Part shown: positions 1-64,000 of the stretch, piece by piece | Layout: each line of letters starts with the position of its first letter | Position numbering within the stretch: the stretch's first letter is position 1 | Assembly (NCBI GenBank): GCA_965248925.1 | Contig: CBDFLE010000006.1 | Span: forward strand, 288,001 to 352,000 | Length of the DNA stretch: 64,000 bases | Reading direction: 5' to 3' | DNA from: Candidatus Multivoradales bacterium | GTDB lineage: Bacteria; Acidobacteriota; Thermoanaerobaculia; Multivoradales; J023 | Notes under the pieces: model-generated | The model's database searches: none | The model's input: the letters and a program-made list of their open reading frames with translations, nothing else | What the model was told of the DNA's origin: nothing | Position numbers and translations under genes: made by a program

Positions 1-392
1 TCGACATCGGCCAGCTCCGGCGCGCCCAGGCGTTGCACCTCCGCGACCGCAAAGTTGCCCCACAAGGTGCGTTCCGAAGCGGCCGGCCTGGGCTGTCGGC
101 TCACCACTTCGAGTCTCTCCAGGGCAGCCGGCAGCGCATCGATCGCCTCGCCCACCACGGTCAGCCCGAAGACGTAGTCATCACCAGCGGCAAACCGCAC
201 CCGCCCCGACTCGACCGCCGCCGGCATCACCTCCGGCAAGGCGTGGCCGAAGATCTGGCAGAGCAGGCCATGAAGCACCGGCTCGTGGCGCAGGTGGAAG
301 CGGGTGCTGGCGCTCAGCCGCAGGCGGATGACCAGCCGCTCGATCGGCGGCAAGCTCAGCATCGAGCCGTCGGGCAGGCGATGGCGGGTCAT
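1..392 (-). CDS. 5' part of a second Cas6-RT-Cas1 fusion gene (continues beyond the left edge)
   Basis: 1-415 is nearly identical to 21607-22021 (offset 21606). ATG at 392 follows GGAGG and reads MTRHRLPDGSMLSLPPIERL. Only the Cas6 N-terminal region is visible. Confidence 0.85.
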   Translation of the reverse strand, partial: MTRHRLPDGSMLSLPPIERLVIRLRLSASTRFHLRHEPVLHGLLCQIFGHALPEVMPAAVESGRVRFAAGDDYVFGLTVVGEAIDALPAALERLEVVSRQPRPAASERTLWGNFAVAEVQRLGAPELADV

Positions 393-440
393 GAATCCTC
401 CTGGGTGCGCGGCCGACCGCCTCAGCTCTCGGCGATGGGT

Positions 441-1010
441 TCACGAATTCCGGTCCCGGCGCAAACTTGCCAGCTGCGCGCCTAGCTGGTTGAAACCAGC
501 GGCGCCGGAGGGCGAATCTGCTGCACCTCGTCCTGGAGAGGCACCGGGGTTCGAAGGTGAACCTGGAGAGCCGCCCTGGCCGCCTTTCGGCGGGCGGGGA
601 CGCCTCCTCTCGGCCTGCTCGGCCACCAACAGGCGGGCGGTCCAGCCCAAGATCCAGCGCCAGGTAGTGAGAGGGCGGTCAGGGTGCTCGTCCAGAGCTG
701 CTGCCAACAAGGCTGCCAGGGTCGTGAGGTGTGCCATGACCTCGTGCTGATTCTGTGCCGTGGCTCGATCCAAAGCAGGAGCTGCCTTGAGAAAGAGGCG
801 AAAGGAGGCGAGGTCAGGAGCTTGCCGCAGGTAGCCGAGGAAGGTCTCCAGGGTGCCGCGCTTGAAACCGGTCTGGCCCGGGCTGTGGGACGCTGGGTCA
901 AGGCGCGGTATCGGCGTGGTGATCAGCTCAGCCGCCAGCTCAGCCGCTTCGCGAATCAGGGATTCTTTCTCCCTCGGGGTCAGCACGTCCAAACAATCGT
1001 GATCACTCAT
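441..1010 (-). CDS. Hypothetical CRISPR-associated protein, possibly a second Cas11-like small subunit
   Basis: ATG at 1010 overlaps the upstream RAMP stop (TGATG). Helical-looking core (MSDHDCLDVLTPREKE...ILGWTARLL) with a G/P/S-rich tail. Function inferred from position only. Confidence 0.55.
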   Translation of the reverse strand: MSDHDCLDVLTPREKESLIREAAELAAELITTPIPRLDPASHSPGQTGFKRGTLETFLGYLRQAPDLASFRLFLKAAPALDRATAQNQHEVMAHLTTLAALLAAALDEHPDRPLTTWRWILGWTARLLVAEQAERRRPRPPKGGQGGSPGSPSNPGASPGRGAADSPSGAAGFNQLGAQLASLRRDRNS

Positions 1011-1900
1011 CAGCCGCCCCCTGAAGTCCGTGGCAAGGACAACTCCGCCGCCAGGGTGGCGAGGGTGGCCGCCTGGCTCTGCTCCAGCCCACAACGGTGG
1101 ATGCAGTCCTCGACCAGCTGATTCACTTCCGCTGCGTCACCAGAAACCCAACAAGTCCCCTTGAGCCCGGTGTGCAGACGAAAGCCAACAGCGGTAATCC
1201 GGACTCTGCCCAAACCGTCGTATTTCGCTCCCCCCGGGCGCGGTGCGAAGCGGCCGATCCCGAGGCTGAGAAAGAGGGCACCGAGATCCTGACGAGACAC
1301 GTTGCGCAATCGCAGATCGGTATTCAGCACGGCGCCAGGCGGGATGGCAAAGGCCGGGATAACGCGAGGGGGCTGAGAATGGGCCGGCAGGTCGCCGTAG
1401 AGCCGATAGTAACCCCGAGTGGAGTTGCGGGGCGGGTAAGCTACCGAAATCGAAATCCGCTGGGCCACCAGGTCTCCGGCAGGAAACGCGTCGTCGAAGC
1501 TCACCCGGCCCATCAGACCGAGCCCACCAAAGAGACCGGCGGCCGGGGAGCACAAGCCGTACTTGGGAATATGTCCTTCCGCTGTCGCTTGCCGGCTGCC
1601 GGTCAGGGCTTCGAACATAGCGCGACAGGCGCCCTTGAGTCCCGAGCCGGGGAGGATCGGCACCCCACCCAGGCGCGCAATCTCCTTGACCGCCCGGCCA
1701 TCCTCCCCCAGGCTGAAGCCGCCCGAACCCACATGGACGGGGCCGAGGGCTTCGATCTCCAGGGTGACGGTACCCGAGCGTCGAGGAGCGTCCGCATCGC
1801 CCTGGGGCAGCCGGTCATGAAAGATCGGCTCCACCCTCGGGCCCGGTGGGGAACGGGGAATGGTGAAGTGATTGCGCGGCGGGCTGGGGGGTGTGAGCAT
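1010..1900 (-). CDS. Type III RAMP, Cas7 group
   Basis: TLEIEALGPVHVGSG, PILPGSGLKGACRAMFE, GLFG..GRVSFDDA, and G-rich loop GGAKYDGLGRV. Confidence 0.88.
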   Translation of the reverse strand: MLTPPSPPRNHFTIPRSPPGPRVEPIFHDRLPQGDADAPRRSGTVTLEIEALGPVHVGSGGFSLGEDGRAVKEIARLGGVPILPGSGLKGACRAMFEALTGSRQATAEGHIPKYGLCSPAAGLFGGLGLMGRVSFDDAFPAGDLVAQRISISVAYPPRNSTRGYYRLYGDLPAHSQPPRVIPAFAIPPGAVLNTDLRLRNVSRQDLGALFLSLGIGRFAPRPGGAKYDGLGRVRITAVGFRLHTGLKGTCWVSGDAAEVNQLVEDCIHRCGLEQSQAATLATLAAELSLPRTSGGG

Positions 1901-1916
1901 AGCCTCTCCTCATCAC

Positions 1917-2936
1917 TCAGGCATTGGTAGATCTGGCAAGAAAATGGTCAATAGCAGCGGGCAGTGCCTCCTCGATCAAGAGATCACCGACCCTAGCCAG
2001 CGAACTACCGCTGAGTTCTAGGCGACTGCCGCGCCAGGTCGGCTGCCGGGAGACATTCGCGGAAAGCTCCAGGGGGTCTTCGGCAACCAGACCGTACTCC
2101 CTGACCTCTCCACCACTGGCTAAGTTGGCAACGCCATGAAGCCATGGCGCGAGCCCCTCACCATCGCTGCCGGCAGCGGTCGCAGGTTGTACACTTTCAA
2201 AGCGCAGAGAACCGAGGCTTGCCCGCATCCTCCCGAGGCCGCGGGCCTTACCGAAACCGAGGCCGAAGTCCCCTTCGTCGAGAGCCCGCACCAGCACGAA
2301 GATCAAGGCCAGCTGCCAGAGCTGGATGTTGCGAAAAGGAATCTCGGCAAAGAAGCGCCCACCGGTGATCACCTCGATCTCGAACAGCCCACCGCTCTGC
2401 ACCGCCTGGCCGGTCTCACGATCGATGGCAACCTGGGTGCGACGCTCCGTCCGGTTGGCCACCACCGCGCCACGACGCATGGCCTCGGCATCGGCCAGCG
2501 GCTGCCAGGGGAATGCGTCCAGCACCGACATCCGGCCACTGACGGTCAACGAGCCAAAGGTGCGACACACCGGGCATTGGCGCTTGAAGATCGCCGAGGT
2601 GGGAGTCGTGTCGGGTCGTCCGGCACGTTTGCAACTGGGCCCCGCCGGCTGCCGGGCGCCACCGTGCGAGTTCCCCTTCTTCTGGTCCTTGGCGACCGGA
2701 TCGCAGACCGCCACACCCAGGCCGTAGAGTAGGCGCTCGGCATGGCTGCGCAGGGCGCCCTTGATGCCGGTTCCGGGAAAGAAAACGGTGTCACCCACCT
2801 CAGGATGGTAGGAGCGCACGAAGGCCATATCCGGTTGCGACGGGTCGACCGTCTCCCGACCGCTCTTGATCAGGGCGGCGCCCTGGGGGCTGAGCTCGAG
2901 CCGCAGGGTTCCATGGTTGAGCAAGCGTTTGAACAT
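1917..2936 (-). CDS. cas7: Type III RAMP Cas7 (Csm3-like)
   Basis: FFPGTGIKGALRSHAE, CPVCRTFGS, RTQVAIDRETG, and G-loop LGFGKARGLGRM. Confidence 0.88.
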   Translation of the reverse strand: MFKRLLNHGTLRLELSPQGAALIKSGRETVDPSQPDMAFVRSYHPEVGDTVFFPGTGIKGALRSHAERLLYGLGVAVCDPVAKDQKKGNSHGGARQPAGPSCKRAGRPDTTPTSAIFKRQCPVCRTFGSLTVSGRMSVLDAFPWQPLADAEAMRRGAVVANRTERRTQVAIDRETGQAVQSGGLFEIEVITGGRFFAEIPFRNIQLWQLALIFVLVRALDEGDFGLGFGKARGLGRMRASLGSLRFESVQPATAAGSDGEGLAPWLHGVANLASGGEVREYGLVAEDPLELSANVSRQPTWRGSRLELSGSSLARVGDLLIEEALPAAIDHFLARSTNA

Positions 2937-3769
2937 CAGGAAATCTCCGGCGACGGGGGTTGGGGGGAGGACTCGGCTGCGAGGGCGTCGACCAGGGTCT
3001 GGGTGGCGATTTCCTGCGCCTCGGCCCAGTCGGTCTCGGTGAAGCCGCCTCTGGCCAGCAGAGCTTGTGCCGAGGTTTCTCCGAGCGTCGCCTGCTCGAG
3101 GTGTACCCGGCCCAGGCCGCGAGAGGTCATGCCACCGATCAGAATGACCCCCTCATCGAGCATCTCGAGGGTCTTTAGCACCAGCGCCACCTGGGTGCTA
3201 TTGCAATTCTCCAGCAGGATCTCGAGAGCGAAGGCGGCGCCCGGCGGCACCACCTCGGTGTCGTACTTGACCCGCGGCTGGGCGACCCCGAGATCGCGAT
3301 TGATACCGACACCGTCGCGCACCTCGGTGCGGAGCAGGGTGGCGGGCACCAGGGGCAGGTCGCGCACAAAGACCCGCCCGCCGATCATCGTCGAGCCAAA
3401 GAGACCGCAGGTGATGCAGACTGTGCGGCAGACCTCGTCGAGGCTGACGCTGTCGCGCTGCTGCTTCGCCCTGGTCTCCAGAGCCGAGGTGCAGCGGCCC
3501 TGCTCATCCAGCACATCGCAGGCGCGAAAGTTCCCTTGACCTAGCCCACGAATCACCCGCTCGAGACCGCTGCGCAGAGCCCCTTTGATCGCGCTGCCAG
3601 GGAGATAGGGACGGCCGAGGGCGTCGCGCATGATGGGCTGATCTGTAGCTTCCGGATCCTGGGCCTTGCCGGCCCCAACTCGGATGCCGGAGACCGCTAC
3701 CAGCCGGGCTCGAATGCGGTGCCGGCTGGTCAAGGCTGCAAAAGAGGTGAACTCGAGAAAGGGGCTCAT
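2936..3769 (-). CDS. csx7: Type III RAMP Cas7 (Csx7/Csm3-like)
   Basis: Start reassigned to ATG 3769 (ATGA overlap). IRVGAG..ATDQPIMRD carries Asp at the Csm3 catalytic position; also PYLPGSAIKGALRS, CITCGLFGS and IGGMTSRGLGRV. Confidence 0.88.
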   Translation of the reverse strand: MSPFLEFTSFAALTSRHRIRARLVAVSGIRVGAGKAQDPEATDQPIMRDALGRPYLPGSAIKGALRSGLERVIRGLGQGNFRACDVLDEQGRCTSALETRAKQQRDSVSLDEVCRTVCITCGLFGSTMIGGRVFVRDLPLVPATLLRTEVRDGVGINRDLGVAQPRVKYDTEVVPPGAAFALEILLENCNSTQVALVLKTLEMLDEGVILIGGMTSRGLGRVHLEQATLGETSAQALLARGGFTETDWAEAQEIATQTLVDALAAESSPQPPSPEIS

Positions 3770-4350
3770 CGCCGACCTCCGCGGGGCCTCTGCCGGTGTT
3801 GGTTCCTGGGCCGGGTCGCCTTGATGCGCGCTGCGCTCCACTGCTCTTCTTTGAACCGTGCCACCTGATAGGTCTGCTCGCGGATGACGAATCCGATCAG
3901 CAGGGAGGCCAGCCGGCGGCCAGCCGCTTCCTGATCTTCGGCTTCGTCTTCGTCTTCGGTGGGGGCGCCGCCGAGCCGTTGCCGAACCTGCTTGTCGAGC
4001 AAACCGAGCAGTTCGTGGCCTGGGCCGGCATCGTGCCCCCAACCCCGGCTCCCGCGGCCGATCTGGTAGCGCAAGTAACTCTCGACCACGGCCAGCGGCT
4101 CATTTTGGGTGGTCGCCAGCAGGCTGCGAAGCTGCGAAGTAGTGACCCTTGGATCGGGGAATCGAGGGCGCCGCTGCGGATCCTCGCCCATGTTCATCCA
4201 TCTGGCAACTGCGTTAGCAAAGCGCTCCAAGAGCTTGCTGGAGGTTTGATCGGAAGGTTGATAGCTCTCTGACTTTTCAACGTAGGCTTGCGCGGCGACA
4301 ACCAGCGCGCTCTTCTGGGTTTCGATCCAGGCGAGGGATTCGGGGCTCAT
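3766..4350 (-). CDS. cas11: Cas11 small subunit (Csm2-like)
   Basis: TTSQLRSLL...YLRYQIGR motif; helical 194-aa protein translationally coupled between csx10 and cas7. Confidence 0.72.
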   Translation of the reverse strand: MSPESLAWIETQKSALVVAAQAYVEKSESYQPSDQTSSKLLERFANAVARWMNMGEDPQRRPRFPDPRVTTSQLRSLLATTQNEPLAVVESYLRYQIGRGSRGWGHDAGPGHELLGLLDKQVRQRLGGAPTEDEDEAEDQEAAGRRLASLLIGFVIREQTYQVARFKEEQWSAARIKATRPRNQHRQRPRGGRR

Positions 4351-6236
4351 TGTTCGGTCCTCCGGTCGGCCTTCCAGCCGGGTAGATGTAGATCGTCGGA
4401 AATGCGGACCCGGCCATAGCCCTGGGCGCGCTGACCGCCGAGCCCTCCGGACTCGATGGCCTCACACCGCGCGCGGTGTGAGGCGTCATCCGGCACCGCC
4501 AGAAGCAGGCAGGAGCCCACGCACACCACCGGTTCGAGATCCTTGAAACGGCCCGCCAAGGTGTCGAAGCCACCTCGCTGGTCAGCGCGGAGCGTCGCTG
4601 CCAGCAGCTCGGCGGCGGGCAGCTCGAGGGCCTGCAGGAAGGCCTGCAACACCGTCGTAGCTTGTGAGCCGGGGGCCAGGACCAGATCGTTCTCGAGGGT
4701 GACGGTGATCAGCAGTCGGCCGGGCCACGGCTCCTCCGCGGGTAGCTGACAAGTACTGCAGACCCGCCTCCAGGCTTGCCGCACGGCGGCATCCAGGGCC
4801 GCGAGGCGTGCATCGATCGAATCCTCGATCGCCGGCCGAACTCCGACCAGCTCAACTCGGCCGTAGCCTTGGCCACGACCGTGCCCGACCCGGATCACCC
4901 CCCGCTGAGCATCTTCGAGAAGCTGGCGTCCAGCAGCGTCCAGCCGGTCGACGCGGGCGCAGAAGCGGCTGCCGGGAGCAAGCAGGTCGAGGGAGAAGAG
5001 CTTGCCATCAACCCCCCGGCCACTGGCCACATCGAGGGCCAGGCGGGTGACCACCCGGCGCTCGGGCTCCACCGCATCCAGCCAACGGTCGACCGGCACC
5101 AGACGCGCGCCACAAGGCTGTCCCGCGGCCGGCGTGTGCCGACAGGTCTCGTCGAAGGCGCGATGGATACCGCGGTCGGCGAGCTGATTCTTGATCCAGC
5201 CCAGGATCAAGCGATCCATGCCACCGTGGGCCCAGCCTTCAAACTTGCAAACGCCAAGGGAGAGAGGTGCTGGCCGCGGCCGGCGGCGGTCTTCGCTATC
5301 GACGGCCACTCCATCGGCAAAGCGCAGGCAGGTCGATTCGTCGAGCAGCAGGCGGCGGAAGACCGGGTCTGCAGACTGATCCTCGGTAGTTCCGCGAGCC
5401 GTCATGGCGGCGGTCACCAGCGCGCCGCGCAGCGTCGAGGCGCGCACGAAGCCGAGACTGCGGTGGTAGTTGTTGGTGAGAAAGAGAGTATCGCCGAGAC
5501 AGAGGGGCTCTCTGGCCTCGAGGGTCAGCTCGAGTGAAGTGGCGTCGGGCAAAGGCAGGCTTGCCGGCATCTCGCCCCGGAACCTGGCGGCCGATACCGA
5601 CTCGAGGCGTATGCTCACCTGGCCGAGGCCCGCGGAACGACCGCCACCGATGGCGAAGACCGCTTCGGCCGCGGCCGCGAGACACTTGAGATCGTCGGCA
5701 CCATGCTCGGTATCGGCGAGCAGGTGGGTGACGTCGACCTCAGCGGTGAATGCCAGGCCATCGAGGAAGGGAGCGACCACCTGGCGGGCGAAGAGGTGGT
5801 GGTCCGCTGCTCGCCGGGAGCCGCGGCTCAGCGAGACCTGGTGGCGGGTTTCCAAGCCGCCACCGCGAGAGAACAAGTCGCGCAGGGCGGTGTCCTGCAA
5901 CAGCCCGTCGCTGATGTACACCCGGGTGGTGCCACCGCCAATGCGCTCGACCGAGGGCCCGCCACCCACCGCGGATGAACCCGCTGAGCTTGCCGTGCCG
6001 GCCGGCCCGGGCTCCTGGCCGAGGATCCGGCCGAGGGTCGCCCGCGCGGTCTCGGGCCTGACCGCCAGAAGCAGGCGGGTCAGCTGTTCGCGCAAAGCCC
6101 CATTGAGCGCCGTCGCCGGGATGAAGGGCACCCCCGCAGCGTCACGGGCGGTGGCGTCGTGAACCTCGGGCTGGGTAGTACCGCCGAGCAGCAACCCGCC
6201 GCGAGGCTCGACGATCAGACGATGGGTAATGCTCAT
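4347..6236 (-). CDS. csx10: Csx10 (Cas7-Cas5 RAMP fusion), type III-D-like
   Basis: Start reassigned to ATG 6236 (ATGA overlap with the cas10 stop). Three G-loops (IGGGRSAGLGQV, VGHGRGQGYGRV, LGGQRAQGYGRV), plus PFIPATALNGALRE and FVRASTLRGAL. Confidence 0.85.
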   Translation of the reverse strand: MSITHRLIVEPRGGLLLGGTTQPEVHDATARDAAGVPFIPATALNGALREQLTRLLLAVRPETARATLGRILGQEPGPAGTASSAGSSAVGGGPSVERIGGGTTRVYISDGLLQDTALRDLFSRGGGLETRHQVSLSRGSRRAADHHLFARQVVAPFLDGLAFTAEVDVTHLLADTEHGADDLKCLAAAAEAVFAIGGGRSAGLGQVSIRLESVSAARFRGEMPASLPLPDATSLELTLEAREPLCLGDTLFLTNNYHRSLGFVRASTLRGALVTAAMTARGTTEDQSADPVFRRLLLDESTCLRFADGVAVDSEDRRRPRPAPLSLGVCKFEGWAHGGMDRLILGWIKNQLADRGIHRAFDETCRHTPAAGQPCGARLVPVDRWLDAVEPERRVVTRLALDVASGRGVDGKLFSLDLLAPGSRFCARVDRLDAAGRQLLEDAQRGVIRVGHGRGQGYGRVELVGVRPAIEDSIDARLAALDAAVRQAWRRVCSTCQLPAEEPWPGRLLITVTLENDLVLAPGSQATTVLQAFLQALELPAAELLAATLRADQRGGFDTLAGRFKDLEPVVCVGSCLLLAVPDDASHRARCEAIESGGLGGQRAQGYGRVRISDDLHLPGWKADRRTEQ

Positions 6237-8101
6237 CTGCGATTCTCCGTTGCGCCGCCCATGAGGGAGCACAGCTCGATGGCATCGAGAAAATCCGTGC
6301 ACTTTCGGCCACCGCGCTCCTGCCACAGAAGCTCGTCGACGGTGGCCAGCTTCGGTTGACCCACCGCGCAGCGGAAAGCGGCCCATCCGAGCCGCTGGGA
6401 CTTGTCCTTGGCGCGGGCGTTTTGGTAGCGAAAGAAGCTCTGGCTCTCCCAATACCCGGTCTGGATGGCCCTGGCGACGGCGTGGATTTGGCTGCTGCCA
6501 ACATGCATGTGGAGGGCTTCGGCCCGCTGTGCCAACTCTTGGAACTCGGCAAAGCTGTAGGGCCGGAGAGTCAGCAACAGAGCGGGTTCGGGACTTGGAG
6601 GCTGAGCCGCGGAGCGCTCGAAGTGGGCGGCTCGCAAGGTCCGAATCGAGCCGTTGAGCGGGTTACCCGAGCGCAGCACCATGAAATCGACCGCACTGCG
6701 GATCGGCTGGCTCTCGACCTCGCGGCCCTCGCCATCGCCACGGCTCAAACCGCTGGCGTCGGTACTCTGGTGGATGCGCGCCTTGGCGTTCTTGAGCAGC
6801 TCGCGGGCATAGCCGAGGAGGATGCGGTCAGGAAACTTGTCATCGGCAATGGCCACCCCCACGCCGACACCGAACCGCTCCACCGCCTGGCGCAGGCCGG
6901 AGCTGCAAGACAAGACACTCCGCAAGAGCTGATTGTGGTCGGGGGAGAGGTGCTTCTCAAGCGCCGGGACCAGGGCGCAGATGAACCGGCTGGCATGGCG
7001 GGCGGAGAGCAGGACGACCAGGTCGTCGCCGCCGCGAATCGGCGCTTGGTAACGCCCTTCCTCGATGCCGCAGACCCGTACAGCCGCGGCCAGCGCCCGC
7101 TCGAAGGCGGACTCCACCGCCAGACTCAGGGCTCGATGCTGGGCGGGTGAGCCGACCCGGGAGAAGGACTGGCCAAAGTTGGCCCCATCGGCATAGACCA
7201 GGGCCAACATGGGATCGGTCTCCTGCTCGGCGAAGAGATCGTGCGAAGTTCGCGCCTGCTCGACCTCGCGGCGCAGCCGGCCGGCGGCCTGGCCGCGGGA
7301 TAGGCAGGGGGCGCAAACCTCCTCCCGCTGCTCGCCCCGTCGCCGGGGCGTGGTCGCGGGCCGCTCACCACAGGCCTGGCAGCGCTCACGCTGACGAGTG
7401 GCGGGGATCCTCGGCGGCAAGCGCAGGATGTCGGCACGGCGCCGGTCGAGCCTGGCGAAGAGTGCCGCCAGCACCGCCGGATAACCGCGGGACGGGCTCG
7501 GCACATCCCACTCCCCCACCCCCTCACCCACCGGGTCGCCGCCGACCTCGCCGGTTCCTTCTTCCTCCTCGAGGTCGCTGGGCCAGACCTCGAGTGCGGT
7601 GGCGGCGGTGACCAGGTCTCCATGGGTGGCCCGCTCAAGGGCCGCCTCAAGAGGCGCGATGACCGCTCGAGCACGGTGAGCCGGGGTCAACACCAGGCCG
7701 CCACCTGCGCCGCCGTAGACCTCTGCCAGCGGGGAGATCCCCTGGTCGCGCAGGATCGAGCTTGAGGAAGCTACCCCGCGAGTGCGTTTCTCATCGCTTG
7801 AGCCGTCTTCTCCGCGGGTCAGGTCGGCAACAACATTGCTACCCCCTTGTCGGTCACCGGGACGGGCGACTTTGAAGACATAGTGCTGGATGCCCGGGGT
7901 GTCGAAAGCGACCAGAGCCAACGGCGGCTGCTCGCCAAACAGCTGGCGAAGACGGCCGTGATCTCGGTCCTCGAGTGCCTTCAACACCTCGCTGACATCC
8001 GTGGCCCGGGCCGCCGCCTCCTGCTCGAGACAGAGGCGCATGCCGCCTGCGAGGTCAGCTTCGATCCGTTCGAATGAGTCTTGGGTCACGTTACTCTCCA
8101 C
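6233..8101 (-). CDS. cas10: Cas10 without HD domain, with intact palm cyclase motif
   Basis: FDTPGIQHYVF, Zn finger CQACG...CAPC, LVYADGANFG and IRGGDDLVV. Only 622 aa, with no N-terminal HD motif. Confidence 0.93.
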   Translation of the reverse strand: MESNVTQDSFERIEADLAGGMRLCLEQEAAARATDVSEVLKALEDRDHGRLRQLFGEQPPLALVAFDTPGIQHYVFKVARPGDRQGGSNVVADLTRGEDGSSDEKRTRGVASSSSILRDQGISPLAEVYGGAGGGLVLTPAHRARAVIAPLEAALERATHGDLVTAATALEVWPSDLEEEEGTGEVGGDPVGEGVGEWDVPSPSRGYPAVLAALFARLDRRRADILRLPPRIPATRQRERCQACGERPATTPRRRGEQREEVCAPCLSRGQAAGRLRREVEQARTSHDLFAEQETDPMLALVYADGANFGQSFSRVGSPAQHRALSLAVESAFERALAAAVRVCGIEEGRYQAPIRGGDDLVVLLSARHASRFICALVPALEKHLSPDHNQLLRSVLSCSSGLRQAVERFGVGVGVAIADDKFPDRILLGYARELLKNAKARIHQSTDASGLSRGDGEGREVESQPIRSAVDFMVLRSGNPLNGSIRTLRAAHFERSAAQPPSPEPALLLTLRPYSFAEFQELAQRAEALHMHVGSSQIHAVARAIQTGYWESQSFFRYQNARAKDKSQRLGWAAFRCAVGQPKLATVDELLWQERGGRKCTDFLDAIELCSLMGGATENRR

Positions 8102-8137
8102 AATCTGGCAGGCCGGCCGCCGTCGCGTTGGCAGTGC

Positions 8138-8560
8138 CTACGCCGGCCGAGTCTTGTTGGTCAAGTGCGGCGATTCGGGGCCCATCCATTCGCCTGTAGC
8201 AACCCAGATCTCGAAGTAGTAGAGCCACATTGCGGTCCAAGGGACGATCGATTCTGAGAGCTTCTTCGAGGGGGACCACCGCCAGTCCTTTGGCCAGTAC
8301 AAGCAAAGACTGCGGTCGCCGTAGATGTGTGGCGTAGCCGGCGGAAAGGAGAATCTTGGTAGAGTCACCTTGGGCGATTTCCCGCGGTTGTGCTCAATCC
8401 TCACCTGATACGAAGGGGACAGCTCAGTAGGTTGAAGATGTCCCGACCACGAAAGACCGCTCTTACGATTTGGGCGTCCTTCAAACTGCGGAAAGTGTTG
8501 CCACATGGAGGCGATCTGGTGCGAAGGGTTGTCATCTGAGGTTCTCCGGACGCGGCTCAA
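8138..8560 (-). CDS. Prokaryotic E2 (ubiquitin-conjugating-like), short Cap2-type CBASS accessory protein
   Basis: WSGHLQP..YQVRI...PHIYGDRSLCLYWP..W...SIVPWTAMWLYYFEIW matches the bacterial E2 fold with a His..Cys active site; 4-nt overlap with the CD-NTase stop. Confidence 0.82.
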   Translation of the reverse strand: MSRVRRTSDDNPSHQIASMWQHFPQFEGRPNRKSGLSWSGHLQPTELSPSYQVRIEHNRGKSPKVTLPRFSFPPATPHIYGDRSLCLYWPKDWRWSPSKKLSESIVPWTAMWLYYFEIWVATGEWMGPESPHLTNKTRPA

Positions 8561-9597
8561 GGTCTGTCTCCATGAAAGCGCGTTGCAGTTGTCGAGATGC
8601 CATCCGGCCGGTCGGTAACTAAACCGGCTGGCGAAACATACGCCGCGCCGAGACTCCTCCCACTTGCCTCAAGGCTGGCGTGGCTCTTGACCTCTTCGTC
8701 CGTAGGCCAATGATCACCAAAAAGCGCTGACCAGCTGTCGATAGCCTCGTCCCGCTCACCGTCTACAGCCTTCCTGGCCTTCTTCGCCGCCTCTCGAATT
8801 CTGCGCATGAATGTCTCGAAGTGGCTTCTTTCCCAGCCAGTAGTGACAATGGCTCCCGTTTGAGGGTCAGGGATACGAGGAACGCCGATACCACTATCCA
8901 TGGGCTCTTCGTACTTCTCAGCGATATGTTCGAAGAAGCACATGAGAACCGTGTCGAGACCGTGACCTTCTGTCTCAATCGCTGCTGAGTCGATGGACTT
9001 GAAAGCCATGATCTCGAGAACATAACTCTTGATCCTACGATGCTTCATCTGGACATCACGCCACGACTTCAGCAGCTTGATGAGGCGAATCAAGTTGCCC
9101 TGGCTCTTTGCGTTGAGCGTCGAAAGACTCCTGGCGTATCCCAACGGATCAGAAACCAACCATTCTTCCTTTTTCCGATCCGGAATCTTTAGAGCTTTTT
9201 CAAGTCCGTTGGGAGCTACCGCCGGCACAATGTCCAGATGCACTTCCGGGTCTTCGAAGCAAAGGTGAATAGAGCGCCTTTGCGGTGATGCCTCGGCGGT
9301 CGCATCGGGATAGTCATCGAGAGCCTTCTTCAGCTCTCGCAGCACCGATTCTGGCGTTCGTTCGAGCGTCGCATCGTCATAGAACAGGAGTGTGTCAATA
9401 TCTTTGATGTCGAGGATCGCGGTTGACCGACTGTACGAACCGATGAGACGGGAATATGGGGCTACGGTCGTGAGATCGTCTCTCTCTTCGAGCCAGTCCC
9501 GAACTTGCGCGGGAAGCTCTCTTGCGTGTCTTGCTCGTTCGACAGATGGATTAACATTGTGCAGAAGTGCTGCGAAGTGTCTTGGGAGATTTGGCAT
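8557..9597 (-). CDS. cGAS/DncV-like nucleotidyltransferase (CD-NTase, SMODS)
   Basis: LIGSYSRSTAI..IKDIDTL (GS..DxD), HLDIVPAV, WLVSDP, LIKLLKSWR, KSYVLE, IPDP and WSALFGDHWP; tail ends RFHGDRP. Confidence 0.92.
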   Translation of the reverse strand: MPNLPRHFAALLHNVNPSVERARHARELPAQVRDWLEERDDLTTVAPYSRLIGSYSRSTAILDIKDIDTLLFYDDATLERTPESVLRELKKALDDYPDATAEASPQRRSIHLCFEDPEVHLDIVPAVAPNGLEKALKIPDRKKEEWLVSDPLGYARSLSTLNAKSQGNLIRLIKLLKSWRDVQMKHRRIKSYVLEIMAFKSIDSAAIETEGHGLDTVLMCFFEHIAEKYEEPMDSGIGVPRIPDPQTGAIVTTGWERSHFETFMRRIREAAKKARKAVDGERDEAIDSWSALFGDHWPTDEEVKSHASLEASGRSLGAAYVSPAGLVTDRPDGISTTATRFHGDRP

Positions 9598-9669
9598 GAT
9601 GACTAGGTTGGTCCCCTTGATGTTGGTCGTTAGGCCGAGGAGTGTTGAGGGTTCAACAGTTCTGGTGAA

Positions 9670-11613
9670 TCACACTGTGCCACCCATCGCCGGCGAGACC
9701 AGGGTGATCGACCGCTCATAGCTCTTGTGCCCCTGTTTCTCGAAAGCGTATTCATACATCTGCACCCTGCCCAGGGTGTGGCTCAGCCGGCCAAGGGCCA
9801 AGGATAGTCCGATTGGCCCGGCAAGGAAAATGTGTGCTGTGTGGTGGTCGGAGGTCAGGCCGTCGATCCGAGCGATGAGCTGTTCGGCGAGAGCGCGGGC
9901 ATGGCCACCACCTTCGACGCCGGCCTGATCGGGTGTCTCGAAGCAGGCGTAGATCACCTTATTGACAACAGGTGGATCGAGGTCTTCGCGCTTCAAGTAG
10001 GCAGCGACCTTGTCGAGAATCGAGCGCGACATCTCAATGACGATGGCAATGTCCTCGGATGCCGGGTCGAGAGGAAAATCGTCAGTGATCCGCGCCTGAG
10101 ACGCGCCGGAATCCAGCCACTTGGGAGCGTTCGGCGGCTTGGGATCGCTGAAACGCCAGAGCTCACCGCTCTGGGTCATAGTGATCTCGCGCCAATCTTT
10201 GGCTGGTAGCAAAAAACCGGCCGTGAATCCGACGCTGAGCGGCGCGGTGATGGTGAAGTGGCAGGGGCTGGTCTGCGGCAGCTTTCTTTCCACCGTATCC
10301 CGTAGGGCATCCAAGATGGGGCCATTCCAGTAACAGGGGTCACGGACAAAACGCCCGTTGAAGTATTCCTCGAGATCGATCTCGTAGTCGCTCTGCTTGA
10401 CCGCGTGCTTGCCGCGGTCCCGGGTGTTGAAGATGGCGATCTTCTTTGCCGGGACCGCCGCGAAGTCTAGGTTGAGTACCCTGCCGTCTTTTGAGCGCAA
10501 GAAGAGGACGGGGGTTGACCGTTCTAGCTCGCCACTGGCCCCCTTGCGGTCGATGGCGAGCCGGCCTTCCGTAACGGCATCGTCGATCAGCGCATTGCGA
10601 TCGAGAGCGGCATAGAAGTCTCTGGTAAAGGCAGCTGCGGCATTTTCGGAGATGCTGAACTGCATGGCGACCACCGCCGGAACGCGGCGCGCGACCAACG
10701 CCGAGGCGACGCCGGCGAACGGATGATGTCCCTTGGCGTCGGCAGTCGGAATACAGCCAGTCGAGCACGAAGCAAGGGTAACCAGGCGCACGCTGTGGGG
10801 GATCTGGCGGGCCAGATCCTCTGCCGATACGAGGTGCTCGCTACCGTCCTCGCGTTCGAGAAAGAGGGCGCCGTCGCCCTCGGAGTTGAACCCACCGTGA
10901 CAGAGAATGTGCAGCGCGTGGTAAGGAACTAGATGTGCCTCGGCATCGACTAGCTCTTGGCGGAGAGCGTCGAGAGTTGGTTCCTCCAGCAGCCGGAGCT
11001 GCAGATATCGCGCCGAGCGAATCGCGTCTTTCAACACTTTCCTATGCCACGCTTTGTCAAACTTGCTGTAGCGATGACCGGGAGAGGTCTCAGGGTTCGG
11101 CGAGGCCACCAGACCGAGAATCTTGAGCGTTGGCGCCACGTCGAGGGCGGCGATCTTGTCGGGCAGGTCGAGATAGCGGGCGATGGGGGTCTCCCGCTCG
11201 CAACCGATGAAGCGAGCGGTGCCCGGATTGTAGAGCAGCTCCCAGGGCAGGCTGCCCAGAGCATGATTGTAGGGCTGGCCGAAGCTGAGGCGAAGTCGCA
11301 AGCCCTGGCCGGAGCCGAGCGCCGCCTCGCTCTGTTGAAAGGTCTTGCCGACTGCTCCGGAGAACAGGGTGTTGTAGAGCGCGGTGCCGATCTTCCGCGC
11401 CAACTCACGCCGCCGTGACGCGTGCTGATCACCCTGAATGAGCAGGCTCTCAAATTCCTGGACCCATGCTTCGATCGCGACCTGGTCGGCCGCGCGCATT
11501 GTAAAGCGAGCACGAGGTCGGTCTCGGGGCGATTCGAGTACTCGGATCTCCGGTTTCTGGCAGCAACACTGTCCGAGCTCGATCTCAAAATCTTGATAGC
11601 TAACTGTGCTCAT
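9670..11613 (-). CDS. CHAT (caspase-like) protease fused to a C-terminal SAVED domain
   Basis: CHAT: LGSLPWELL, LHILCHG (His), VTLASCSTG (Cys), VPAVVAMQFSI. SAVED: FTITAPLSVGFTAG, DIAIVIEMSRSI, HIFLAGPIGLSLALGR, VQMYEY. Confidence 0.88.
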   Translation of the reverse strand: MSTVSYQDFEIELGQCCCQKPEIRVLESPRDRPRARFTMRAADQVAIEAWVQEFESLLIQGDQHASRRRELARKIGTALYNTLFSGAVGKTFQQSEAALGSGQGLRLRLSFGQPYNHALGSLPWELLYNPGTARFIGCERETPIARYLDLPDKIAALDVAPTLKILGLVASPNPETSPGHRYSKFDKAWHRKVLKDAIRSARYLQLRLLEEPTLDALRQELVDAEAHLVPYHALHILCHGGFNSEGDGALFLEREDGSEHLVSAEDLARQIPHSVRLVTLASCSTGCIPTADAKGHHPFAGVASALVARRVPAVVAMQFSISENAAAAFTRDFYAALDRNALIDDAVTEGRLAIDRKGASGELERSTPVLFLRSKDGRVLNLDFAAVPAKKIAIFNTRDRGKHAVKQSDYEIDLEEYFNGRFVRDPCYWNGPILDALRDTVERKLPQTSPCHFTITAPLSVGFTAGFLLPAKDWREITMTQSGELWRFSDPKPPNAPKWLDSGASQARITDDFPLDPASEDIAIVIEMSRSILDKVAAYLKREDLDPPVVNKVIYACFETPDQAGVEGGGHARALAEQLIARIDGLTSDHHTAHIFLAGPIGLSLALGRLSHTLGRVQMYEYAFEKQGHKSYERSITLVSPAMGGTV

Positions 11614-11702
11614 GCTTGAATCCCTGTCTAGAGGTATGACCGTAGGAAAGTTGATGGCAAGTGCCGCACGGGTGTCGAGACCTGCTCGCTAGCAGCCGGC
11701 GC

Positions 11703-11725
11703 CTCCCGAGAGTGGTTCTCGGGAG
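11703..11725. other. Perfect 9-bp hairpin between the small ORF and CHAT-SAVED
   Basis: CTCCCGAGA-GTGGT-TCTCGGGAG with no U-tract, so a terminator role is uncertain. Confidence 0.5.
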
Positions 11726-11743
11726 AGCTGCCTGATGCTTCAG

Positions 11744-12079
11744 TCAAGAGGTTGATTTCTTGGCTGTAGCACGAAGACCGCTCTTTGGCGGCGTAGGGTT
11801 GGCCGTGCCGTCGTCGTGACTCTTTTGCTGCCCCGGCATGGCTTCCACACCGAGGCCCGGCCGGGGACGATCCTTGGGTGCTGCCGGAAAGCTGTCATCG
11901 CCAGCGGCTGGTGCGTGCTTGCTGGTGGCACGGAGCGAGTTCGCTCCCTTGGGCTTGTCCTGACGTTCAGTTCCGCTGTCAGGCGCGCGGTCAGCGGCTG
12001 ACGGGTCAGAACTCGGGTCGGCAGCGGAGGTCGTTGGGGAAGAGCTGCTGGACGGCTTCTGCTGCGGGGCTTCGTGCAT
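11744..12079 (-). CDS. Small low-complexity, probably disordered protein
   Basis: AAGGAG lies 8 nt before ATG 12079; S/P/A/K/D-rich; co-oriented with its neighbours. Confidence 0.5.
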   Translation of the reverse strand: MHEAPQQKPSSSSSPTTSAADPSSDPSAADRAPDSGTERQDKPKGANSLRATSKHAPAAGDDSFPAAPKDRPRPGLGVEAMPGQQKSHDDGTANPTPPKSGLRATAKKSTS

Positions 12080-12214
12080 CTGGATCACTCCTTGCTTGGG
12101 GGTAGACGGCGGTCTGGGCGGGTAAGGCTGCGGTGCCTCGCCGCCGCCCCTCTGACTGCTTCGGAGTGTTGGTTCCCGCTGCGCGAGACTTCTAGGAAGA
12201 AAGTTCGAGAAAGG

Positions 12215-15200
12215 TCAGCCGTCGCCCTGGAGGACGAAGGGAGCCCAGTAGCGGGGTGCCGAGTAGCCATCCTGGGCCCGTAGCCAGCGCTGGGCATAGC
12301 GTAGCGCGGCTGCCGGAGTGCGACCGTGGGCCAGCATCTGCCGGTAGAACTCCGCCATCAGCAAAGACGCGGCGACATCGTCGACGCTCCACAGGCTGAC
12401 CAGCACCTGGCTGCTGCCCGCGTGGAAGAACCCCTGGGTCAAGCCGAGTAGCCCATCGCTACGGACTCTCTGGCCGAGGGCGGTCTGACAGCCACTCAGG
12501 ACCGTTAGATCGCTGGCCAGATGGAGGCTGTCGATCTCGTGCAGATACAACCCGCCGTCGACCTCACGACCGGCCCGATCGACCCTGGTCAGCAGCAGCC
12601 CTGAGAGTTCGGGGAAGCGCTCGTCAACCCAGGCATGGGTGGCGAAGTGGAGGATTCGGTAGGCTCCGAGATCGGCCGCCAGCACCGCCTGCTTGGTCGC
12701 CTGCCAGCCACGCAGCTGGAGCTGCTGATCGGCGGCGACTAACTCGCCAATGGCATCGGCCTCGAATGCCGTGGCCGGCAGACGAGGGAGCGGGCCATCG
12801 GGAAGGCGGTCGATGGAAACACCGCGGTCCGCTGGGACTGCGATCGCAGCCGGCTGTAGGGATCGCGGAGCTGCCGCGGAAGGCGAGTTTGCTGGTAGTC
12901 CGCCGGAGAGAAATCTTGAGTCACTAGCCGAGAAGACGGCATCGGCAAAGACCGCTACGCTCTTGTCAGCCTGCGCGCGACCTTCACGCCGCGCCCGCAA
13001 GGCAGCGAGTACCGAAGCCGAAGGAACCATGACCACTTCGAAATCTTCGAGCACCAGCCGGGGGCCGGCAGCGCCTCGATCTCCTCCTTCTGCTCGCGGA
13101 CTGGGCAGCACGCCGAAGGGAAGGTAGTGCAGCACTCCCTGGGCGATGATCAATAGGTGGCGGGTGCCGCTGGGAATGGCAGACTCCGGGAGCAACATTC
13201 GGCCCAGTTGGTCGGCGATCAAAAGCCACTGATCATTGTCCTGATCGGTGGACTTCAGGGCGGCATAGAGACCTTCGGCGTGGGCTTCCAAAACGGCTTG
13301 CGGGGGCAGGTCGAAAACCGCCAGGTGGCGAGAGGTCAGGGTCAGCAGGTGGCTCGACTCGGCACCGAGCACGTAGGTCAAGAGAACGCTCTCAGGTCCG
13401 AGCAGCGCCTGCGCCTCAGCGACAGTGATCGGCCGCGGCGATGCCAACAGCCCGCTGCTCCGTGCGGCAACTCGGCGAGTGGCGCGCTCGTCCTCCAGAT
13501 CGAGCTGTAGGTGGCGAATCTCCACCTCGATCTCGGCAACCGCAGAATCTCCGCTGGCAGGCCCTGCAGCCGCTTCCTGGCGCTTGGTGGCGAGGGCCGA
13601 AAGACGCTCCTGCAGCGCGCTCATGCGACTGTCTCGGCGAAGATTGGCCGCCATCTCGGCACCGGATCGGGTCGCCACGACCAGCTCGACGAGGCGGCGC
13701 GCACGAGTCTGGTCTGCGACCTCGAAGGCGCGCCCCAGGTCCGCTGCATCTCCCCTGCTGCGGTAGCGTGCGAGCAACAACGACACCTCCAGTGCGGCGT
13801 AGTCCTGCCACAGACCGATCGGCCGGAAACGATGTCCCTGCTCGCGGGCGCGCTCCCGCAGCGCCTCGACGATGTCGAGAGCCTTTCGAGCATGGTCCAG
13901 GGCACCGTCGAGGTCGTCGCGATGGCGGGCCAGGCGTGCCAGGCAGTAGTCGGTGTGGGAGCGGTCGTAGGCACCAACGTCGCCCTGCTCGCCGGCCTGC
14001 CCAACAGCGAGCGCGCTCAAGAAGAGCACAGCGGCTTCGGCGTGGCGGTCGGTCTCGGCGAACATGCAACCCAAGTTGGTACGGATGGTCGCCACGTAGC
14101 CCTCGGCATCCTTGAGCGAAGCGGCGATAGACGAGGCCCGCCGGTAGGATTCCTCCGCAGCCACCCGATCGCCGGTAGCGAGCAGCAGGCTACCCAGCCG
14201 ATCGAGCACGCCGGCCTCGCTCCAGCGATCCTCGTCCGCGCGGCGGAGAGAAAGCGCTTGCCGTAGGGGCTCCAGCCCCTGCTGCGACTCGCCACGCAAG
14301 TGGTGGATCCAAGCAATCGCCGCCAGAACTCCCGCCTCGCGCCGGCCAGCCCCCTCCTGCCGCACCAGCTCGAGGGCCTCGGCCAACACATCGAGCGCCT
14401 CCTGGTGATGATCGATGGTGCCTAGGGCCTCCCCCAGATTGTGCAATGCCTGGGCGGTCTCCAGCGGGTCGTCCATCGTCCGCCACAAGTCGAGCGCTCG
14501 CCGATAGCGATCCTGTGCCCGGTAGGGATCGCCAAGCTGCCAATCGACCAGTCCGCGGTTGGTCAGGGTCGCGGCTTCTCCCCGCGAATCACCGGCCCGG
14601 CGCGCCAGGGCCACGGTCTGGTCCAGGATCGTGGCGGCGCGATCCAGCTGGCCGGCTCGCGCCAGAGCACGACCTTCCCGAGCGCCAAGATTGACCCGCA
14701 GGCTGACCAGCCCGGCAGCTTCGGCGATCGCCGAGGCAGTTACGAAGCTCTCGATCGCCCGGTCCAGAAACCCGGCTTCAGCGAGCGCGTCCGCCAGCTC
14801 CCGCCAGGCGCCGGTAGCGCCGAGGGGCTCACCTGCCAAGGTCCACAGTCGGGCGGCCTCGGCGAATGCTGCGCGCTGGGCTTCGGGCTCCAGCGCCGAC
14901 CGCGCAAGGCGAAAAACTCGGGTCGCCTCGGCGCATCTTCGATCCTCCCCGGTCGCCGGACGCGAGTGCAAGATGCGCACCGCGTACCGGCCACCCGCTC
15001 GATACGGCCGGATGCCGATCTGGTAGATCCCTGCCTGGCGACTTATCCAGCAGACTCGCTCAGCGGCCAGAATGCCTAGTCGGTCGATGGTCAGGAGGGT
15101 CTGGCCATCGGGCGCCGTGACCTCGACCACTAGATCGACTTGGTCCTGGGTGGCTTGGAGCAAAACCGCGTGGCCCTGGGGAAGATCGAGCTGGTATTGA

Positions 15201-15457
15201 TGCTGGCTTCCTGATGAGAGAGAGGCAGTGCGTAGGACATCAACTTCGAGCGCGCTCTGCGGTATGACCCGTTCCGTGAGCTCGGGCAGCGCCAGGGCTG
15301 GCGATCCGGCCTGGGGCGGTTGATAGCCCGCGCGAGGATCTTCAGGGGTGCAGGCACTGAGCCCACCGAGCGCCACCAGCACAATGATAGTGGTCAGCGA
15401 ACAGCGCCGAGTCCAAAGCCGCCGGCGGCGAGCTGCTGGCGTCTCGAGGGGCGCCAT
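12215..15457 (-). CDS. TPR-CHAT domain protease, probable lipoprotein
   Basis: ATG 15457 follows the anti-sigma stop. Hydrophobic stretch with lipobox LSAC, TPR repeats (EAATLTNRG, AQALHNLG), and CHAT dyad ILHFATHA / LTVLSGCQTALG, ending YWAPFVLQG. Confidence 0.9.
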   Translation of the reverse strand: MAPLETPAARRRRLWTRRCSLTTIIVLVALGGLSACTPEDPRAGYQPPQAGSPALALPELTERVIPQSALEVDVLRTASLSSGSQHQYQLDLPQGHAVLLQATQDQVDLVVEVTAPDGQTLLTIDRLGILAAERVCWISRQAGIYQIGIRPYRAGGRYAVRILHSRPATGEDRRCAEATRVFRLARSALEPEAQRAAFAEAARLWTLAGEPLGATGAWRELADALAEAGFLDRAIESFVTASAIAEAAGLVSLRVNLGAREGRALARAGQLDRAATILDQTVALARRAGDSRGEAATLTNRGLVDWQLGDPYRAQDRYRRALDLWRTMDDPLETAQALHNLGEALGTIDHHQEALDVLAEALELVRQEGAGRREAGVLAAIAWIHHLRGESQQGLEPLRQALSLRRADEDRWSEAGVLDRLGSLLLATGDRVAAEESYRRASSIAASLKDAEGYVATIRTNLGCMFAETDRHAEAAVLFLSALAVGQAGEQGDVGAYDRSHTDYCLARLARHRDDLDGALDHARKALDIVEALRERAREQGHRFRPIGLWQDYAALEVSLLLARYRSRGDAADLGRAFEVADQTRARRLVELVVATRSGAEMAANLRRDSRMSALQERLSALATKRQEAAAGPASGDSAVAEIEVEIRHLQLDLEDERATRRVAARSSGLLASPRPITVAEAQALLGPESVLLTYVLGAESSHLLTLTSRHLAVFDLPPQAVLEAHAEGLYAALKSTDQDNDQWLLIADQLGRMLLPESAIPSGTRHLLIIAQGVLHYLPFGVLPSPRAEGGDRGAAGPRLVLEDFEVVMVPSASVLAALRARREGRAQADKSVAVFADAVFSASDSRFLSGGLPANSPSAAAPRSLQPAAIAVPADRGVSIDRLPDGPLPRLPATAFEADAIGELVAADQQLQLRGWQATKQAVLAADLGAYRILHFATHAWVDERFPELSGLLLTRVDRAGREVDGGLYLHEIDSLHLASDLTVLSGCQTALGQRVRSDGLLGLTQGFFHAGSSQVLVSLWSVDDVAASLLMAEFYRQMLAHGRTPAAALRYAQRWLRAQDGYSAPRYWAPFVLQGDG

Positions 15458-15458
15458 C

Positions 15459-16310
15459 TCATTCGGCGTAACGCAGTCGCAGGTTGTAGGCGGCAAGCTC
15501 GGTGGGCGCTGGTAGATCGGTTGTGGAGCCGGCAGAGTTGGAGCCACGGGTGCCGTATAGCCGTACGGTCCAAACACCTGCCGGCCAGCTGGACCGCTCG
15601 ACCAGGAAGGTGATGCGCCCCTGGTGATCTCGGGCCAGGTTCTCGCGACGCAAAATCTGCCGATCGTTCTCGTCATAAACCTCAGCAAAGTACCGGTCGT
15701 AGGTGGTCAGATCACCAGTTTTCAAGGTGGGAACCAGTGGGCCGGCACCTGCCGGGATCACCACCTCCCGCAGGCTCTCAGCACTGCGCAGAATGGCTGA
15801 GCCGTCCGGCGCCAGGCCAAAAACGAAGGGAGAACCAAGTTCCGCCACAGCGCTACCTTCAGGCACAAGCTTGGGAGAGCCGCTGTCGAAGGTGTCCCTC
15901 AGCACCATGCCACCTAGGGCGAGAGCCAGCAGCGCCGCGGTCAGCCAACCCCAACGCTGCCCATGGGACCAAGCGGCGGCTGGCCCTTGGCTCTCGCTCG
16001 CCCGAGCCTGCTTGAAGCGTTGCCAACTGCGGCGAGTGTCGAGTTCCGAGGGGAGCTGCGGCGATCCTTCGGGAACCACTGCGTCGAAAGCCTTGAGAGC
16101 CAGCAAATCTTCCTGGCAAGCCTCGCAGAGGATCACATGATCACCCACCTGGGCGTGCTCCGGCTCCCCGAGTCGGCCTTCCTGGTAAGCCAAGAGTGCA
16201 TCGCTTTCGGGGTGCCCAGTCAAGGCACGCTCCCGCTGAGCGGCCCAAGCCCGGGCAGCCGCTCGGAACTCTGGCTCGAGGTCGACTTGAGGGTCCTTTC
16301 GATCAGACAT
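15459..16310 (-). CDS. zf-HC2 anti-sigma factor, membrane anchored
   Basis: HP...LLAY..G.L...DHVILCEAC (HxxxCxxC), a TM segment WLTAALLALALGGMVL, and a C-terminal extracytoplasmic domain. Confidence 0.85.
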   Translation of the reverse strand: MSDRKDPQVDLEPEFRAAARAWAAQRERALTGHPESDALLAYQEGRLGEPEHAQVGDHVILCEACQEDLLALKAFDAVVPEGSPQLPSELDTRRSWQRFKQARASESQGPAAAWSHGQRWGWLTAALLALALGGMVLRDTFDSGSPKLVPEGSAVAELGSPFVFGLAPDGSAILRSAESLREVVIPAGAGPLVPTLKTGDLTTYDRYFAEVYDENDRQILRRENLARDHQGRITFLVERSSWPAGVWTVRLYGTRGSNSAGSTTDLPAPTELAAYNLRLRYAE

Positions 16311-16320
16311 AGGTCAAATC

Positions 16321-16896
16321 TCAGCGCGGCGAGCCACGGGGAGGCCGGAGAACGGCCTGGCGTAGCTTGGCGCGGGCTTGCTGGAGCCGCGAGGTTACAA
16401 GACCTAGCGGAATCCCTAGAATGGAGGCTATCTGCTCGTAGGAGCGACCGCCCGCAGCTAACACCAGCGGCTCGCGGAATTTCCCCTGTAGGTCGCCGAT
16501 TTTCCGCCGCACCAAGTTCAACTCCTGACGGTCGCTGGCCAGCAATTCCGGCCCGGCTTGGTCGTCCAGCAGCTGGATAGGTGCTCGATGGACGTCGCCC
16601 GGTAGCCGATCGAGGGGCAACTCGCTGGCGCTTCGTTTGCCGGCATAGCGAGCTTGTCGCTGTTTCAAACAACGGTTCTTGGCGATCCCAACGATCCAGG
16701 TATCGAGATCGCTGCGGCCCTGAAACTGCCCTCGATTGAGAGAGCGTTGCGCCAGAAGGAACGTCTCCTGAACCAGGTCTTCCGCATCTTCGGCCGAGAA
16801 ACCGAATCGCTGAATCTTGGCAAATAACTTGGGTAGAATTCGCCTGTGATCCGCTCGAGTGAGTTGATACCCCGACTGCCTTTCGTCGCCTGCCAT
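16321..16896 (-). CDS. ECF sigma-70 factor
   Basis: DAEDLVQETFL, TWIVGIAKN (region 2) and SYEQIASILGIPLGLVTSRL (region 4). Start is uncertain; the ORF is open to 16989. Confidence 0.92.
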   Translation of the reverse strand: MAGDERQSGYQLTRADHRRILPKLFAKIQRFGFSAEDAEDLVQETFLLAQRSLNRGQFQGRSDLDTWIVGIAKNRCLKQRQARYAGKRSASELPLDRLPGDVHRAPIQLLDDQAGPELLASDRQELNLVRRKIGDLQGKFREPLVLAAGGRSYEQIASILGIPLGLVTSRLQQARAKLRQAVLRPPRGSPR

Positions 16897-17550
16897 TCCG
16901 TTCCCAATTACCGCAGCGCCCGGCGGACAGCCACCAGCCAGCAGCACTGGCGGAGCCGCCCCTACAACCCAATCCCCTGAAATTCCCAATCTCGTTGCTC
17001 TCAGATCGACGCGTCATCATAGCCTATTGCCCCTAGTTGGCAGAAGAGGAAGAACTCGGCTCGCAAACCTGAAGAGGTCGCAGCAATCGGCTCCTCTTCT
17101 CTGTTGGTTCCCATCGGAGTCACAATCTTGAGGTACCGGCCACGAGATGCAGGCGGTCCAGGGTATCCCGCACCCCCTTCCAATCTCAGCTCTGACCTGA
17201 GCCCCCTCGCCCTGCTTTCTGGGGTCCTTCAGAGGGTCTCTCTCCATCAACAAACGAGGTGAAGTCACGCATCGAGCGAAGAACGTCACCAATGGGTGGC
17301 GCTCACCAATGCCGCGTCCGCCCCGGCTCCAGCTTGCTCGTCGAGCCAAGAGGGTAGCGAACAGGCCAATTGCCGGCCACTGCTCAGCCCAGATGGTTTG
17401 GTCCTGAACCCAGAAGGTACCGAGGGAAGCTTGACAACACGGATGGGCTAGGCCCCGCCGCTATCGGCCTCGCTGTGTGAACTCGAGGACCGGAAGGCCG
17501 ACGAAGCGGGTGGAACTGCCAGGCAGGCGAACCGCCAGCCGGCAGTCCAT

Positions 17551-17903
17551 TGCAGCCACCCGAGATTGCAGAGAAGTTCCGTCAGGTGCGCCCCACCGAC
17601 CTGGCCTTCAGCGTGGTTACGGTTCTAGAATTGCGCCACGGAGCTAAGAAGAGCCAGGCATCGCAACACACCCACCAGCGGCTCGCCGATTTCCTGGCCC
17701 CACTCTAATCCCTGCCCTTCTCGATCGAAGACGCCCTCGCCGGGGCGCGCATCCGCGCCCACCTCGACCAACGCACCACGCCAATCGGCGACTCCGACAG
17801 CCTGATCGCGACCCAGGCCGTCGCCTGCGACTTGATACTGGTGAGCAACAACCTGCGAGAGTTTGATCGCGTTCCTGGTCTGAAGACCGCCAACTGGGCC
17901 TGA
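17551..17903 (+). pseudogene. vapC: VapC/PIN toxin remnant
   Basis: Reads ...DLAFSVVTVLELRHGAKKS...LAPL*SLPF...PIGDSDSLIATQA...LVSNNLREFDRVPGLKTANWA with an in-frame TAA at 17706-17708; N-terminus not recognisable. Confidence 0.75.
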
Positions 17904-17992
17904 CTCCTTCCCCTGCCTTCCAGATTTGGGTAGTACCTCCTTGGGTCCGTCGACGATCCGTTCGCCGTGGGCACAGGTGGCAATCCTATGAC

Positions 17993-18525
17993 CTCTCAAT
18001 GCCAGCAGTGGCGACAGGGCCGGCGACCGCGACGGTCCGGCCACCCTGACCTTTCAGTTGAATTTGTCTCAATGCCAGCAGTGGCGACAGGTCCGGCGAC
18101 CCCGTGTGACACTCCGTAAGTACCGTTAAACCAAGTGTCTCAATGCCAGCAGTGGCGACAGGTCCGGCGACAGCCAAGCTCTCCGCGAAGATCGGCGAGA
18201 TCGAAGGTCTCAATGCCAGCAGTGGCGACAGGTCCGGCGACCCAACCAAAAAAGGTTACAATCTTCTTCGGTCGAAAGGGTCTCAATGCCAGCAGTGGCG
18301 ACAGGTCCGGCGACTTGAAGGAGGCTGACCTCCTTGGGCAGTCATTGAAGTCTCAATGCCAGCAGTGGCGACAGGTCCGGCGACTGGAACGGAAACCTTT
18401 GACCGGTATTAAAGCCAGAGTCTCAATGCCAGCAGTGGCGACAGGTCCGGCGACCCTCCTAGTGTTGTTGTTTAGTAGTTGTGCAGGAAAGTCTCAATGC
18501 CAGCAGTGGCGACAGGTCCGGCGAC
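17993..18525 (-). CRISPR. CRISPR array 1: 8 repeats, 7 spacers (35-38 nt)
   Basis: 35-nt repeat GTCGCCGGACCTGTCGCCACTGCTGGCATTGAGAC on the minus strand, with a GCCA/TGGC stem before the 8-nt ATTGAGAC handle; degenerate repeat at the distal end (17993). Confidence 0.98.
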
Positions 18526-18831
18526 ATCACCCAGTGGAAACCACGAGAAACAAGCGACTTATGACCCCCAATTCGACGGGTGATCGCAAACCACTGGCGA
18601 TTACCCCGTTCTGACCCGATTCTGCTCCGAACCAAGCCTCGCAAACTATTGAATCCACAGCGCTTACCTCCTTCCTGCACATGATCATGTGCATCCTATC
18701 CGGCTAAGTCCTTTGTTCTCTGTCATCTGCGCTCCATTTACGCCTCCTTGTTGGCAATTTCTCCAACCACCCGTCGAAACGAGGGGATCCGCTACCTTCT
18801 CTCATCACCCTCCGCCGATCCTCAGAGCACC
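18526..18831 (-). promoter_or_regulatory. Leader of CRISPR array 1
   Basis: Non-coding region between cas2 and the first repeat; homologous over its length to 23858-24163. Confidence 0.85.
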
Positions 18832-19128
18832 CTAGCGCACCCTCGCCAGCTCTTCGTCCGGTGGCTCGATATCACCAAAACCGACACTCTTCGCCGCGCA
18901 GCGAGAGCACACCCGGTACATCCGCACCGAGCCGTTCTCCTTGATTCGTAGAACCTTCTTCAGCCGATCCCTCAGCTTGGTCACATCAGCCTCCCGCAAG
19001 CGGCATTCAAACACCGAGTACTGCACCCGCTCGCCCCAACCCTCGAGCACGTCCGCCACCCTACACCGCACTCGGTCCGAACGGATGTCATAGGTCACCA
19101 GCCACAAGTGAGCTGTCGCTGCCATCAC
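18832..19128 (-). CDS. cas2: Cas2
   Basis: WLVTYDIRSDRVR...GWGERVQYSVFEC; overlaps the cas1 stop. Confidence 0.96.
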   Translation of the reverse strand: MMAATAHLWLVTYDIRSDRVRCRVADVLEGWGERVQYSVFECRLREADVTKLRDRLKKVLRIKENGSVRMYRVCSRCAAKSVGFGDIEPPDEELARVR

Positions 19129-21998
19129 GCCGGCCTGACCAGCGGCCGATAGCTATCGAGACGGCCGAGGGCAATCTCACGCAGCGCGACCGCTTGCTCG
19201 AAAAGAAAGCCACGATACGAGACCGCCTCCTCGCTGCCCCGCGGGGTGAAGGTATCCAGCAATCGACGCTCGAAGGCCGTGAGATAACGCTTACGCAGAT
19301 CGCGCGACATCCACACGGCGCCACCAGGCTGTAGCTCGAAGTCTTCCTGCCTGGCCTCGCGGCGGCGCAGCAAGGCCAGCGCCAGGCCGTCGACCAACCA
19401 GCGGAACTCCTCCTGGATATCCGACGCCAGCGAGGGATAGCGGTCACTCCGCTGGTGATAGATGCCGAGATGCGGATTCAGCCCGGCGCTGACCAGGGCG
19501 GTTGCGGCATGCTGAAATAGCAGGTGATAGCCGAAGGAAAGCAGACTGTTGACCGGATCGGTAGGCGGGCGGCGGCGCCGACCTGGAAACTCGAAGCCAG
19601 CTGGCAAGACCTCGGCAAAGCCGGCGAAATACAAGCGTGCCGCGCGTCCCTCCAAGCCGCGCAGGGTGCCGGTGTCGTCAGCCTCCAGCGCGCTCCGTGC
19701 CAGACTGCGGATGGGCCCGGTCACCCCGCGGCCAAGGCCCAGCCGGGCAAGCTGGCTAGCCTGGTTGCGCAGCTTGCCGGCGACAATCACCCGCGCCACG
19801 GCCAGGGCGCGGCGATCATCGGCGAGCAGCACAGCCTGCGCCTGCCAGATCCGCCAATCAGCCGCCGGTGCTGCCACGCCGGCGCGGATCCGGCCGCGAG
19901 CATCGCACAAATAGGTCGGTACGCCACCGATGGCCAGGCGCTCGACGGCGGTCAGAGTGGCTCGGCCGTGACCGAGAATCGTCAGATGCAGAATACCGGC
20001 CAGGGGCAGCCGCTCCCTGGGGCGCGACGGATGCTCGAGTACCAGGGTTTCCTTCTCCACCCGCATCGATGTTTCATGATCACCGAGATAGAGCGGACGC
20101 TTGGCCGGGAAGGCTTCGCGAGCCGGTCCCAGATCGATGTCCTCTAGCGGCGGCGGGCCGCCCTCGGCGCCGCTGCTCGGCCGGCCGAGGCGGCGCAAAC
20201 GCTCGAAGGGTACCGCCGCCAGCCATGACATGGCCGGGGGAGGCACCTCTTCCTGTCGGCGCCCGCCATCGTGCTTCGCCTCGTCGATCACCAGCGAGCG
20301 ACAGAACAGATAGCCGAGATAGCCGAAGCCGTCGGCCATTGAGCGCACTGAGGTCTTGCCCTCGTGCAAGGCCAGGCCCAACTCGCCGAGGGCGCGCCGC
20401 GCGACTTGGTGGGCGCGCTCGGCGGCGGCCAGATCCTTGGTCAGCACTACGAAGTCGTCGGCAAAACGGACCAGACGAAAGCCCTCGCCGAGGATCGCTT
20501 CGTCAAAGCGATCCAGAAAGAGGTTGGCGAGCAGCGGTGAGATCGGCGCCCCCTGCGGCAGACCCCGACTACGGCCGATCCGCCGGCCGTCGAAGTAGAC
20601 CGGCACGGTAATCCAATGGCGAATCACCCGCACCAGCGGCTCGAAGGGGAAGAGCGCATCGAGCACCGCGAAGAGGCGATCCCATTCGACAGTGTCAAAG
20701 AACGCTTCGATATCGGCATCGAGCACATAGCGGTAGCCATCCTCCCAAGCTCGCTGAATGGCGCGCGCCGCGCCCTGCCGGGAGAAACCCCTGCGGTAGG
20801 CGAACGACTCGTCCTCGAGCATCGAATCGATGGCCGGCAACAGCGCCTGGGCGGCGGCGCGCTGGAGCACCCGATCGGCCGCCGTCGGCACCGCCAGCGG
20901 CCGCCAGCCGCCAGACGGCTTGGGAATCGCGCAGCCGGCGAGAGGTTGCGCCCGGTAGCAGCCGTCGAGCAGCGACCCGGCCAGACTTGCGAGAGCTGGC
21001 GGCCCGAGGTCGGCGAGGGACTGTGGGGATTGGTGGTCAACACCCGCGGCCGACGATTGGGTGGCAACGTGTTCGAGTGCCGTGGCCAGCGCGGCCGGCC
21101 TGGCGACTTCTTGCAAGTAAGTCCGTGCCGGCCGCCACGGCCCCTCACCGTCCGGGCTGCCGGCGAGGCGGAAGCGACCGAAGCCGTAGCGCACGCTCTG
21201 ACCCACATGGAGATGCTGCAAGAGGGCCAGGAGAGCGCACCAGTCGGGGGTCAAGCCGGCCAGTTCGAGGGTGCCCACCAGCCCTCCCTTGAGCTGGCCT
21301 CGGGGCCGGCCCGGCTTGCCCCCCGGCCGGCCACGGGTGGGCACATCGAGCCACAGCAGAGCCGCCGGGTCGGCGCGGACGGCCGCTGGCATCGCCGGCA
21401 CCGCCCCCGGCGACGGCCGCCCCGCCCGCAGGTCGGCAAAGCGCCGCCAGCAGCGGGCGAGGAATGCACCGGCAGGAAAGTAGGTGCTGTCGAAGTGGCC
21501 CTTGGGGCGCTGCCGCGCGCCCCGCGGACGCGGCCGACGGAGCTCCAGGGGAGAGAGGAACTGCAAGGTGGCCACCCCACGCTCGGCGAGTGCCCGCGCG
21601 GTGGCCTCGACATCGGCCAGCTCCGGCGCGCCCAGGCGTTGCACCTCCGCGACCGCAAAGTTGCCCCACAAGGTGCGTTCCGAAGCGGCCGGCCTGGGCT
21701 GTCGGCTCACCACTTCGAGTCTCTCCAGGGCAGCCGGCAGCGCATCGATCGCCTCACCCACCACGGTCAGCCCGAAGACGTAGTCATCACCAGCGGCAAA
21801 CCGCACCCGCCCCGACTCGACCGCCGCCGGCATCACCTCCGGCAAGGCGTGGCCGAAGATCTGGCAGAGCAGGCCATGAAGCACCGGCTCGTGGCGCAGG
21901 TGGAAGCGAATGCTGGCGCTCAGCCGCAGGCGGATGACCAGCCGCTCGATCGGCGGCAAGCTCAGCATCGAGCCGTCGGGCAGGCGATGGTGGGTCAT
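19125..21998 (-). CDS. cas1: Cas6-reverse transcriptase-Cas1 fusion
   Basis: ATG 21998 follows GGAGG. Cas6 G-loop HVGQSVRYGFGRF; RT motifs DADIEAFFD, GLPQGAPISPLLAN, VRFADDFV; Cas1 motifs LRGLEGRAARLYF, DPVNSLLSFGY, GIYH, LASDIQEEFR. Confidence 0.95.
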   Translation of the reverse strand: MTHHRLPDGSMLSLPPIERLVIRLRLSASIRFHLRHEPVLHGLLCQIFGHALPEVMPAAVESGRVRFAAGDDYVFGLTVVGEAIDALPAALERLEVVSRQPRPAASERTLWGNFAVAEVQRLGAPELADVEATARALAERGVATLQFLSPLELRRPRPRGARQRPKGHFDSTYFPAGAFLARCWRRFADLRAGRPSPGAVPAMPAAVRADPAALLWLDVPTRGRPGGKPGRPRGQLKGGLVGTLELAGLTPDWCALLALLQHLHVGQSVRYGFGRFRLAGSPDGEGPWRPARTYLQEVARPAALATALEHVATQSSAAGVDHQSPQSLADLGPPALASLAGSLLDGCYRAQPLAGCAIPKPSGGWRPLAVPTAADRVLQRAAAQALLPAIDSMLEDESFAYRRGFSRQGAARAIQRAWEDGYRYVLDADIEAFFDTVEWDRLFAVLDALFPFEPLVRVIRHWITVPVYFDGRRIGRSRGLPQGAPISPLLANLFLDRFDEAILGEGFRLVRFADDFVVLTKDLAAAERAHQVARRALGELGLALHEGKTSVRSMADGFGYLGYLFCRSLVIDEAKHDGGRRQEEVPPPAMSWLAAVPFERLRRLGRPSSGAEGGPPPLEDIDLGPAREAFPAKRPLYLGDHETSMRVEKETLVLEHPSRPRERLPLAGILHLTILGHGRATLTAVERLAIGGVPTYLCDARGRIRAGVAAPAADWRIWQAQAVLLADDRRALAVARVIVAGKLRNQASQLARLGLGRGVTGPIRSLARSALEADDTGTLRGLEGRAARLYFAGFAEVLPAGFEFPGRRRRPPTDPVNSLLSFGYHLLFQHAATALVSAGLNPHLGIYHQRSDRYPSLASDIQEEFRWLVDGLALALLRRREARQEDFELQPGGAVWMSRDLRKRYLTAFERRLLDTFTPRGSEEAVSYRGFLFEQAVALREIALGRLDSYRPLVRPA

Positions 21999-22166
21999 GA
22001 ATCCTCCTGGGTGCGCGGCCGCCCTGCCGGCCAGGCTGCAAGTGGCATCTTCCAGCCTTCTGGGCACTTTCTTGTCCTGGCTGGCTGGCCAAAATCCTCA
22101 AGCCCATGCCCAAGGCGCGTGCTTCGGCGATTGTCCGCAGTGTCATATGCAATGTCATTTGAAATC

Positions 22167-22286
22167 AGCATTAGCATCAGAGTCCCCAGTGGTCAGCGAC
22201 AGCACCCTTTGATAGGTGCTGATTGAGTAGACCCGGTTACTGGTCCGAGGGGTGGGGAGAGAATCTGCTGGGGTCACCGTGGGCTT
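22167..22286. repeat. About 120-bp non-coding element, copy A (copy B at 24266-24283 plus 26818-26920, split by an IS)
   Basis: Shared GCATCAGAGTCCCC..TCAGCG..AGCACC..TTTGATAG.TGCTGATTGAGTAGACCCGGTT..GAGAATC with an internal CAGCACC/GGTGCTG inverted repeat. Confidence 0.8.
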
Positions 22287-22297
22287 GGCCCGAAGTG

Positions 22298-22316
22298 CAG
22301 TCGCAAGATGCGACTG
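22298..22316. terminator. Hairpin at the distal end of array 2, possible terminator
   Basis: CAGTCGCA-AGA-TGCGACTG, an 8-bp stem; a T-rich run follows on the + strand. Confidence 0.4.
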
Positions 22317-22330
22317 GCACCTTTTCTTCA

Positions 22331-23857
22331 GCGACAGGTCCGGCGACAACGGAACATAGGCACTCCCTGCCCTCGTGGCGAAGTCTCAATGCCAGCAGTG
22401 GCGACAGGTCCGGCGACAAAGGATTGTGGTCCTGTAAGTCTCCCCTTGGAGAAGTCTCAATGCCAGCAGTGGCGACAGGTCCGGCGACTCCGTGAGTGTC
22501 GCAATCTTCGGTTTGACATTACTAAGTCTCAATGCCAGCAGTGGCGACAGGTCCGGCGACTACTAGCTTGTTGTATCGCATCAACTCATGGGTTCGAAAG
22601 TCTCAATGCCAGCAGTGGCGACAGGTCCGGCGACAAAAATGCAGCAAGGTGTCGGTGCTGAACTGCACTTGTCTCAATGCCAGCAGTGGCGACAGGTCGG
22701 GCGACTCCACGTCACGCTGATGCAATCTCTCCGACACAAGAGGAGTCTCAATGCCAGCAGTGGCGACAGGTCCGGCGACGCCTGTCTGTCCGACCCGATG
22801 GGGACTATCTCCCAAGTCTCAATGCCAGCAGTGGCGACAGGTCCGGCGACTAGGGCCGCCCTCGATCTTGTGACCACCAATAAGACGGGTCTCAATGCCA
22901 GCAGTGGCGACAGGTCCGGCGACCACTTCTTTGTCCTATGCGTCGACGGCATTTGCTAAAGGTCTCAATGCCAGCAGTGGCGACAGGTCCGGCGACCTCG
23001 ACAAACGGCCTTTGTGGCCTAAGGAGACAGACGTCTCAATGCCAGCAGTGGCGACAGGTCCGGCGACCGACGATCCATCCGCCTGACCGTTCTTGCCGTC
23101 GTGGTCTCAATGCCAGCAGTGGCGACAGGTCCGGCGACTTACATGGCTCTGAGCCAACGTACCGTCGGAACCGAAGTCTCAATGCCAGCAGTGGCGACAG
23201 GTCCGGCGACAGCACTTGTTCCCGCTCCCCTGTCTGATCTTTGAAAGTCTCAATGCCAGCAGTGGCGACAGGTCCGGCGACTGAAGTACGCAATAATGTT
23301 TCTTGACATCCTGAAAGTCTCAATGCCAGCAGTGGCGACAGGTCCGGCGACTTTAGGGTAGTTCTGGCGTTTGCGGCTCTGGTTATGGCGGTCTCAATGC
23401 CAGCAGTGGCGACAGGTCCGGCGACTGATTATGAGCTATGGGCAGATCGTTCGGAGATTAGCGAAGTCTCAATGCCAGCAGTGGCGACAGGTCCGGCGAC
23501 AGGCTTTGGAAACTCTCAGGAAAGAGGATAATGACTGTCTCAATGCCAGCAGTGGCGACAGGTCCGGCGACCACAGGAATGCTATTCTTTTGCGATGACC
23601 AACTGGAATGTCTCAATGCCAGCAGTGGCGACAGGTCCGGCGACCATGTAATACAGCCAGTGGCCCTCATCTGAAGCAAGGTCTCAATGCCAGCAGTGGC
23701 GACAGGTCCGGCGACAGTTCCCTTAACCTGTAACCGGAGAAGAGAGGAGAAGTCTCAATGCCAGCAGTGGCGACAGGTCCGGCGACTCCAATGACCCGAA
23801 TTGCGAGAGATGCATCCAGTGAGTCTCAATGCCAGCAGTGGCGACAGGTCCGGCGAC
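22331..23857 (-). CRISPR. CRISPR array 2: 21 full repeats plus one truncated distal repeat, 21 spacers (35-40 nt)
   Basis: Same 35-nt repeat as array 1; partial repeat at 22331-22347 and a one-base variant at 22671. Confidence 0.98.
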
Positions 23858-24163
23858 AGCACCCCGTGGAAACCACGAGAAACAAGCGACTTATGACCCC
23901 CTTTTCGACGGGTGATCGCAAACCGGCGGCGACAACCCCCTTCTGACCCGATTCAGCTCCGAACCAAGCCTCGCAAACTATTGAATCCACGTCGCTTACC
24001 TCCTTCCTGCACATGATCATGTGCAACTTTTCCAGCTAAGCCCTTTATTCTCTATCACCTGCGCTCCTTTCTCGCCTCCATGTTGGCAATTTCCCCAACC
24101 ACCCGTCGAAACGAGAGGATCCGCTGCCTTCGCCCATCACGATCCGCCAATCCTCAAAGCACC
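23858..24163 (-). promoter_or_regulatory. Leader of CRISPR array 2
   Basis: Diverged copy of leader 1, sharing GTGGAAACCACGAGAAACAAGCGACTTATGACCCC and CCTCCTTCCTGCACATGATCATGTGCA. Confidence 0.85.
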
Positions 24164-24265
24164 CTATCGCACCCACGCCAGCTCTTCGTCCGGTGGCTCG
24201 ATATCACCAAAACCAACACTCTTCGCCGCCCAGCGAGAGCACACCCGGTACATCCGCACCGAGCC
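24164..24265 (-). pseudogene. cas2: cas2 3' remnant
   Basis: Encodes GSVRMYRVCSRWAAKSVGFGDIEPPDEELAWVR*, versus GSVRMYRVCSRCAAKSVGFGDIEPPDEELARVR* in intact cas2; the 5' two-thirds is missing. Confidence 0.9.
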
Positions 24266-24283
24266 AGCACAAGCATCAGAGTC

Positions 24284-26812
24284 CAGACCTCCTGACCTAC
24301 CCCTCCTAACCCTCTGAAAACACAGGACCGCCCCTCAGAGGTGGTGCGGACCCAAAACTGTCCGCTTTTTTCGGTGCCGAGGCATGATCGAGCATGGCAC
24401 TGACGAGCGAGCACACCGTCCTGTTCCCAGACCACGCCGGGGTCCCCGATGGGGTTGTGGTGATCAACGACCGCTGCCGCCTCCAGCAGAGGGGCGGCTA
24501 TCGGGTGGTGGTGGTCAGCGGCATGCCGCTCGCTCACTTCGCTGCCGGCGACAGGACAGGCGAGGCCCACGCGATGGTGAGTCTCGTTGAATTGGGCTGG
24601 GCACAGCAACGCGAGGTGGCCCTTGCGTTCGCTTGTGATGTGCGGACTGTGCGCCGGAATCAGCGCCGCTTCGAAGAAGGTGGGCTGGCTGCTCTGGGCC
24701 GGCCGCGCGGTTTTCCCCGGGGTCAGTCTCGGGTAGCGCAGGGCCGCCTGGACGCGGTCAACGGCTGGAAGGCCGAGGGTGTGTCGAATCGCGAGATTGG
24801 CCGGCGGCTGGGCATCGATGAGAAGGCCGTTCGCAAGCTCGCCAAGCGCCTGGGCTGGAAAGAGCGGTCGGTAGTGCAGATGACGATGCCCTTCGAGAGT
24901 GCGGACCCAAAACTGTCCGCCTCTGATGAGCAGCAGGTCGACGGCCCCCTGAAAACTGCGGATCTTGCGCTCGACGCTGAGGGTGGCGGTGACCCAGCGG
25001 CTGCGGACCCAAAACTGTCCGCTTCTGCGTCCGAGCAAGATCAGGTTCCCCTCTCGCTGGACCTCGATCCAGCGGATCGCGCCAGCGATCGGCTGCTGGC
25101 GAGGCTGGGATTCCTCGATGATGCGGCGCCGATCTTCGGAGCGGCGACCCAGCTACCGGGCGCCGGTGCTCTGCTGGCGATTCCCGCCCTGGTGGACAGC
25201 GGCGTGCTCTCCATCGCGCAGGAGCTGTACGGCAGCATCGGGCCGGCCTTCTATGGGCTGCGCACCACTCTGGTAACCCTGCTGCTGATGGCACTGTTGC
25301 GGGTCAAGCGACCCGAAGGGCTCAAGGAGCGCTCACCCCGGCATTTGGGTCAGCTTCTCGGGCTCGACCGAGCGCCGGAAGTGAAAACCTTGCGCAACAA
25401 GCTCGCTCGGCTGGCCGCGCATGGCCTGGCCGCGGATCTCGGTCGCGCCCTCGCTCAGCGCCGGGTCGCCACCAGGGGCCATGCCATGGGCTTCCTCTAC
25501 GTGGACGGGCATGTGCGCGCCTACCACGGTGGCCGAGAGATTCCCAAGACACACGTAGCGCGGATGCGGATCGCGATGCCGGCCACCACCGACTACTGGG
25601 TCAACGATGCTGAGAGCGAGCCTCTCTTCGTGGTCCCCACCGAGGCCAACAAGGGGCTTGCGACGATGCTTCCCCTCATTCTCGAAGAGGTACGAAAGCT
25701 ACTCGGAGACCGGCGAGTCACCGTCGTCTTCGACCGTGGGGGTTGGAGCCCGAAGCTGTTTGCGAAGCTCATCGCCAAGAAGTTCGACATCCTCACATAC
25801 CGAAAGGCCCCCTTTCGTCCGGTGCCGTTGAGCAAGTTCGGGCAGATCAAGGACACGATCCACGGGCGGAAGCTCGAGTACCTCCTCGCCGATCAGCGTA
25901 TCTACCTCGAGTATGGCCCGAGGAAGAAGCGCAAGCGGCTGTACCTGCGCCAGGTCACCCGCCTCTGCGACAACGGCCACCAGACGTCCATCATCACCTC
26001 CCGCCGCGACCTCTCCACACTCGAGGTCGCCTACCGCATGTTCGATCGTTGGAGGCAAGAGAACTTCTTCAAATACCTGCGCGAAGAATTCGCACTCGAT
26101 GCCCTGGTGGACTATGGCACCGAGCCAGCGGACGCTGCCCGCGATGTGCCGAATCCCGAGCGCGGCAAGATCAATGCAGAGCTGCGCAAAGCTCACGCAC
26201 ATCTCGAGCAGCTCCGGGCCCACATCGGGATCGCTGCTCTTGAAAACCGCGAGGATCGGCGGCGCACGATGCGCGGATTCAAGATCGCCAACGCCGCCAT
26301 CTCCGCCAGGGTCCGGGCAGCGATAGAGCAGATCACCGAACTCGAGAACCAGCGCGCGACCCTCCCCGTCCGCGTCCCCGTCCAAGAGGTCGTCGAAGCG
26401 GATGTCATCAAGCTGTCCGTCGAGCGCAAGCACCTCACCGATATTCTCAAGATGGTCGCCTACCAGGCCGAAGGTGATCTTCTCCGGCTCCTATCACCCC
26501 ACTACCGCCGCACCGAGCAGGAGGGACGCACCCTGATCCAAAGCGCTTTCGCGGCCGGCGGCGATATGGAGGTTACCGACACCGTGCTGCTCCTTTCCAT
26601 CGACCCGCTCAGCTCTCCCCACAAGACGGCGGCGATCGCCGCCGTCTGCGAAGAACTCAACGCTACCGCCACCCACTTCCCCGGCACCGAGCTACGGATG
26701 CGGTTCGCGATCAAGAAGGCGCCACCCCGGAGCCTGGCCTTCCCAGGGCCTCGGAACACCTCCGGAGAGGCTCAACCGGACATTTGAGAAAAAGGGTATG
26801 TCAGGAGTTCTG
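24284..26812 (+). mobile_element. 2529-bp IS, copy 1
   Basis: Terminal IRs CAGACCTCCTGAC / GTCAGGAGTTCTG; GAGTC on both flanks. Confidence 0.95.
24394..26787 (+). CDS. DDE transposase (797 aa, IS4/IS1634-like clan) with N-terminal HTHs
   Basis: FLYVDGH, VVFDRGG and RWRQENFFKY motifs; HTH-like QREVALAFACDVRTV and SNREIGRRLGIDEKAV. Family assignment is tentative. Confidence 0.88.
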   Translation: MALTSEHTVLFPDHAGVPDGVVVINDRCRLQQRGGYRVVVVSGMPLAHFAAGDRTGEAHAMVSLVELGWAQQREVALAFACDVRTVRRNQRRFEEGGLAALGRPRGFPRGQSRVAQGRLDAVNGWKAEGVSNREIGRRLGIDEKAVRKLAKRLGWKERSVVQMTMPFESADPKLSASDEQQVDGPLKTADLALDAEGGGDPAAADPKLSASASEQDQVPLSLDLDPADRASDRLLARLGFLDDAAPIFGAATQLPGAGALLAIPALVDSGVLSIAQELYGSIGPAFYGLRTTLVTLLLMALLRVKRPEGLKERSPRHLGQLLGLDRAPEVKTLRNKLARLAAHGLAADLGRALAQRRVATRGHAMGFLYVDGHVRAYHGGREIPKTHVARMRIAMPATTDYWVNDAESEPLFVVPTEANKGLATMLPLILEEVRKLLGDRRVTVVFDRGGWSPKLFAKLIAKKFDILTYRKAPFRPVPLSKFGQIKDTIHGRKLEYLLADQRIYLEYGPRKKRKRLYLRQVTRLCDNGHQTSIITSRRDLSTLEVAYRMFDRWRQENFFKYLREEFALDALVDYGTEPADAARDVPNPERGKINAELRKAHAHLEQLRAHIGIAALENREDRRRTMRGFKIANAAISARVRAAIEQITELENQRATLPVRVPVQEVVEADVIKLSVERKHLTDILKMVAYQAEGDLLRLLSPHYRRTEQEGRTLIQSAFAAGGDMEVTDTVLLLSIDPLSSPHKTAAIAAVCEELNATATHFPGTELRMRFAIKKAPPRSLAFPGPRNTSGEAQPDI

Positions 26813-27133
26813 GAGTCCCCGGTGATCAGCGAAAGCACCTTTTGATAGATGCTGATTGAGTAGACCCGGTTCTTCGCCCCAGGGGGGGGGAAGAGAATCC
26901 GCGTAGGGCACATTGGGCTCAAACCACGGTTCGAGCAGTTGCGGAAGTTTGAGTGGCTCCTGCTCGGCTCAGCTCCCCTCCGAGTGACATCCTTGAACCC
27001 TGGCAGGCGCGAGTCAGATCGTCCAGCGGATCCCGAGTGCTCATCGAGCGCAGGCCCTCGATTTGAGCCTCCTCACCCCCTCATTGCGCGTTCCCCTAAG
27101 GGATCTCCCGCCACAACCGAAGGAGGTGACGTC

Positions 27134-28840
27134 GTGCTTCGAGGTATGAACCGTCAGCAGTGGATGATGCTGGCCACCGCGGCGTGAGCGTTGGCTCTAG
27201 CTTGCTCGCCCGGCCCGGAGGGCAACTACCGAGGCAGTGAACAGGCCAGCGGTCGGCCGCTGCTGCTGAGCCCTGATGGGATTGTCCCGGAGGGGATCGA
27301 GGACATCCAGCTGCCTGTCGAGGGCTGGGCCGAGCCGGTGTCGGCCTCGCTGTGGGAACTTGAGGAATGGGTGGCGGACGGAACCCCTAGCCCACCGGTG
27401 GAGCAGCAACCCACGCGGGACCTCATTGTTGACCTCGAAGCCGACCGGAGCGCAGACGGTGGCAGCGAAAGCGGCACCGCCATGTCGCGCCAGCCGGATC
27501 CGCACCTCAGCTTTATCGACGATTTCGCCGGCGGCAACTTGGGCCTCAGCGAGGGGGTGGCCTTTGCCGCTATTGATCGGGCAACGGCGCCAGCCAAGCT
27601 CTTTCCCCCTGATCCTGATCTGGCCGCCGGGCCGGGCCACCTGATTGTGGTGGTTAATAACTCGGTAGAGATCTACGACCAGCTGGGCAACTCACCGCTC
27701 GGACCCCTGGCGTTGGCTACTTTTTTCTCGCCGCTGGCCACCCTGGCCCCTGGCTGTGTGATCAAGCCGTTTGACCCCAATGCGCTCTACGATGAGGATC
27801 AGGATCGCTTCATCGTCACCGCCGATGGCTTAGGCGATTACCTCTGCATAGCGGTCAGCCAAGGGCCTGATCCGCTTTTCGGCGGCTGGAACTTCTATGG
27901 TTTTGCTACCGCCTTCGGCAGTCTTTATTTTGACTTTCCGCGCCTCGGGGTCGGTCACGAGGCGATCTTCGGCGGCGCGACCTGGGCCGCCAATGGTCTG
28001 ACCAGCGGCTGGGCCTGGGCCTTCGAGAAAAGTGCGATGTATGCCGGCACGATTGCAGCCTACCGCGCCCAGCCAATCGCCCTCGATGCCGTCCCCCAAG
28101 CCCTGCACTTGCATGGCGCTGCCCAGGGCACTTGGCCGACCAGCGGCCCGCATTACATCATCGCCAGCCTCGGCGGCGGTGGCCCGTCTAGCTTCGGGCT
28201 TTACTCTTGGCTGGACCCCTTCGGCAACAATACCTTTAGCCAAGTAGCCACCCTAGATCTGCAAACCAAGCATGGAGTTACCAGCGGCGTACCCACCAGC
28301 AGCCCACAAGCCAGCGGTAGGTATCTGCTGGGCAACGACGCGAGACCGCTCGATTTTGAGTATCGCAACGGCAGCGGCTGGCTGCTCAACCACGTGTCCT
28401 GCCGCCCTGGCCACCAGGCTGTGAACTGTATTCAATGGGCTGAGATCGACCTCGCCAGCGGCACCGTGGTGCAAGCAGCTGTGGCCGGCACCGACGGTGA
28501 GTACCGTATCTATCCTGACCTAGCGGTCAATCGCTGTGGCGACGCCCTGCTGGGCTACACCAAGACCAGTACGGCGCTCTATCCAGGGCCATGGATCAGT
28601 GGCCGTCGATTGGCCGATCCGCTGGGCAAGCTGCGCCATGAGCAGCCGGTGTGGCCAGGCGAGACAGAACTCGAAGGCTCGACGCTCGACCCGGGGCCGC
28701 TGCGCTGGGGCGACTATTCTGGCATGACCCTGGCGCCTGATGGCATCACCTTGTGGTACCTGGGCCAGTATGCCAAGAACATCAGCGGCAGTTTCAACTG
28801 GGGTACCTACCTGGCTTCGTTTCGCTTTGCTGGCTGCTGA
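27134..28840 (+). pseudogene. Secreted lipoprotein of unknown function with an in-frame TGA in its signal peptide
   Basis: AGGAGG then ...MNRQQWMMLATAA*ALALAC (TGA at 27185-27187), in frame with ORF 27191-28840 (PPDPDLAAGPGH, RWGDYSGM). Confidence 0.6.
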
Positions 28841-29419
28841 GCGAGGCGGCCGGCCGCGGCGCACTCTTGCCATCCTCGCGGTGAGCGAAGGGGATTTCTT
28901 GCACCACCGTCGGCGCCAAGGCAGGCGATCAAACGGTCTTCGAAGGCGCGGTCAAGGTTGAGATCGAGGCGCTGAGCAATATCAAACGCACCGCCACTGG
29001 TATTGAGAAGCTACAGTTCGCCGTCGCCTACCGGATCTCTGGCTACTCAAGGATCCGTGCCACCCAACGCTAGCGCCCCACCCAACCAATGCTAGCCAAC
29101 AGACGCGGCTACTCTGTCCGCCTCTGCTCATTCTCTCCCGCCGCACAGTCAGAGAGTCTGCTAAGGTTTCTCAAACTCTTCTTCGGGGAACCCATGAAAC
29201 TCGACCATGTTATGGATTTGCTGGACACGGCGGCTGCTTCGACGCTGGCGCAGATCCGGCGAGATCGACAGCGGGCACCAGCCAGGGTCAGCCAGTTCCT
29301 TACTCTCCTCGAACAGGAGGTCTTCACCACCAAGCTAAGCGTCAGCAAGCTGATGCAAACCTGCGGCATTCGCGACCGCGCCTTCTCGACGGCATTCAGT
29401 GCGGCGCTAGGTCTGAGTC

Positions 29420-31948
29420 CAGACCTCCTGACCTACCCCTCCTAACCCTCTGAAAACACAGGACCGCCCCTCAGAGGTGGTGCGGACCCAAAACTGTCCG
29501 CTTTTTTCGGTGCCGAGGCATGATCGAGCATGGCACTGACGAGCGAGCACACCGTCCTGTTCCCAGACCACGCCGGGGTCCCCGATGGGGTTGTGGTGAT
29601 CAACGACCGCTGCCGCCTCCAGCAGAGGGGCGGCTATCGGGTGGTGGTGGTCAGCGGCATGCCGCTCGCTCACTTCGCTGCCGGCGACAGGACAGGCGAG
29701 GCCCACGCGATGGTGAGTCTCGTTGAATTGGGCTGGGCACAGCAACGCGAGGTGGCCCTTGCGTTCGCTTGTGATGTGCGGACTGTGCGCCGGAATCAGC
29801 GCCGCTTCGAAGAAGGTGGGCTGGCTGCTCTGGGCCGGCCGCGCGGTTTTCCCCGGGGTCAGTCTCGGGTAGCGCAGGGCCGCCTGGACGCGGTCAACGG
29901 CTGGAAGGCCGAGGGTGTGTCGAATCGCGAGATTGGCCGGCGGCTGGGCATCGATGAGAAGGCCGTTCGCAAGCTCGCCAAGCGCCTGGGCTGGAAAGAG
30001 CGGTCGGTAGTGCAGATGACGATGCCCTTCGAGAGTGCGGACCCAAAACTGTCCGGCTCTGATGAGCAGCAGGTCGACGGCCCCCTGAAAACTGCGGATC
30101 TTGCGCTCGACGCTGAGGGTGGCGGTGACCCAGCGGCTGCGGACCCAAAACTGTCCGCTTCTGCGTCCGAGCAAGATCAGGTTCCCCTCTCGCTGGACCT
30201 CGATCCAGCGGATCGCGCCAGCGATCGGCTGCTGGCGAGGCTGGGATTCCTCGATGATGCGGCGCCGATCTTCGGAGCGGCGACCCAGCTACCGGGCGCC
30301 GGTGCTCTGCTGGCGATTCCCGCCCTGGTGGACAGCGGCGTGCTCTCCATCGCGCAGGAGCTGTACGGCAGCATCGGGCCGGCCTTCTATGGGCTGCGCA
30401 CCACTCTGGTAACCCTGCTGCTGATGGCACTGTTGCGGGTCAAGCGACCCGAAGGGCTCAAGGAGCGCTCACCCCGGCATTTGGGTCAGCTTCTCGGGCT
30501 CGACCGAGCGCCGGAAGTGAAAACCTTGCGCAACAAGCTCGCTCGGCTGGCCGCGCATGGCCTGGCCGCGGATCTCGGTCGCGCCCTCGCTCAGCGCCGG
30601 GTCGCCACCAGGGGCCATGCCATGGGCTTCCTCTACGTGGACGGGCATGTGCGCGCCTACCACGGTGGCCGAGAGATTCCCAAGACACACGTAGCGCGGA
30701 TGCGGATCGCGATGCCGGCCACCACCGACTACTGGGTCAACGATGCTGAGAGCGAGCCTCTCTTCGTGGTCCCCACCGAGGCCAACAAGGGGCTTGCGAC
30801 GATGCTTCCCCTCATTCTCGAAGAGGTACGAAAGCTACTCGGAGACCGGCGAGTCACCGTCGTCTTCGACCGTGGGGGTTGGAGCCCGAAGCTGTTTGCG
30901 AAGCTCATCGCCAAGAAGTTCGACATCCTCACATACCGAAAGGCCCCCTTTCGTCCGGTGCCGTTGAGCAAGTTCGGGCAGATCAAGGACACGATCCACG
31001 GTCGGAAGCTCGAGTACCTCCTCGCCGATCAGCGTATCTACCTCGAGTATGGCCCGAGGAAGAAGCGCAAGCGGCTGTACCTGCGCCAGGTCACCCGCCT
31101 CTGCGACAACGGCCACCAGACGTCCATCATCACCTCCCGCCGCGACCTCTCCACACTCGAGGTCGCCTACCGCATGTTCGATCGTTGGAGGCAAGAGAAC
31201 TTCTTCAAATACCTGCGCGAAGAATTCGCACTCGATGCCCTGGTGGACTATGGCACCGAGCCAGCGGACGCCGCCCGCGATGTGCCGAATCCCGAGCGCG
31301 GCAAGATCAATGCAGAGCTGCGCAAAGCTCACGCACATCTCGAGCAGCTCCGGGCCCACATCGGGATCGCTGCTCTTGAAAACCGCGAGGATCGGCGGCG
31401 CACGATGCGCGGATTCAAGATCGCCAACGCCGCCATCTCCGCCAGGGTCCGGGCAGCGATAGAGCAGATCACCGAACTCGAGAACCAGCGCGCGACCCTC
31501 CCCGTCCGCGTCCCCGTCCAAGAGGTCGTCGAAGCGGATGTCATCAAGCTGTCCGTCGAGCGCAAGCACCTCACCGATATTCTCAAGATGGTCGCCTACC
31601 AGGCCGAAGGTGATCTTCTCCGGCTCCTATCACCCCACTACCGCCGCACCGAGCAGGAGGGACGCACCCTGATCCAAAGCGCTTTCGCGGCCGGCGGCGA
31701 TATGGAGGTTACCGACACCGTGCTGCTCCTTTCCATCGACCCGCTCAGCTCTCCCCACAAGACGGCGGCGATCGCCGCCGTCTGCGAAGAACTCAACGCT
31801 ACCGCCACCCACTTCCCCGGCACCGAGCTACGGATGCGGTTCGCGATCAAGAAGGCGCCACCCCGGAGCCTGGCCTTCCCAGGGCCTCGGAACACCTCCG
31901 GAGAGGCTCAACCGGACATTTGAGAAAAAGGGTATGTCAGGAGTTCTG
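29420..31948 (+). mobile_element. 2529-bp IS, copy 2
   Basis: Same IRs as copy 1; GAGTC at 29415-29419 and 31949-31953. Confidence 0.95.
29530..31923 (+). CDS. DDE transposase, copy 2
   Basis: Nearly identical to 24394-26787 (KLSG versus KLSA). Confidence 0.88.
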   Translation: MALTSEHTVLFPDHAGVPDGVVVINDRCRLQQRGGYRVVVVSGMPLAHFAAGDRTGEAHAMVSLVELGWAQQREVALAFACDVRTVRRNQRRFEEGGLAALGRPRGFPRGQSRVAQGRLDAVNGWKAEGVSNREIGRRLGIDEKAVRKLAKRLGWKERSVVQMTMPFESADPKLSGSDEQQVDGPLKTADLALDAEGGGDPAAADPKLSASASEQDQVPLSLDLDPADRASDRLLARLGFLDDAAPIFGAATQLPGAGALLAIPALVDSGVLSIAQELYGSIGPAFYGLRTTLVTLLLMALLRVKRPEGLKERSPRHLGQLLGLDRAPEVKTLRNKLARLAAHGLAADLGRALAQRRVATRGHAMGFLYVDGHVRAYHGGREIPKTHVARMRIAMPATTDYWVNDAESEPLFVVPTEANKGLATMLPLILEEVRKLLGDRRVTVVFDRGGWSPKLFAKLIAKKFDILTYRKAPFRPVPLSKFGQIKDTIHGRKLEYLLADQRIYLEYGPRKKRKRLYLRQVTRLCDNGHQTSIITSRRDLSTLEVAYRMFDRWRQENFFKYLREEFALDALVDYGTEPADAARDVPNPERGKINAELRKAHAHLEQLRAHIGIAALENREDRRRTMRGFKIANAAISARVRAAIEQITELENQRATLPVRVPVQEVVEADVIKLSVERKHLTDILKMVAYQAEGDLLRLLSPHYRRTEQEGRTLIQSAFAAGGDMEVTDTVLLLSIDPLSSPHKTAAIAAVCEELNATATHFPGTELRMRFAIKKAPPRSLAFPGPRNTSGEAQPDI

Positions 31949-33929
31949 GAGTCCACGAAATTACATCGAAGCCTGCCGGATCCAGACTGCTGAACGTCTG
32001 CTGCGCGAGACTGGCCTACGAGTGTGGGAAATCGGTGATCTGGTGGGCTACGACTCGATCGGCACCTTCAGCCGCGCCTTCGAGCGCTGCAATGGTCAAC
32101 GCCCTGGAGCCTTCCGCAAAGAGCAGCAAGATTCTGCGATACAGCCAAGCCAGGCCGAGTTGGCTAGTCCGCAACTTCTCCAGCGTGCGATGGCCGGCAA
32201 GCTCGACCCAGAGCGGGCGGAGGTTCTAATACGAGCCTTGCGTGGACTCTACCCAGCGCCGGAGCCCGACCCCACACCGAGCTTCCCGATGAGCAGCTCA
32301 CTGTTGGAAGAAGGGCTAGCTGAAGCAGTGTGGAAGTCCCTCGCCGGTCTCCCACCTGAACAGCAACTCCAGGGGATCCGTCAAGTCCTATTCCCGACTC
32401 CGGCCCTATTCCAGCTGTTGCTACAACAGAGTCGCGAAGAAGGACGGCGTGATCGACAGCGCGGCGTCGCGCTGGCCGAGCTTGCTCTTGAGAGTCTGCG
32501 GTCGACGACTGACAGCCCAAACACCTCGCTGGAGATCTTGCTCCCCCGAGCCTGGGCTTGGCTGGGAAACGCCAGGCGTCTAGCGCTCGACTTTGATGGC
32601 GCCGAGCGGGCCTTCACCGAAGCCGAGTCGGCCTGGGCCACCTGGGGGCAGGTAGATCGACCGGATATTGAAGGTGAGCTTTACGATCTAAAATCTGCCT
32701 TACGGGCTTTCCAGCGGCGCCTGGACGAAGCGTTGACCCTCTCGAACCGGGCTGTCAAGCTGCTCAGCCAGACGAACAAACCGCTCCTCCTGGTACGCGC
32801 ACTACTACATCGAGCGCATGTTCACGGCTATGCCGGCAAACCTCAGCACGCTCTACCCGACATCACCGAAGCACTGCGACATTTAGATGTAGAGCAGGAA
32901 CCGTACATGGTGCTCTCAGCCTACACAACACTCGGAACCTATGGCCTCGACGCGGGGCTGATATCAGAAGCTGCGGCAATGCTTCCCGCGGCTCGTGAGC
33001 TATGCCAGCGAATCAATCATCGCTTGGCAGAAAATCAGCTCATCTGGATTGAAGCCCGTATGGAGCTGGCGGCCGGGCGCTGGCGACCGAGCGAGCGGCT
33101 TCTCGCGCTCGCTCGGTCAGGATTCCTTACCCAAGGAGAAACAGTACACGCTGCGCTTGTAAGTCTTGATCTTGCGATGCTATATGAGCATCATGGTCAG
33201 CCTGAACGGACTCTGTCCCTGGCTATGGAAACCATTCCCGTGTTCGAGCGATTACGGATCCACCGAGAAGCTGCCGCCGCATTGCGGCTGCTGCACCGCG
33301 CGGCACAGCAAGAGCGCCTCACTCGTTCCGTCTTGCAGCAGCTGCGCAGCTACTTAAGCTGTCTGCCTCCAACGCCGGATCCCGGTTAAGCATCTTCAAC
33401 CGTGGGGGTCTATTGCTGGGCCGAACTCCTGTGGATTGACTACTCGGCCGCTGCGTGGCCTCGCCAAGCTTGATCCCTGGGTCCGCGGTTCAGAATTCCT
33501 CATCGCTCGCTCCTTTTCCAACAGGTTTCGCTGAAAACGTTGGAGGGAGCCTACAAGGGCAACAAGAAATATGAGCAAGAGTCTTGCCCAAAAGAGCGAT
33601 CCGACCAAAGAATCTGCCCAAGCATTCTGAACTAGTGGATTGGGCTCCCACCGCACTGCCCATTCAACGCCAACTCGAAGTGAAGAAAGAACGCTGCCCA
33701 GGCAAACTGCCTGGATTTAAGAACCTGGCTTGAAAACTACCCAGGCGCCACGCCTGTGCCCCAACACTCTCTAGATGGAAGACTTCCTTCAGCTGAGGCA
33801 ATCACTGGGGTCTCTTCATTCCGATTCTCCTCCCGTTGGCGGTTGAATTGGCACGGGTCCTCTCTCGCCACTTCGACTGCCAACTTCTTTTTCAGAAGAT
33901 GCCGCTGGCCCAGCAACGAGGAAGAACCG

Positions 33930-34376
33930 ATGACGCAGTTCAATCCTAAAATAGGCCACCTATCCGACCTGCTATACGCGGCGGAAGAGCAAGGTCAGAA
34001 GATCTCTAGTCTGGTCTGGTACCTGATCGGCCGCGATCCACTAACCGCACCGCTGCGCACCGATCTACTAGTTCTGGCAGCGGACGCTCAAATCAAGGTC
34101 GGCAGTCGTCATTGGAGCCTCTCGGCGCTGGTCCTCAATCAACAAGTCGATCACCTGCTGGCAGCGGACGGTCGCACCTGGAAAAGCTCCCACGATCTGC
34201 TCGACCCTTACCGCGAGCAAGGTGTCGACTACGTTGGCTTGATTGCCACGCTCGACGCGCGCATCGCCCGGTTTCGCGGCGACGGTCGCCGCATGCGTCA
34301 GATCCGCCGGCGACTGCTCAGCGAGGTCAACAAGAAATCTCAAGTATGGGCCACGAGATCTCCAGCGGCAGAATAA
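33930..34376 (+). CDS. Hypothetical protein
   Basis: GAGGAAG before ATG 33930 (MTQFNPKIGHL...); plausible globular composition, no family recognised. Confidence 0.5.
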   Translation: MTQFNPKIGHLSDLLYAAEEQGQKISSLVWYLIGRDPLTAPLRTDLLVLAADAQIKVGSRHWSLSALVLNQQVDHLLAADGRTWKSSHDLLDPYREQGVDYVGLIATLDARIARFRGDGRRMRQIRRRLLSEVNKKSQVWATRSPAAE

Positions 34377-34557
34377 TGAGCAACTATCATCACCAAAGTT
34401 TCTACGCCAACCGTAGCAAGCCAACGGCAGGTCTTCGCTGCACAAACCCGAAGCGCATGAAGGAACCAGCCGAGGCCGGCAGCTTAGAAATCCTCACACT
34501 TCAAGATCCCTAGCGCGGCGCAACGTGATAACGCAACTCGAACACAATTCCGGAATC

Positions 34558-37086
34558 CAGAACTCCTGACATACCCTTTTTCTCAAATGTCCGGTTGAGC
34601 CTCTCCGGAGGTGTTCCGAGGCCCTGGGAAGGCCAGGCTCCGGGGTGGCGCCTTCTTGATCGCGAACCGCATCCGTAGCTCGGTGCCGGGGAAGTGGGTG
34701 GCGGTAGCGTTGAGTTCTTCGCAGACGGCGGCGATCGCCGCCGTCTTGTGGGGAGAGCTGAGCGGGTCGATGGAAAGGAGCAGCACGGTGTCGGTAACCT
34801 CCATATCGCCGCCGGCCGCGAAAGCGCTTTGGATCAGGGTGCGTCCCTCCTGCTCGGTGCGGCGGTAGTGGGGTGATAGGAGCCGGAGAAGATCACCTTC
34901 GGCCTGGTAGGCGACCATCTTGAGAATATCGGTGAGGTGCTTGCGCTCGACGGACAGCTTGATGACATCCGCTTCGACGACCTCTTGGACGGGGACGCGG
35001 ACGGGGAGGGTCGCGCGCTGGTTCTCGAGTTCGGTGATCTGCTCTATCGCTGCCCGGACCCTGGCGGAGATGGCGGCGTTGGCGATCTTGAATCCGCGCA
35101 TCGTGCGCCGCCGATCCTCGCGGTTTTCAAGAGCAGCGATCCCGATGTGGGCCCGGAGCTGCTCGAGATGTGCGTGAGCTTTGCGCAGCTCTGCATTGAT
35201 CTTGCCGCGCTCGGGATTCGGCACATCGCGGGCAGCGTCCGCTGGCTCGGTGCCATAGTCCACCAGGGCATCGAGTGCGAATTCTTCGCGCAGGTATTTG
35301 AAGAAGTTCTCTTGCCTCCAACGATCGAACATGCGGTAGGCGACCTCGAGTGTGGAGAGGTCGCGGCGGGAGGTGATGATGGACGTCTGGTGGCCGTTGT
35401 CGCAGAGGCGGGTGACCTGGCGCAGGTACAGCCGCTTGCGCTTCTTCCTCGGGCCATACTCGAGGTAGATACGCTGATCGGCGAGGAGGTACTCGAGCTT
35501 CCGCCCGTGGATCGTGTCCTTGATCTGCCCGAACTTGCTCAACGGCACCGGACGAAAGGGGGCCTTTCGGTATGTGAGGATGTCGAACTTCTTGGCGATG
35601 AGCTTCGCAAACAGCTTCGGGCTCCAACCCCCACGGTCGAAGACGACGGTGACTCGCCGGTCTCCGAGTAGCTTTCGTACCTCTTCGAGAATGAGGGGAA
35701 GCATCGTCGCAAGCCCCTTGTTGGCCTCGGTGGGGACCACGAAGAGAGGCTCGCTCTCAGCATCGTTGACCCAGTAGTCGGTGGTGGCCGGCATCGCGAT
35801 CCGCATCCGCGCTACGTGTGTCTTGGGAATCTCTCGGCCACCGTGGTAGGCGCGCACATGCCCGTCCACGTAGAGGAAGCCCATGGCATGGCCCCTGGTG
35901 GCGACCCGGCGCTGAGCGAGGGCGCGACCGAGATCCGCGGCCAGGCCATGCGCGGCCAGCCGAGCGAGCTTGTTGCGCAAGGTTTTCACTTCCGGCGCTC
36001 GGTCGAGCCCGAGAAGCTGACCCAAATGCCGGGGTGAGCGCTCCTTGAGCCCTTCGGGTCGCTTGACCCGCAACAGTGCCATCAGCAGCAGGGTTACCAG
36101 AGTGGTGCGCAGCCCATAGAAGGCCGGCCCGATGCTGCCGTACAGCTCCTGCGCGATGGAGAGCACGCCGCTGTCCACCAGGGCGGGAATCGCCAGCAGA
36201 GCACCGGCGCCCGGTAGCTGGGTCGCCGCTCCGAAGATCGGCGCCGCATCATCGAGGAATCCCAGCCTCGCCAGCAGCCGATCGCTGGCGCGATCCGCTG
36301 GATCGAGGTCCAGCGAGAGGGGAACCTGATCTTGCTCGGACGCAGAAGCGGACAGTTTTGGGTCCGCAGCCGCTGGGTCACCGCCACCCTCAGCGTCGAG
36401 CGCAAGATCCGCAGTTTTCAGGGGGCCGTCGACCTGCTGCTCATCAGAGGCGGACAGTTTTGGGTCCGCACTCTCGAAGGGCATCGTCATCTGCACTACC
36501 GACCGCTCTTTCCAGCCCAGGCGCTTGGCGAGCTTGCGAACGGCCTTCTCATCGATGCCCAGCCGCCGGCCAATCTCGCGATTCGACACACCCTCGGCCT
36601 TCCAGCCGTTGACCGCGTCCAGGCGGCCCTGCGCTACCCGAGACTGACCCCGGGGAAAACCGCGCGGCCGGCCCAGAGCAGCCAGCCCACCTTCTTCGAA
36701 GCGGCGCTGATTCCGGCGCACAGTCCGCACATCACAAGCGAACGCAAGGGCCACCTCGCGTTGCTGTGCCCAGCCCAATTCAACGAGACTCACCATCGCG
36801 TGGGCCTCGCCTGTCCTGTCGCCGGCAGCGAAGTGAGCGAGCGGCATGCCGCTGACCACCACCACCCGATAGCCGCCCCTCTGCCGGAGGCGGCAGCGGT
36901 CGTTGATCACCACAACCCCATCGGGGACCCCGGCGTGGTCTGGGAACAGGACGGTGTGCTCGCTCGTCAGTGCCATGCTCGATCATGCCTCGGCACCGAA
37001 AAAAGCGGACAGTTTTGGGTCCGCACCACCTCTGAGGGGCGGTCCTGTGTTTTCAGAGGGTTAGGAGGGGTAGGTCAGGAGGTCTG
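34558..37086 (-). mobile_element. 2529-bp IS, copy 3 (inverted)
   Basis: Same IRs; flanks GAATC (34553-34557) and GACTC (37087-37091) are both GANTC but not identical. Confidence 0.95.
34583..36976 (-). CDS. DDE transposase, copy 3
   Basis: Nearly identical to copy 1 (RLRQ versus RLQQ). Confidence 0.88.
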   Translation of the reverse strand: MALTSEHTVLFPDHAGVPDGVVVINDRCRLRQRGGYRVVVVSGMPLAHFAAGDRTGEAHAMVSLVELGWAQQREVALAFACDVRTVRRNQRRFEEGGLAALGRPRGFPRGQSRVAQGRLDAVNGWKAEGVSNREIGRRLGIDEKAVRKLAKRLGWKERSVVQMTMPFESADPKLSASDEQQVDGPLKTADLALDAEGGGDPAAADPKLSASASEQDQVPLSLDLDPADRASDRLLARLGFLDDAAPIFGAATQLPGAGALLAIPALVDSGVLSIAQELYGSIGPAFYGLRTTLVTLLLMALLRVKRPEGLKERSPRHLGQLLGLDRAPEVKTLRNKLARLAAHGLAADLGRALAQRRVATRGHAMGFLYVDGHVRAYHGGREIPKTHVARMRIAMPATTDYWVNDAESEPLFVVPTEANKGLATMLPLILEEVRKLLGDRRVTVVFDRGGWSPKLFAKLIAKKFDILTYRKAPFRPVPLSKFGQIKDTIHGRKLEYLLADQRIYLEYGPRKKRKRLYLRQVTRLCDNGHQTSIITSRRDLSTLEVAYRMFDRWRQENFFKYLREEFALDALVDYGTEPADAARDVPNPERGKINAELRKAHAHLEQLRAHIGIAALENREDRRRTMRGFKIANAAISARVRAAIEQITELENQRATLPVRVPVQEVVEADVIKLSVERKHLTDILKMVAYQAEGDLLRLLSPHYRRTEQEGRTLIQSAFAAGGDMEVTDTVLLLSIDPLSSPHKTAAIAAVCEELNATATHFPGTELRMRFAIKKAPPRSLAFPGPRNTSGEAQPDI

Positions 37087-37115
37087 GACTCCAACTCTCA
37101 GGAGGTTACAGTCAC

Positions 37116-37337
37116 ATGAAAAAAGTAGCTCTACTCGCAGTGCTTATGCTACTGTTCATTCCGACTCAGGGATTCGCCAGCCAATGTACGCCAAGTGGCG
37201 AGTGCCTAGACTTCATCGTCGTTGACGACATTATCGTGCCGGGCGGAGGTGGCCAAATCGTTTGCCACCAAGTCACCACCGTGTACTTCCTCTCGAACGG
37301 CACTACGGTGATCGTCACCGAGGTGACGTGCTACTGA
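37116..37337 (+). CDS. Small secreted protein with four Cys
   Basis: AGGAGG RBS; signal peptide MKKVALLAVLMLLFIPTQGFA; mature part about 52 aa and beta-rich. Confidence 0.7.
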   Translation: MKKVALLAVLMLLFIPTQGFASQCTPSGECLDFIVVDDIIVPGGGGQIVCHQVTTVYFLSNGTTVIVTEVTCY

Positions 37338-37451
37338 CCGCTATAGCGTTGACCTTGCAAATTAGATAGCATACCATTGCGCTGCGCCGTGCAATAGGTA
37401 TAACCCGTCACTTTGGAATTACGACTTTCGCAGTCTAGTCCAACGAAAACC

Positions 37452-38228
37452 ATGGCAACCCTGATAACATCGGCCAGACTCGGAAGCATTCTCGCTGTTA
37501 TTCTGGTGACGATGGCACCCATCGACGCCTTCGCCGGAAATGGCCCGACAGCCGCCAAGATGACCAAGATTGAGGGTTTCCTACAGCAGGGTGAATGGAA
37601 AAAAGCACGACGCGCCGTACACCGGCTAGAGCTGGACCTCATCGAATCAAGTGCAGAGCGAGAAGTGAGTGTGATCGCGGTAGGACACCTCGCCGCGCTG
37701 AAGGCAATCACCCTTGCCGGAACTGGCGAGAGCGCTGACGCGACTTGGATGTGGCACAGCGCGCAGAATCTATCACCTAGGGTCGGCAACTTCGACCTAT
37801 CTGTTTTCCCAGAGTCAGTCAGCAAGACCCTTAAAGGGCAGTTGCTGAGAACGCTGACGGAAGCCCTGGATTCATCCGACCTTGGGGAGTCCACCTCGGG
37901 TGGGGAGACGCGCGCAGACCTGCAATCTCAGGCTCTGTGTGCCATGATTCAACAGAAGAGAAAGGCCCCTCGTCAAGACAAAGAGGCTGCCCTTCTCATG
38001 GCCTCCATTGTGCAGCTTGGCATTGGAGGATCTCTGAATTTCTATGCCGAGGTACTGGCGGACGGTTCCCTATCACGGCCGGTCGTACGCGAGATGTTGG
38101 GCCCGCCTATTTTTTCCTATGTCGTTTTCAACACCTATTCCAGATGCCGATACAGCCCTGGGATGAGAGATGTCTCCGATAAATGGACACTTGTCTCTTT
38201 CAGCCTCGATCCACGTAAGGACATCTAG
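37452..38228 (+). CDS. Exported protein, possible TonB C-terminal-like domain
   Basis: Signal-like N-terminus ending IDAFA; FYAEVLADGSLSRPVV...RYSPG loosely resembles TonB_C. Confidence 0.5.
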   Translation: MATLITSARLGSILAVILVTMAPIDAFAGNGPTAAKMTKIEGFLQQGEWKKARRAVHRLELDLIESSAEREVSVIAVGHLAALKAITLAGTGESADATWMWHSAQNLSPRVGNFDLSVFPESVSKTLKGQLLRTLTEALDSSDLGESTSGGETRADLQSQALCAMIQQKRKAPRQDKEAALLMASIVQLGIGGSLNFYAEVLADGSLSRPVVREMLGPPIFSYVVFNTYSRCRYSPGMRDVSDKWTLVSFSLDPRKDI

Positions 38229-38433
38229 GATCTACCGGCAAATAGCTGGATCTGCCGTCATCAAGCTGCAATCGACAGGCTCAAGATGATCCATTTTCTC
38301 ACCCTCTTTCTCGGCCTGCTGACTGGCCCCCAGAATATCAGTATCGCCGTTTCCTCCCCTGACGTGGCGAGCGTCGAGCTCCGCCTCGACGGCGAGAGCT
38401 GTGGCATCGACTACGATGCACCATGGACCCTAG

Positions 38434-39930
38434 CAGCCCGTGGTGAAAGTCCCGATTACGGCCGTCTTGGCGATCTTCCCTGGTAGAATCTTTCCACCCG
38501 AGGGAGGTAGCGACCATGGCGATGGGCAGGCGAAGCAAACGAAGACAGCGGCAGCTCTGGGTGGAAACCCAGGCGCTGGCCAAGTCCCCAGGACATCCTT
38601 TCTACGAGCGTCTGTCCAAGATTCTCGACAAGCACGGTTTCGATCGCTTTATCGAGGAGCAGTGCGCGAGGTTTTACGCTACGAGGATGGGACGGCCTTC
38701 GCTGGCGCCCGCGGTGTATTTTCGGTTGCTGTTGATCGGCTTCTTCGAGGGTATCGACTCTGAGCGAGGTATCGCATGGCGGCTTGCGGATTCGATGACT
38801 CTGCGCGACTTTCTGGGCTTCGAACTCTCGGACCAGACCCCGGACCATTCGACGCTCTCTCGGACCCGTCGCCTGATCGATCTCGAGACCCATGAGGCGG
38901 TGTTTGCTTGGGCTTTGCAAGTACTGGCGAAGGCTGGCTTGCTCCGGGGAAAGACGCTGGGCATCGATGCGACGACCCTCGAGGCGAACGCGGCGATGCG
39001 CAGCATCGTGCGTCGAGACTCGGGCGAGAGCTACGAAGAGTTTCTCACGCGCCTGGCCGAGGCTTCGGGTGTGGAGACCCCGACGCGAGCGGATCTGGCG
39101 CGTTTTGACCGCCAAAGGAAGAACAAAAAGACGTCGAACGGCGACTGGAAGAACCCCCACGATCCCGACGCCAAAGTCACGCGAATGAAGGATGGGCGGA
39201 CGCATCTGGCGCACAAAGCCGAGCATGCGGTGGATATGGAGACGGGTGCGGTTGTGGCGGTGACGGTGCAACCTGCAGACCGAGGGGACACGTCGAGCCT
39301 AGAGCGGACGTTGGATGAAGTCGCTGCGGTGCTGGAAGATGTCGTTGAGGATTCGGAGGCTGGCGATCACTTGAGCGAGAAAGTCCGTTCAGAGCTGGTG
39401 GCTGACAAGGGCTATCACAGTAACGCGGTCATGAAGGCACAGCGTCAAGGGAAGATTCGAACCTATATTTCGGAACCGGATCGAGGCCGACGCAACTGGT
39501 GCGGCAAAGAGGCGGAGAAGCAAGCGGTGTATGCCAACCGTCGACGGATCAAGGGTCGTCGAGGCCGCGAGCTGTCGCGGCGTCGAGGAGAGAAAGTAGA
39601 ACGCACCTTTGCCCATTGCTACGAGACTGGCGGTATGAGAAGGACCCACCTTCGAGGTCACGACAACATCCGCAAAAGGTTGCTGATTCACATCGCGGGA
39701 TTCAATCTTGGGCTGCTGCTTCGTCAAATGTATGGAGCCGGCACTCCACGGGCCCTTCAGGGCTTTCTTTCGGCTCTCGAACAGGGCTTTCGCGCCGTAT
39801 ATAGCTTGCTGAGCTGGCTTCTGCCGCACGAGAGCGGATATTGGCCACTAAGATCTTCGATCAGACCACCTGCGCCGGCTGGCCTCAATTTAGGCCACAT
39901 TTTGTAGAAACGGACTTCTGCCACGGGCTG
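38434..39930 (+). mobile_element. IS5/IS1182-like element, 1497 bp
   Basis: IRs CAGCCCGTGGTGAAAGTCC / GGACTTCTGCCACGGGCTG; CTAG target duplication. Confidence 0.93.
38516..39907 (+). CDS. IS5/IS1182-like DDE transposase
   Basis: GRPSLAP, PDHSTLSR, GIDATTLEANA, VADKGY and KVERTFA. Confidence 0.92.
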   Translation: MAMGRRSKRRQRQLWVETQALAKSPGHPFYERLSKILDKHGFDRFIEEQCARFYATRMGRPSLAPAVYFRLLLIGFFEGIDSERGIAWRLADSMTLRDFLGFELSDQTPDHSTLSRTRRLIDLETHEAVFAWALQVLAKAGLLRGKTLGIDATTLEANAAMRSIVRRDSGESYEEFLTRLAEASGVETPTRADLARFDRQRKNKKTSNGDWKNPHDPDAKVTRMKDGRTHLAHKAEHAVDMETGAVVAVTVQPADRGDTSSLERTLDEVAAVLEDVVEDSEAGDHLSEKVRSELVADKGYHSNAVMKAQRQGKIRTYISEPDRGRRNWCGKEAEKQAVYANRRRIKGRRGRELSRRRGEKVERTFAHCYETGGMRRTHLRGHDNIRKRLLIHIAGFNLGLLLRQMYGAGTPRALQGFLSALEQGFRAVYSLLSWLLPHESGYWPLRSSIRPPAPAGLNLGHIL

Positions 39931-41216
39931 CTAGCCTGTGACTTGGGACCGGACTTGCTACCCCACGAGCTGCACGCGCTGGCCAGAAATTCCGACGGAG
40001 AATCAATCGCCGAAGCTCGCCAATTAGTGAATGTACCAGGTTCCTCGGCGGACGCTCGCTTCGTCTTGGCGAAAGGCACGCTCCAGAATCCGCAAACTGT
40101 GCGGCTCCTTTGGCAGGCGCGCTCGGGCGGCACCGAGCGAACCGCTACCGCCAGCCTAGACGGTCGGGTACTGAATATCGGCCCGGCAGGAGTCGTCGAG
40201 CTGCCCAGCCTCAAACATGGATCACCTCAGGTGCTGCACGCTGAGGTGGTATTCACAGACACCCTACGTGCCCAGGCGACGATGCTCCTGGGCTGCTGTT
40301 TTCACGAGAGTACAAGTAGCGAACTCACCGGCGTACCCTTGAGTTGGCGCAGAAGGCAGCAGCCGGTGATCGGCCAGCTGCAGAAGGTCCTGAGAGTCGG
40401 CGGACAGCCCATCAGAACCGTTGCCATCGAGCGGGAATTGGCAGAGATAGTAGTGGTGCGAGAAGGGTCGGAATGGAATCTTGAATCCCTGCTCGACCTC
40501 TACCACCAAATGCACCTACGGCGACGGGGTGATCTCTCCGGAGCGGATCTTCGGGGACTTCGGCTCGGCGATCACTTGCGAGTAGTCTTTGCCGAAGACG
40601 CACCTGATCTCGCGGCCCTAACGGACTTGCCGGTTTCCCAAGATGTTTCCGAGGGTGGTTCCCTCTCCATCCTGGAAGTGATCAGCAATAGATTCTTTCC
40701 AACACAAGACTTTCCGCAGGGCTCGCAGCGAATCGCCGACGCCGTGGCAATGGCCGGCATTGTAGCCGCAGGGTCAGGGCGCCCTCGGGCAGTGATTCTT
40801 ATCCGGTCAGGACGGATCGAGGATTCCAGCTCCCTCACTGCACATCAAGCTGCCGAGTATCTGCGCGCACTACGCGTCCCCCTGCTAGTCTGGCGACCTC
40901 TATCCAGCCGCGATGGAGACAGCGACCTAGAGTGGCCCGGTGAAACCGAGATCTATTCGCTTCCTGGATTTCTGGCAGCAACCAAGACTCTTCGTCGAAC
41001 GCTTGACCAGCAGCTCGTCGCCTGGGTCGAGGGAACCTATCTTCTGCGGCAGATCGAGATTGCTCCTGGGATGCGCAAGATCGACTTTCCGCAATAAGGC
41101 CGGCAGTGAGGCCAACGGTTGGTACTGTGTCGTTAGGCTTTCTCAGGCTATCCGCTCGCGCACCTTCATTGAAACGATGTTCATCGCCAGAACGGTAGGC
41201 GCGGTCAAGATCACAC

Positions 41217-42746
41217 CTACTCGCCGATCCGCTCAAAGGTATCGACACTGGTCGAGTAGACATAGAACGAGACTCGCGCTTCCTCGTCGCGGCCAAAGTA
41301 GATCATGCGCCGTCCTTCACTCTCGACGAACACATCGTCGCCTCTGGGGATGTATTGTTCGTCGCCAACTTGCAGCGTGCCGTCTACCGCCTTGACCGGC
41401 CGATGGACACCGCGGGGCCAGCCGCCTCGGGCGAGTTCTTGGGCCGAGCAGGAGTGGCAGAAGACGCCAAAATAATAGTCGCCAACGTAGTCGCTGAGAT
41501 CCTGCAGCGGGGCGATATTCGGCACCGAGAGGGCTGCGGCGGCCGATTCAGCCACCAGGCTGTCGATCACGGTGGCGAGCACCGCGCGGCCCAATCGCAC
41601 CTGACCACCGCCGGCTTCGCTGTTGCGATTGGTGACCATGAAAATGCCGAAATCGAACTCCGGAATGATCGTCATCGAAGCATTGAAGCCCAACATGCCG
41701 CCGCCATGTCCGACGGTTCTGACCCGCTGAGCGGCCGGCCCGCTTCCCGCCTTCGACTCCCGCAGGCCGTGAGTCTGACCCAAGAACTCGGGATGGGGGC
41801 GGAACTGCGGCGCCAGCACCGCGGCGGCGGTTGCGGGCTGGAAAAGGCGGCCATGCTCATTGCTGCCGCTGCCGGTCAGCGCTACCAGTAAACGACCCAT
41901 ATCAGCGACGGTCGCATCGATCGAGGAAGCGGGGGTGGTCACATAGATTTCGTAGGGCTGCGCCACGTACTCGCCGTTGACGAAACCGTAGCCCAGCGCC
42001 AGATCGTCTCGGTATTGTGGCTCGACTTCCACCGACGAACGGATCATTCCCAGGGGCTCAAACATCTCCTGCCGCATCGCCTGGTCGTAGGGCAATCCGG
42101 TGACGCGCTCGATGACCGCTCCCGCCAGGGTGGCGCCATAGGTGTCGTAGCGAAAATATTGACCGGCTGGAGTGACCCGCCGCAAGTTGTCTGCGCGCAG
42201 GAACTCCGTGATGCTGGGTCGGGCGGCCTGGCGTTCCGCCAACGGCCGGCCGAAGTCGCGTACCTGGCGTCCAATGCCGATCTGATCCAAACCGGCGGTG
42301 TGGGTCAGGAGATCCGCCAGCGTGATCGGGCGCTCTAGGCGCCGTGGATTGCTGATGCCGTCAAAGTAGCGAGCCACGTCGTCGGCCAGACCTACCCGCC
42401 CGTCGTCGGCCAGTCGAGTCAGGGTCAACAGGGTCAACGCTTTGGAGATCGATCCAATGCGAAAGACCGTCGTCTCCGGATCGACGGCCAGATCTTGCTC
42501 GATATTCGCCAGCCCATAGCCGCGCAGGAAGATCGACTTGCCGTCCTTGACCATCACCACCGCGGCACCCGGTAGGTGGTTCTCTGCCATGTACGAAAGG
42601 ATCGTCTCGTCGACGGCGGCGGTCAGATCAGAATAGGAGGCTGCGGCTTCCGGTACAGCCTGCGGCTGGCTGCTGGGGGCTTCGACCTTGGAACAGCCGA
42701 GAAGGACAGTGAGCAGTGCGGGCACAACGCCACGGTAGTTCAGCAT
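41217..42746 (-). CDS. Serine hydrolase (beta-lactamase family) lipoprotein
   Basis: SxxK (GSISKA), LLTHTAG, FRYDT, HGG; lipobox LLGC. Confidence 0.9.
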   Translation of the reverse strand: MLNYRGVVPALLTVLLGCSKVEAPSSQPQAVPEAAASYSDLTAAVDETILSYMAENHLPGAAVVMVKDGKSIFLRGYGLANIEQDLAVDPETTVFRIGSISKALTLLTLTRLADDGRVGLADDVARYFDGISNPRRLERPITLADLLTHTAGLDQIGIGRQVRDFGRPLAERQAARPSITEFLRADNLRRVTPAGQYFRYDTYGATLAGAVIERVTGLPYDQAMRQEMFEPLGMIRSSVEVEPQYRDDLALGYGFVNGEYVAQPYEIYVTTPASSIDATVADMGRLLVALTGSGSNEHGRLFQPATAAAVLAPQFRPHPEFLGQTHGLRESKAGSGPAAQRVRTVGHGGGMLGFNASMTIIPEFDFGIFMVTNRNSEAGGGQVRLGRAVLATVIDSLVAESAAAALSVPNIAPLQDLSDYVGDYYFGVFCHSCSAQELARGGWPRGVHRPVKAVDGTLQVGDEQYIPRGDDVFVESEGRRMIYFGRDEEARVSFYVYSTSVDTFERIGE

Positions 42747-42887
42747 TCCACCGAGAATAGCCGACTTGAGCTGAGAAGGGGACGCTCGAAGTTGGCGCCG
42801 GAGAATCACGGCCGCTGGCAGGAGGAGACGGGTTGCTGCGCCTTCAATTTCGTTCTAGGCTGTCTAGCCAGAAAGGAGCACGCCACC

Positions 42888-43136
42888 ATGCAGACCTGGC
42901 AGTTGCAACACGCCAAGAACCGATTCAGCGAAGTGGTCGATCAGGCCGTGGATCAGGGTCCTCAGATCATCACCCGGCGAGGAACCGACACCGTAGTCGT
43001 CTTATCAGTCGAGGACTACCGTAGATTGCGCAAACCGAAGACCAACTTGGTGCAGTTCTTCCGCGACTCTCCTTTGGCGGACGCCGAACTCGATCTCGAG
43101 CGCGACCGGGACACCCGGCGTGATATCGAGCTGTGA
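42888..43136 (+). CDS. Phd/YefM-family antitoxin
   Basis: AAGGAG then MQTWQLQHAKNRFSEVVDQA..GPQIITRRG; GTGA overlap with the toxin. Confidence 0.92.
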   Translation: MQTWQLQHAKNRFSEVVDQAVDQGPQIITRRGTDTVVVLSVEDYRRLRKPKTNLVQFFRDSPLADAELDLERDRDTRRDIEL

Positions 43137-43552
43137 ACTACCTCCTCGACACTTGTATCGTCTCGGAACTGATCAAGAAGCTGCCGCAACCCTCTGTCGT
43201 TGATTGGATTCAGCAACAGGACGAAGAGCGGCTCTACCTGAGCGTCATCACCCTGGGTGAGATTCAGAAAGGAGTTAGTCAGCTCCTCGAGTCACATCGC
43301 AAGCGCGGTTTACAAGAGTGGCCCGATATTGACCTGCGACGGAGATTCAGCGATCGCCTCCTTGATGTCACTCCGCGAGTAGCGATGCTTTGGGGCCAGA
43401 TCCAAGGCGAAGGAAGTCGACTGGGCAGGACCCCACCCAGTGTCGACAGCCTCATCGCCGCGACGGCATTGACTTTCGATGCCGCGGTCGTGACCCGCAA
43501 CGAGGCCGACATGAAGGGAAGCGGGGTCAGGATCATCAACCCCTGGGCCTAA
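43133..43552 (+). CDS. vapC: VapC PIN-domain toxin
   Basis: YLLDTCIVSE, SVITLGEI, DSLIAATA and VTRNEADM. Confidence 0.94.
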   Translation: MNYLLDTCIVSELIKKLPQPSVVDWIQQQDEERLYLSVITLGEIQKGVSQLLESHRKRGLQEWPDIDLRRRFSDRLLDVTPRVAMLWGQIQGEGSRLGRTPPSVDSLIAATALTFDAAVVTRNEADMKGSGVRIINPWA

Positions 43553-43633
43553 GATCCTCCCGAGCAACCCTGGAGACCTCTAGACTTTTCACTAGCATTA
43601 GCTGCGTTGTGAGCTAGCAGACTATCGTGCAAC

Positions 43634-43837
43634 TCAGCTCTCGGCTCGCGCCGCTCGCCAGCGGCCAATCGCCGAACAGAGCAGCATTCCTGAGGCAAAG
43701 CCACCGGCGATCAAGGTCGCCAGGTCGACCGCGCGAACATTGCCAGCCTCGACCAAAGACATCATCCGACTGATGGTCGGCAGCAGAAAGACGACGGCGA
43801 GAACAAAGAGAGGGGCTGCTTTTTTGGTCAGCTGCAT
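43634..43837 (-). CDS. Small two-TM membrane protein
   Basis: AAGGAG RBS and two hydrophobic segments; lies downstream of the TrmB gene. Confidence 0.6.
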   Translation of the reverse strand: MQLTKKAAPLFVLAVVFLLPTISRMMSLVEAGNVRAVDLATLIAGGFASGMLLCSAIGRWRAARAES

Positions 43838-43906
43838 GGGGGCTCCTTAGAGGGAACGGTTGGGAGAAAAACGGACGTTGGCCGAGCTGTGAGCTAGCGC
43901 ATTTGC

Positions 43907-44788
43907 TCACCGCTCGGCGGCTTGCGGATCGACGCCGAACCGCGAAAAGAGAAGCTGTTGCCCGGGTACCTGGGCATTGTGGAAGAAGAGCTGCCGATCG
44001 AGCAATGCATCAAGGCTGGCCGGAAATGCCTGTTGCTGACGCAATTCGTAAATTGCGTGCAGAGTGTGCTCCCGCAGCAGGCCCGCGTGCAAGATGCAAG
44101 AGATGTAAAGGCTGTCGGTCCAAACCGCTTGGTGAACGCCCAGCAAATCCTCGTGCAGCAGAGCCAACAGAGCCTCTTGACCGTCAACGATCACGTTGAG
44201 CTGCTGGCTATGCCAGAAACTCAAGATGGTCTCCCACTTGTGGGCCAAGGTAACAGCTGCACCCAGGATCTCGACCGGCGTGTAGGTCTGGACAAAAACC
44301 TCGACCCCGCGGTCGATCGCCCGCTGAATCGCCGGCCGGACTTGCTCGAGGGTCTTGGGAAAAGCATCAACGACGACGATCGACGACGCCCGATCAAGCA
44401 TCGCTATCGCTCTCTCGAACACCAGCGGTGCCGATTGCAGTGGGTAGATCCGCTCCCCACCTGGGGCCGGGGTGAGTTCAGCCAGCTCGACCGCGGCCTG
44501 CCGTTGGCGGCGCTTGAAGTGGCGCTCGAGCTGGCCGAGAAACTCCTCGGGTGCCGTTGCCCGGCACAGCCGAGGCTCGCCACTGTCGACGGTGACCGCC
44601 CCGCTGAGCAGCAGGCTCTCGATCGCCTTGTAGACATTGGCCGTTGCCTTGCCTAGAGCTTTGCCGATTCGGTAAGCCGTCACCGGCTGCCGCTGAGCGA
44701 GCAGCAGCAAATAGACCTCGGCTTCGAGACGGTTCAAGCCCAGAGCTTGCAGGGTGTCGCGGGGGTTGCGCGCTGTCGCATCATTCAT
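43907..44788 (-). CDS. TrmB-family transcriptional regulator
   Basis: LQALGLNRLEAEVYLLLL..TAYRIGKALG...NVYKAIESL wHTH, plus a C-terminal effector domain (VIVDGQEALL). Confidence 0.9.
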   Translation of the reverse strand: MNDATARNPRDTLQALGLNRLEAEVYLLLLAQRQPVTAYRIGKALGKATANVYKAIESLLLSGAVTVDSGEPRLCRATAPEEFLGQLERHFKRRQRQAAVELAELTPAPGGERIYPLQSAPLVFERAIAMLDRASSIVVVDAFPKTLEQVRPAIQRAIDRGVEVFVQTYTPVEILGAAVTLAHKWETILSFWHSQQLNVIVDGQEALLALLHEDLLGVHQAVWTDSLYISCILHAGLLREHTLHAIYELRQQQAFPASLDALLDRQLFFHNAQVPGQQLLFSRFGVDPQAAER

Positions 44789-44825
44789 AGTATGTAAACA
44801 TACTACTAAGTTGAAAAGGCGTCAA
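44788..44825 (-). promoter_or_regulatory. Sigma70-like promoter with a palindromic operator for the TrmB gene
   Basis: TTGACG-N17-TATGTT ends 8 nt before the ATG; perfect IR TAGTATGT-AA-ACATACTA at 44788-44805. Confidence 0.65.
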
Positions 44826-45128
44826 GCCATCACCGCGGGTGCATGAGCACTGTTCAAACACTCCGGGGCACCGACTGCCGACGAATACTAGGCAACCGCA
44901 AGTCAGGAATCGACGCCAGCCGGCGAACTCTCCAACTAGCCAGATCAGTGAATCTGCTCTCAGAATTTGGAAAAGCTAGTTGGGGTGCCGCCACGCCGAG
45001 CGAGCCCCGCTCGTGACTTGGACAAGCAGGGTCTGGACAAACACAGGGTTGGTCCAAACACAGTGTCTGCTTGTTCCGCCGAGGTGTCAGGCCCTGGCAC
45101 CTCGGCCTTTTTCTTCGCTCGCCCTGGT

Positions 45129-45692
45129 TTAGTTCGAAGACTCGAGCCGCTCGAAGATCCGCCGTGCATGGTGGGCGCTGTGGTAGAGGGTGAAGTAGAG
45201 CATCTCCCGCACCGTCAATCGGCCGAGCAAGGGGTGCGGCAGACGGTAGCGATCGAGAGCGCGGTCGGGCCAAGCGGAGATCGCTTCCTGCAGCGCCTGG
45301 CCATTGGCTTGCCAAAGAGCCAAAACACGCTGCCGCCAAGCGCTGTCATCGAGGTCTCCCCGCCGGGCGCTCGGTGAAAAACGACCGGCACCGGCACCCT
45401 CGGCCAGCAACTGGTGGTAACTGCTTCGGACTTCCTCGAAACTGCGTGAGCCCGACCACGATATGCCACCGATTCCAATCAGCATTACCTTGGAGAAATT
45501 CATCGCCCGGGCTACCGGCCGCATCGATTTGTTCAAGTGGCGGAGGTGATCGCCAGGTGACCAATGCTCGCCTTGAGGCGCCAAGAAGATCTCTAGAGGC
45601 AGCTCTGCCAGCGCTTGGGCAATCTCGCCATGCAGCCGATCCAGGGCGGCAATCAGTTGCTCGCGGTCGCCAGGCGGGTTGATCTCAAACAT
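45129..45692 (-). CDS. DinB-family protein
   Basis: WSPGDHLRHL and PHPLLGRLTVREMLYFTLYHSAHH; start taken at ATG 45692. Confidence 0.85.
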   Translation of the reverse strand: MFEINPPGDREQLIAALDRLHGEIAQALAELPLEIFLAPQGEHWSPGDHLRHLNKSMRPVARAMNFSKVMLIGIGGISWSGSRSFEEVRSSYHQLLAEGAGAGRFSPSARRGDLDDSAWRQRVLALWQANGQALQEAISAWPDRALDRYRLPHPLLGRLTVREMLYFTLYHSAHHARRIFERLESSN

Positions 45693-45708
45693 GTCTAGGG
45701 TCGCCCCG

Positions 45709-46233
45709 CTAGCTGGGAAGGGTGGAGGCAATCGCCAGCGTATGAGGGAGCACTCGGCGATCCAGCCAGGCATTGACGACATGGGCCGCAGCCAACAGCA
45801 AGCCGCTGGCAGCCAGCAGAACTTCCGCTGGAATCGGCCAAGCCGCGGTATGGGAAGCATGGCCATAGTGCCCGAGAATCATCAAGGCCAAGGCACCACT
45901 GAGGAGCGCCATCGGCCGCCGCGAGCGATGCCTGAGATAGCCGCTGCGCAGACTGGTGCCGGCCAAAATCGCCGACGACAGCAACAGCATCCACTCCACT
46001 CCCTCACCTGTGAGGACGCTCAAGCCTGCCAGTGGCAACAGGCTCACCGCCAACGGCAACAAGGCGCAGTGAATGGCGCAGAGCATGGCGGTGAAAGCGC
46101 CGAGCAAGTCGAGGCGCGACAGCTTTGCCGGTGCCGCTAGCTCGCTGTTCGCCAGCTGACCGGACGTCAGTTCAGGGCTGGCTGGAGTGGGGCGCATCAT
46201 GATCTGGTTCATTCCCGTCATCGACACGGCCAC
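45709..46233 (-). CDS. MerC-domain membrane protein
   Basis: LDLLGAFTAMLCAIHCALLP, GYLRHR and AAHVVN; four TM segments. Start uncertain. Confidence 0.82.
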   Translation of the reverse strand: MAVSMTGMNQIMMRPTPASPELTSGQLANSELAAPAKLSRLDLLGAFTAMLCAIHCALLPLAVSLLPLAGLSVLTGEGVEWMLLLSSAILAGTSLRSGYLRHRSRRPMALLSGALALMILGHYGHASHTAAWPIPAEVLLAASGLLLAAAHVVNAWLDRRVLPHTLAIASTLPS

Positions 46234-46251
46234 TTGGGGCCGCAGAACAAG

Positions 46252-46271
46252 AATGATAATGCATTTTCATT
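46252..46271. promoter_or_regulatory. Fur-family-like operator
   Basis: AATGATAAT-GC-ATTTTCATT, an AT-rich inverted repeat just upstream of the MerC-like gene. Confidence 0.55.
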
Positions 46272-46432
46272 AAAATGCAAAGTTGAAATATCGAGCGGGC
46301 TCATTGCCGGCCCGCTCGCCGCTCCGCCTAGCGGTGCTATTCTCGCGCCGCTAGGCCACACCGTGCTAAGCCACACTGTGCAGCCACACTGTGCCTGACA
46401 CTCCGAGCCCATCTTCCGTGAGGTGCCGATCC

Positions 46433-48484
46433 GTGACCATCCTCCGCCATCTGTCCCCCCTCCTGCCGTTGCTTCTACTCACTACTAGCGTCTTCGGTGA
46501 ACCGCCAGAGGACAGTCAGCTGTTGCAGCCGATCGACGTCTTCCATTTGGAGGTCGCGGCTGATCCGCGAATTTCACCCGCTGGCGGCCAGGTGGCCTAC
46601 ACCCGGCAGTCGATGGATGTGATGAGCGACCGTCGCCGGTCGAAGATTTGGTTGGTCAGCACCGATGACGACCGGCACCGACCGTTGACCAAGGGCGACA
46701 GCTCGAGCCCGCGCTGGTCCCCCGACGGCAAGCGCCTGGCCTACTTAGCACCCGGCGACCACGGTACCCAGATCAAGCTGCGCTACATGGACAGCGGCGA
46801 TAGCGCCCAGCTGACCCGGCTCACCGAGTCGCCGCGCGGCCTGGCTTTCTCCCCCGATGGACGCTCGATCGCTTTTGTGATGTACGTTGCTGATCCGCCA
46901 GAACCCTTCGTCAGCTTACCCAAGGCACCCGAGGGGAGCGAGTGGGCGCCACCGCCGATCTACATCGACGAACTGATCTACCGTACCGATGGTGCCGGCT
47001 ATCTGGAGCGGGGCTGGGATCAGATCTTCGTCCTGTCGACCGACGGTGGCACCCCGCGGCAGCTGACCTCGGCACCCCACGACCACGATCCACCCAGCTG
47101 GTCGGCCGACGGCAAGGCGCTCTACGTTGCCGCCAAGCGCCGCCCTGACGCCGACTACGATCCGCAGAACACCGAGGTCTACCGTATCGAGTTCGCCGAT
47201 GGCAAGGTCACCCAGCTGACCAGCCGCCAGGGGCCCGACGACGCTCCCATAGCCTCCCCGGATGGCCAGTGGATCGCCTACTTGGGATTCGACGATCGCC
47301 ACCTGGGCTACCAAATCACTCGGCTCTACGTGCTACCCGTCGGCGGTGGAGAACCGCGGCTGCTGACCGCCAAGCTTGATCGCGACGTGCGCCAACCGCG
47401 TTGGAGCGCCGACTCGAAATCGATTTACTTCGCCTATGAGGAACACGGCAACGGCAAGCTCGCCCGGCTCACCCTCGATGGCGGCGGGATCGAAACCCTG
47501 GCCAACAACCTCGGTGGCAACGGCCTCGGCCGACCCTACGGCGGCGGCTCGTTCTCGGTCGCCAACGATGGCCGCTTGGCCTACATGCTGAACCGCCCCG
47601 AGCGTCCCTCGGAAGTGGCCATCGCCGCCGCCGACGCGCCACAGCGCTCACTGACCGTTCTCAACGACGACCTGCTGGGGCACAAGAAACTCGGCCGGGT
47701 CGAGGAGATCTGGTACCAGTCCTCCTTCGACCAACGCCGCGTCCAGGGCTGGATCGTCCACCCGCCGGACTTCGATGAGAGCAAGAAGTATCCGCTGATC
47801 CTGGAAATCCACGGCGGCCCATTCGCCAACTACGGCGATCGCTTCGCCGCCGAGTTGCAGCTCTTCGCCGCCGCTGGCTACGTGGTGCTCTACACCAACC
47901 CCCGCGGCAGCACCAGTTACGGCCACGAATTCGGCAACCTGATCCACCACAACTACCCGAGCCAGGACTACGACGACCTGATGTCGGGAGTCGACGCGGT
48001 GATCGAGCGCGGCTATGTCGATGCAGACAATCTTTTTGTCACCGGCGGTTCCGGCGGCGGCGTGCTCACCGCCTGGGTAGTGGGCAAAACCCACCGCTTC
48101 AAGGCCGCGGTGTCGGCCAAGCCGGTGATCAATTGGTACAGCTTCGTGCTCACCGCCGACATGTCACCCTACTTCACTCAATATTGGTTCGCCGAGATGC
48201 CTTGGGACGACCCTGAGACCTACCTGAAGCGCTCGCCCCTGTCATTGGTCGGCAACGTGCAGACGCCGACCATGCTGCTCACCGGTGAGCAAGACTTCCG
48301 CACTCCGATCTCCGAATCCGAGCAATTCTACAAAGCACTCAAGCTGCGCCAGATCGACACCGCCCTGGTGCGCATCCCCGACGCTTCCCACGGCATCGCC
48401 ACCCGCCCCAGCCATCTGATGGCTAAAGTGATGTACGTGCTGGGATGGTTCGAGAAATACCGCACGGACAAGGCGGGTGACTAG
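46433..48484 (+). CDS. S9-family peptidase (acylaminoacyl/dipeptidyl peptidase), secreted
   Basis: PD40-like repeats (PRWSPDGK), IHGGP, GGSGGG (Ser), GEQDFR (Asp) and ASHGI (His). Confidence 0.93.
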   Translation: MTILRHLSPLLPLLLLTTSVFGEPPEDSQLLQPIDVFHLEVAADPRISPAGGQVAYTRQSMDVMSDRRRSKIWLVSTDDDRHRPLTKGDSSSPRWSPDGKRLAYLAPGDHGTQIKLRYMDSGDSAQLTRLTESPRGLAFSPDGRSIAFVMYVADPPEPFVSLPKAPEGSEWAPPPIYIDELIYRTDGAGYLERGWDQIFVLSTDGGTPRQLTSAPHDHDPPSWSADGKALYVAAKRRPDADYDPQNTEVYRIEFADGKVTQLTSRQGPDDAPIASPDGQWIAYLGFDDRHLGYQITRLYVLPVGGGEPRLLTAKLDRDVRQPRWSADSKSIYFAYEEHGNGKLARLTLDGGGIETLANNLGGNGLGRPYGGGSFSVANDGRLAYMLNRPERPSEVAIAAADAPQRSLTVLNDDLLGHKKLGRVEEIWYQSSFDQRRVQGWIVHPPDFDESKKYPLILEIHGGPFANYGDRFAAELQLFAAAGYVVLYTNPRGSTSYGHEFGNLIHHNYPSQDYDDLMSGVDAVIERGYVDADNLFVTGGSGGGVLTAWVVGKTHRFKAAVSAKPVINWYSFVLTADMSPYFTQYWFAEMPWDDPETYLKRSPLSLVGNVQTPTMLLTGEQDFRTPISESEQFYKALKLRQIDTALVRIPDASHGIATRPSHLMAKVMYVLGWFEKYRTDKAGD

Positions 48485-48562
48485 GAGGCATCACTCCGCC
48501 CCCAATTGGCGGCGCTGGCCGGGCTTGCGAAGTCTAGCCAGATCGCGGTAGACCGCCTCCTC

Positions 48563-50767
48563 CTATCTGCCCCACAGATCGAGCAAGCGGCTGTACTTGA
48601 TCACCAGTTGGCGCTGATTGACAAAATCACCGCGGCCGATCTCTTGGATGTCGTTATAGACCACGAAGAGACCAGTGTTGGCGGTCTCGCGCCAGCCAAA
48701 GCGGACATTGGACGACCATTGATCGAGTCTGGTGTTGTATTGCACCAGACTCTCGACAAATAGCTTGGGGGTGAAGGAGTAGGCCAGGCGCAAGCGTGAC
48801 AAATCGGTTTCGAAGTTGCCAAAGGGTAGGTTCACGTTGTCACGCCGCCAAACCACTTCACCGGTGAATTTCTCGGTCTTGCGGAAGCGCAAAGTCGAGA
48901 TCAACGATATTCGGTTGCCGTCGAAGAAATCTCCGGAGACAAACATCACTCGGTAGCTGACCGGCGCGGCCAGGTTGGTGTAGGCGACTATCTGGACCTC
49001 GGTACGGCGGTACTTGCCGGCAGGAACGATCACCCCAGGATGAATCTCGAAGGGATCCTTGACTCCATCCTCAATTATGTTGGCGCCGGTGTGTACCTCG
49101 TGTCCTTTCTTGAATTCCCAGTGACTTCCCAGGTGGAAGGTGCTGCTCTCCTTGAAACCGTCGAAATCCCAAAAACCCTGATAAAAGATGTGCGGCCGGA
49201 TCTCGTGCAGGCCGAGCCGGTTCTTCGGCCGGTGGCGGCTCAGGGCGAAGGCTTCTGGCCGGCGATATCCACGACGGGTGAGAAAACCAACCTGCGGATC
49301 AAACCCCTGACCGACCTCGGCGTAGCTCAGTTCCGTAACAACTTTCTTGGAATTCCACCGGCCATCGACAAAGAAGGCGTGGTCGTCCTGACTGACCCCC
49401 GGCGTATCGCTCTTGGCCACGAAACCCTTGATCTCGGATCGCGGCCCCACTCCCCAGCGACCATCGACCGCGAAGGTGCGGCCGTAGTCGTCATTGCCAG
49501 CCAGCGACCCCTTTGCCTCGCGACTGGTGATGAGCATGCCAAGGGAGGAGTTCTTACCCACATCGCGGCTCACGCGAGCGACCGCGAACTCGTTTTCTGG
49601 CACTCCGCTGGCGGTATCGTCGGTGACCATGTAGAGCAGACCCAGGTTGTTGCGCCCGGCTTTGCCAGACAAGCGCAGACCACCGCGGATAGGGATCTCC
49701 TCGCCACCCGAACCAAGGCCGATGCGGCGACTGAAGAACAACTCGACCTGGCCCGGGATCCCGACCCTGAACGCACCGGCATTCTCCAGGAAGAATGCGC
49801 GTTTTTCCGGAAAGAATAGATTGAAGCGATCGAGGTTGATCTGTTGCACATCGGCCTCGACCTGGGCGAAATCGGTGTTGATCGTCGCATCCAGGGTCAA
49901 ACTTGGGCTGATGCCGAACTTGAGGTCGATGCCAGCATCGAAGTCCTCGTCAGTGTCCCTGGAGCCACCTCGCCCCTTGACACTGCTCACCAAGGTATAA
50001 GGTACCGCCTGCAAGAATTGTTGCCGAGGCACCTCGATCCCCTCCAAGCGACCGGCTAGAGACACCCGGTCGAGGTCGAACTGGCGCGGCAACGGCGACC
50101 AAAATACCTTCTCTTTATGACGGCGAATGTTGCGCTGAAAGTTGATCCCCCAGGTCTGCGGATTGCCTTTGGGGAAGCGTAGGGTACGAAACGGAATGGC
50201 AAACTCGGCACTCCAGCCGCCATCGAAAATCTTGGCGGCGACCTGCCAGGCGCCGTCCCAATTGAGATTAAAACCACCCGTATTGCCGACGTTCACTTCT
50301 CCGTCGCGGGTCACCTGACCGTCGTATTCGAGGCCAGCGGGATTAGTACCGAAGATAAAGCCACTCTGCAAATCGCCGTAAGTGTCGAGCAACAGCTGGA
50401 AGCTGTCGGTATCGGCCAGCGACGAGTCGCGCCGGCTATCGGCGACGACGATGCCTTCCGGCTGTCGGTCATGGCAGACGACGCCGACATAGAAAGTCGT
50501 ATCATCGAACAGCACATAGACCTCGGTCTTCTCCGTCGCCGCCGCCCCTGCCACTGGCGTGGTCTGCACGAATCCGGTCGCCGGCTGGGCCGCCGACCAG
50601 GCAGGGTCAGTCAGCACCTCGCCATCCAGCGTCGGCGCGGCCAAGCTGCGCAGAGCCTTGATCACCGGTCGCGTTGCTTCTTGGGCGGTCAGGGAAGTTA
50701 CCAGGAGGCTCATGCTAACAACGCCACACAGCAGCCCCCAGGAATGCCGAGAGTATCTAGAATTCAT
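48563..50767 (-). CDS. CBM9-like plus DUF5916-like outer-membrane protein
   Basis: APTLDG, WSAEFAIPFRTLRF, NTDFAQVEAD, FFPEKRAFFLE and FFSRRIG; signal peptide. Confidence 0.8.
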   Translation of the reverse strand: MNSRYSRHSWGLLCGVVSMSLLVTSLTAQEATRPVIKALRSLAAPTLDGEVLTDPAWSAAQPATGFVQTTPVAGAAATEKTEVYVLFDDTTFYVGVVCHDRQPEGIVVADSRRDSSLADTDSFQLLLDTYGDLQSGFIFGTNPAGLEYDGQVTRDGEVNVGNTGGFNLNWDGAWQVAAKIFDGGWSAEFAIPFRTLRFPKGNPQTWGINFQRNIRRHKEKVFWSPLPRQFDLDRVSLAGRLEGIEVPRQQFLQAVPYTLVSSVKGRGGSRDTDEDFDAGIDLKFGISPSLTLDATINTDFAQVEADVQQINLDRFNLFFPEKRAFFLENAGAFRVGIPGQVELFFSRRIGLGSGGEEIPIRGGLRLSGKAGRNNLGLLYMVTDDTASGVPENEFAVARVSRDVGKNSSLGMLITSREAKGSLAGNDDYGRTFAVDGRWGVGPRSEIKGFVAKSDTPGVSQDDHAFFVDGRWNSKKVVTELSYAEVGQGFDPQVGFLTRRGYRRPEAFALSRHRPKNRLGLHEIRPHIFYQGFWDFDGFKESSTFHLGSHWEFKKGHEVHTGANIIEDGVKDPFEIHPGVIVPAGKYRRTEVQIVAYTNLAAPVSYRVMFVSGDFFDGNRISLISTLRFRKTEKFTGEVVWRRDNVNLPFGNFETDLSRLRLAYSFTPKLFVESLVQYNTRLDQWSSNVRFGWRETANTGLFVVYNDIQEIGRGDFVNQRQLVIKYSRLLDLWGR

Positions 50768-50808
50768 TAACGGTCTCCTCTGTGAAAACCTTTCCTACCT
50801 GGAAGGCT

Positions 50809-53800
50809 TCATGGTGTAAATAAACGGTCCAAGATTTCGGCGAGCTGCGCTGCATGCTCGCCAAGCACGATCGATCTGTGGTCACCGTCGAGGGTGGTCA
50901 CCACCAACGGCCCGCCGATAACGCCCTTCCAGCCCAATTGCGCCGGTGGCCTCCCGTTACCCACCCGGAGACGGGCGCGCAGCAATTCGACTCGACCCCG
51001 GTACCGGGGAGGGCGATAACTTCGCGCCGCCCGTAAGTTGGCAAGTGCTACCCGATAGGGGCCCAGCAGACTCGCTCGATCACTTTCCAAACGGTTGGGG
51101 TCACGATCTTTGGCCAGCCGCCAGAGCTGGTCCAGAGGATCTCCAGAGCCATCCAATTGCAACTCGCCAAGGGGCAATCCGAGCTGCTCGGCCAGATGCT
51201 CCAACATCGACCCTTGCGGATCAGCGGACCGCCGCATCAGATTCGGTCGGTAGGTGTCAATCAGCACCAACTGACTGACTTTGCGCCGCCGCTGGCGCAA
51301 CAGCTCCGCCATTTCCAGGGCGATCAAGCCGCCCATCGACCAGCCAGCCAAGGCGTAGGGCCCCCGCGGCTGGATGGCCAAGATCGCCTCGAGATAAGTC
51401 GCCGCCATCTCTCGAACTTCCAGCAGCGGCTCGCACTCGCCGGTCAGACCGGCGCTCTGCAAGGCATAGACAGGCCGCTCAACCGTCAAGTGAGCCACCA
51501 GCTTGTCGTAAGCCAGAGCTAGCCCCTGGGCCTCGTGGACGAGGAAGATCGGCCGACCCCGACCGGTTTTGAGCGAGACCAGCGGCGTCGGCTTGTGCTC
51601 GCCGGAGAGGCGGAAAGAGCGGGCCAAGGCAGCCACCGTGCGATGCTTGAAAAGAGCCTGGATCGACAGCGAACGCCCGAGCCGTCGTTGGACCTCCGCG
51701 ACCCAACGAATGGCCAATAGGGAGTGCCCACCCAGGTCGAAAAAATCTCCGTCCCGGCTCAGCCCGCCGATGCCCAACAAGCGCTCGAAGATATTCGCCA
51801 GGGTCTGCTCCAAGGAACCTCGCGGCGCCTCGGCAGCGGGTTCGGTGGGGCGCAGTGATTGCACTTGGCGAGCGAGGCGCAGACGGTCGACCTTGCCATT
51901 GGCGGTCAGCGGGAACTCTTCGACCAGCCAGAACTTCGGCGGCACCATGTGAGCGGGCAGACGCTCGGCAAGGTAGGCGCGCAACTCTGTTTCCAACTGG
52001 TCGAGAGCCGTGGCTTGGACCCGTAAGTAGGCCACCAAGCGCGAGTCGCCAGCGACCTCTTCGACCTCCACCAACGCCTGGTGTACCTCCGGCCGAGCAC
52101 TGAGGACACTCTCGATTTCACCCACTTCAACCCGGAATCCTCGGATCTTGACCTGGCTGTCGAGCCGCCGCAGATAAGCCAGCTGACCGACCCTCGAAGA
52201 GACGGCCGAGCCGGGCTCCGGCGGCAACCAGCGGGCCAAGTCGCCGCTGCGGTACATCCGTGCCCCGCCACCCTCGACAAAGGGATCGGGGACGAACTTC
52301 GCGGCGGTCTGGCCGCTGCGCCGCAAATAGCCACGGGCTGGGCCGCGACCGGCGATGACCAACTCACCCGGCACTCCCAACGGCATCGGCAGCAGCTGTC
52401 GATCAAGGATGTAGATGCGCAAGTTGGCGATCGGCTCACCAATCGGTGGCGGCAGCTGGTCACCGGCCAACCAGCTGCTACTGTCCGCCGCGGCAGGCAG
52501 ATCGTGGGCGGTGACCACATGGGCCTCGGTCGGACCGTAGTGGTTGTGCAAAGTGCAGGACCGATGGGTGGAGAAAAACGCCGCCACATCCGGACTGATC
52601 TGTAGTGCTTCTCCAGCGGTGACAATTTGCCGCAGATCTCCCCCCTGACCTTGCCGCAGCAGGGTCCCCAACAGAGGGTCCAAAACCGAGAAGGGCAAGA
52701 AAAGACGCTCCACCCGCTGCTCGCCGATCCACCGCGCCAGAGCCTGCAAGTCCTGGCGGGTGCTCTGCTCCAGCAGCAGCAGCTCGCCACCGCAACTCAG
52801 GGTGACGAAAATCTCCTGAAAAGCGACGTCGAAGTTGAGCGAGGCAAACTGGGCGGTGCGCCAAGGCCGCGACAGCGAGGGGTGGCGCGCGTGCCAGTGC
52901 AACAAGTTGATCAGCGGTGCCTGCTGCATCACCACCCCTTTGGGGCGGCCGCTGGACCCCGAGGTGTAGAGCACATAGGCCGCCTGGTCAGCAGAGCAGA
53001 CCCACCGCGGCCGTCGGTGAGTCCCTTCCCCGGGCTGGTCGAGAGAGACGACGACCGGCCCACTCCCAGCCCGCTGCTCAAGCGGCAGCTCAGCGGCGGC
53101 TTGAGCACTGGCGAGAATCACTTCCAGGCCGGCATCCTCGAGCATGAAGGCCAGGCGATCAGCGGGATATTGAGGATCGAGGGGGAGATAGGCCGCACCA
53201 GCTTTGAGCACCGCCAGCACCGCGATGACCATCTGCGGTGAGCGCTCGACCGCCACCCCGATCAGGGTTTCCACTCCGACCCCGAGGCGGATCAGCTTGC
53301 CGGCCAAGCCGTTGGCCCGGCCATCGAGCTCGCCATAACTCAGCGTCGACTTGCGCCAGCGCAGGGCGACCCGATCCGGAGTGGCGGCAGCCTGCTCTTC
53401 GAACAGCCGCTGCACCCCCTCCCCAGCAGGGAATTCGCGGACCGTCTGATTGCAGACCTCAAGCACTTCGGCCCGCTCCCCGTCACTGAGCATCGGCAGC
53501 TCATCGGGCAAACTGGCCGGCGCCCGCAGCAGACCGCTCAGCAGGCGCAGCAGATGCTCCCCCAACCGCGCGACCATCGACCCTTCGCAGCGCCGCTGGT
53601 TCCAGGTCAGTCTGAATTGCAGCGTGGCGCCCATGCTGGCGCTGAGCAGCAGGGGATAGTGGGTCGGATCAGAGCCGGTGGTGGCGCCGAAAGTAAAGGG
53701 TAGAGAGCTCCCTTCAGCAGTCAAAGAAGCATCCACCGGATAATTCTCGAACACCATCAAGGTGTCGAAGAGAGGCACCCCACCGGGGAGAGAACTCTGC

Positions 53801-56800
53801 GCCTGAATCTCGTGTAGAGGCCAATATTGGCGGCCTTCACGGGCCAGCTGATGGTCGCGAAGCTGGTGCAAATGCCAGCCAAGGTCACGTCTCGGATCGA
53901 TGCGCAAACGCACCGGAACCGTATTAATAAACAGGCCGACCATGGTCTCCACACCGCTGATTTCGGCCGGCCGACCCGACACCGTGGTGCCGAACACCAC
54001 GTCGTCAGTGCTGCTGTAGCGAGCCAGCAAGAGGCCCCAAAGACCTTGGCAGACCAGATTGAAGGTCAGCCGTTGGCGGCGAACAAAACGCTCCAATTCC
54101 TCACCCTCGGCCGCTGGCAGGCTCAGCGTGAGAGTCTCCATGATCACCCCTGCGCCAACCTCCCCGGCCCCGCGCTCAGCATGCGCCGCCGGTAGCGGGG
54201 TGGGGGAGTCGAAGCCCAGCAAATAGTCCCGCCAGAACCGCTGATCGGCGCGGTGATCGCGGTTCTGGATCCAGCCGATGTAGTCGCGATAGGGCCTGAC
54301 CGGCGCCAGCTCTGCATTCCGGCCCTCCAACAGCGCCTGGTAGAGGGTCAAGATCTCCTGGAAGATCAGCGGCTTGGACCAACCATCCAACAGCAGATGA
54401 TGGTTGGTGAAGACCAAGACGTAGCGGCGCTGGGCCAGGCGGATCAAAGTCAAACGCAGCAGCGGCGCTCGCTCTAAGTCGATACCCCGAGCCCGATCGG
54501 CGGCCAGCCAGGCGGCCAATTCCTGCTCGTCCCGCGGCGCCTGATGCTCCGTCCCGTCGAGCAGAGTCCAGGGCAGGGGAACCTCGCCACTCACTGCTTG
54601 CAGGGGCTCTTGCTGGCCTCCCGCAATGATCGCCCCGCGCAGCGTGGCGTGGCGAGCGAAAACCTGCCGCCACGCCTGTTGCAGCATCGCCGGCTCGACC
54701 TCGCCCAACAGCTCGACACTCATCTGCACCAGATAAGCCGGACTAGAGCTTGCCAGCAGGCTGTGAAAAAACAAGCCCTGCTGCAGAGGGCTCAGCGGAA
54801 AGAGGTCCTCAAGTCCTGGTATCTGCTGCTCGATCTCCTCCAACCCGGCCTGACTGACCTCGGCCAGAGGGAAGTCGGCAGGGGTAAAGCCACCACTCTC
54901 CGGCAGCAGACAGTGGGCGATCAGCTGGCGCAAGGCAGCAGCAAAGCCCACGGCCAAACTTTGCATCGATGCCGGGTCAAAGCAGGGACCGTAGTAGAAA
55001 CTCATCTGCAGTCGCTCATCGATCACCATGCCGCTGATGTCGATCAAGTGCAACCGGCGACGCCGCGGATGCTGTTCTGGGCCGCGAGATTCCGCCGCTG
55101 GCCGCCACTCGCCGGCAGCGGTCTGAAAGCGCCCCAGGTAGTTGAACGACACCGCCGGTTGGGGCAGCTCCGCCAAAGCTGGCCCAGCCAGGGCGTGGAG
55201 GAACCGCAATGCGCCGTAGCCGAGACCCTTGTTGGGCACCGCCCGCAACTGCTCCTTGACCTTTTTGAGAGCCCGCCCGAGGTGGGTGGCACCCGCGTCA
55301 GCGGCACCCGCGTCAGCGTCCGCGTCAGCGTCCAGACGGAACGGAAAGACTGCCGTGAACCAACCACAAGTTGCCGCCAGATCCGGGCGCTCCCCCGCCA
55401 CCGCAAGCTCTTCCCGCCCATGCCCCTCCAGGCTGACCAGGAGATCGCCGCCCCGCCGCCCCGCCGCCCGCGCCCAACTGCCGAAGGCGCGAGCCAGGGC
55501 GCAGAGCAGCAGGTCGTTGATCTCAGTACGGTAGACCCTTGGCACTTCCGCCAGCAGCAGCCGCGTCTCCTCCGGCTCCAAAGACATGGTCACTCGCTGC
55601 GCCTGCGCCACCGTGCCAGCATCCGCCTTTACTCCGGCTGGCAAGAGCTCGAGCAGCCCCTCCGGCGACAACATCCGCTGCCAACTTTCGAGTTCTTGGC
55701 CCACCGACGCTTGCTCGGCGAAGCGTCGCAGGTGCAGCGCCCAGCCCTGATACGAAGTGGTCTTGAGCGGCCAGGCCGGCCGCCGGCCGGCGGCCAACGC
55801 CGCGTAAGCGGCTGGCAAGTCCTCGAGCAGGATCCGCCACGACACTCCGTCGACCGCCAAATGGTGAATCACCAACAACAGGCGAGCCGGTTGACCAGCA
55901 GCCCAACGGCAGAGAGCAGCACGCAGCAGAGGTGGCCGCGAGAGGTCAAAATCAGCCTGTACCTGCGCCGCCAGTCGGGCCAACTGCTGCTGCCGATCCC
56001 GCTCAGACAACCCCTGCAGGTCATAGACGGCGAGAACCTCAGAGGCGGGATCCACCTCGCCGTAGAACTGGTACCACCCGCCATCACGGTGCTCGAAGCG
56101 CAGTCGCAGAGCGTCGTGGTTCGAGACCAGCCCCCGCAGCGCACCAGCCAGGCAGGCAGTATCCAGAGTGGCGGGCACGACGAGCAGCACACTCTGGTTG
56201 TAATGCGAGTAGGGCCCCGGCTGAGTGAAGAAACGCTGCTGAATCGGCGTTAACTCCACCGCCCCCCGAGCCGGCCCTTGATCGATCTTGCGCCGGCCAT
56301 CATCGGTCGTGACCGGCCGCGCATGAGACGCCAGCAGGGCCACGGTCTGGTGCTGAAACAACTGCTGGGCGGTGACTACGAAACCTGCCTGACGGGCCCG
56401 TGACACCACTTGGATGGCGATGATGCTATCGCCGCCAATCTCGAAGAAATTGTCGTGAATCCCTACCGGCCGGCTATCATCACGACCCAACATCCGCCCC
56501 CAGATCTGGCACAGAGTGACCTCGGCGGGGGTGCACGGCGCGGCGTGGCCAGCCACCCCAGCGACGGCCAGCTCCGTCATGGAGTCGACCGCCGCTTGCT
56601 CGAGCAGGGCGCGGCGATCGACTTTGCCGCTGGCGGTCAGCGGCAGAGAGTCGAGGAAAATAGCCCGGCTGGGCAGCATGAACTCAGCCAGATCATCAGC
56701 CAAAAAGGCCCGCAATTCAGCGATTGGCCGCCTTGCTGTCACTGGCGTCAGGAAAGCGACCAACTGCCGTGAACGCCCCTGCTGGTGCAGCAGAACCAGC

Positions 56801-59800
56801 GCCCGATCGATCGTCGGATGCCGTTCGAGAGCGACCTCTATCTCCCCCAGCTCGATGCGATAGCCCCGCAGCTTGACCTGGAAGTCGATCCGGCCGAGGA
56901 AGTCGAGATCCCCATCCTCGCGCCAACGCACCAAATCACCGCTGCGATAGAGCCGGGCACCGCTTTCGGCAGCGGTGACAAAGGGGTCGGGAATAAACCG
57001 CTCGGCGCTCAGCCCCGGCCGACCGTGGTAGCCGCGAGCCACCCCGAGGCCACCGATTAACAGCTCGCCAGGAACCCCGACTGGGCACAGTTCGAGACCA
57101 CGACTCAGCACTCGCGCTCGGCAGCCGGCCAGCGGCCGGCCTAGGGGCAGATGGTCACCCCAAGCAGACTCGTCCTGGCTGCCAACCGGCGGATTCGCCG
57201 CCACCGCGAAGGTCAGCATGCCGACGGTGGCCTCGGTCGGCCCATAGTGGTTGAGCAGCCGCAAATCGGGCCGCAGAGCGCGCAGCTCTCGCACCCACGG
57301 GGAAGACGACGCTTCACCGCCGAGGATCAGCAGCCGCCGCGGCAAGATCCGCTCGGCCCGCTCGACACTGAGCAAGGCCCGCAAATGTGACGGCACCAGC
57401 TTGAGGCAATCCACCGGGTGGAGCTCCAGATAAGCGGCGAAGGCCTCCGGCTCGGCCAGGCGCTGCTCGGCGATGACATGCAGCCGTCCCCCCGAGATCA
57501 GAGCGCTCAGGGTCATGGTGATGCCGAGATCCACCGCCATCGTCGACACCAGCGCAAAGCAGGCCCCGGCCCCGAGTTCCATCCGCTCGCCGATCGCCCG
57601 CAGGTAGTTGTGGATCGCCCGCTGCGAGATCGTCACCCCTTTCGGCCGGCCGGTAGAGCCCGAGGTGTAGATCACATAGGCCGGATGGTCGGGAAGACTA
57701 AGCAGCGGCGGCGCACTACTTGGCTGCGCCGCCAAGTGCCGCTGTCGATCGAGGCAGATCAGCCGCTGCCCGGCGCCGGGTAGAAGCTCACGCAGGGCAC
57801 TGAGGGTGACCACCAGATCAGCCCCGGAGTCTTCCAACATGAAGCGCAAACGTGCCGCCGGGAAGTCCGCATCGAGGGGCAGGTAGGCACAGCCCGCCTC
57901 GAGGATGCCCAGGGTGGCGACAATCATCTCCAGACCACGCGGCATCAGCAGCGCCACCGGCCGTTCGCGAGTGACCCCCAGCTGTCGCAGTCGATGGGCC
58001 AACTGATAGGCCCGGCGAGCCAGTTCGGCATAGCTCAAGTGCTCGCCCTCGTAAACCACCGCCACTGCCTCACCCCGCTGCTCCACCGACTCGGCGAAGA
58101 GAGACTGCAAAAGGGCTGGCGCCGACCCGCGCCGGCTGCCACCCTCTCCTGCATGCAGCAACTGCGCCCGCTCGGCCGCTGCCAGTAGGGATAGATCGGC
58201 AACCCGCGCCGCCGGCTGGTCGGCGAAGCCACGCAGCAACTGGAGGTAGTGGCCGACCAGTCGTTCGATCATCGTCGGGGCGAATAGATCCGTGTTGTAG
58301 ACCAGACCACCGATCATCCCGCTGGCCGTTTCACCCATGTTCAGGGTGAGATCGAATTTGGCAACGGCGTGCGCTCGCCCCCAGGGGGTGACGGTGAGCC
58401 CCGGCAGCTCGACCTCCGTTTGCGGCGCGTTCTGCATCACGAACATCGCCTGGAACAAGGCCGAACGGCTAGTGTCGCGGGGCGGATTCAGCGCTTCGAC
58501 CAGCTTTTCGAAGGGCAGATCTTGGTGGGCGAAGGCACCAAGAGCGGTCTCCCTAGTCCTGGCGATGCGCTGCCCCACCGTGTCGTCGCCGACCCGCCGA
58601 TGGCGCAGCACCAGGGTGTTGACGAAGAAGCCAATCAGCGACTCGAGCTCGACAAAGCCGCGATTGGCCACCGGCGTCCCCAAGTTCACTTCCCGCACGC
58701 CGGCATAGCGCCCCAAAACCTCGGCGAAAACCGCCGACAGAAGCAGAAAAGGAGTGCTGCGAGTGTCTCGCGCCAATCGCTGTAAGGCCGCTGTCAACTC
58801 GGGATCGAGCTGGAAGTCGTGACGCGCGCCGCCGTGAGTACGCACCGCTGGCCGCGGCCCGATCGTCGGCAGATCGAGAGCTTGAGGCGCCCCCGCGAGC
58901 TGCTCCGACCAATAGTCCAACTGAGTTTGCAGAGCCTCGCCGCGCAGCCATTGGTGCTGCCAGATGGCGAAATCAGCATACTGAAGCGGCAGTCCGGCCA
59001 GCGGCGACTCGATTAACGCCTGCTCGGCTGGCGAGCTGAGCAATGCCGTATACAAGACTCGCAATTCACCGATCAAGAGGCTCATCGACCAACCGTCCGA
59101 GACGATGTGGTGCATGTTCACCAGCAGCAAGTGATCGCCCTCGGCGAGATGCAGCAGGGCAGCTCGGAAGAGCGGGCCGCATTCGAGATCGAAGAGCGAG
59201 AACGCGTCGCGGCGGCTCAGTCGCTCGGCCTCGGCCTGGGCATGGTCAGAGGCCAAGTGGGAAAGATCATGCAGCGGCAGGCTGAAAGGGCCTGGAGGAT
59301 CGATGATCTGTTGGGCCGCTCCATCTGTCTCCAGGAAGTGAGTGCGCAGGCTCTCGTGCCGGCGCACGATCTCGCCAAAAGTCGCGGCCAACGCCGCCAC
59401 CCGCAGCTCACCGCGCAGACGCAGCACACCGGGAACGTTGTAGGTCGCCGAGCCTCCCTCCAGCCGGTCGAGGATCCACAGCCGTTGCTGGGCAAATGAC
59501 AAAGGCAGCGGCCGCGAACGATCGGCCGGCCGCGGCGCGGCCAACGCGCCGCCCTGGTGCCGCAGAGTTAGCAGCAGCGCGGCCAGCTGGCGTACCGTCG
59601 GGCAGGCGAAAACCTGCCGCAGAGGCAGCTCGACGGCAAAGGTTTTGCGCACCGCGGCGGTCATCCGGGTCGCCGTCAGACTGTGGCCACCGAGGGCAAA
59701 GAAATCGGTCTCGACGCCTATTTCTTGCCCCTCCAGACCAAGAACTTCGGCCCAGATACCGCACAGCAGCTCCTCCTCGGTGGTTCGCGATAGCACCAAG

Positions 59801-62800
59801 GGGGCAGCGTCCCGAGCGACTTGCTGACTGAGCTGGGCGAGCACTGCGCGACGATCCACCTTGCCATTGGTGGTCAGCGGCAATTGATCGACAAAGACCA
59901 TCACCCGCGGCACCATGTAGTCAGGCAAACGCCGCCCCAGGAAATCGCTCAACTCGCTGACCGCGGGTCGCTCCGCCGCCGCCAGCAACGCCGCCAACAG
60001 CCGCGGGCCACTGGCCAAGGTCTCGATCACCACACAGGCATCACTGATTCGCTGATCGTCCAACAAGGCTGCCTCGATCTCTGCCAATTCGATCCTGAAG
60101 CCGCGGATCTTCACCTGCTGATCGATCCGGCCCCGAAATGCCAGATCGCCAGTGATCGACCAGGTCGCCAGATCACCCGTTCTATAGAGCCGCTCTCCGG
60201 GCTCCAGGGCGAAGGGATTGGGCACGAACTGCCGCGCGGTGAGCCCCGGGCGGCAGTGATAGCCCTGAGTCAGACTCTCCCCGGCCAGGCAGAGCTCCCC
60301 CGCCACCCGCGGTGGCAGCAGCCGCAAATTGCGATCCAACAAATAGACCCGCGTACCGTCGATCGGCCGGCCGATCGACGGTGGCCCGGTGCCAGTCGCC
60401 GATACTGTGCCAGCGGTCGCCACCACCGTGCTTTCGGTGGGTCCATAGGCATTGATCCAGCGAAACGGCAGCGCCTCGTCCGGCCGCCGCAGCAGTCGGT
60501 CGCCGCCGATCAACAGGTAGCGCAAGCTCTGTAGACGACTGAAACCCGCCGCCCGCGCCAGCGGTTCCACCAGCGGGGTGGGCAAGAAGACGGAGGTCAC
60601 CTGATGGCGAGCGAACAACCCCGGCAGCGAGTCCGGCCGCAGCAGATCGTCGCTCACCACCACCAAGGCGACGCCGGCACAGAGGTTGCTCCAGATCTCC
60701 CAGGTCGAAGCGTCAAAGGCCGGCCCGGCGATCAGCGTCGCTCGGGCCCCTGCTGCGACCGCAAAAGCGCGCTGGTGCCAGGCCACCAAACGGGCCAGAC
60801 CGTGGTGAGAAACCACCACCCCTTTGGGCCGACCGGTCGAGCCGGAGGTGTAGATCACATAAGCGTTGGCGCTGCTCGGCAGGCACCCATCGCCGCTACC
60901 CCGCTGCGTCCTCTGCGCCCTCTGCGCCCGCTCCCGCTCGATCTCAGGCCAAGCCCGATCGAGGAAGACCGGTAGCAGCGCCTCGGCTTCGTCCAGCACC
61001 GCAGCCGCCAGTCCGCCGCTGGTCAGCAGCACCTCGCAGCCGGCGTCTTGCAACATGAAGCGCAAGCGCTCCACCGGTGATTTTGGATCCAGCGGCACAT
61101 AGGCCGCCGCGGCTTTGACAATCCCCAGCAAGGCGATGATCAACTCGGTCGAACGCTCGAGGAGCACGGCGACACGGTCTCCGGGTGCTACCCCCAGGCC
61201 TTCCAGGTGGCGGGCCAGAAGGTCGCTACGCCGATCCAACTCGCCATAACTCAGCACCGCCCCGCCACAGACCACGGCAACAGCGTCCGGCCGGTGCTCG
61301 ACCTGCTGCCGGAAGAGGCCGTGGACCGGCAACGAGAAGCGCCACGGACTCGGCGGCGGATTGAAGTCCTCCAACACCTGGCGCCGCTCCGCCGCGCTCA
61401 GCATCGACAACTCATCGGGCAAACTGGCCGGCGCCCGCAGCAGACCGCTCAGCAGGCGCAGCAGATGCTCCCCCAACCGCGCGACCATCGACCCTTCGCA
61501 GCGCCGCTGGTTCCAGGTCAGTCTGAATTGCAGCGTGGCGCCCATGCTGGCGCTGAGCAGCAGGGGATAGTGGGTCGGATCAGAGCCGGTGGTGGCGCCG
61601 AAAGTAAAGGGTAGAGAGCTCCCTTCAGCAGTCAAAGAAGCATCCACCGGATAATTCTCGAACACCATCAAAGTGTCGAAGAGAGGCACCCCACCGGGGA
61701 GAGAACTCTGCGCCTGAATCTCGTGTAGAGGCCAATATTGGCGGCCTTCACGGGCCAGCTGATGGTCGCGAAGCTGGTGCAAATGCCAGCCAAGGTCACG
61801 TCTCGGATCGATGCGCAAACGCACCGGAACCGTATTAATAAACAGGCCGACCATGGTCTCGACACCGCTGATTTCGGCCGGCCGACCCGACACCGTGGTG
61901 CCGAACACCACGTCGTCGGTGCTGCTGTAGCGAGCCAGCAAGAGGCCCCAAAGACCTTGGCAGACCAGATTGAAGGTCAGCCGTTGGCGGCGAACAAAAC
62001 GCTCCAATTCCTCACCCTCGGCCGCTGGCAGGCTCAGCGTGAGAGTCTCCATGATCACCCCTGCGCCAACCTCCCCGGCCCCGCGCTCAGCATGCGCCGC
62101 CGGTAGCGGGGTGGGGGAGTCGAAGCCCAGCAAATAGTCCCGCCAGAACCGCTGATCGGCGCGGTGATCGCGGTTCTGGATCCAGCCGATGTAGTCGCGA
62201 TAGGGCCTGACCGGCGCCAGCTCTGCATTCCGGCCCTCCAACAGCGCCTGGTAGAGGGTCAAGATCTCCTGGAAGATCAGCGGCTTGGACCAACCATCCA
62301 ACAGCAGATGATGGTTGGTGAAGACCAAGACGTAGCGGCGCTGGGCCAGGCGGATCAAAGTCAAACGCAGCAGCGGCGCTCGCTCTAAATCGATACCCCG
62401 AGCCCGATCGGCGGCCAGCCAGGCGGCCAACTCCTGCTCGTCCCGCGGCGCCTGATGCTCCGTCCCGTCGAGCAGGGTCCAGGGCAGGGGAACCTCGCCA
62501 CTCACCGCTTGCAGGGGCTCTTGCTGGCCACCCGCGATGATCGCCCCGCGCAGCGTGGCGTGGCGAGCGAAAACCTGCCGCCACGCCTGTTGCAGCATCG
62601 CCGGCTCGACCTCGCCCAACAGCTCGACACTCATCTGCACCAGATAAGCCGGACTAGAACTTGCCAGCAGGCTGTGAAAAAGCAAGCCCTGCTGCAGCGG
62701 GCTCAGCGAAAAGAGATCCTCAAGTCCTGGTATCTGCTGCTCGATCTCCTCCAACCCGGCCTGACTGACCTCGGCCAGGGGGAAGTCGGCAGGGGTAAAG

Positions 62801-64000
62801 CCGCCACTCTCCGGCAACAGACAGTGGGCGATCAGCTGGCGCAAGGCAGCAGCAAAGCCCACGGCCAAACTTTGCATCGATGCCGGGTCAAAGCAGGGAC
62901 CGTAGTAGAAACTCATCTGCAGTCGCTCATCGATCACCATGCCGCTGATGTCGATCAAGTGCAACCGGCGACGCCGCGGATGCTGTTCTGGGCCGCGAGA
63001 TTCCGCCGCTGGCCGCCACTCGCCGGCAGCGGTCTGAAAGCGCCCCAGGTAGTTGAACGACACCGCCGGTTGGGGCAGCTCCGCCAAAGCCGGCCCAGCC
63101 TGGGCGTCGAAGAAACGCAATGCGCCGTAGCCGAGACCCTTGTTGGGCACCGACCGCAACTGCTCCTTGACCTTTTTGAGAGCCCGCCCGAGGTGGGTGG
63201 CACCCGCGTCAGCGGCACCCGCGTCAGCGTCCGCGTCAGCGTCCAGACGGAACGGAAAGACTGCCGTGAACCAACCACAAGTTGCCGCCAGATCCGGGCG
63301 CTCCCCCGCCACCGCAAGCTCTTCCCGCCCATGCCCCTCCAGGCTGACCAGGAGATCGCCGCCCCGCCGCCCCGCCGCCCGCGCCCAACTGCCGAAGGCG
63401 CGAGCCAGGGCGCAGAGCAGCAGGTCGTTGATCTCAGTACGGTAGACCCTTGGCACTTCCGCCAGCAGCAGCCGCGTCTCCTCCGGCTCCAAAGACATGG
63501 TCACTCGCTGCGCCTGCGCCACCGTGCCAGCATCCGCCTTTACTCCGGCTGGCAAGAGCTCGAGCAGCCCCTCCGGCGACAACATCCGCTGCCAACTTTC
63601 GAGTTCTTGGCCCACCGACGCTTGCTCGGCGAAGCGTCGCAGGTGCAGCGCCCAGCCCTGATACGAAGTGGTCTTGAGCGGCCAGGCCGGCCGCCGGCCG
63701 GCGGCCAACGCCGCGTAAGCGGCTGGCAAGTCCTCGAGCAGGATCCGCCACGACACTCCGTCGACCGCCAAATGGTGAATCACCAACAACAGGCGAGCCG
63801 GTTGACCAGCAGCCCAACGGCAGAGAGCAGCACGCAGCAGAGGTGGCCGCGAGAGGTCAAAATCAGCCTGTACCTGCGCCGCCAGTCGGGCCAACTGCTG
63901 CTGCCGATCCCGCTCAGACAACCCCTGCAGGTCATAGACGGCGAGAACCTCAGAGGCGGGATCCACCTCGCCGTAGAACTGGTACCACCCGCCATCACGG
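50809..64000 (-). CDS. Terminal NRPS, 5' end outside the window: E-C-A-T-C-A-T-E-C-A-T-TE
   Basis: E: HHLAVDGVSW (x2); C: HHLLLDGWS (x2) and HHIVSDGWS; A: YTSGS.G.PKG (x3); T: GGHSL, GGDSI, GGHSL; TE: GWSMGG. Confidence 0.97.
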   Translation of the reverse strand, partial: RDGGWYQFYGEVDPASEVLAVYDLQGLSERDRQQQLARLAAQVQADFDLSRPPLLRAALCRWAAGQPARLLLVIHHLAVDGVSWRILLEDLPAAYAALAAGRRPAWPLKTTSYQGWALHLRRFAEQASVGQELESWQRMLSPEGLLELLPAGVKADAGTVAQAQRVTMSLEPEETRLLLAEVPRVYRTEINDLLLCALARAFGSWARAAGRRGGDLLVSLEGHGREELAVAGERPDLAATCGWFTAVFPFRLDADADADAGAADAGATHLGRALKKVKEQLRSVPNKGLGYGALRFFDAQAGPALAELPQPAVSFNYLGRFQTAAGEWRPAAESRGPEQHPRRRRLHLIDISGMVIDERLQMSFYYGPCFDPASMQSLAVGFAAALRQLIAHCLLPESGGFTPADFPLAEVSQAGLEEIEQQIPGLEDLFSLSPLQQGLLFHSLLASSSPAYLVQMSVELLGEVEPAMLQQAWRQVFARHATLRGAIIAGGQQEPLQAVSGEVPLPWTLLDGTEHQAPRDEQELAAWLAADRARGIDLERAPLLRLTLIRLAQRRYVLVFTNHHLLLDGWSKPLIFQEILTLYQALLEGRNAELAPVRPYRDYIGWIQNRDHRADQRFWRDYLLGFDSPTPLPAAHAERGAGEVGAGVIMETLTLSLPAAEGEELERFVRRQRLTFNLVCQGLWGLLLARYSSTDDVVFGTTVSGRPAEISGVETMVGLFINTVPVRLRIDPRRDLGWHLHQLRDHQLAREGRQYWPLHEIQAQSSLPGGVPLFDTLMVFENYPVDASLTAEGSSLPFTFGATTGSDPTHYPLLLSASMGATLQFRLTWNQRRCEGSMVARLGEHLLRLLSGLLRAPASLPDELSMLSAAERRQVLEDFNPPPSPWRFSLPVHGLFRQQVEHRPDAVAVVCGGAVLSYGELDRRSDLLARHLEGLGVAPGDRVAVLLERSTELIIALLGIVKAAAAYVPLDPKSPVERLRFMLQDAGCEVLLTSGGLAAAVLDEAEALLPVFLDRAWPEIERERAQRAQRTQRGSGDGCLPSSANAYVIYTSGSTGRPKGVVVSHHGLARLVAWHQRAFAVAAGARATLIAGPAFDASTWEIWSNLCAGVALVVVSDDLLRPDSLPGLFARHQVTSVFLPTPLVEPLARAAGFSRLQSLRYLLIGGDRLLRRPDEALPFRWINAYGPTESTVVATAGTVSATGTGPPSIGRPIDGTRVYLLDRNLRLLPPRVAGELCLAGESLTQGYHCRPGLTARQFVPNPFALEPGERLYRTGDLATWSITGDLAFRGRIDQQVKIRGFRIELAEIEAALLDDQRISDACVVIETLASGPRLLAALLAAAERPAVSELSDFLGRRLPDYMVPRVMVFVDQLPLTTNGKVDRRAVLAQLSQQVARDAAPLVLSRTTEEELLCGIWAEVLGLEGQEIGVETDFFALGGHSLTATRMTAAVRKTFAVELPLRQVFACPTVRQLAALLLTLRHQGGALAAPRPADRSRPLPLSFAQQRLWILDRLEGGSATYNVPGVLRLRGELRVAALAATFGEIVRRHESLRTHFLETDGAAQQIIDPPGPFSLPLHDLSHLASDHAQAEAERLSRRDAFSLFDLECGPLFRAALLHLAEGDHLLLVNMHHIVSDGWSMSLLIGELRVLYTALLSSPAEQALIESPLAGLPLQYADFAIWQHQWLRGEALQTQLDYWSEQLAGAPQALDLPTIGPRPAVRTHGGARHDFQLDPELTAALQRLARDTRSTPFLLLSAVFAEVLGRYAGVREVNLGTPVANRGFVELESLIGFFVNTLVLRHRRVGDDTVGQRIARTRETALGAFAHQDLPFEKLVEALNPPRDTSRSALFQAMFVMQNAPQTEVELPGLTVTPWGRAHAVAKFDLTLNMGETASGMIGGLVYNTDLFAPTMIERLVGHYLQLLRGFADQPAARVADLSLLAAAERAQLLHAGEGGSRRGSAPALLQSLFAESVEQRGEAVAVVYEGEHLSYAELARRAYQLAHRLRQLGVTRERPVALLMPRGLEMIVATLGILEAGCAYLPLDADFPAARLRFMLEDSGADLVVTLSALRELLPGAGQRLICLDRQRHLAAQPSSAPPLLSLPDHPAYVIYTSGSTGRPKGVTISQRAIHNYLRAIGERMELGAGACFALVSTMAVDLGITMTLSALISGGRLHVIAEQRLAEPEAFAAYLELHPVDCLKLVPSHLRALLSVERAERILPRRLLILGGEASSSPWVRELRALRPDLRLLNHYGPTEATVGMLTFAVAANPPVGSQDESAWGDHLPLGRPLAGCRARVLSRGLELCPVGVPGELLIGGLGVARGYHGRPGLSAERFIPDPFVTAAESGARLYRSGDLVRWREDGDLDFLGRIDFQVKLRGYRIELGEIEVALERHPTIDRALVLLHQQGRSRQLVAFLTPVTARRPIAELRAFLADDLAEFMLPSRAIFLDSLPLTASGKVDRRALLEQAAVDSMTELAVAGVAGHAAPCTPAEVTLCQIWGRMLGRDDSRPVGIHDNFFEIGGDSIIAIQVVSRARQAGFVVTAQQLFQHQTVALLASHARPVTTDDGRRKIDQGPARGAVELTPIQQRFFTQPGPYSHYNQSVLLVVPATLDTACLAGALRGLVSNHDALRLRFEHRDGGWYQFYGEVDPASEVLAVYDLQGLSERDRQQQLARLAAQVQADFDLSRPPLLRAALCRWAAGQPARLLLVIHHLAVDGVSWRILLEDLPAAYAALAAGRRPAWPLKTTSYQGWALHLRRFAEQASVGQELESWQRMLSPEGLLELLPAGVKADAGTVAQAQRVTMSLEPEETRLLLAEVPRVYRTEINDLLLCALARAFGSWARAAGRRGGDLLVSLEGHGREELAVAGERPDLAATCGWFTAVFPFRLDADADADAGAADAGATHLGRALKKVKEQLRAVPNKGLGYGALRFLHALAGPALAELPQPAVSFNYLGRFQTAAGEWRPAAESRGPEQHPRRRRLHLIDISGMVIDERLQMSFYYGPCFDPASMQSLAVGFAAALRQLIAHCLLPESGGFTPADFPLAEVSQAGLEEIEQQIPGLEDLFPLSPLQQGLFFHSLLASSSPAYLVQMSVELLGEVEPAMLQQAWRQVFARHATLRGAIIAGGQQEPLQAVSGEVPLPWTLLDGTEHQAPRDEQELAAWLAADRARGIDLERAPLLRLTLIRLAQRRYVLVFTNHHLLLDGWSKPLIFQEILTLYQALLEGRNAELAPVRPYRDYIGWIQNRDHRADQRFWRDYLLGFDSPTPLPAAHAERGAGEVGAGVIMETLTLSLPAAEGEELERFVRRQRLTFNLVCQGLWGLLLARYSSTDDVVFGTTVSGRPAEISGVETMVGLFINTVPVRLRIDPRRDLGWHLHQLRDHQLAREGRQYWPLHEIQAQSSLPGGVPLFDTLMVFENYPVDASLTAEGSSLPFTFGATTGSDPTHYPLLLSASMGATLQFRLTWNQRRCEGSMVARLGEHLLRLLSGLLRAPASLPDELPMLSDGERAEVLEVCNQTVREFPAGEGVQRLFEEQAAATPDRVALRWRKSTLSYGELDGRANGLAGKLIRLGVGVETLIGVAVERSPQMVIAVLAVLKAGAAYLPLDPQYPADRLAFMLEDAGLEVILASAQAAAELPLEQRAGSGPVVVSLDQPGEGTHRRPRWVCSADQAAYVLYTSGSSGRPKGVVMQQAPLINLLHWHARHPSLSRPWRTAQFASLNFDVAFQEIFVTLSCGGELLLLEQSTRQDLQALARWIGEQRVERLFLPFSVLDPLLGTLLRQGQGGDLRQIVTAGEALQISPDVAAFFSTHRSCTLHNHYGPTEAHVVTAHDLPAAADSSSWLAGDQLPPPIGEPIANLRIYILDRQLLPMPLGVPGELVIAGRGPARGYLRRSGQTAAKFVPDPFVEGGGARMYRSGDLARWLPPEPGSAVSSRVGQLAYLRRLDSQVKIRGFRVEVGEIESVLSARPEVHQALVEVEEVAGDSRLVAYLRVQATALDQLETELRAYLAERLPAHMVPPKFWLVEEFPLTANGKVDRLRLARQVQSLRPTEPAAEAPRGSLEQTLANIFERLLGIGGLSRDGDFFDLGGHSLLAIRWVAEVQRRLGRSLSIQALFKHRTVAALARSFRLSGEHKPTPLVSLKTGRGRPIFLVHEAQGLALAYDKLVAHLTVERPVYALQSAGLTGECEPLLEVREMAATYLEAILAIQPRGPYALAGWSMGGLIALEMAELLRQRRRKVSQLVLIDTYRPNLMRRSADPQGSMLEHLAEQLGLPLGELQLDGSGDPLDQLWRLAKDRDPNRLESDRASLLGPYRVALANLRAARSYRPPRYRGRVELLRARLRVGNGRPPAQLGWKGVIGGPLVVTTLDGDHRSIVLGEHAAQLAEILDRLFTP
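53500..56089. repeat. Direct repeat of the E-C didomain DNA, copy 1
   Basis: Nearly identical to 61411-64000 (offset 7911). Confidence 0.93.
61411..64000. repeat. Direct repeat of the E-C didomain DNA, copy 2 (runs to the window edge)
   Basis: Nearly identical to 53500-56089. Confidence 0.93.

What the first reader, a model, noticed from the sequence alone, without database searches (positions are those of the whole stretch)
6233..11613. CBASS core placed at the head of a type III-D-like CRISPR operon: two cyclases, one visible SAVED protease
Seen: CHAT-SAVED, CD-NTase, E2 and cas10 are co-oriented, with a 72-nt gap, a 4-nt overlap and a 36-nt gap, followed by the coupled csx10-cas11-cas7 genes. 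Cas10 keeps GGDD and lacks HD. No Csm6/Csx1, NucC or separate CBASS effector is visible in the window. Known: Cas10 and CD-NTases both make cyclic oligonucleotides, and SAVED domains read such signals in both system types. Inference: adaptive (crRNA) and innate (CD-NTase) sensing may converge on one protease, or one signal may tune the other. I do not know of a characterised system with this arrangement.
Basis: partly seen in the sequence, partly recalled or inferred. Interest (0 to 1): 0.92.

Follow-up and report, generated by a model that had tools for sequence, protein, structure and literature searches.

The report
CBASS cyclase nested in CRISPR operon
A two-gene CBASS sensor (cyclase plus E2 regulator) sits inside a type III-D CRISPR operon, between the CRISPR system's own signal-sensing protease gene and cas10, so innate and adaptive virus sensing may drive one shared alarm pathway.

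Summary
CHAT-SAVED (9670-11613), CD-NTase (8557-9597), E2 (8138-8560) and cas10 (6233-8101) are co-oriented, with a 72-nt gap, a 4-nt overlap and a 36-nt gap. All catalytic motifs are intact. The block lies inside a complete type III-D locus with three arrays and two Cas6-RT-Cas1/Cas2 modules.

The parsing changes. In a same-family genome (G011) the locus is syntenic and CHAT-SAVED directly precedes cas10. The Cas10 and CHAT-SAVED trees agree. So CHAT-SAVED is the CRISPR system's own effector, and only CD-NTase-E2 (GC3 0.57 against 0.73-0.79 in its neighbours) is an inserted CBASS cassette.

Both cyclases probably make cA3. NucC follows this CD-NTase family in 9 of 10 related loci, and NucC also sits in the G011 III-D operon.

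The association recurs. G045 has III-D plus CD-NTase-Cap2 beside CHAT-SAVED. G1275 has III-B plus a CD-NTase-E2 fusion and CHAT-SAVED.

An ECF sigma factor, an anti-sigma factor and a lipoprotein TPR-CHAT lie upstream and suggest a transcriptional output.

No paper found in seven full-text searches describes both cyclases in one locus. Shared signalling is inferred and not shown. I file it as a new variant of a known kind, interest about 0.72.

The parts
22383..23857 (-). CRISPR array with 21 repeats of 35 nt. On the minus strand each repeat ends in ATTGAGAC.
19125..22067 (-). Cas6-RT-Cas1 fusion (adaptation module, copy 1)
   Evidence: Pfam Cas1 9e-66, RVT_1 6e-35, Cas6 5.5e-05
18832..19128 (-). 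Cas2
   Evidence: Pfam 1.5e-20
17993..18525 (-). CRISPR array with 8 repeats
16321..16989 (-). ECF-type sigma factor
   Evidence: Pfam Sigma70_r2 6.5e-10 and r4_2 1.5e-08. Homologues lie in the G011, G020, G1260 and G045 loci.
15459..16310 (-). Membrane anti-sigma factor with an HxxxCxxC zinc finger and one TM helix
   Evidence: Sequence. zf-HC2 match is weak, E 0.011. Orthologues sit beside TPR-CHAT in G011, G008, L026, L028 and L033.
12215..15457 (-). TPR-CHAT protease. The likely start is the ATG at 15457, followed by a lipoprotein-type signal peptide, so the protein is probably exported.
   Evidence: Pfam CHAT 5.4e-59 plus TPR. A lipobox Cys is conserved in the window protein (read) and in 5 orthologues.
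11744..12088 (-). 114-aa ORF of unknown function. It may not be a gene.
   Evidence: No family hit. No homologue in the related loci.
9670..11613 (-). CHAT-SAVED, an N-terminal caspase-like protease with a C-terminal Cap4-like SAVED sensor
   Evidence: H235/H239/C283 are invariant in 28 of 28 sequences. The family profile matches Cap4 at 1e-32 and TIR-SAVED at 9e-10.
8557..9597 (-). CD-NTase of a NucC-linked E2-CBASS family
   Evidence: GS, DxD, D and the near-C-terminal Gly343 are invariant in 29 of 29 sequences. GC 0.541 and GC3 0.573, the 2nd percentile of the genome's long ORFs.
8138..8560 (-). CBASS E2-only regulator
   Evidence: PADLOC E2 9.5e-40. His78 and Leu-Cys86-Leu are invariant in 11 of 11 sequences. 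Nearest solved structure is 8hsb E2 at 5e-13.
6233..8101 (-). Cas10 with an intact GGDD cyclase and no HD domain
4347..6232 (-). Cas7-Csx10 (Cas5 III-D) fusion. The listed ORF runs up to 6452, but the family matches begin at the cas10 stop.
   Evidence: PADLOC Cas5_IIId 4.3e-26 on residues 307-689 and Csm3 on residues 73-289
3766..4350 (-). Cas11 (Csm2, III-D small subunit)
   Evidence: PADLOC 6e-10
1010..4042 (-). Three Cas7/Csm3 genes (2936-4042, 1917-2936, 1010-1900)
441..1094 (-). 217-aa protein of unknown function that ends the effector operon
   Evidence: tblastn hits in the same position in 7 of the 8 related stretches. The eighth contig, L135 of 3.7 kb, ends before that position.
1..392 (-). 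Start of a second Cas6-RT-Cas1 gene that continues left of the window, followed there by Cas2 and a 7-repeat array
   Evidence: 953 of 957 residues are identical to copy 1.

Best explanation
The window holds a complete type III-D CRISPR-Cas locus. Its native signalling effector is a CHAT-SAVED protease, which travels with an ECF sigma factor, a membrane anti-sigma factor and an exported TPR-CHAT lipoprotein. A two-gene CBASS sensor cassette, an E2-regulated CD-NTase without an effector of its own, was inserted later into the short spacer between the CHAT-SAVED gene and cas10, in the same orientation.

Proposed working, all inferred:
1. crRNA-guided binding of target RNA switches on the Cas10 GGDD cyclase.
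2. Independently, phage infection switches on the CD-NTase. Its tail after the conserved Gly is processed and conjugated by the E2, as in E2-CBASS.
3. Both enzymes make a cyclic trinucleotide, most likely cA3.
4. The Cap4-like SAVED domain of CHAT-SAVED binds this signal and activates the CHAT protease.
5. The likeliest output is cleavage of the cytoplasmic part of the anti-sigma factor and release of the sigma factor, a CalpL/CalpT/CalpS-like logic. A protease cascade is less likely, because TPR-CHAT appears to be exported.

Shown here: gene content, intact motifs, synteny, the insertion and the recurrence. Inferred: co-transcription, the chemical identity of both signals, shared sensing and the protease substrate.

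The confidence of 0.55 is for the whole chain, shared sensing included. The insertion history alone I would put at about 0.85.
For: (1) Identity and intact catalytic residues of all four genes.

(2) The block lies inside a CRISPR locus. There are arrays of 7, 8 and 21 repeats, and two adaptation modules that are 99% identical on both sides.

(3) The ancestral state is visible in relatives. In G011 (same family) the order is sigma, anti-sigma, TPR-CHAT, CHAT-SAVED, about 97 nt, cas10, csx10, cas11, three cas7, orf217, with no CD-NTase or E2. In G1260, CHAT-SAVED also directly precedes cas10.

(4) The trees are congruent. The window's CHAT-SAVED is sister to the G011 protein P0139 (SH-aLRT 98). 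The window's Cas10 falls in one clade with the G011 protein P0235 (SH-aLRT 100).

(5) The cassette is compositionally foreign. CD-NTase GC3 is 0.573 (2nd percentile of 2633 long ORFs) and E2 is 0.688, against 0.728 for CHAT-SAVED and 0.785 for Cas10.

(6) In 8 of 10 genome loci of the CD-NTase family, NucC directly follows E2. In a ninth it lies further down, and the tenth has a 1-TM effector. In the window, cas10 occupies the place where the effector would be.

(7) Both sides point to the same messenger. NucC is described as cA3-activated (Hoikkala 2024, PMC11229360, passages read). NucC also sits in the G011 III-D operon. The nearest named solved CD-NTases, after the unnamed entries 9sa4/9sa5, are trinucleotide synthases of the CdnD and CdnC types. 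The SAVED profile matches Cap4 and the cA3-activated TIR-SAVED.

(8) The closest CD-NTase (P0005, 65% identity) shares its contig length with a CHAT-SAVED family member (P0144), so the pairing may occur naturally.

(9) The association recurs in different architectures. G045 has CD-NTase and Cap2 (E1-E2) divergent from CHAT-SAVED, sigma and TPR-CHAT, with III-D cas10 on the same contig. G1275 has a CD-NTase-E2 fusion (45% identity) between cas1 and the cmr operon, with CHAT-SAVED after cmr6.

(10) This cassette often shares one effector with another cyclase. 5 of 10 family loci hold a second cyclase, and I saw only one NucC in each.

(11) No terminator-like site lies in the 72-nt or 36-nt gaps.
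Against: - Nothing here measures transcription, cyclase products or protease activation.
- The low GC3 shows the cassette arrived recently, and a recent insertion need not be functionally integrated.
- The CD-NTase was not found with this query in 58 of 60 other relatives. The closest syntenic locus lacks it, so it is dispensable for the CRISPR system.
- The three loci with both cyclases are all in one bacterial order, so they are not fully independent.
- Outside G011, the links between database proteins rest only on equal contig lengths. The heuristic was checked for one pair out of five.
- cA3 is inferred from NucC neighbours in relatives at 40-57% identity. CD-NTase product specificity can shift within a family.
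- The terminator and promoter scans found no more sites than shuffled sequence, so they carry no weight in either direction.
- TPR-CHAT carries a lipoprotein signal. This argues against a Haliangium-type cytoplasmic protease cascade and leaves the substrate of CHAT-SAVED open.
Confidence: 0.55

Rival explanations
1. The two systems are merely nested. An E2-CBASS fragment landed in the CRISPR operon, as defence genes often do in islands. The CD-NTase makes a signal that CHAT-SAVED does not read, or reads alone, so the two systems do not talk to each other.
For: - The cassette is compositionally foreign.
- The closest syntenic locus lacks it, and 58 of 60 other relatives give no match.
- Mobile elements are dense around the locus: three copies of a 797-aa transposase just to the right, and rve and ISL3 transposases to the left.
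Against: - The cassette has no effector of its own, while 10 of 10 family loci have one.
- The genome holds no NucC and no other CD-NTase of this family, so CHAT-SAVED and its type III-B-locus paralogue (28% identity) are the only SAVED-domain proteins found in it.
- The insertion is in frame with operon direction, with gaps of 72 and 36 nt.
- Both cyclase lineages are tied to NucC.
- The association recurs in three architectures.
Confidence: 0.22
2. The CD-NTase-E2 pair works as a modulator or guard and not as a second sensor. One version is that it makes a basal or decoy nucleotide that sets the threshold of CHAT-SAVED, or that exposes phage sponges and ring nucleases, in a Panoptes-like logic. 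Another version is that it amplifies the Cas10 signal.
For: - Decoy-nucleotide logic exists for minimal CRISPR polymerases (Panoptes papers, seen only in the search listings).
- G1275 carries a further small SMODS gene next to a SAVED protein.
Against: - The CD-NTase family is otherwise an ordinary E2-CBASS with NucC.
- Its E2 and C-terminal Gly fit the published activation route (Yan et al. preprint 10.1101/2022.05.25.493364, abstract read).
- Nothing in the sequence points to constitutive activity.
Confidence: 0.1
3. The cassette is a decaying remnant with no present function.
For: It lost its usual downstream effector. In two related MAG loci (L022, L023) the CD-NTase is split over two frames.
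Against: In the window both ORFs are full length with every conserved catalytic residue. Translational coupling by the 4-nt overlap is kept. A near-identical copy of the E2-cas10 junction occurs in a second sample.
Confidence: 0.06

Closest known systems
Haliangium ochraceum type III-B with SAVED-CHAT and PCaspase, called a 'CRISPR-Cas/CBASS hybrid' (Steens et al., preprint 10.1101/2023.06.23.546230; passages read)
   Same: A type III system uses a SAVED plus CHAT protease of CBASS origin as its signalling effector. cA3 is the messenger there. A sigma factor is part of that gene set. Related effector modules are found with either Cas10 or CD-NTases.
   Different: - In the passages read, each locus has either CRISPR-Cas or CD-NTases. 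Here, and in G045 and G1275, both cyclases are in one locus.
- Domain order is reversed (CHAT then SAVED). Only the CHAT part gives a weak profile match to solved CHAT chains, 8tl0 at 3.6e-07.
- The subtype here is III-D.
- The second CHAT protein here is a TPR-CHAT lipoprotein. It is not a small cytoplasmic caspase.
E2-CBASS, the type II short form (Yan et al. preprint 10.1101/2022.05.25.493364, abstract read; PDB 8hsb)
   Same: A CD-NTase with a conserved Gly near the C-terminus is followed by a small E2 with a catalytic Cys, with overlapping stop and start codons. Family relatives carry NucC.
   Different: No effector follows E2, and cas10 stands in that place. The only SAVED protein adjacent to the cassette belongs by ancestry to the CRISPR system.
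CalpL-CalpT-CalpS, a SAVED-Lon protease with an anti-sigma and a sigma factor (summarised in Hoikkala 2024; abstracts listed)
   Same: A cyclic-nucleotide-sensing SAVED protease is encoded with an anti-sigma factor and an ECF sigma factor in a type III locus, which suggests a transcriptional output.
   Different: The protease family differs (CHAT, not Lon). The likely messenger is cA3, not cA4. The anti-sigma factor is membrane-spanning and paired with a periplasmic TPR-CHAT. Cleavage has not been tested.
Type III CRISPR systems that use NucC (summarised in Hoikkala 2024)
   Same: An effector is shared between CBASS and type III through cA3. The G011 relative of this locus has NucC.
   Different: What is shared here is the locus itself. 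Both synthases sit in it, and this genome has no NucC.

Membership tests
Type III-D CRISPR-Cas | Cas10 large subunit with a cyclase palm domain | tested here: met
   PADLOC Cas10 3.3e-37, Pfam palm2 3e-07, GGDD present
Type III-D CRISPR-Cas | Csx10 (Cas5 of III-D), a III-D type Cas11 and several Cas7 | tested here: met
   Cas5_IIId 4.3e-26, Csm2 'CAS-III-D effector_SS' 6e-10, three Csm3-like genes
Type III-D CRISPR-Cas | CRISPR arrays and crRNA processing and adaptation genes | tested here: met
   36 repeats in three arrays, two Cas6-RT-Cas1 genes and two Cas2 genes
Type III-D CRISPR-Cas | RNA-guided interference and cOA synthesis | not testable with these tools
   No RNA or biochemical data. 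No RNA run was listed.
CBASS type II short (E2-CBASS) | CD-NTase with GS...DxD...D active-site residues | tested here: met
   G53, S54, D66, D68 and D122 are invariant in 29 of 29 sequences, the window included
CBASS type II short (E2-CBASS) | E2-only partner with a catalytic Cys, and a CD-NTase with a conserved C-terminal Gly | tested here: met
   C86 invariant in 11 of 11. G343 invariant in 29 of 29. PADLOC E2 9.5e-40.
CBASS type II short (E2-CBASS) | A dedicated effector in the same operon | tested here: inconclusive
   No effector follows E2. CHAT-SAVED lies upstream but co-diversifies with Cas10. 10 of 10 family loci have a downstream effector.
SAVED-CHAT effectors (Haliangium type) | SAVED sensor fused to a CHAT protease with a His/Cys dyad | tested here: met
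   Pfam CHAT plus SAVED. H239 and C283 are invariant. The domain order is reversed compared with the solved chain 8tl0.
SAVED-CHAT effectors (Haliangium type) | Activation by cA3 and cleavage of a second, cytoplasmic caspase | not testable with these tools
   cA3 is inferred only from NucC neighbours. The neighbouring TPR-CHAT has a lipoprotein signal, which speaks against a cytoplasmic cascade.
Calp-like protease, anti-sigma and sigma module | ECF sigma factor and anti-sigma factor encoded beside a SAVED protease | tested here: met
   Sigma70_r2 and r4_2. The anti-sigma motif and TM helix are visible, but Pfam zf-HC2 reaches only E 0.011. The module is conserved in related loci.
Calp-like protease, anti-sigma and sigma module | The protease cleaves the anti-sigma factor | not testable with these tools
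   Needs an in vitro cleavage assay.

The most novel reading that the evidence does not exclude
In one order of Acidobacteriota, CBASS sensor cassettes (a CD-NTase with an E2, a Cap2 or a fused E2) have been recruited at least three separate times into type III CRISPR loci that use CHAT-SAVED. The result would be a two-input, one-messenger immune circuit. Memory-based RNA sensing through Cas10 and memory-free infection sensing through the CD-NTase both raise cA3. One SAVED protease reads it and switches an ECF sigma/anti-sigma programme. The cassette would then be a portable add-on sensor that plugs into any cA3-reading effector, as its frequent pairing with a second cyclase and a single NucC also suggests.
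Probability: 0.4. Interest if true: 0.85.

Novelty: new variant of a known kind. Interest (0 to 1): 0.72.

Why it matters
Type III CRISPR and CBASS are known to share effectors such as NucC, TIR-SAVED and SAVED-CHAT. They are still treated as separate systems, each with its own cyclase. A locus in which both synthases flank one sensor protease, seen in three architectures, offers a natural test of three questions:
- Can adaptive and innate sensing be wired onto one second messenger?
- How is autoimmunity avoided when two inputs share a lethal or transcriptional output?
- Can CD-NTase-E2 cassettes serve as exchangeable sensor modules?

The locus also points to a CHAT-SAVED, anti-sigma and sigma pathway with a periplasmic TPR-CHAT, which has not been characterised.

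Tried and rejected
**Searches for the Cas10 clade**
- The single Cas10 protein in 401 genomes of the phylum gave only one weak match outside G000.
- The Cas10 profile gave four matches, the best at 243 bits, in 401 genomes of the phylum of G449.
- It gave no match in 401 genomes of the phylum of G450.
- It gave no match in five genomes that carry the CD-NTase family.
- It gave no match in plasmids or viral contigs.
- Only the profile search in 101 close relatives found the clade.

**Other searches with little return**
The close homologues were not recovered.
- CHAT-SAVED against plasmids gave only partial domain hits.
- The listing of cluster members returned no names or accessions.

**Contig-length links**
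I linked database proteins by equal contig length. This was confirmed for one pair, P0235 and P0139 on G011:C25, at 706675 nt. The other four pairs remain unverified: 10804, 20682, 79831 and 13502.

**Results that count neither way**
- Complex prediction, CHAT-SAVED residues 1-400 against anti-sigma residues 1-118: no verdict, score 0.00. This is not evidence either way.
- The look-up of sequencing runs listed no RNA holder, so it says nothing about expression.
- In read laying most of the stretch had no usable cover in run X1. This is not a finding.
- The promoter and terminator scan found no more sites than shuffles.

**Reading I rejected**
I considered that CHAT-SAVED, CD-NTase and E2 together form one inserted CBASS operon. 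I rejected this because of the G011 and G1260 synteny, the congruent trees and the downstream-effector rule of the CD-NTase family.

**Limits**
- search_protein_families was exhausted (12 of 12). Genes in G045, G008, G1275 and the other SMODS loci were therefore partly annotated only by tblastn, my own HMMs, PDB and atlas searches. Some neighbours remain unnamed.
- Supplementary files of the papers were not opened. Steens et al. and Hoikkala et al. may list loci there that bear on novelty.
- The claim that the arrangement is not in print rests on the seven full-text searches and the passages read only.

Full report
**1. What is there**

On the minus strand the window carries one long run of co-oriented genes:
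- a 21-repeat CRISPR array (22383-23857)
- Cas6-RT-Cas1 (19125-22067) and Cas2 (18832-19128)
- an 8-repeat array (17993-18525)
- an ECF sigma factor (16321-16989)
- a membrane anti-sigma factor (15459-16310)
- a TPR-CHAT protein (12215-15457)
- a 114-aa ORF
- CHAT-SAVED (9670-11613), CD-NTase (8557-9597) and E2 (8138-8560)
- Cas10 (6233-8101)
- a Cas7-Csx10 fusion, Cas11, three Cas7 genes and a conserved 217-aa protein.

The window is G000:C6:288001-352000. To its left lie a second Cas6-RT-Cas1 (953 of 957 residues identical to the first), a second Cas2, a 7-repeat array and then a housekeeping ETF-QO gene. The CBASS-like genes are therefore bracketed by CRISPR parts on both sides, and no CARF effector lies to the left.

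**2. All four proteins look active**

- CD-NTase: G53, S54, D66, D68, D122 and a near-C-terminal G343 are invariant in 29 of 29 aligned family members.
- E2: H78 and L85-C86-L87 are invariant in 11 of 11.
- CHAT-SAVED: H235, H239 and C283 are invariant in 28 of 28.
- Cas10: D305 and the GGDD at 357-360 are invariant in 23 of 23, together with four Cys.
- No HD domain was found in Cas10.

**3. Which genes belong together by descent**

A Cas10 profile found strong matches (over 500 bits) in 7 of 101 related genomes, G000 included. I fetched 8 loci from the six other genomes.

- G011 (same family) is syntenic gene for gene: sigma, anti-sigma, TPR-CHAT, CHAT-SAVED, cas10, csx10, cas11, three cas7, orf217, then NucC, RT-Cas1 and Cas2. 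CHAT-SAVED and cas10 are about 97 nt apart there, with no CD-NTase or E2.
- In G1260, CHAT-SAVED also directly precedes cas10. G020 keeps CHAT-SAVED, TPR-CHAT and sigma beside cas10.
- In trees, the window's CHAT-SAVED is sister to the G011 protein (SH-aLRT 98), and its Cas10 falls in one clade with the G011 Cas10 (SH-aLRT 100).
- The same genome has a second locus, type III-B, with a CHAT-SAVED paralogue, a TPR-CHAT and a CARF-TM protein, and no CD-NTase.
- A metagenome contig has a CHAT-SAVED heading a cmr operon.

CHAT-SAVED is therefore this CRISPR system's own effector.

**4. The CD-NTase-E2 pair is the newcomer**

- Its GC3 is 0.573 for the CD-NTase, the 2nd percentile of 2633 long ORFs of the genome, and 0.688 for E2. 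Its neighbours have 0.728 (CHAT-SAVED) and 0.785 (Cas10).
- With the protein as query it was found in 3 of 61 genomes, G000 included. It occurs once in G000.
- Its family is a populous E2-CBASS clade. In all 10 genome loci recovered, CD-NTase and E2 are adjacent.
- NucC follows E2 directly in 8 of the 10. It lies after an interposed HORMA/TRIP13/second-cyclase set in one. A 1-TM effector follows in one.
- In the window, cas10 stands where the effector would be.

The simplest history is insertion of an effector-less sensor cassette into the CHAT-SAVED/cas10 spacer.

**5. Why one messenger is plausible**

- NucC is described as a cA3-activated nuclease used by both CBASS and type III systems (Hoikkala et al. 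2024, PMC11229360, passages read).
- NucC marks the CD-NTase family (9 of 10 loci). It also sits in the III-D operon of G011, whose Cas10 is in the window's clade.
- The nearest solved CD-NTases after an unnamed entry are cAAG and cAAA synthase types.
- The SAVED profile matches Cap4 (1e-32) and TIR-SAVED (9e-10). TIR-SAVED is described as cA3-activated in the same review.
- The Haliangium SAVED-CHAT is activated by cA3 (Steens et al. preprint, passages read).
- The closest CD-NTase in the databases (65% identity) shares its contig length with a CHAT-SAVED family member. This link is unverified.

All of this is inference from neighbours. No product has been measured.

**6. Recurrence**

Pfam SMODS gave 13 matches in 11 of 101 related genomes. 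I fetched the regions around them.
- Four matches lie in type III loci that also hold CHAT-SAVED:
  - G000 has one.
  - G045 has one. CD-NTase (PADLOC 1.3e-148) and Cap2 E1-E2 (1.6e-172) are divergent from CHAT-SAVED, sigma and TPR-CHAT. The III-D cas10 with GGDD lies about 6 kb beyond TPR-CHAT on the same contig.
  - G1275 has two. A 487-aa CD-NTase-E2 fusion, 45% identical to the window's CD-NTase, sits between cas1 and an array plus cmr1-6 (Cas10b with GGDD), next to an HTH-M78 regulator. A SAVED ORF, a small SMODS gene and CHAT-SAVED lie after cmr6.
- One match (G008) is a CD-NTase with a Cap2-like gene directly after CHAT-SAVED, anti-sigma and TPR-CHAT. The contig ends just upstream.
- One match (G050) abuts a SAVED-domain ORF.
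- The other seven matches showed none of my queries except E2-like genes in two.

The three loci with both cyclases differ in CRISPR subtype, in the kind of ubiquitin-like regulator, and in position and orientation. This argues for separate assembly events. They are nevertheless kin from one order.

Within the CD-NTase family itself, 5 of 10 loci carry a second cyclase, and I saw only one NucC in each. Sharing one effector between two cyclases seems usual for this cassette.

**7. Output**

Sigma, anti-sigma and TPR-CHAT accompany CHAT-SAVED in G011, G045, G008 and metagenome contigs. TPR-CHAT has a lipoprotein-type signal with a conserved lipobox Cys in the window and in five orthologues. The anti-sigma factor has one TM helix.

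I therefore favour cleavage of the cytoplasmic part of the anti-sigma factor by activated CHAT-SAVED and release of the sigma factor, as in the Calp system (described). A Haliangium-type cascade seems less likely. This step is the least supported.

**8. Comparison with the literature**

[quoted passage not shown] In the passages read, gene clusters had either type III genes (two operons) or CD-NTases (four operons).

Hoikkala et al. list SAVED-CHAT in three type III loci and TIR-SAVED as a 'moonlighting CBASS effector'. The passages found with my terms do not mention CD-NTases in type III loci. The 2025 CRISPR classification and a 2026 Csx15 preprint gave no such case in the passages found.

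Seven full-text searches listed no paper on both cyclases in one locus. Supplements were closed and subscription papers are not covered.

**9. Verdict**

The block is a type III-D system with its native CHAT-SAVED, sigma and anti-sigma arm, into which a CBASS CD-NTase-E2 sensor cassette has been inserted. Shared cA3 signalling is likely but unproven.

Noticed in passing
window 1-392 plus left flank (L003:3519-6392), and window 19125-22067; window 18490-18789 and 23822-24121: The whole adaptation module (Cas6-RT-Cas1 and Cas2) is duplicated at 99% protein identity on both sides of the effector genes. A 300-nt stretch next to two of the arrays is repeated at 91%. This looks like a recent segmental duplication or recombination within the locus.
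   Followed up: partly
G000:C6:4108001-4146000 (L110, L111): The same genome holds a second locus, type III-B. It has cas6, cmr1, cas10b, cmr3, cmr6, a CARF-TM protein, a CHAT-SAVED paralogue (28% identity), RT, cas1, cas2 and a TPR-CHAT, with no CD-NTase.
   Followed up: partly
L132 (G011:C25) 2976-3719: A NucC homologue (41% identical to a CBASS NucC) ends the III-D operon of the closest syntenic relative, which also has CHAT-SAVED. That locus therefore has two predicted cA3 effectors.
   Followed up: partly
L141 and L148 (G1275:C3:70001-106000): A type III-B locus holds a CD-NTase-E2 fusion, an HTH-M78 (CapH/CapP-like) regulator, an IS21 element between arrays and a cas6 that appears as two pieces about 1.8 kb apart. 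It also holds a SAVED ORF followed by a small SMODS-like gene.
   Followed up: partly
L016, L017, L018, L021, L022: E2-type CD-NTase loci carry a second cyclase (PADLOC PDLC00803, or a HORMA/TRIP13-associated one) and only one NucC. These are tandem CBASS systems that seem to share one effector.
   Followed up: partly
L022 206-1328; L023 1430-2495: In two MAG loci the CD-NTase is split over two overlapping frames. This is either a frameshift or an assembly error.
   Followed up: no
window 24394-26787, 29530-31923, 34583-36976: Three copies of a 797-aa transposase (Pfam Transposase_29, 2.5e-76) lie just right of the CRISPR locus. A further DDE transposase lies at 38516-39907.
   Followed up: no
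window 50809-63966: A giant minus-strand ORF of 4385 aa or more runs off the right end of the window. The same short tandem repeat occurs at 55288-55333 and at 63199-63244, which suggests internal duplication. I did not examine it.
   Followed up: no
whole genome G000: At least 12 TPR-CHAT paralogues are scattered over the genome. One on contig C5 lies 2.6 kb from a CHAT-only relative of CHAT-SAVED.
   Followed up: no
window 441-1094: A 217-aa protein with no family match closes the III-D effector operon. tblastn finds it in the same position in 7 of the 8 related stretches. It may be an undescribed III-D subunit or accessory protein.
   Followed up: no

Follow-up and report, generated by a model that had tools for sequence, protein, structure and literature searches.

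The window analysed here—64 kb of a Candidatus Multivoradales genome—carries on its minus strand a gene for a CHAT-SAVED protease (9670..11613, ATG start, 647 aa). The protein combines an N-terminal CHAT domain (nucleotides 10546-11394, minus strand; residues 74-356; Pfam PF12770, E 2.9e-25, 89.7 bits against a cut-off of 24), which spans the profile at near full length (positions 2-268 of 289), with a C-terminal SAVED domain (9700-10461, minus strand; residues 435-638; Pfam PF18145, E 1.2e-20, 74.5 bits against a cut-off of 26.2). The latter is also recognised by the NCBIfam SAVED model NF033611 (85 bits, cut-off 33), and PADLOC matches the protein as well. The catalytic dyad consists of His239 in the motif ILCHG (residues 236-240; codon at 10897-10899, minus strand) and Cys283 in the motif ASCS (residues 281-284; codon at 10765-10767, minus strand); both residues are invariant in alignment A1, which holds 29 full-length CHAT-SAVED homologues reaching down to 30% identity. 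The architecture is real and far beyond chance.

An AlphaFold2 model of the protein (mean pLDDT 87.7, pTM 0.85) was compared with the PDB using Foldseek. The C-terminal half resembles Cap4, TIR-SAVED, and Cap5 SAVED structures, with 7yib, 7qqk, and 6vm6 as the top SAVED matches, and the N-terminal half resembles Csx29/TPR-CHAT and separase; for the CHAT fold, E values against Csx29, separase, and 8tl0 range from 1e-9 to 1e-7. The best match of all is EcCap4 (7yib, E 3.2e-14), and the other leading matches are TIR-SAVED with cA3, AbCap4 with cyclic trinucleotides, and the SAVED-CHAT filament 8tl0. A profile made from A1 finds Cap4 7yib in the PDB at E 1.8e-34 (residues 385-638), 8rot at E 1e-5, and 8tl0 at E 8.8e-10—in the last case through the CHAT part only. 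By profile and by modelled fold, the SAVED domain is Cap4-like; it is predicted to bind a cyclic oligonucleotide of a class suggested by its nearest relatives, and the CHAT domain is predicted to cleave peptide bonds. The sequence-only reading of this DNA had described an intact His and Cys in an N-terminal CHAT domain followed by SAVED, and had named HMM searches and structure prediction of both domains as the check; the domain models, the invariant dyad, and the Foldseek matches agree with it on both halves.

Three known designs help to place the protein. The type III-B SAVED-CHAT of Haliangium ochraceum is described as a cA3-gated, filament-forming protease with relatives in CBASS operons (Steens et al., 10.1101/2023.06.23.546230), and like the present protein it fuses a SAVED sensor to a CHAT protease and is linked to type III CRISPR. 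The domain order, however, is opposite, as the earlier reading had stated: SAVED occupies residues 1-296 there, followed by a linker (297-304) and the dyad H375/C422 (10.1101/2023.06.23.546230), and the CHAT domain of 8tl0 lies at 287-451 of 496 residues, whereas CHAT comes first here. The Haliangium SAVED domain is, in addition, undetectable by sequence from the Cap4-like CHAT-SAVED family, in line with the same reading's proposal of a separate assembly. The Haliangium substrate, the PCaspase (Peptidase_C14), has no counterpart near CHAT-SAVED: the nearest of seven genomic matches is over 565 kb away from the window, and in the ORFs scanned at 19 related loci Peptidase_C14 genes occur at three. 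The neighbours of CHAT-SAVED are instead a sigma/anti-sigma pair, a TPR-CHAT protein predicted to be periplasmic, and a small protein.

Cap4 (7yib, 6vm5, 6vm6), whose SAVED domain is the nearest in both sequence and structure, is listed with cyclic trinucleotides; it has an endonuclease N-terminal to SAVED, where the present protein has its CHAT protease. Csx29, the TPR-CHAT protein of the type III-E Craspase, is a CRISPR-linked caspase-like protease whose fold matches our CHAT domain (7zoq, 8eex, 7y9x); however, it lacks SAVED and is activated by RNA binding in the Cas7-11 complex rather than by a diffusible nucleotide.

Upstream on the same strand lie genes for an ECF sigma factor (16321..16989, minus strand, 222 aa; Pfam Sigma70_r2 E 6.5e-10, Sigma70_r4_2 E 1.5e-8) and a single-pass anti-sigma factor (15459..16310, minus strand, 283 aa; aligned with 10 homologues, A4). 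The anti-sigma factor has an N-terminal HxxxCxxC domain, a predicted membrane helix at about residues 120-137, read off the sequence, and, in the periplasm, a domain of some 140 aa; its homologue at one related locus, L082, has a Pfam zf-HC2 match. The gene that follows (12215..15457, minus strand) encodes a predicted periplasmic TPR-CHAT lipoprotein with TPR repeats and a Pfam CHAT match at E 5.4e-59. Its listed ORF extends to 15688, but the likelier ATG is at 15457, one base past the anti-sigma stop. The protein has its own signal peptide and lipobox, and in a five-sequence alignment (A3) the lipobox Ala-Cys (A112/C113) and the residues H1018/C1067 are invariant. In PDB searches with the single sequence, 16 of 16 matches are TPR proteins, and TPR proteins alone make up the best 60 of 160 matches to the A3 profile. 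A recent common origin of this CHAT domain and that of CHAT-SAVED by duplication was considered and rejected (BLASTP E 0.32, no similarity detected). A role for TPR-CHAT as a cytoplasmic, PCaspase-like substrate is likewise unlikely, because the invariant lipobox predicts export.

Between TPR-CHAT and CHAT-SAVED lies a small ORF (11744..12079, minus strand, 111 aa) with an AAGGAG-N8-ATG ribosome-binding site, whose polar, low-complexity product is probably disordered; it is a candidate partner or substrate of the protease. L002, L001, and L080 have counterparts, each preceded by an AAGGAG-type site (6-8 nt), so that all four loci of the close clade have one, and they have in common a C-terminal K-x-G-[LVN]-[GR]-[LVA]-[ET] motif. 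The homologues align at only 20-22% identity. PADLOC returned no match for the small ORF. As GC is flat across the codon positions of the window copy, we regard coding status as likely but short of proof.

Two copies of a 10-mer, GGGAACCAAC, suggest how these genes may be controlled. One copy, a candidate -35 element of ECF-sigma type, is located 114 nt upstream of the sigma gene (17103..17112, minus strand), and the other is 37 nt past the TPR-CHAT stop, some 90 nt before the small ORF (12168..12177, minus strand); the 64-kb window has no other exact copy, both lie on the minus strand, and 0.02 copies would be expected. In L080 and L002 the sigma gene is likewise preceded by this motif or one like it, and GGGAAC(C/T)AA stands at the matching place, 72-98 nt before the small ORF, in L080, L002, and L001; the proposed promoters show poor conservation in their -10 part. 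We take both sites to be candidate promoters; the second may serve, in a sigma-dependent way, the small ORF together with CHAT-SAVED and the genes downstream.

Downstream of the protease gene, 72 nt away on the same strand and between it and cas10, the operon contains a CD-NTase gene (P0002; 8557..9597, minus strand, 346 aa; Pfam SMODS E 4.8e-18, PADLOC cyclase E 3.5e-59) with intact catalytic motifs (G53-S54, D66-x-D68). Its stop codon is overlapped by the start of a gene for an E2-only ubiquitin-conjugating-like protein (8138..8560, minus strand, 140 aa; PADLOC E2 models E 1.1e-39), which has a single cysteine, Cys86, and matches PDB 8hsb_B, labelled 'E2', at E 5e-13. The pair has the pattern of E2-only CBASS—GS...DxD in the first protein, then an E2 with its cysteine. 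The top PDB match of P0002 is an unannotated CD-NTase (9sa4, E 4e-26), and the next relatives are labelled CdnD, CdnC, and cyclic AMP-AMP-GMP synthase (E about 3e-9 for CdnD and the synthase). The closest relative by sequence (L185, 58% identity) sits in a CD-NTase-E2-NucC operon, and the next (L184, 34% identity) is beside a Cap4-type effector; NucC and SAVED-CHAT are described as cA3-activated (PMC11229360). L185 keeps the pair but follows it with NucC, whereas the sole SAVED effector alongside the pair here is the resident CRISPR-linked protease.

The origin of the pair appears to differ from that of its surroundings. P0002 has a GC content of 0.541 and a GC3 of 0.573, compared with 0.61-0.69 and 0.73-0.79 in the flanking genes, and for the pair together GC is 0.54-0.57; a P0002-like gene is present in three of 401 genomes of the phylum, the window's own counted. 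Owing to this low GC, this rarity, and the presence of a CD-NTase at just three of 19 related loci, the pair looks like a later insertion, acquired horizontally and without an effector of its own. We also asked whether the SAVED domain had been swapped when the CD-NTase arrived; this was rejected, as SAVED and CHAT identities to CD-NTase-free orthologues track together.

The remainder of the neighbourhood is a type III-D CRISPR locus. A type III-D-like Cas10 (6233..8101, minus strand; PADLOC Cas10 E 3.3e-37, Pfam Cas10 palm2) keeps its GGDD cyclase motif intact (residues 357-360); GGDD is intact in all four of the III-D Cas10 proteins checked. The remaining effector genes (1010..6452, minus strand), identified with PADLOC, Pfam, and NCBIfam, encode a Cas7-Csx10 fusion (4347-6452), a Csm2-like protein (3766-4350), and three Csm3/Cas7 proteins (2936-4042, 1917-2936, and 1010-1900). 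Beyond the sigma gene, two CRISPR arrays and a Cas6-RT-Cas1 region occupy 17993..23857 (minus strand); the arrays, of eight (about 17993-18525) and 21 repeats (about 22383-23857), belong to one repeat family, D1 (29 copies, spacing 70-75 nt), and between them a fusion gene (19125-22067, minus strand) has Pfam and PADLOC matches to Cas1, reverse transcriptase, and Cas6.

We compared 19 CHAT-SAVED loci, a set that leaves outside it the 23 closest homologues, including P0007 (72% identity); metagenome homologues among the matches listed are mostly CHAT-only relatives. Type III genes (Cas10, Cmr, or Csm) adjoin the homologue at 10 of the 19 loci. In L001, L002, and L006 cas10 directly follows the homologue, no CD-NTase intervening, and in L172 cas10 is a few kb off, past sigma, anti-sigma, and TPR-CHAT genes, again with no CD-NTase. 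The three loci with a CD-NTase are the window, L019, and L176; the other 16 have none. Sigma and anti-sigma genes are both present at 12 of the 19 loci (tblastn), and TPR-CHAT homologues at 13. At seven loci no cas gene and no CD-NTase is seen in the DNA examined, though some contigs there are only about 9 kb long. Gene content across these loci indicates a conserved module of ECF sigma factor, membrane anti-sigma factor, periplasmic TPR-CHAT lipoprotein, small disordered protein, and CHAT-SAVED, attached in most relatives to a type III CRISPR-Cas locus; the CHAT-SAVED gene is mainly a type III CRISPR companion. Three genomes that have a homologue next to cas10 (G011, G009, and G020; 94-98% complete) contain not one SMODS-family gene in a search of that family at E<=0.001, so that Cas10 is the usual signal source of the family. 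The sequence-only reading held up on architecture, domain order, and the missing PCaspase; it had overlooked this type III companionship and the second adjacent clan-CD protease, TPR-CHAT.

A similar set of genes has been described in Myxococcus xanthus, where the DdvS/DdvA island includes a predicted CHAT-then-SAVED effector, and promoters that depend on DdvS drive that effector along with a CD-NTase, a III-B CRISPR system, and a type II CBASS (Bernal-Bernal et al. 2024, PMC11506125). Our literature search found nothing on CHAT-SAVED or caspase-SAVED proteins under those names; nevertheless, the order cannot be called unrecorded, since a figure legend of the M. xanthus study gives it (PMC11506125). 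As described there, the two islands are alike in domain order, in the ECF sigma factor, in a membrane anti-sigma factor with a periplasmic TPR-CHAT, and in having a CD-NTase, E1/E2-type CBASS, and type III CRISPR nearby; the likeness of the effectors themselves rests on that description rather than on sequence. There are also differences—anti-sigma and TPR-CHAT are one protein in M. xanthus (DdvA) but two genes here, the second a predicted lipoprotein; the CRISPR system is III-B there and III-D here; and the M. xanthus effector, in that account, has its own CD-NTase (type I CBASS), whereas most relatives of the present protein lack one. Of the DdvS/DdvA pair, the window has the ECF sigma factor and a membrane anti-sigma factor whose anti-sigma domain is N-terminal, but no fusion to TPR-CHAT.

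The second relevant system is type III-B CalpL-CalpT-CalpS, in which CalpL self-associates on its ligand and cuts CalpT, the anti-sigma factor, releasing the sigma factor CalpS, according to PMC11229360. Both CalpL and CHAT-SAVED are SAVED-gated proteases beside a sigma/anti-sigma pair, but CalpL has a Lon fold and a cA4 ligand, in contrast to the CHAT fold here. CalpT is soluble, whereas the anti-sigma factor of the window has a predicted membrane helix; its cleavage is a candidate reaction.

Our preferred interpretation, which we hold with fair but not full confidence, is that CHAT-SAVED is a cyclic-trinucleotide-gated protease whose signal probably comes from Cas10 and the CD-NTase alike. 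The C-terminal SAVED domain would bind a cyclic oligonucleotide, for which a cyclic trinucleotide (cA3, for example) is the likeliest candidate, and ligand-driven self-association would turn on the His239/Cys283 dyad, by analogy with SAVED-CHAT, TIR-SAVED, and CalpL. The protease would be cytoplasmic and would receive signals from two makers, Cas10 on the adaptive side and the CD-NTase on the innate side, a dual input suggested by the arrangement of the genes. The sigma factor, anti-sigma factor, and TPR-CHAT would most likely form a DdvS/DdvA-like switch with its parts on separate proteins, driving operon transcription from GGAAC-type promoters. As for substrates, the best candidates are the small disordered protein, which is co-transcribed with the protease, and the cytoplasmic part of the anti-sigma factor; both had been put forward by the sequence-only reading, and they are reasonable ones because both are conserved neighbours. 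That reading's third candidate, the CD-NTase tail, drew no evidence from the analysis. Broad host-killing proteolysis by CHAT-SAVED is possible.

The most serious competitor, though one we consider improbable, is that Cas10 alone feeds the protease, with the CD-NTase and E2 being a remnant, serving elsewhere, or making a signal that SAVED does not read. In its favour, orthologues get by in genomes where the SMODS search found nothing (G011, G009, and G020). The foreign base composition of the pair points the same way, as does a report that the CD-NTases of E2-only CBASS are mostly of clade G (PMC12948482): a P0002 product of dinucleotide type may not fit the SAVED domain of CHAT-SAVED. Against a Cas10-only supply, the pair lies inside the operon, co-stranded, close behind the protease gene, and with its catalytic motifs intact; P0002 is the only SMODS-family gene of its genome, and no other CBASS-type effector adjoins the pair. 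Furthermore, the nearest relatives of P0002 serve NucC and Cap4, effectors described as responding to cyclic trinucleotides—the class expected for this SAVED domain.

A CalpL-like regulatory protease, which would cut the cytoplasmic part of the anti-sigma factor and free the ECF sigma factor with no broad killing, is in our view unlikely, though the neighbourhood gives it some appeal. The sigma and anti-sigma genes accompany CHAT-SAVED at most of the loci compared, and five of these (L082, L143, L171, L177, and L179) have the two genes with no cas gene or CD-NTase seen. Precedents in the literature include the CalpT cleavage described above (PMC11229360) and putative anti-sigma factors reported as Craspase targets (PMC11506125); the SAVED-CHAT/PCaspase locus encodes a PCc-sigma as well, though this is described as uncleaved by SAVED-CHAT (10.1101/2023.06.23.546230). 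In M. xanthus, however, the linkage is explained as transcriptional control by a periplasmic signal (PMC11506125), and the window has candidate sigma-type promoters upstream of both operons. The sigma/anti-sigma linkage can be explained by regulation alone and is therefore no proof of a protease-substrate relation.

We give little credence to a chance association, in which CHAT-SAVED would be the effector of an E2-only (type II short) CBASS that happens to lie beside the type III-D locus, with Cas10 uninvolved. The protease, CD-NTase, and E2 genes run one after another in the same direction, the CBASS receptor Cap4 has the SAVED domain nearest to this one, and the M. xanthus protein is annotated as a CBASS effector (PMC11506125); L176, moreover, joins the same module to a full type II CBASS (CD-NTase, ThiF-type E1/E2, JAB) with no cas gene within 11 kb. 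Such a pairing is hard to reconcile with the rest of the family: the CD-NTase is missing from most loci and type III genes adjoin more than half, orthologues of 48-49% identity lie directly upstream of cas10 in SMODS-free genomes, and the GC of the CD-NTase and E2 genes is unlike that of the protease gene. That the CHAT domain is dead or a scaffold, leaving a nucleotide sponge or sensor with no protease output, is very improbable given an invariant dyad, a full-length Pfam domain, and a model matching active CHAT proteases, even though the CHAT of DdvA is described as having an incomplete active site (PMC11506125).

Returning to the proposed doubly fed protease, its significance lies in both the enzyme family and the locus. 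Cyclic-nucleotide-gated protease effectors are a recent and small class, with CalpL and SAVED-CHAT as examples, and on present comparisons of sequence the CHAT-SAVED family is a third, independently assembled design; two products of its gene neighbourhood, the anti-sigma factor and the small protein, are concrete candidate substrates. With a signal maker of each kind adjoining the protease, the window is a natural test of CRISPR and CBASS signalling converging on one effector. Sister loci without the CD-NTase pair appear to capture a step of part exchange between CBASS and type III CRISPR, one that would run opposite to the co-option described for Haliangium. As a tentative extension that we rate as rather doubtful, the protease may act as an OR-gate, answering to a Cas10 guided by crRNA and to a captured, effector-less CD-NTase/E2 pair that would sense phage, targeting the small protein or the anti-sigma factor, and feeding back on a sigma-controlled island. 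If true, such an OR-gate protease would join adaptive and innate immunity in one operon.

The CHAT-SAVED gene (9670-11613, minus strand, ATG start) encodes a 647-aa protein in which both domains score far over the curated Pfam cut-offs: CHAT at residues 74-356 (E 2.9e-25), followed by SAVED at residues 435-638 (E 1.2e-20), the latter also recovered by an NCBIfam model (85 bits, cut-off 33). The motifs 'ILCHG' and 'ASCS' occupy residues 236-240 and 281-284, and their His239 and Cys283 are invariant across an alignment of 29 full-length homologues that share 30-72% identity with the window protein. An AlphaFold2 model built on this alignment is confident (pLDDT 87.7, pTM 0.85). In Foldseek searches of the PDB, the C-terminal half of the model matches EcCap4 (7yib, E 3.2e-14), as well as TIR-SAVED with cA3, AbCap4 with cyclic trinucleotides, and Cap5; the N-terminal half matches Csx29/TPR-CHAT, separase, and the SAVED-CHAT filament 8tl0. 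The alignment profile also matches 8rot in the PDB, a 991-aa 'CHAT domain-containing protein' (E 1e-5). Pfam, NCBIfam, and the alignment bear out the ORF, its domain order, and the His/Cys motifs as the sequence-only reading had described them, and the check it proposed, HMM and structure prediction, recovers CHAT and SAVED each (Pfam, AlphaFold2/Foldseek); the domain architecture, catalytic residues, and fold are established. A Cys-Cys-Cys run ('RCCCG'/'QCCCQ'; residues 16-18, window 11560-11568) lies within an N-terminal beta-hairpin; most homologues that exceed 48% identity retain it, and distant ones have lost it.

Between roughly 22 kb and 1 kb of the window, every gene is on the minus strand. 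The order of transcription is a CRISPR array, a Cas6-RT-Cas1 fusion gene (19125-22067, 980 aa), a second array, an ECF sigma factor (16321-16989), a single-pass anti-sigma factor (15459-16310), TPR-CHAT (12215-15457, 1080 aa), a small ORF (11744-12079, 111 aa), CHAT-SAVED, a CD-NTase (8557-9597), an E2-only protein (8138-8560), Cas10 (6233-8101, GGDD motif intact), and the remaining type III-D genes—a Cas7-Csx10 fusion, a Csm2-like gene, and three Csm3-like genes. The arrays on each side of the Cas6-RT-Cas1 gene have the same 35-nt repeat. The preferred TPR-CHAT start is an ATG one base past the anti-sigma stop codon; from there the N-terminus runs through an Arg-rich stretch and a hydrophobic stretch to L-S-A-C, and since the Ala-Cys is invariant in five homologues, this layout points to TPR-CHAT as a putative exported lipoprotein. 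Close beside the CRISPR locus lie three ORFs of equal length, 797 aa, at 24394-26787 (+), 29530-31923 (+), and 34583-36976 (-), which appear to be several copies of one insertion element; the first, the only one scanned, has Pfam Transposase_29 and HTH domains. On the minus strand, a very long open frame (50809-63999, over 4385 aa) continues past the window end.

The neighbours of the CHAT-SAVED gene are conserved. We compared 19 distinct loci, each with a homologue spanning CHAT and SAVED: the window; L001, L002, L006, L019, and L031, from one search that retained 79 loci, the other 74 having matched the CHAT part alone; L080 (which ends at a contig edge), L082, and L143, taken from 80 loci among the matches listed; and L170-L179, found by searching 41 related genomes. 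Left out were L081 (a 2.8-kb contig without context), L139 (a CHAT-only ORF), and L168 and L169, which duplicate L002 and L001. Genes for type III proteins (Cas10, Cmr, or Csm) lie beside CHAT-SAVED in 10 of the 19 (window, L001, L002, L006, L019, L031, L170, L172, L175, L178); L080, with only a Csm6-type HEPN ORF, is outside this count. A TPR-CHAT like that of the window is present in 13 (window, L002, L006, L080, L082, L143, L170, L171, L172, L175, L176, L177, L179), L172 being counted on tblastn alone, and sigma and anti-sigma homologues in 12 (the same loci except L170, which begins within its TPR-CHAT gene, with the sigma/anti-sigma region beyond its sequence). CD-NTases are found in 3/19 (window, L019, L176) by profiles run locally on every six-frame ORF plus PADLOC/Pfam, and Peptidase_C14 in 3/19 (L082, L171, L175), a count over the scanned ORFs only rather than every ORF of each locus.

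In L001, L002, and L006 the CHAT-SAVED homologue is immediately upstream of cas10, with no gene in between, and L002 has the window's order of sigma, anti-sigma, TPR-CHAT, small ORF, and CHAT-SAVED, with cas10 next. In L172 cas10 is a few kb off, past the sigma, anti-sigma, and TPR-CHAT genes, and the six-frame profile run found no CD-NTase. The window's own genome holds a second CHAT-SAVED paralogue, at 31% identity (L170, G000:C6:4123212-4124957), with Cas2/RT/Cas1 genes on one side and a type III-B Cmr1-6 set plus Cas6 on the other; a TPR-CHAT gene and a transposase are about 6 kb from it. The type III-B locus L019 has a CD-NTase and a TIR-SAVED gene between CHAT-SAVED and cmr6 (L019:11845-15034), and is another case of a CBASS part within a CRISPR locus. 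The Peptidase_C14 (caspase) proteins are large, 724-1132 aa, and adjoin the TPR-CHAT gene (L082:16621-18795, L171:388-3786, L175:1150-3630); they may be PCaspase-like second proteases.

Regulation by the sigma factor has a candidate signature in the 10-mer GGGAACCAAC, of which there are exactly two copies in 64 kb against 0.02 expected, both on the coding strand. One copy precedes the sigma gene by 114 nt; the second lies between TPR-CHAT and the small ORF, 37 nt past the stop codon of the former and about 90 nt ahead of the latter. ECF promoters usually have GGAAC as their -35 core; the -10 region of the candidate promoters is poorly conserved. The same 10-mer is upstream of both the sigma gene and the small ORF in L080, and GGGAACTAA is ahead of the small ORF in L002 and L001. 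No GGAAC word occurs in the upstream stretches examined of L176, L177, and L082, so we take the motif to be specific to the close clade. The one experimental precedent we found for such regulation is in Myxococcus xanthus, where four promoters are under the control of the ECF sigma factor DdvS and the anti-sigma factor DdvA, which has a TPR-CHAT as its periplasmic part; what these promoters drive includes a CD-NTase, a predicted CHAT-SAVED effector, a type II CBASS, and type III-B CRISPR (PMC11506125). The window's motif layout fits this precedent. Anti-sigma and TPR-CHAT are one protein in M. xanthus and two genes in the window.

The ORF between the motif and the protease gene, about 70-137 aa, is present in all four close-clade loci whose upstream DNA was available (window, L002, L001, L080), each time with an AAGGAG-type ribosome-binding site 6-8 nt ahead of its ATG. 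Its products are polar and of low complexity, with an aligned identity of 20-22%, and have in common a 'DDG(T/S)'-like stretch and, towards the C-terminus, the motif K-x-G-[LVN]-[GR]-[LVA]-[ET]. The ORF has no PADLOC match, and inspection by eye, not systematic, of three-frame translations of 13 more distant loci revealed no counterpart. Because GC is flat across codon positions in the window copy, its translation is likely but unproven.

As to the source of the signal, a whole-genome family search (SMODS, PF18144) found no CD-NTase in the three genomes, 94-98% complete, that carry L002, L001, and L172 (G011, G009, and G020, respectively), and exactly one in each of the window's genome (the window gene) and G008 (the L176 gene). 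In those three genomes Cas10 is the sole signal maker found beside CHAT-SAVED, and GGDD is intact in 4/4 Cas10 proteins checked. In L176, CHAT-SAVED is accompanied by a CD-NTase, a ThiF-type E1/E2, and a JAB protein, and no cas gene lies within 11 kb. On the strength of the genomes with Cas10 alone, we read the family primarily as ancillary effectors of type III CRISPR, capable of coupling to CBASS as well.

The window's CD-NTase and E2 genes have a foreign base composition (GC 0.541 and GC3 0.573; GC 0.570 and GC3 0.688) against flanking genes at GC 0.61-0.69 and GC3 0.73-0.79, and the pair looks like an insertion. A similar CD-NTase gene occurs in 3/401 genomes sampled across the phylum, the window's own included. 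Catalytic residues are intact in the CD-NTase (G53-S54, D66-x-D68) and the E2 (Cys86). The PDB relatives of the CD-NTase are headed by the unannotated CD-NTase 9sa4, followed by structures that carry the labels CdnD, CdnC, and cyclic AMP-AMP-GMP synthase. The genomic relative nearest to it (58% identity; its E2 40%) is in a CD-NTase-E2-NucC operon, and the next (34%) is accompanied by E1/E2, a JAB protein, and a Cap4-type endonuclease-SAVED effector; NucC and SAVED-CHAT are cA3-activated (PMC11229360). A swap of the SAVED domain upon arrival of the CD-NTase is ruled out: SAVED is as near to CD-NTase-free orthologues as the CHAT half (51.9% and 47.9% identity, respectively, to the orthologue P0022). 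Given the foreign GC, the rarity, the intact residues, the NucC- and Cap4-linked relatives, and the unswapped domain, the pair is consistent with a cassette that came in lacking an effector of its own—one presumably making a cyclic trinucleotide, the ligand class that the resident protease already took from Cas10.

Characterised SAVED-CHAT, rare at 3/1113 type III loci (PMC11229360), does have the opposite domain order, as the published account and 8tl0 confirm, and a Peptidase_C14 genome search agrees that no PCaspase adjoins the window gene. With its domain order, Cap4-like SAVED lineage, and lack of a nearby PCaspase, the window protein is outside the SAVED-CHAT family as defined; by analogy, it most probably works similarly. 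The CHAT-then-SAVED order is already known from an M. xanthus figure legend (PMC11506125), the only place in the literature searched that pairs an N-terminal CHAT with SAVED; other names for the architecture and a characterised member were found nowhere in it. The CHAT catalytic core aligns to positions 126-250 (102-316 in relatives) of the 498 in the PADLOC model PDLC02016 'SAVED_CHAT', which suggests that the model itself represents proteins with CHAT in front, so CHAT-first proteins may already be catalogued under that name. The original observation is confirmed; its interpretation, a separately assembled nucleotide-gated protease, is partly supported.

We propose that the SAVED domain would bind a cyclic trinucleotide and that the ligand would drive oligomerisation, activating the His239/Cys283 dyad, as ligand-driven oligomerisation activates SAVED-CHAT (10.1101/2023.06.23.546230) and also CalpL and TIR-SAVED (PMC11229360). 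The protease would be fed doubly, by Cas10 and by the CD-NTase, and its transcription would be sigma-dependent. As rough odds for the substrate, the small protein is a possible but doubtful candidate and the cytoplasmic domain of the anti-sigma factor a still more doubtful one, with the remaining odds on other or broad targets. For the CD-NTase tail the analysis turned up nothing in favour or against; it may be a target, since cutting of a CD-NTase loop by proteolysis is reported to be able to activate CBASS (PMC12991175). TPR-CHAT, if exported, is unlikely as a direct substrate.

CHAT-SAVED belongs with the nucleotide-gated defence proteases of CBASS/CRISPR hybrid islands, as a new variant—one notable for the apparent capture of an effector-less CD-NTase and E2 between the protease gene and cas10, for a split DdvA-like regulator, and for a conserved small ORF.
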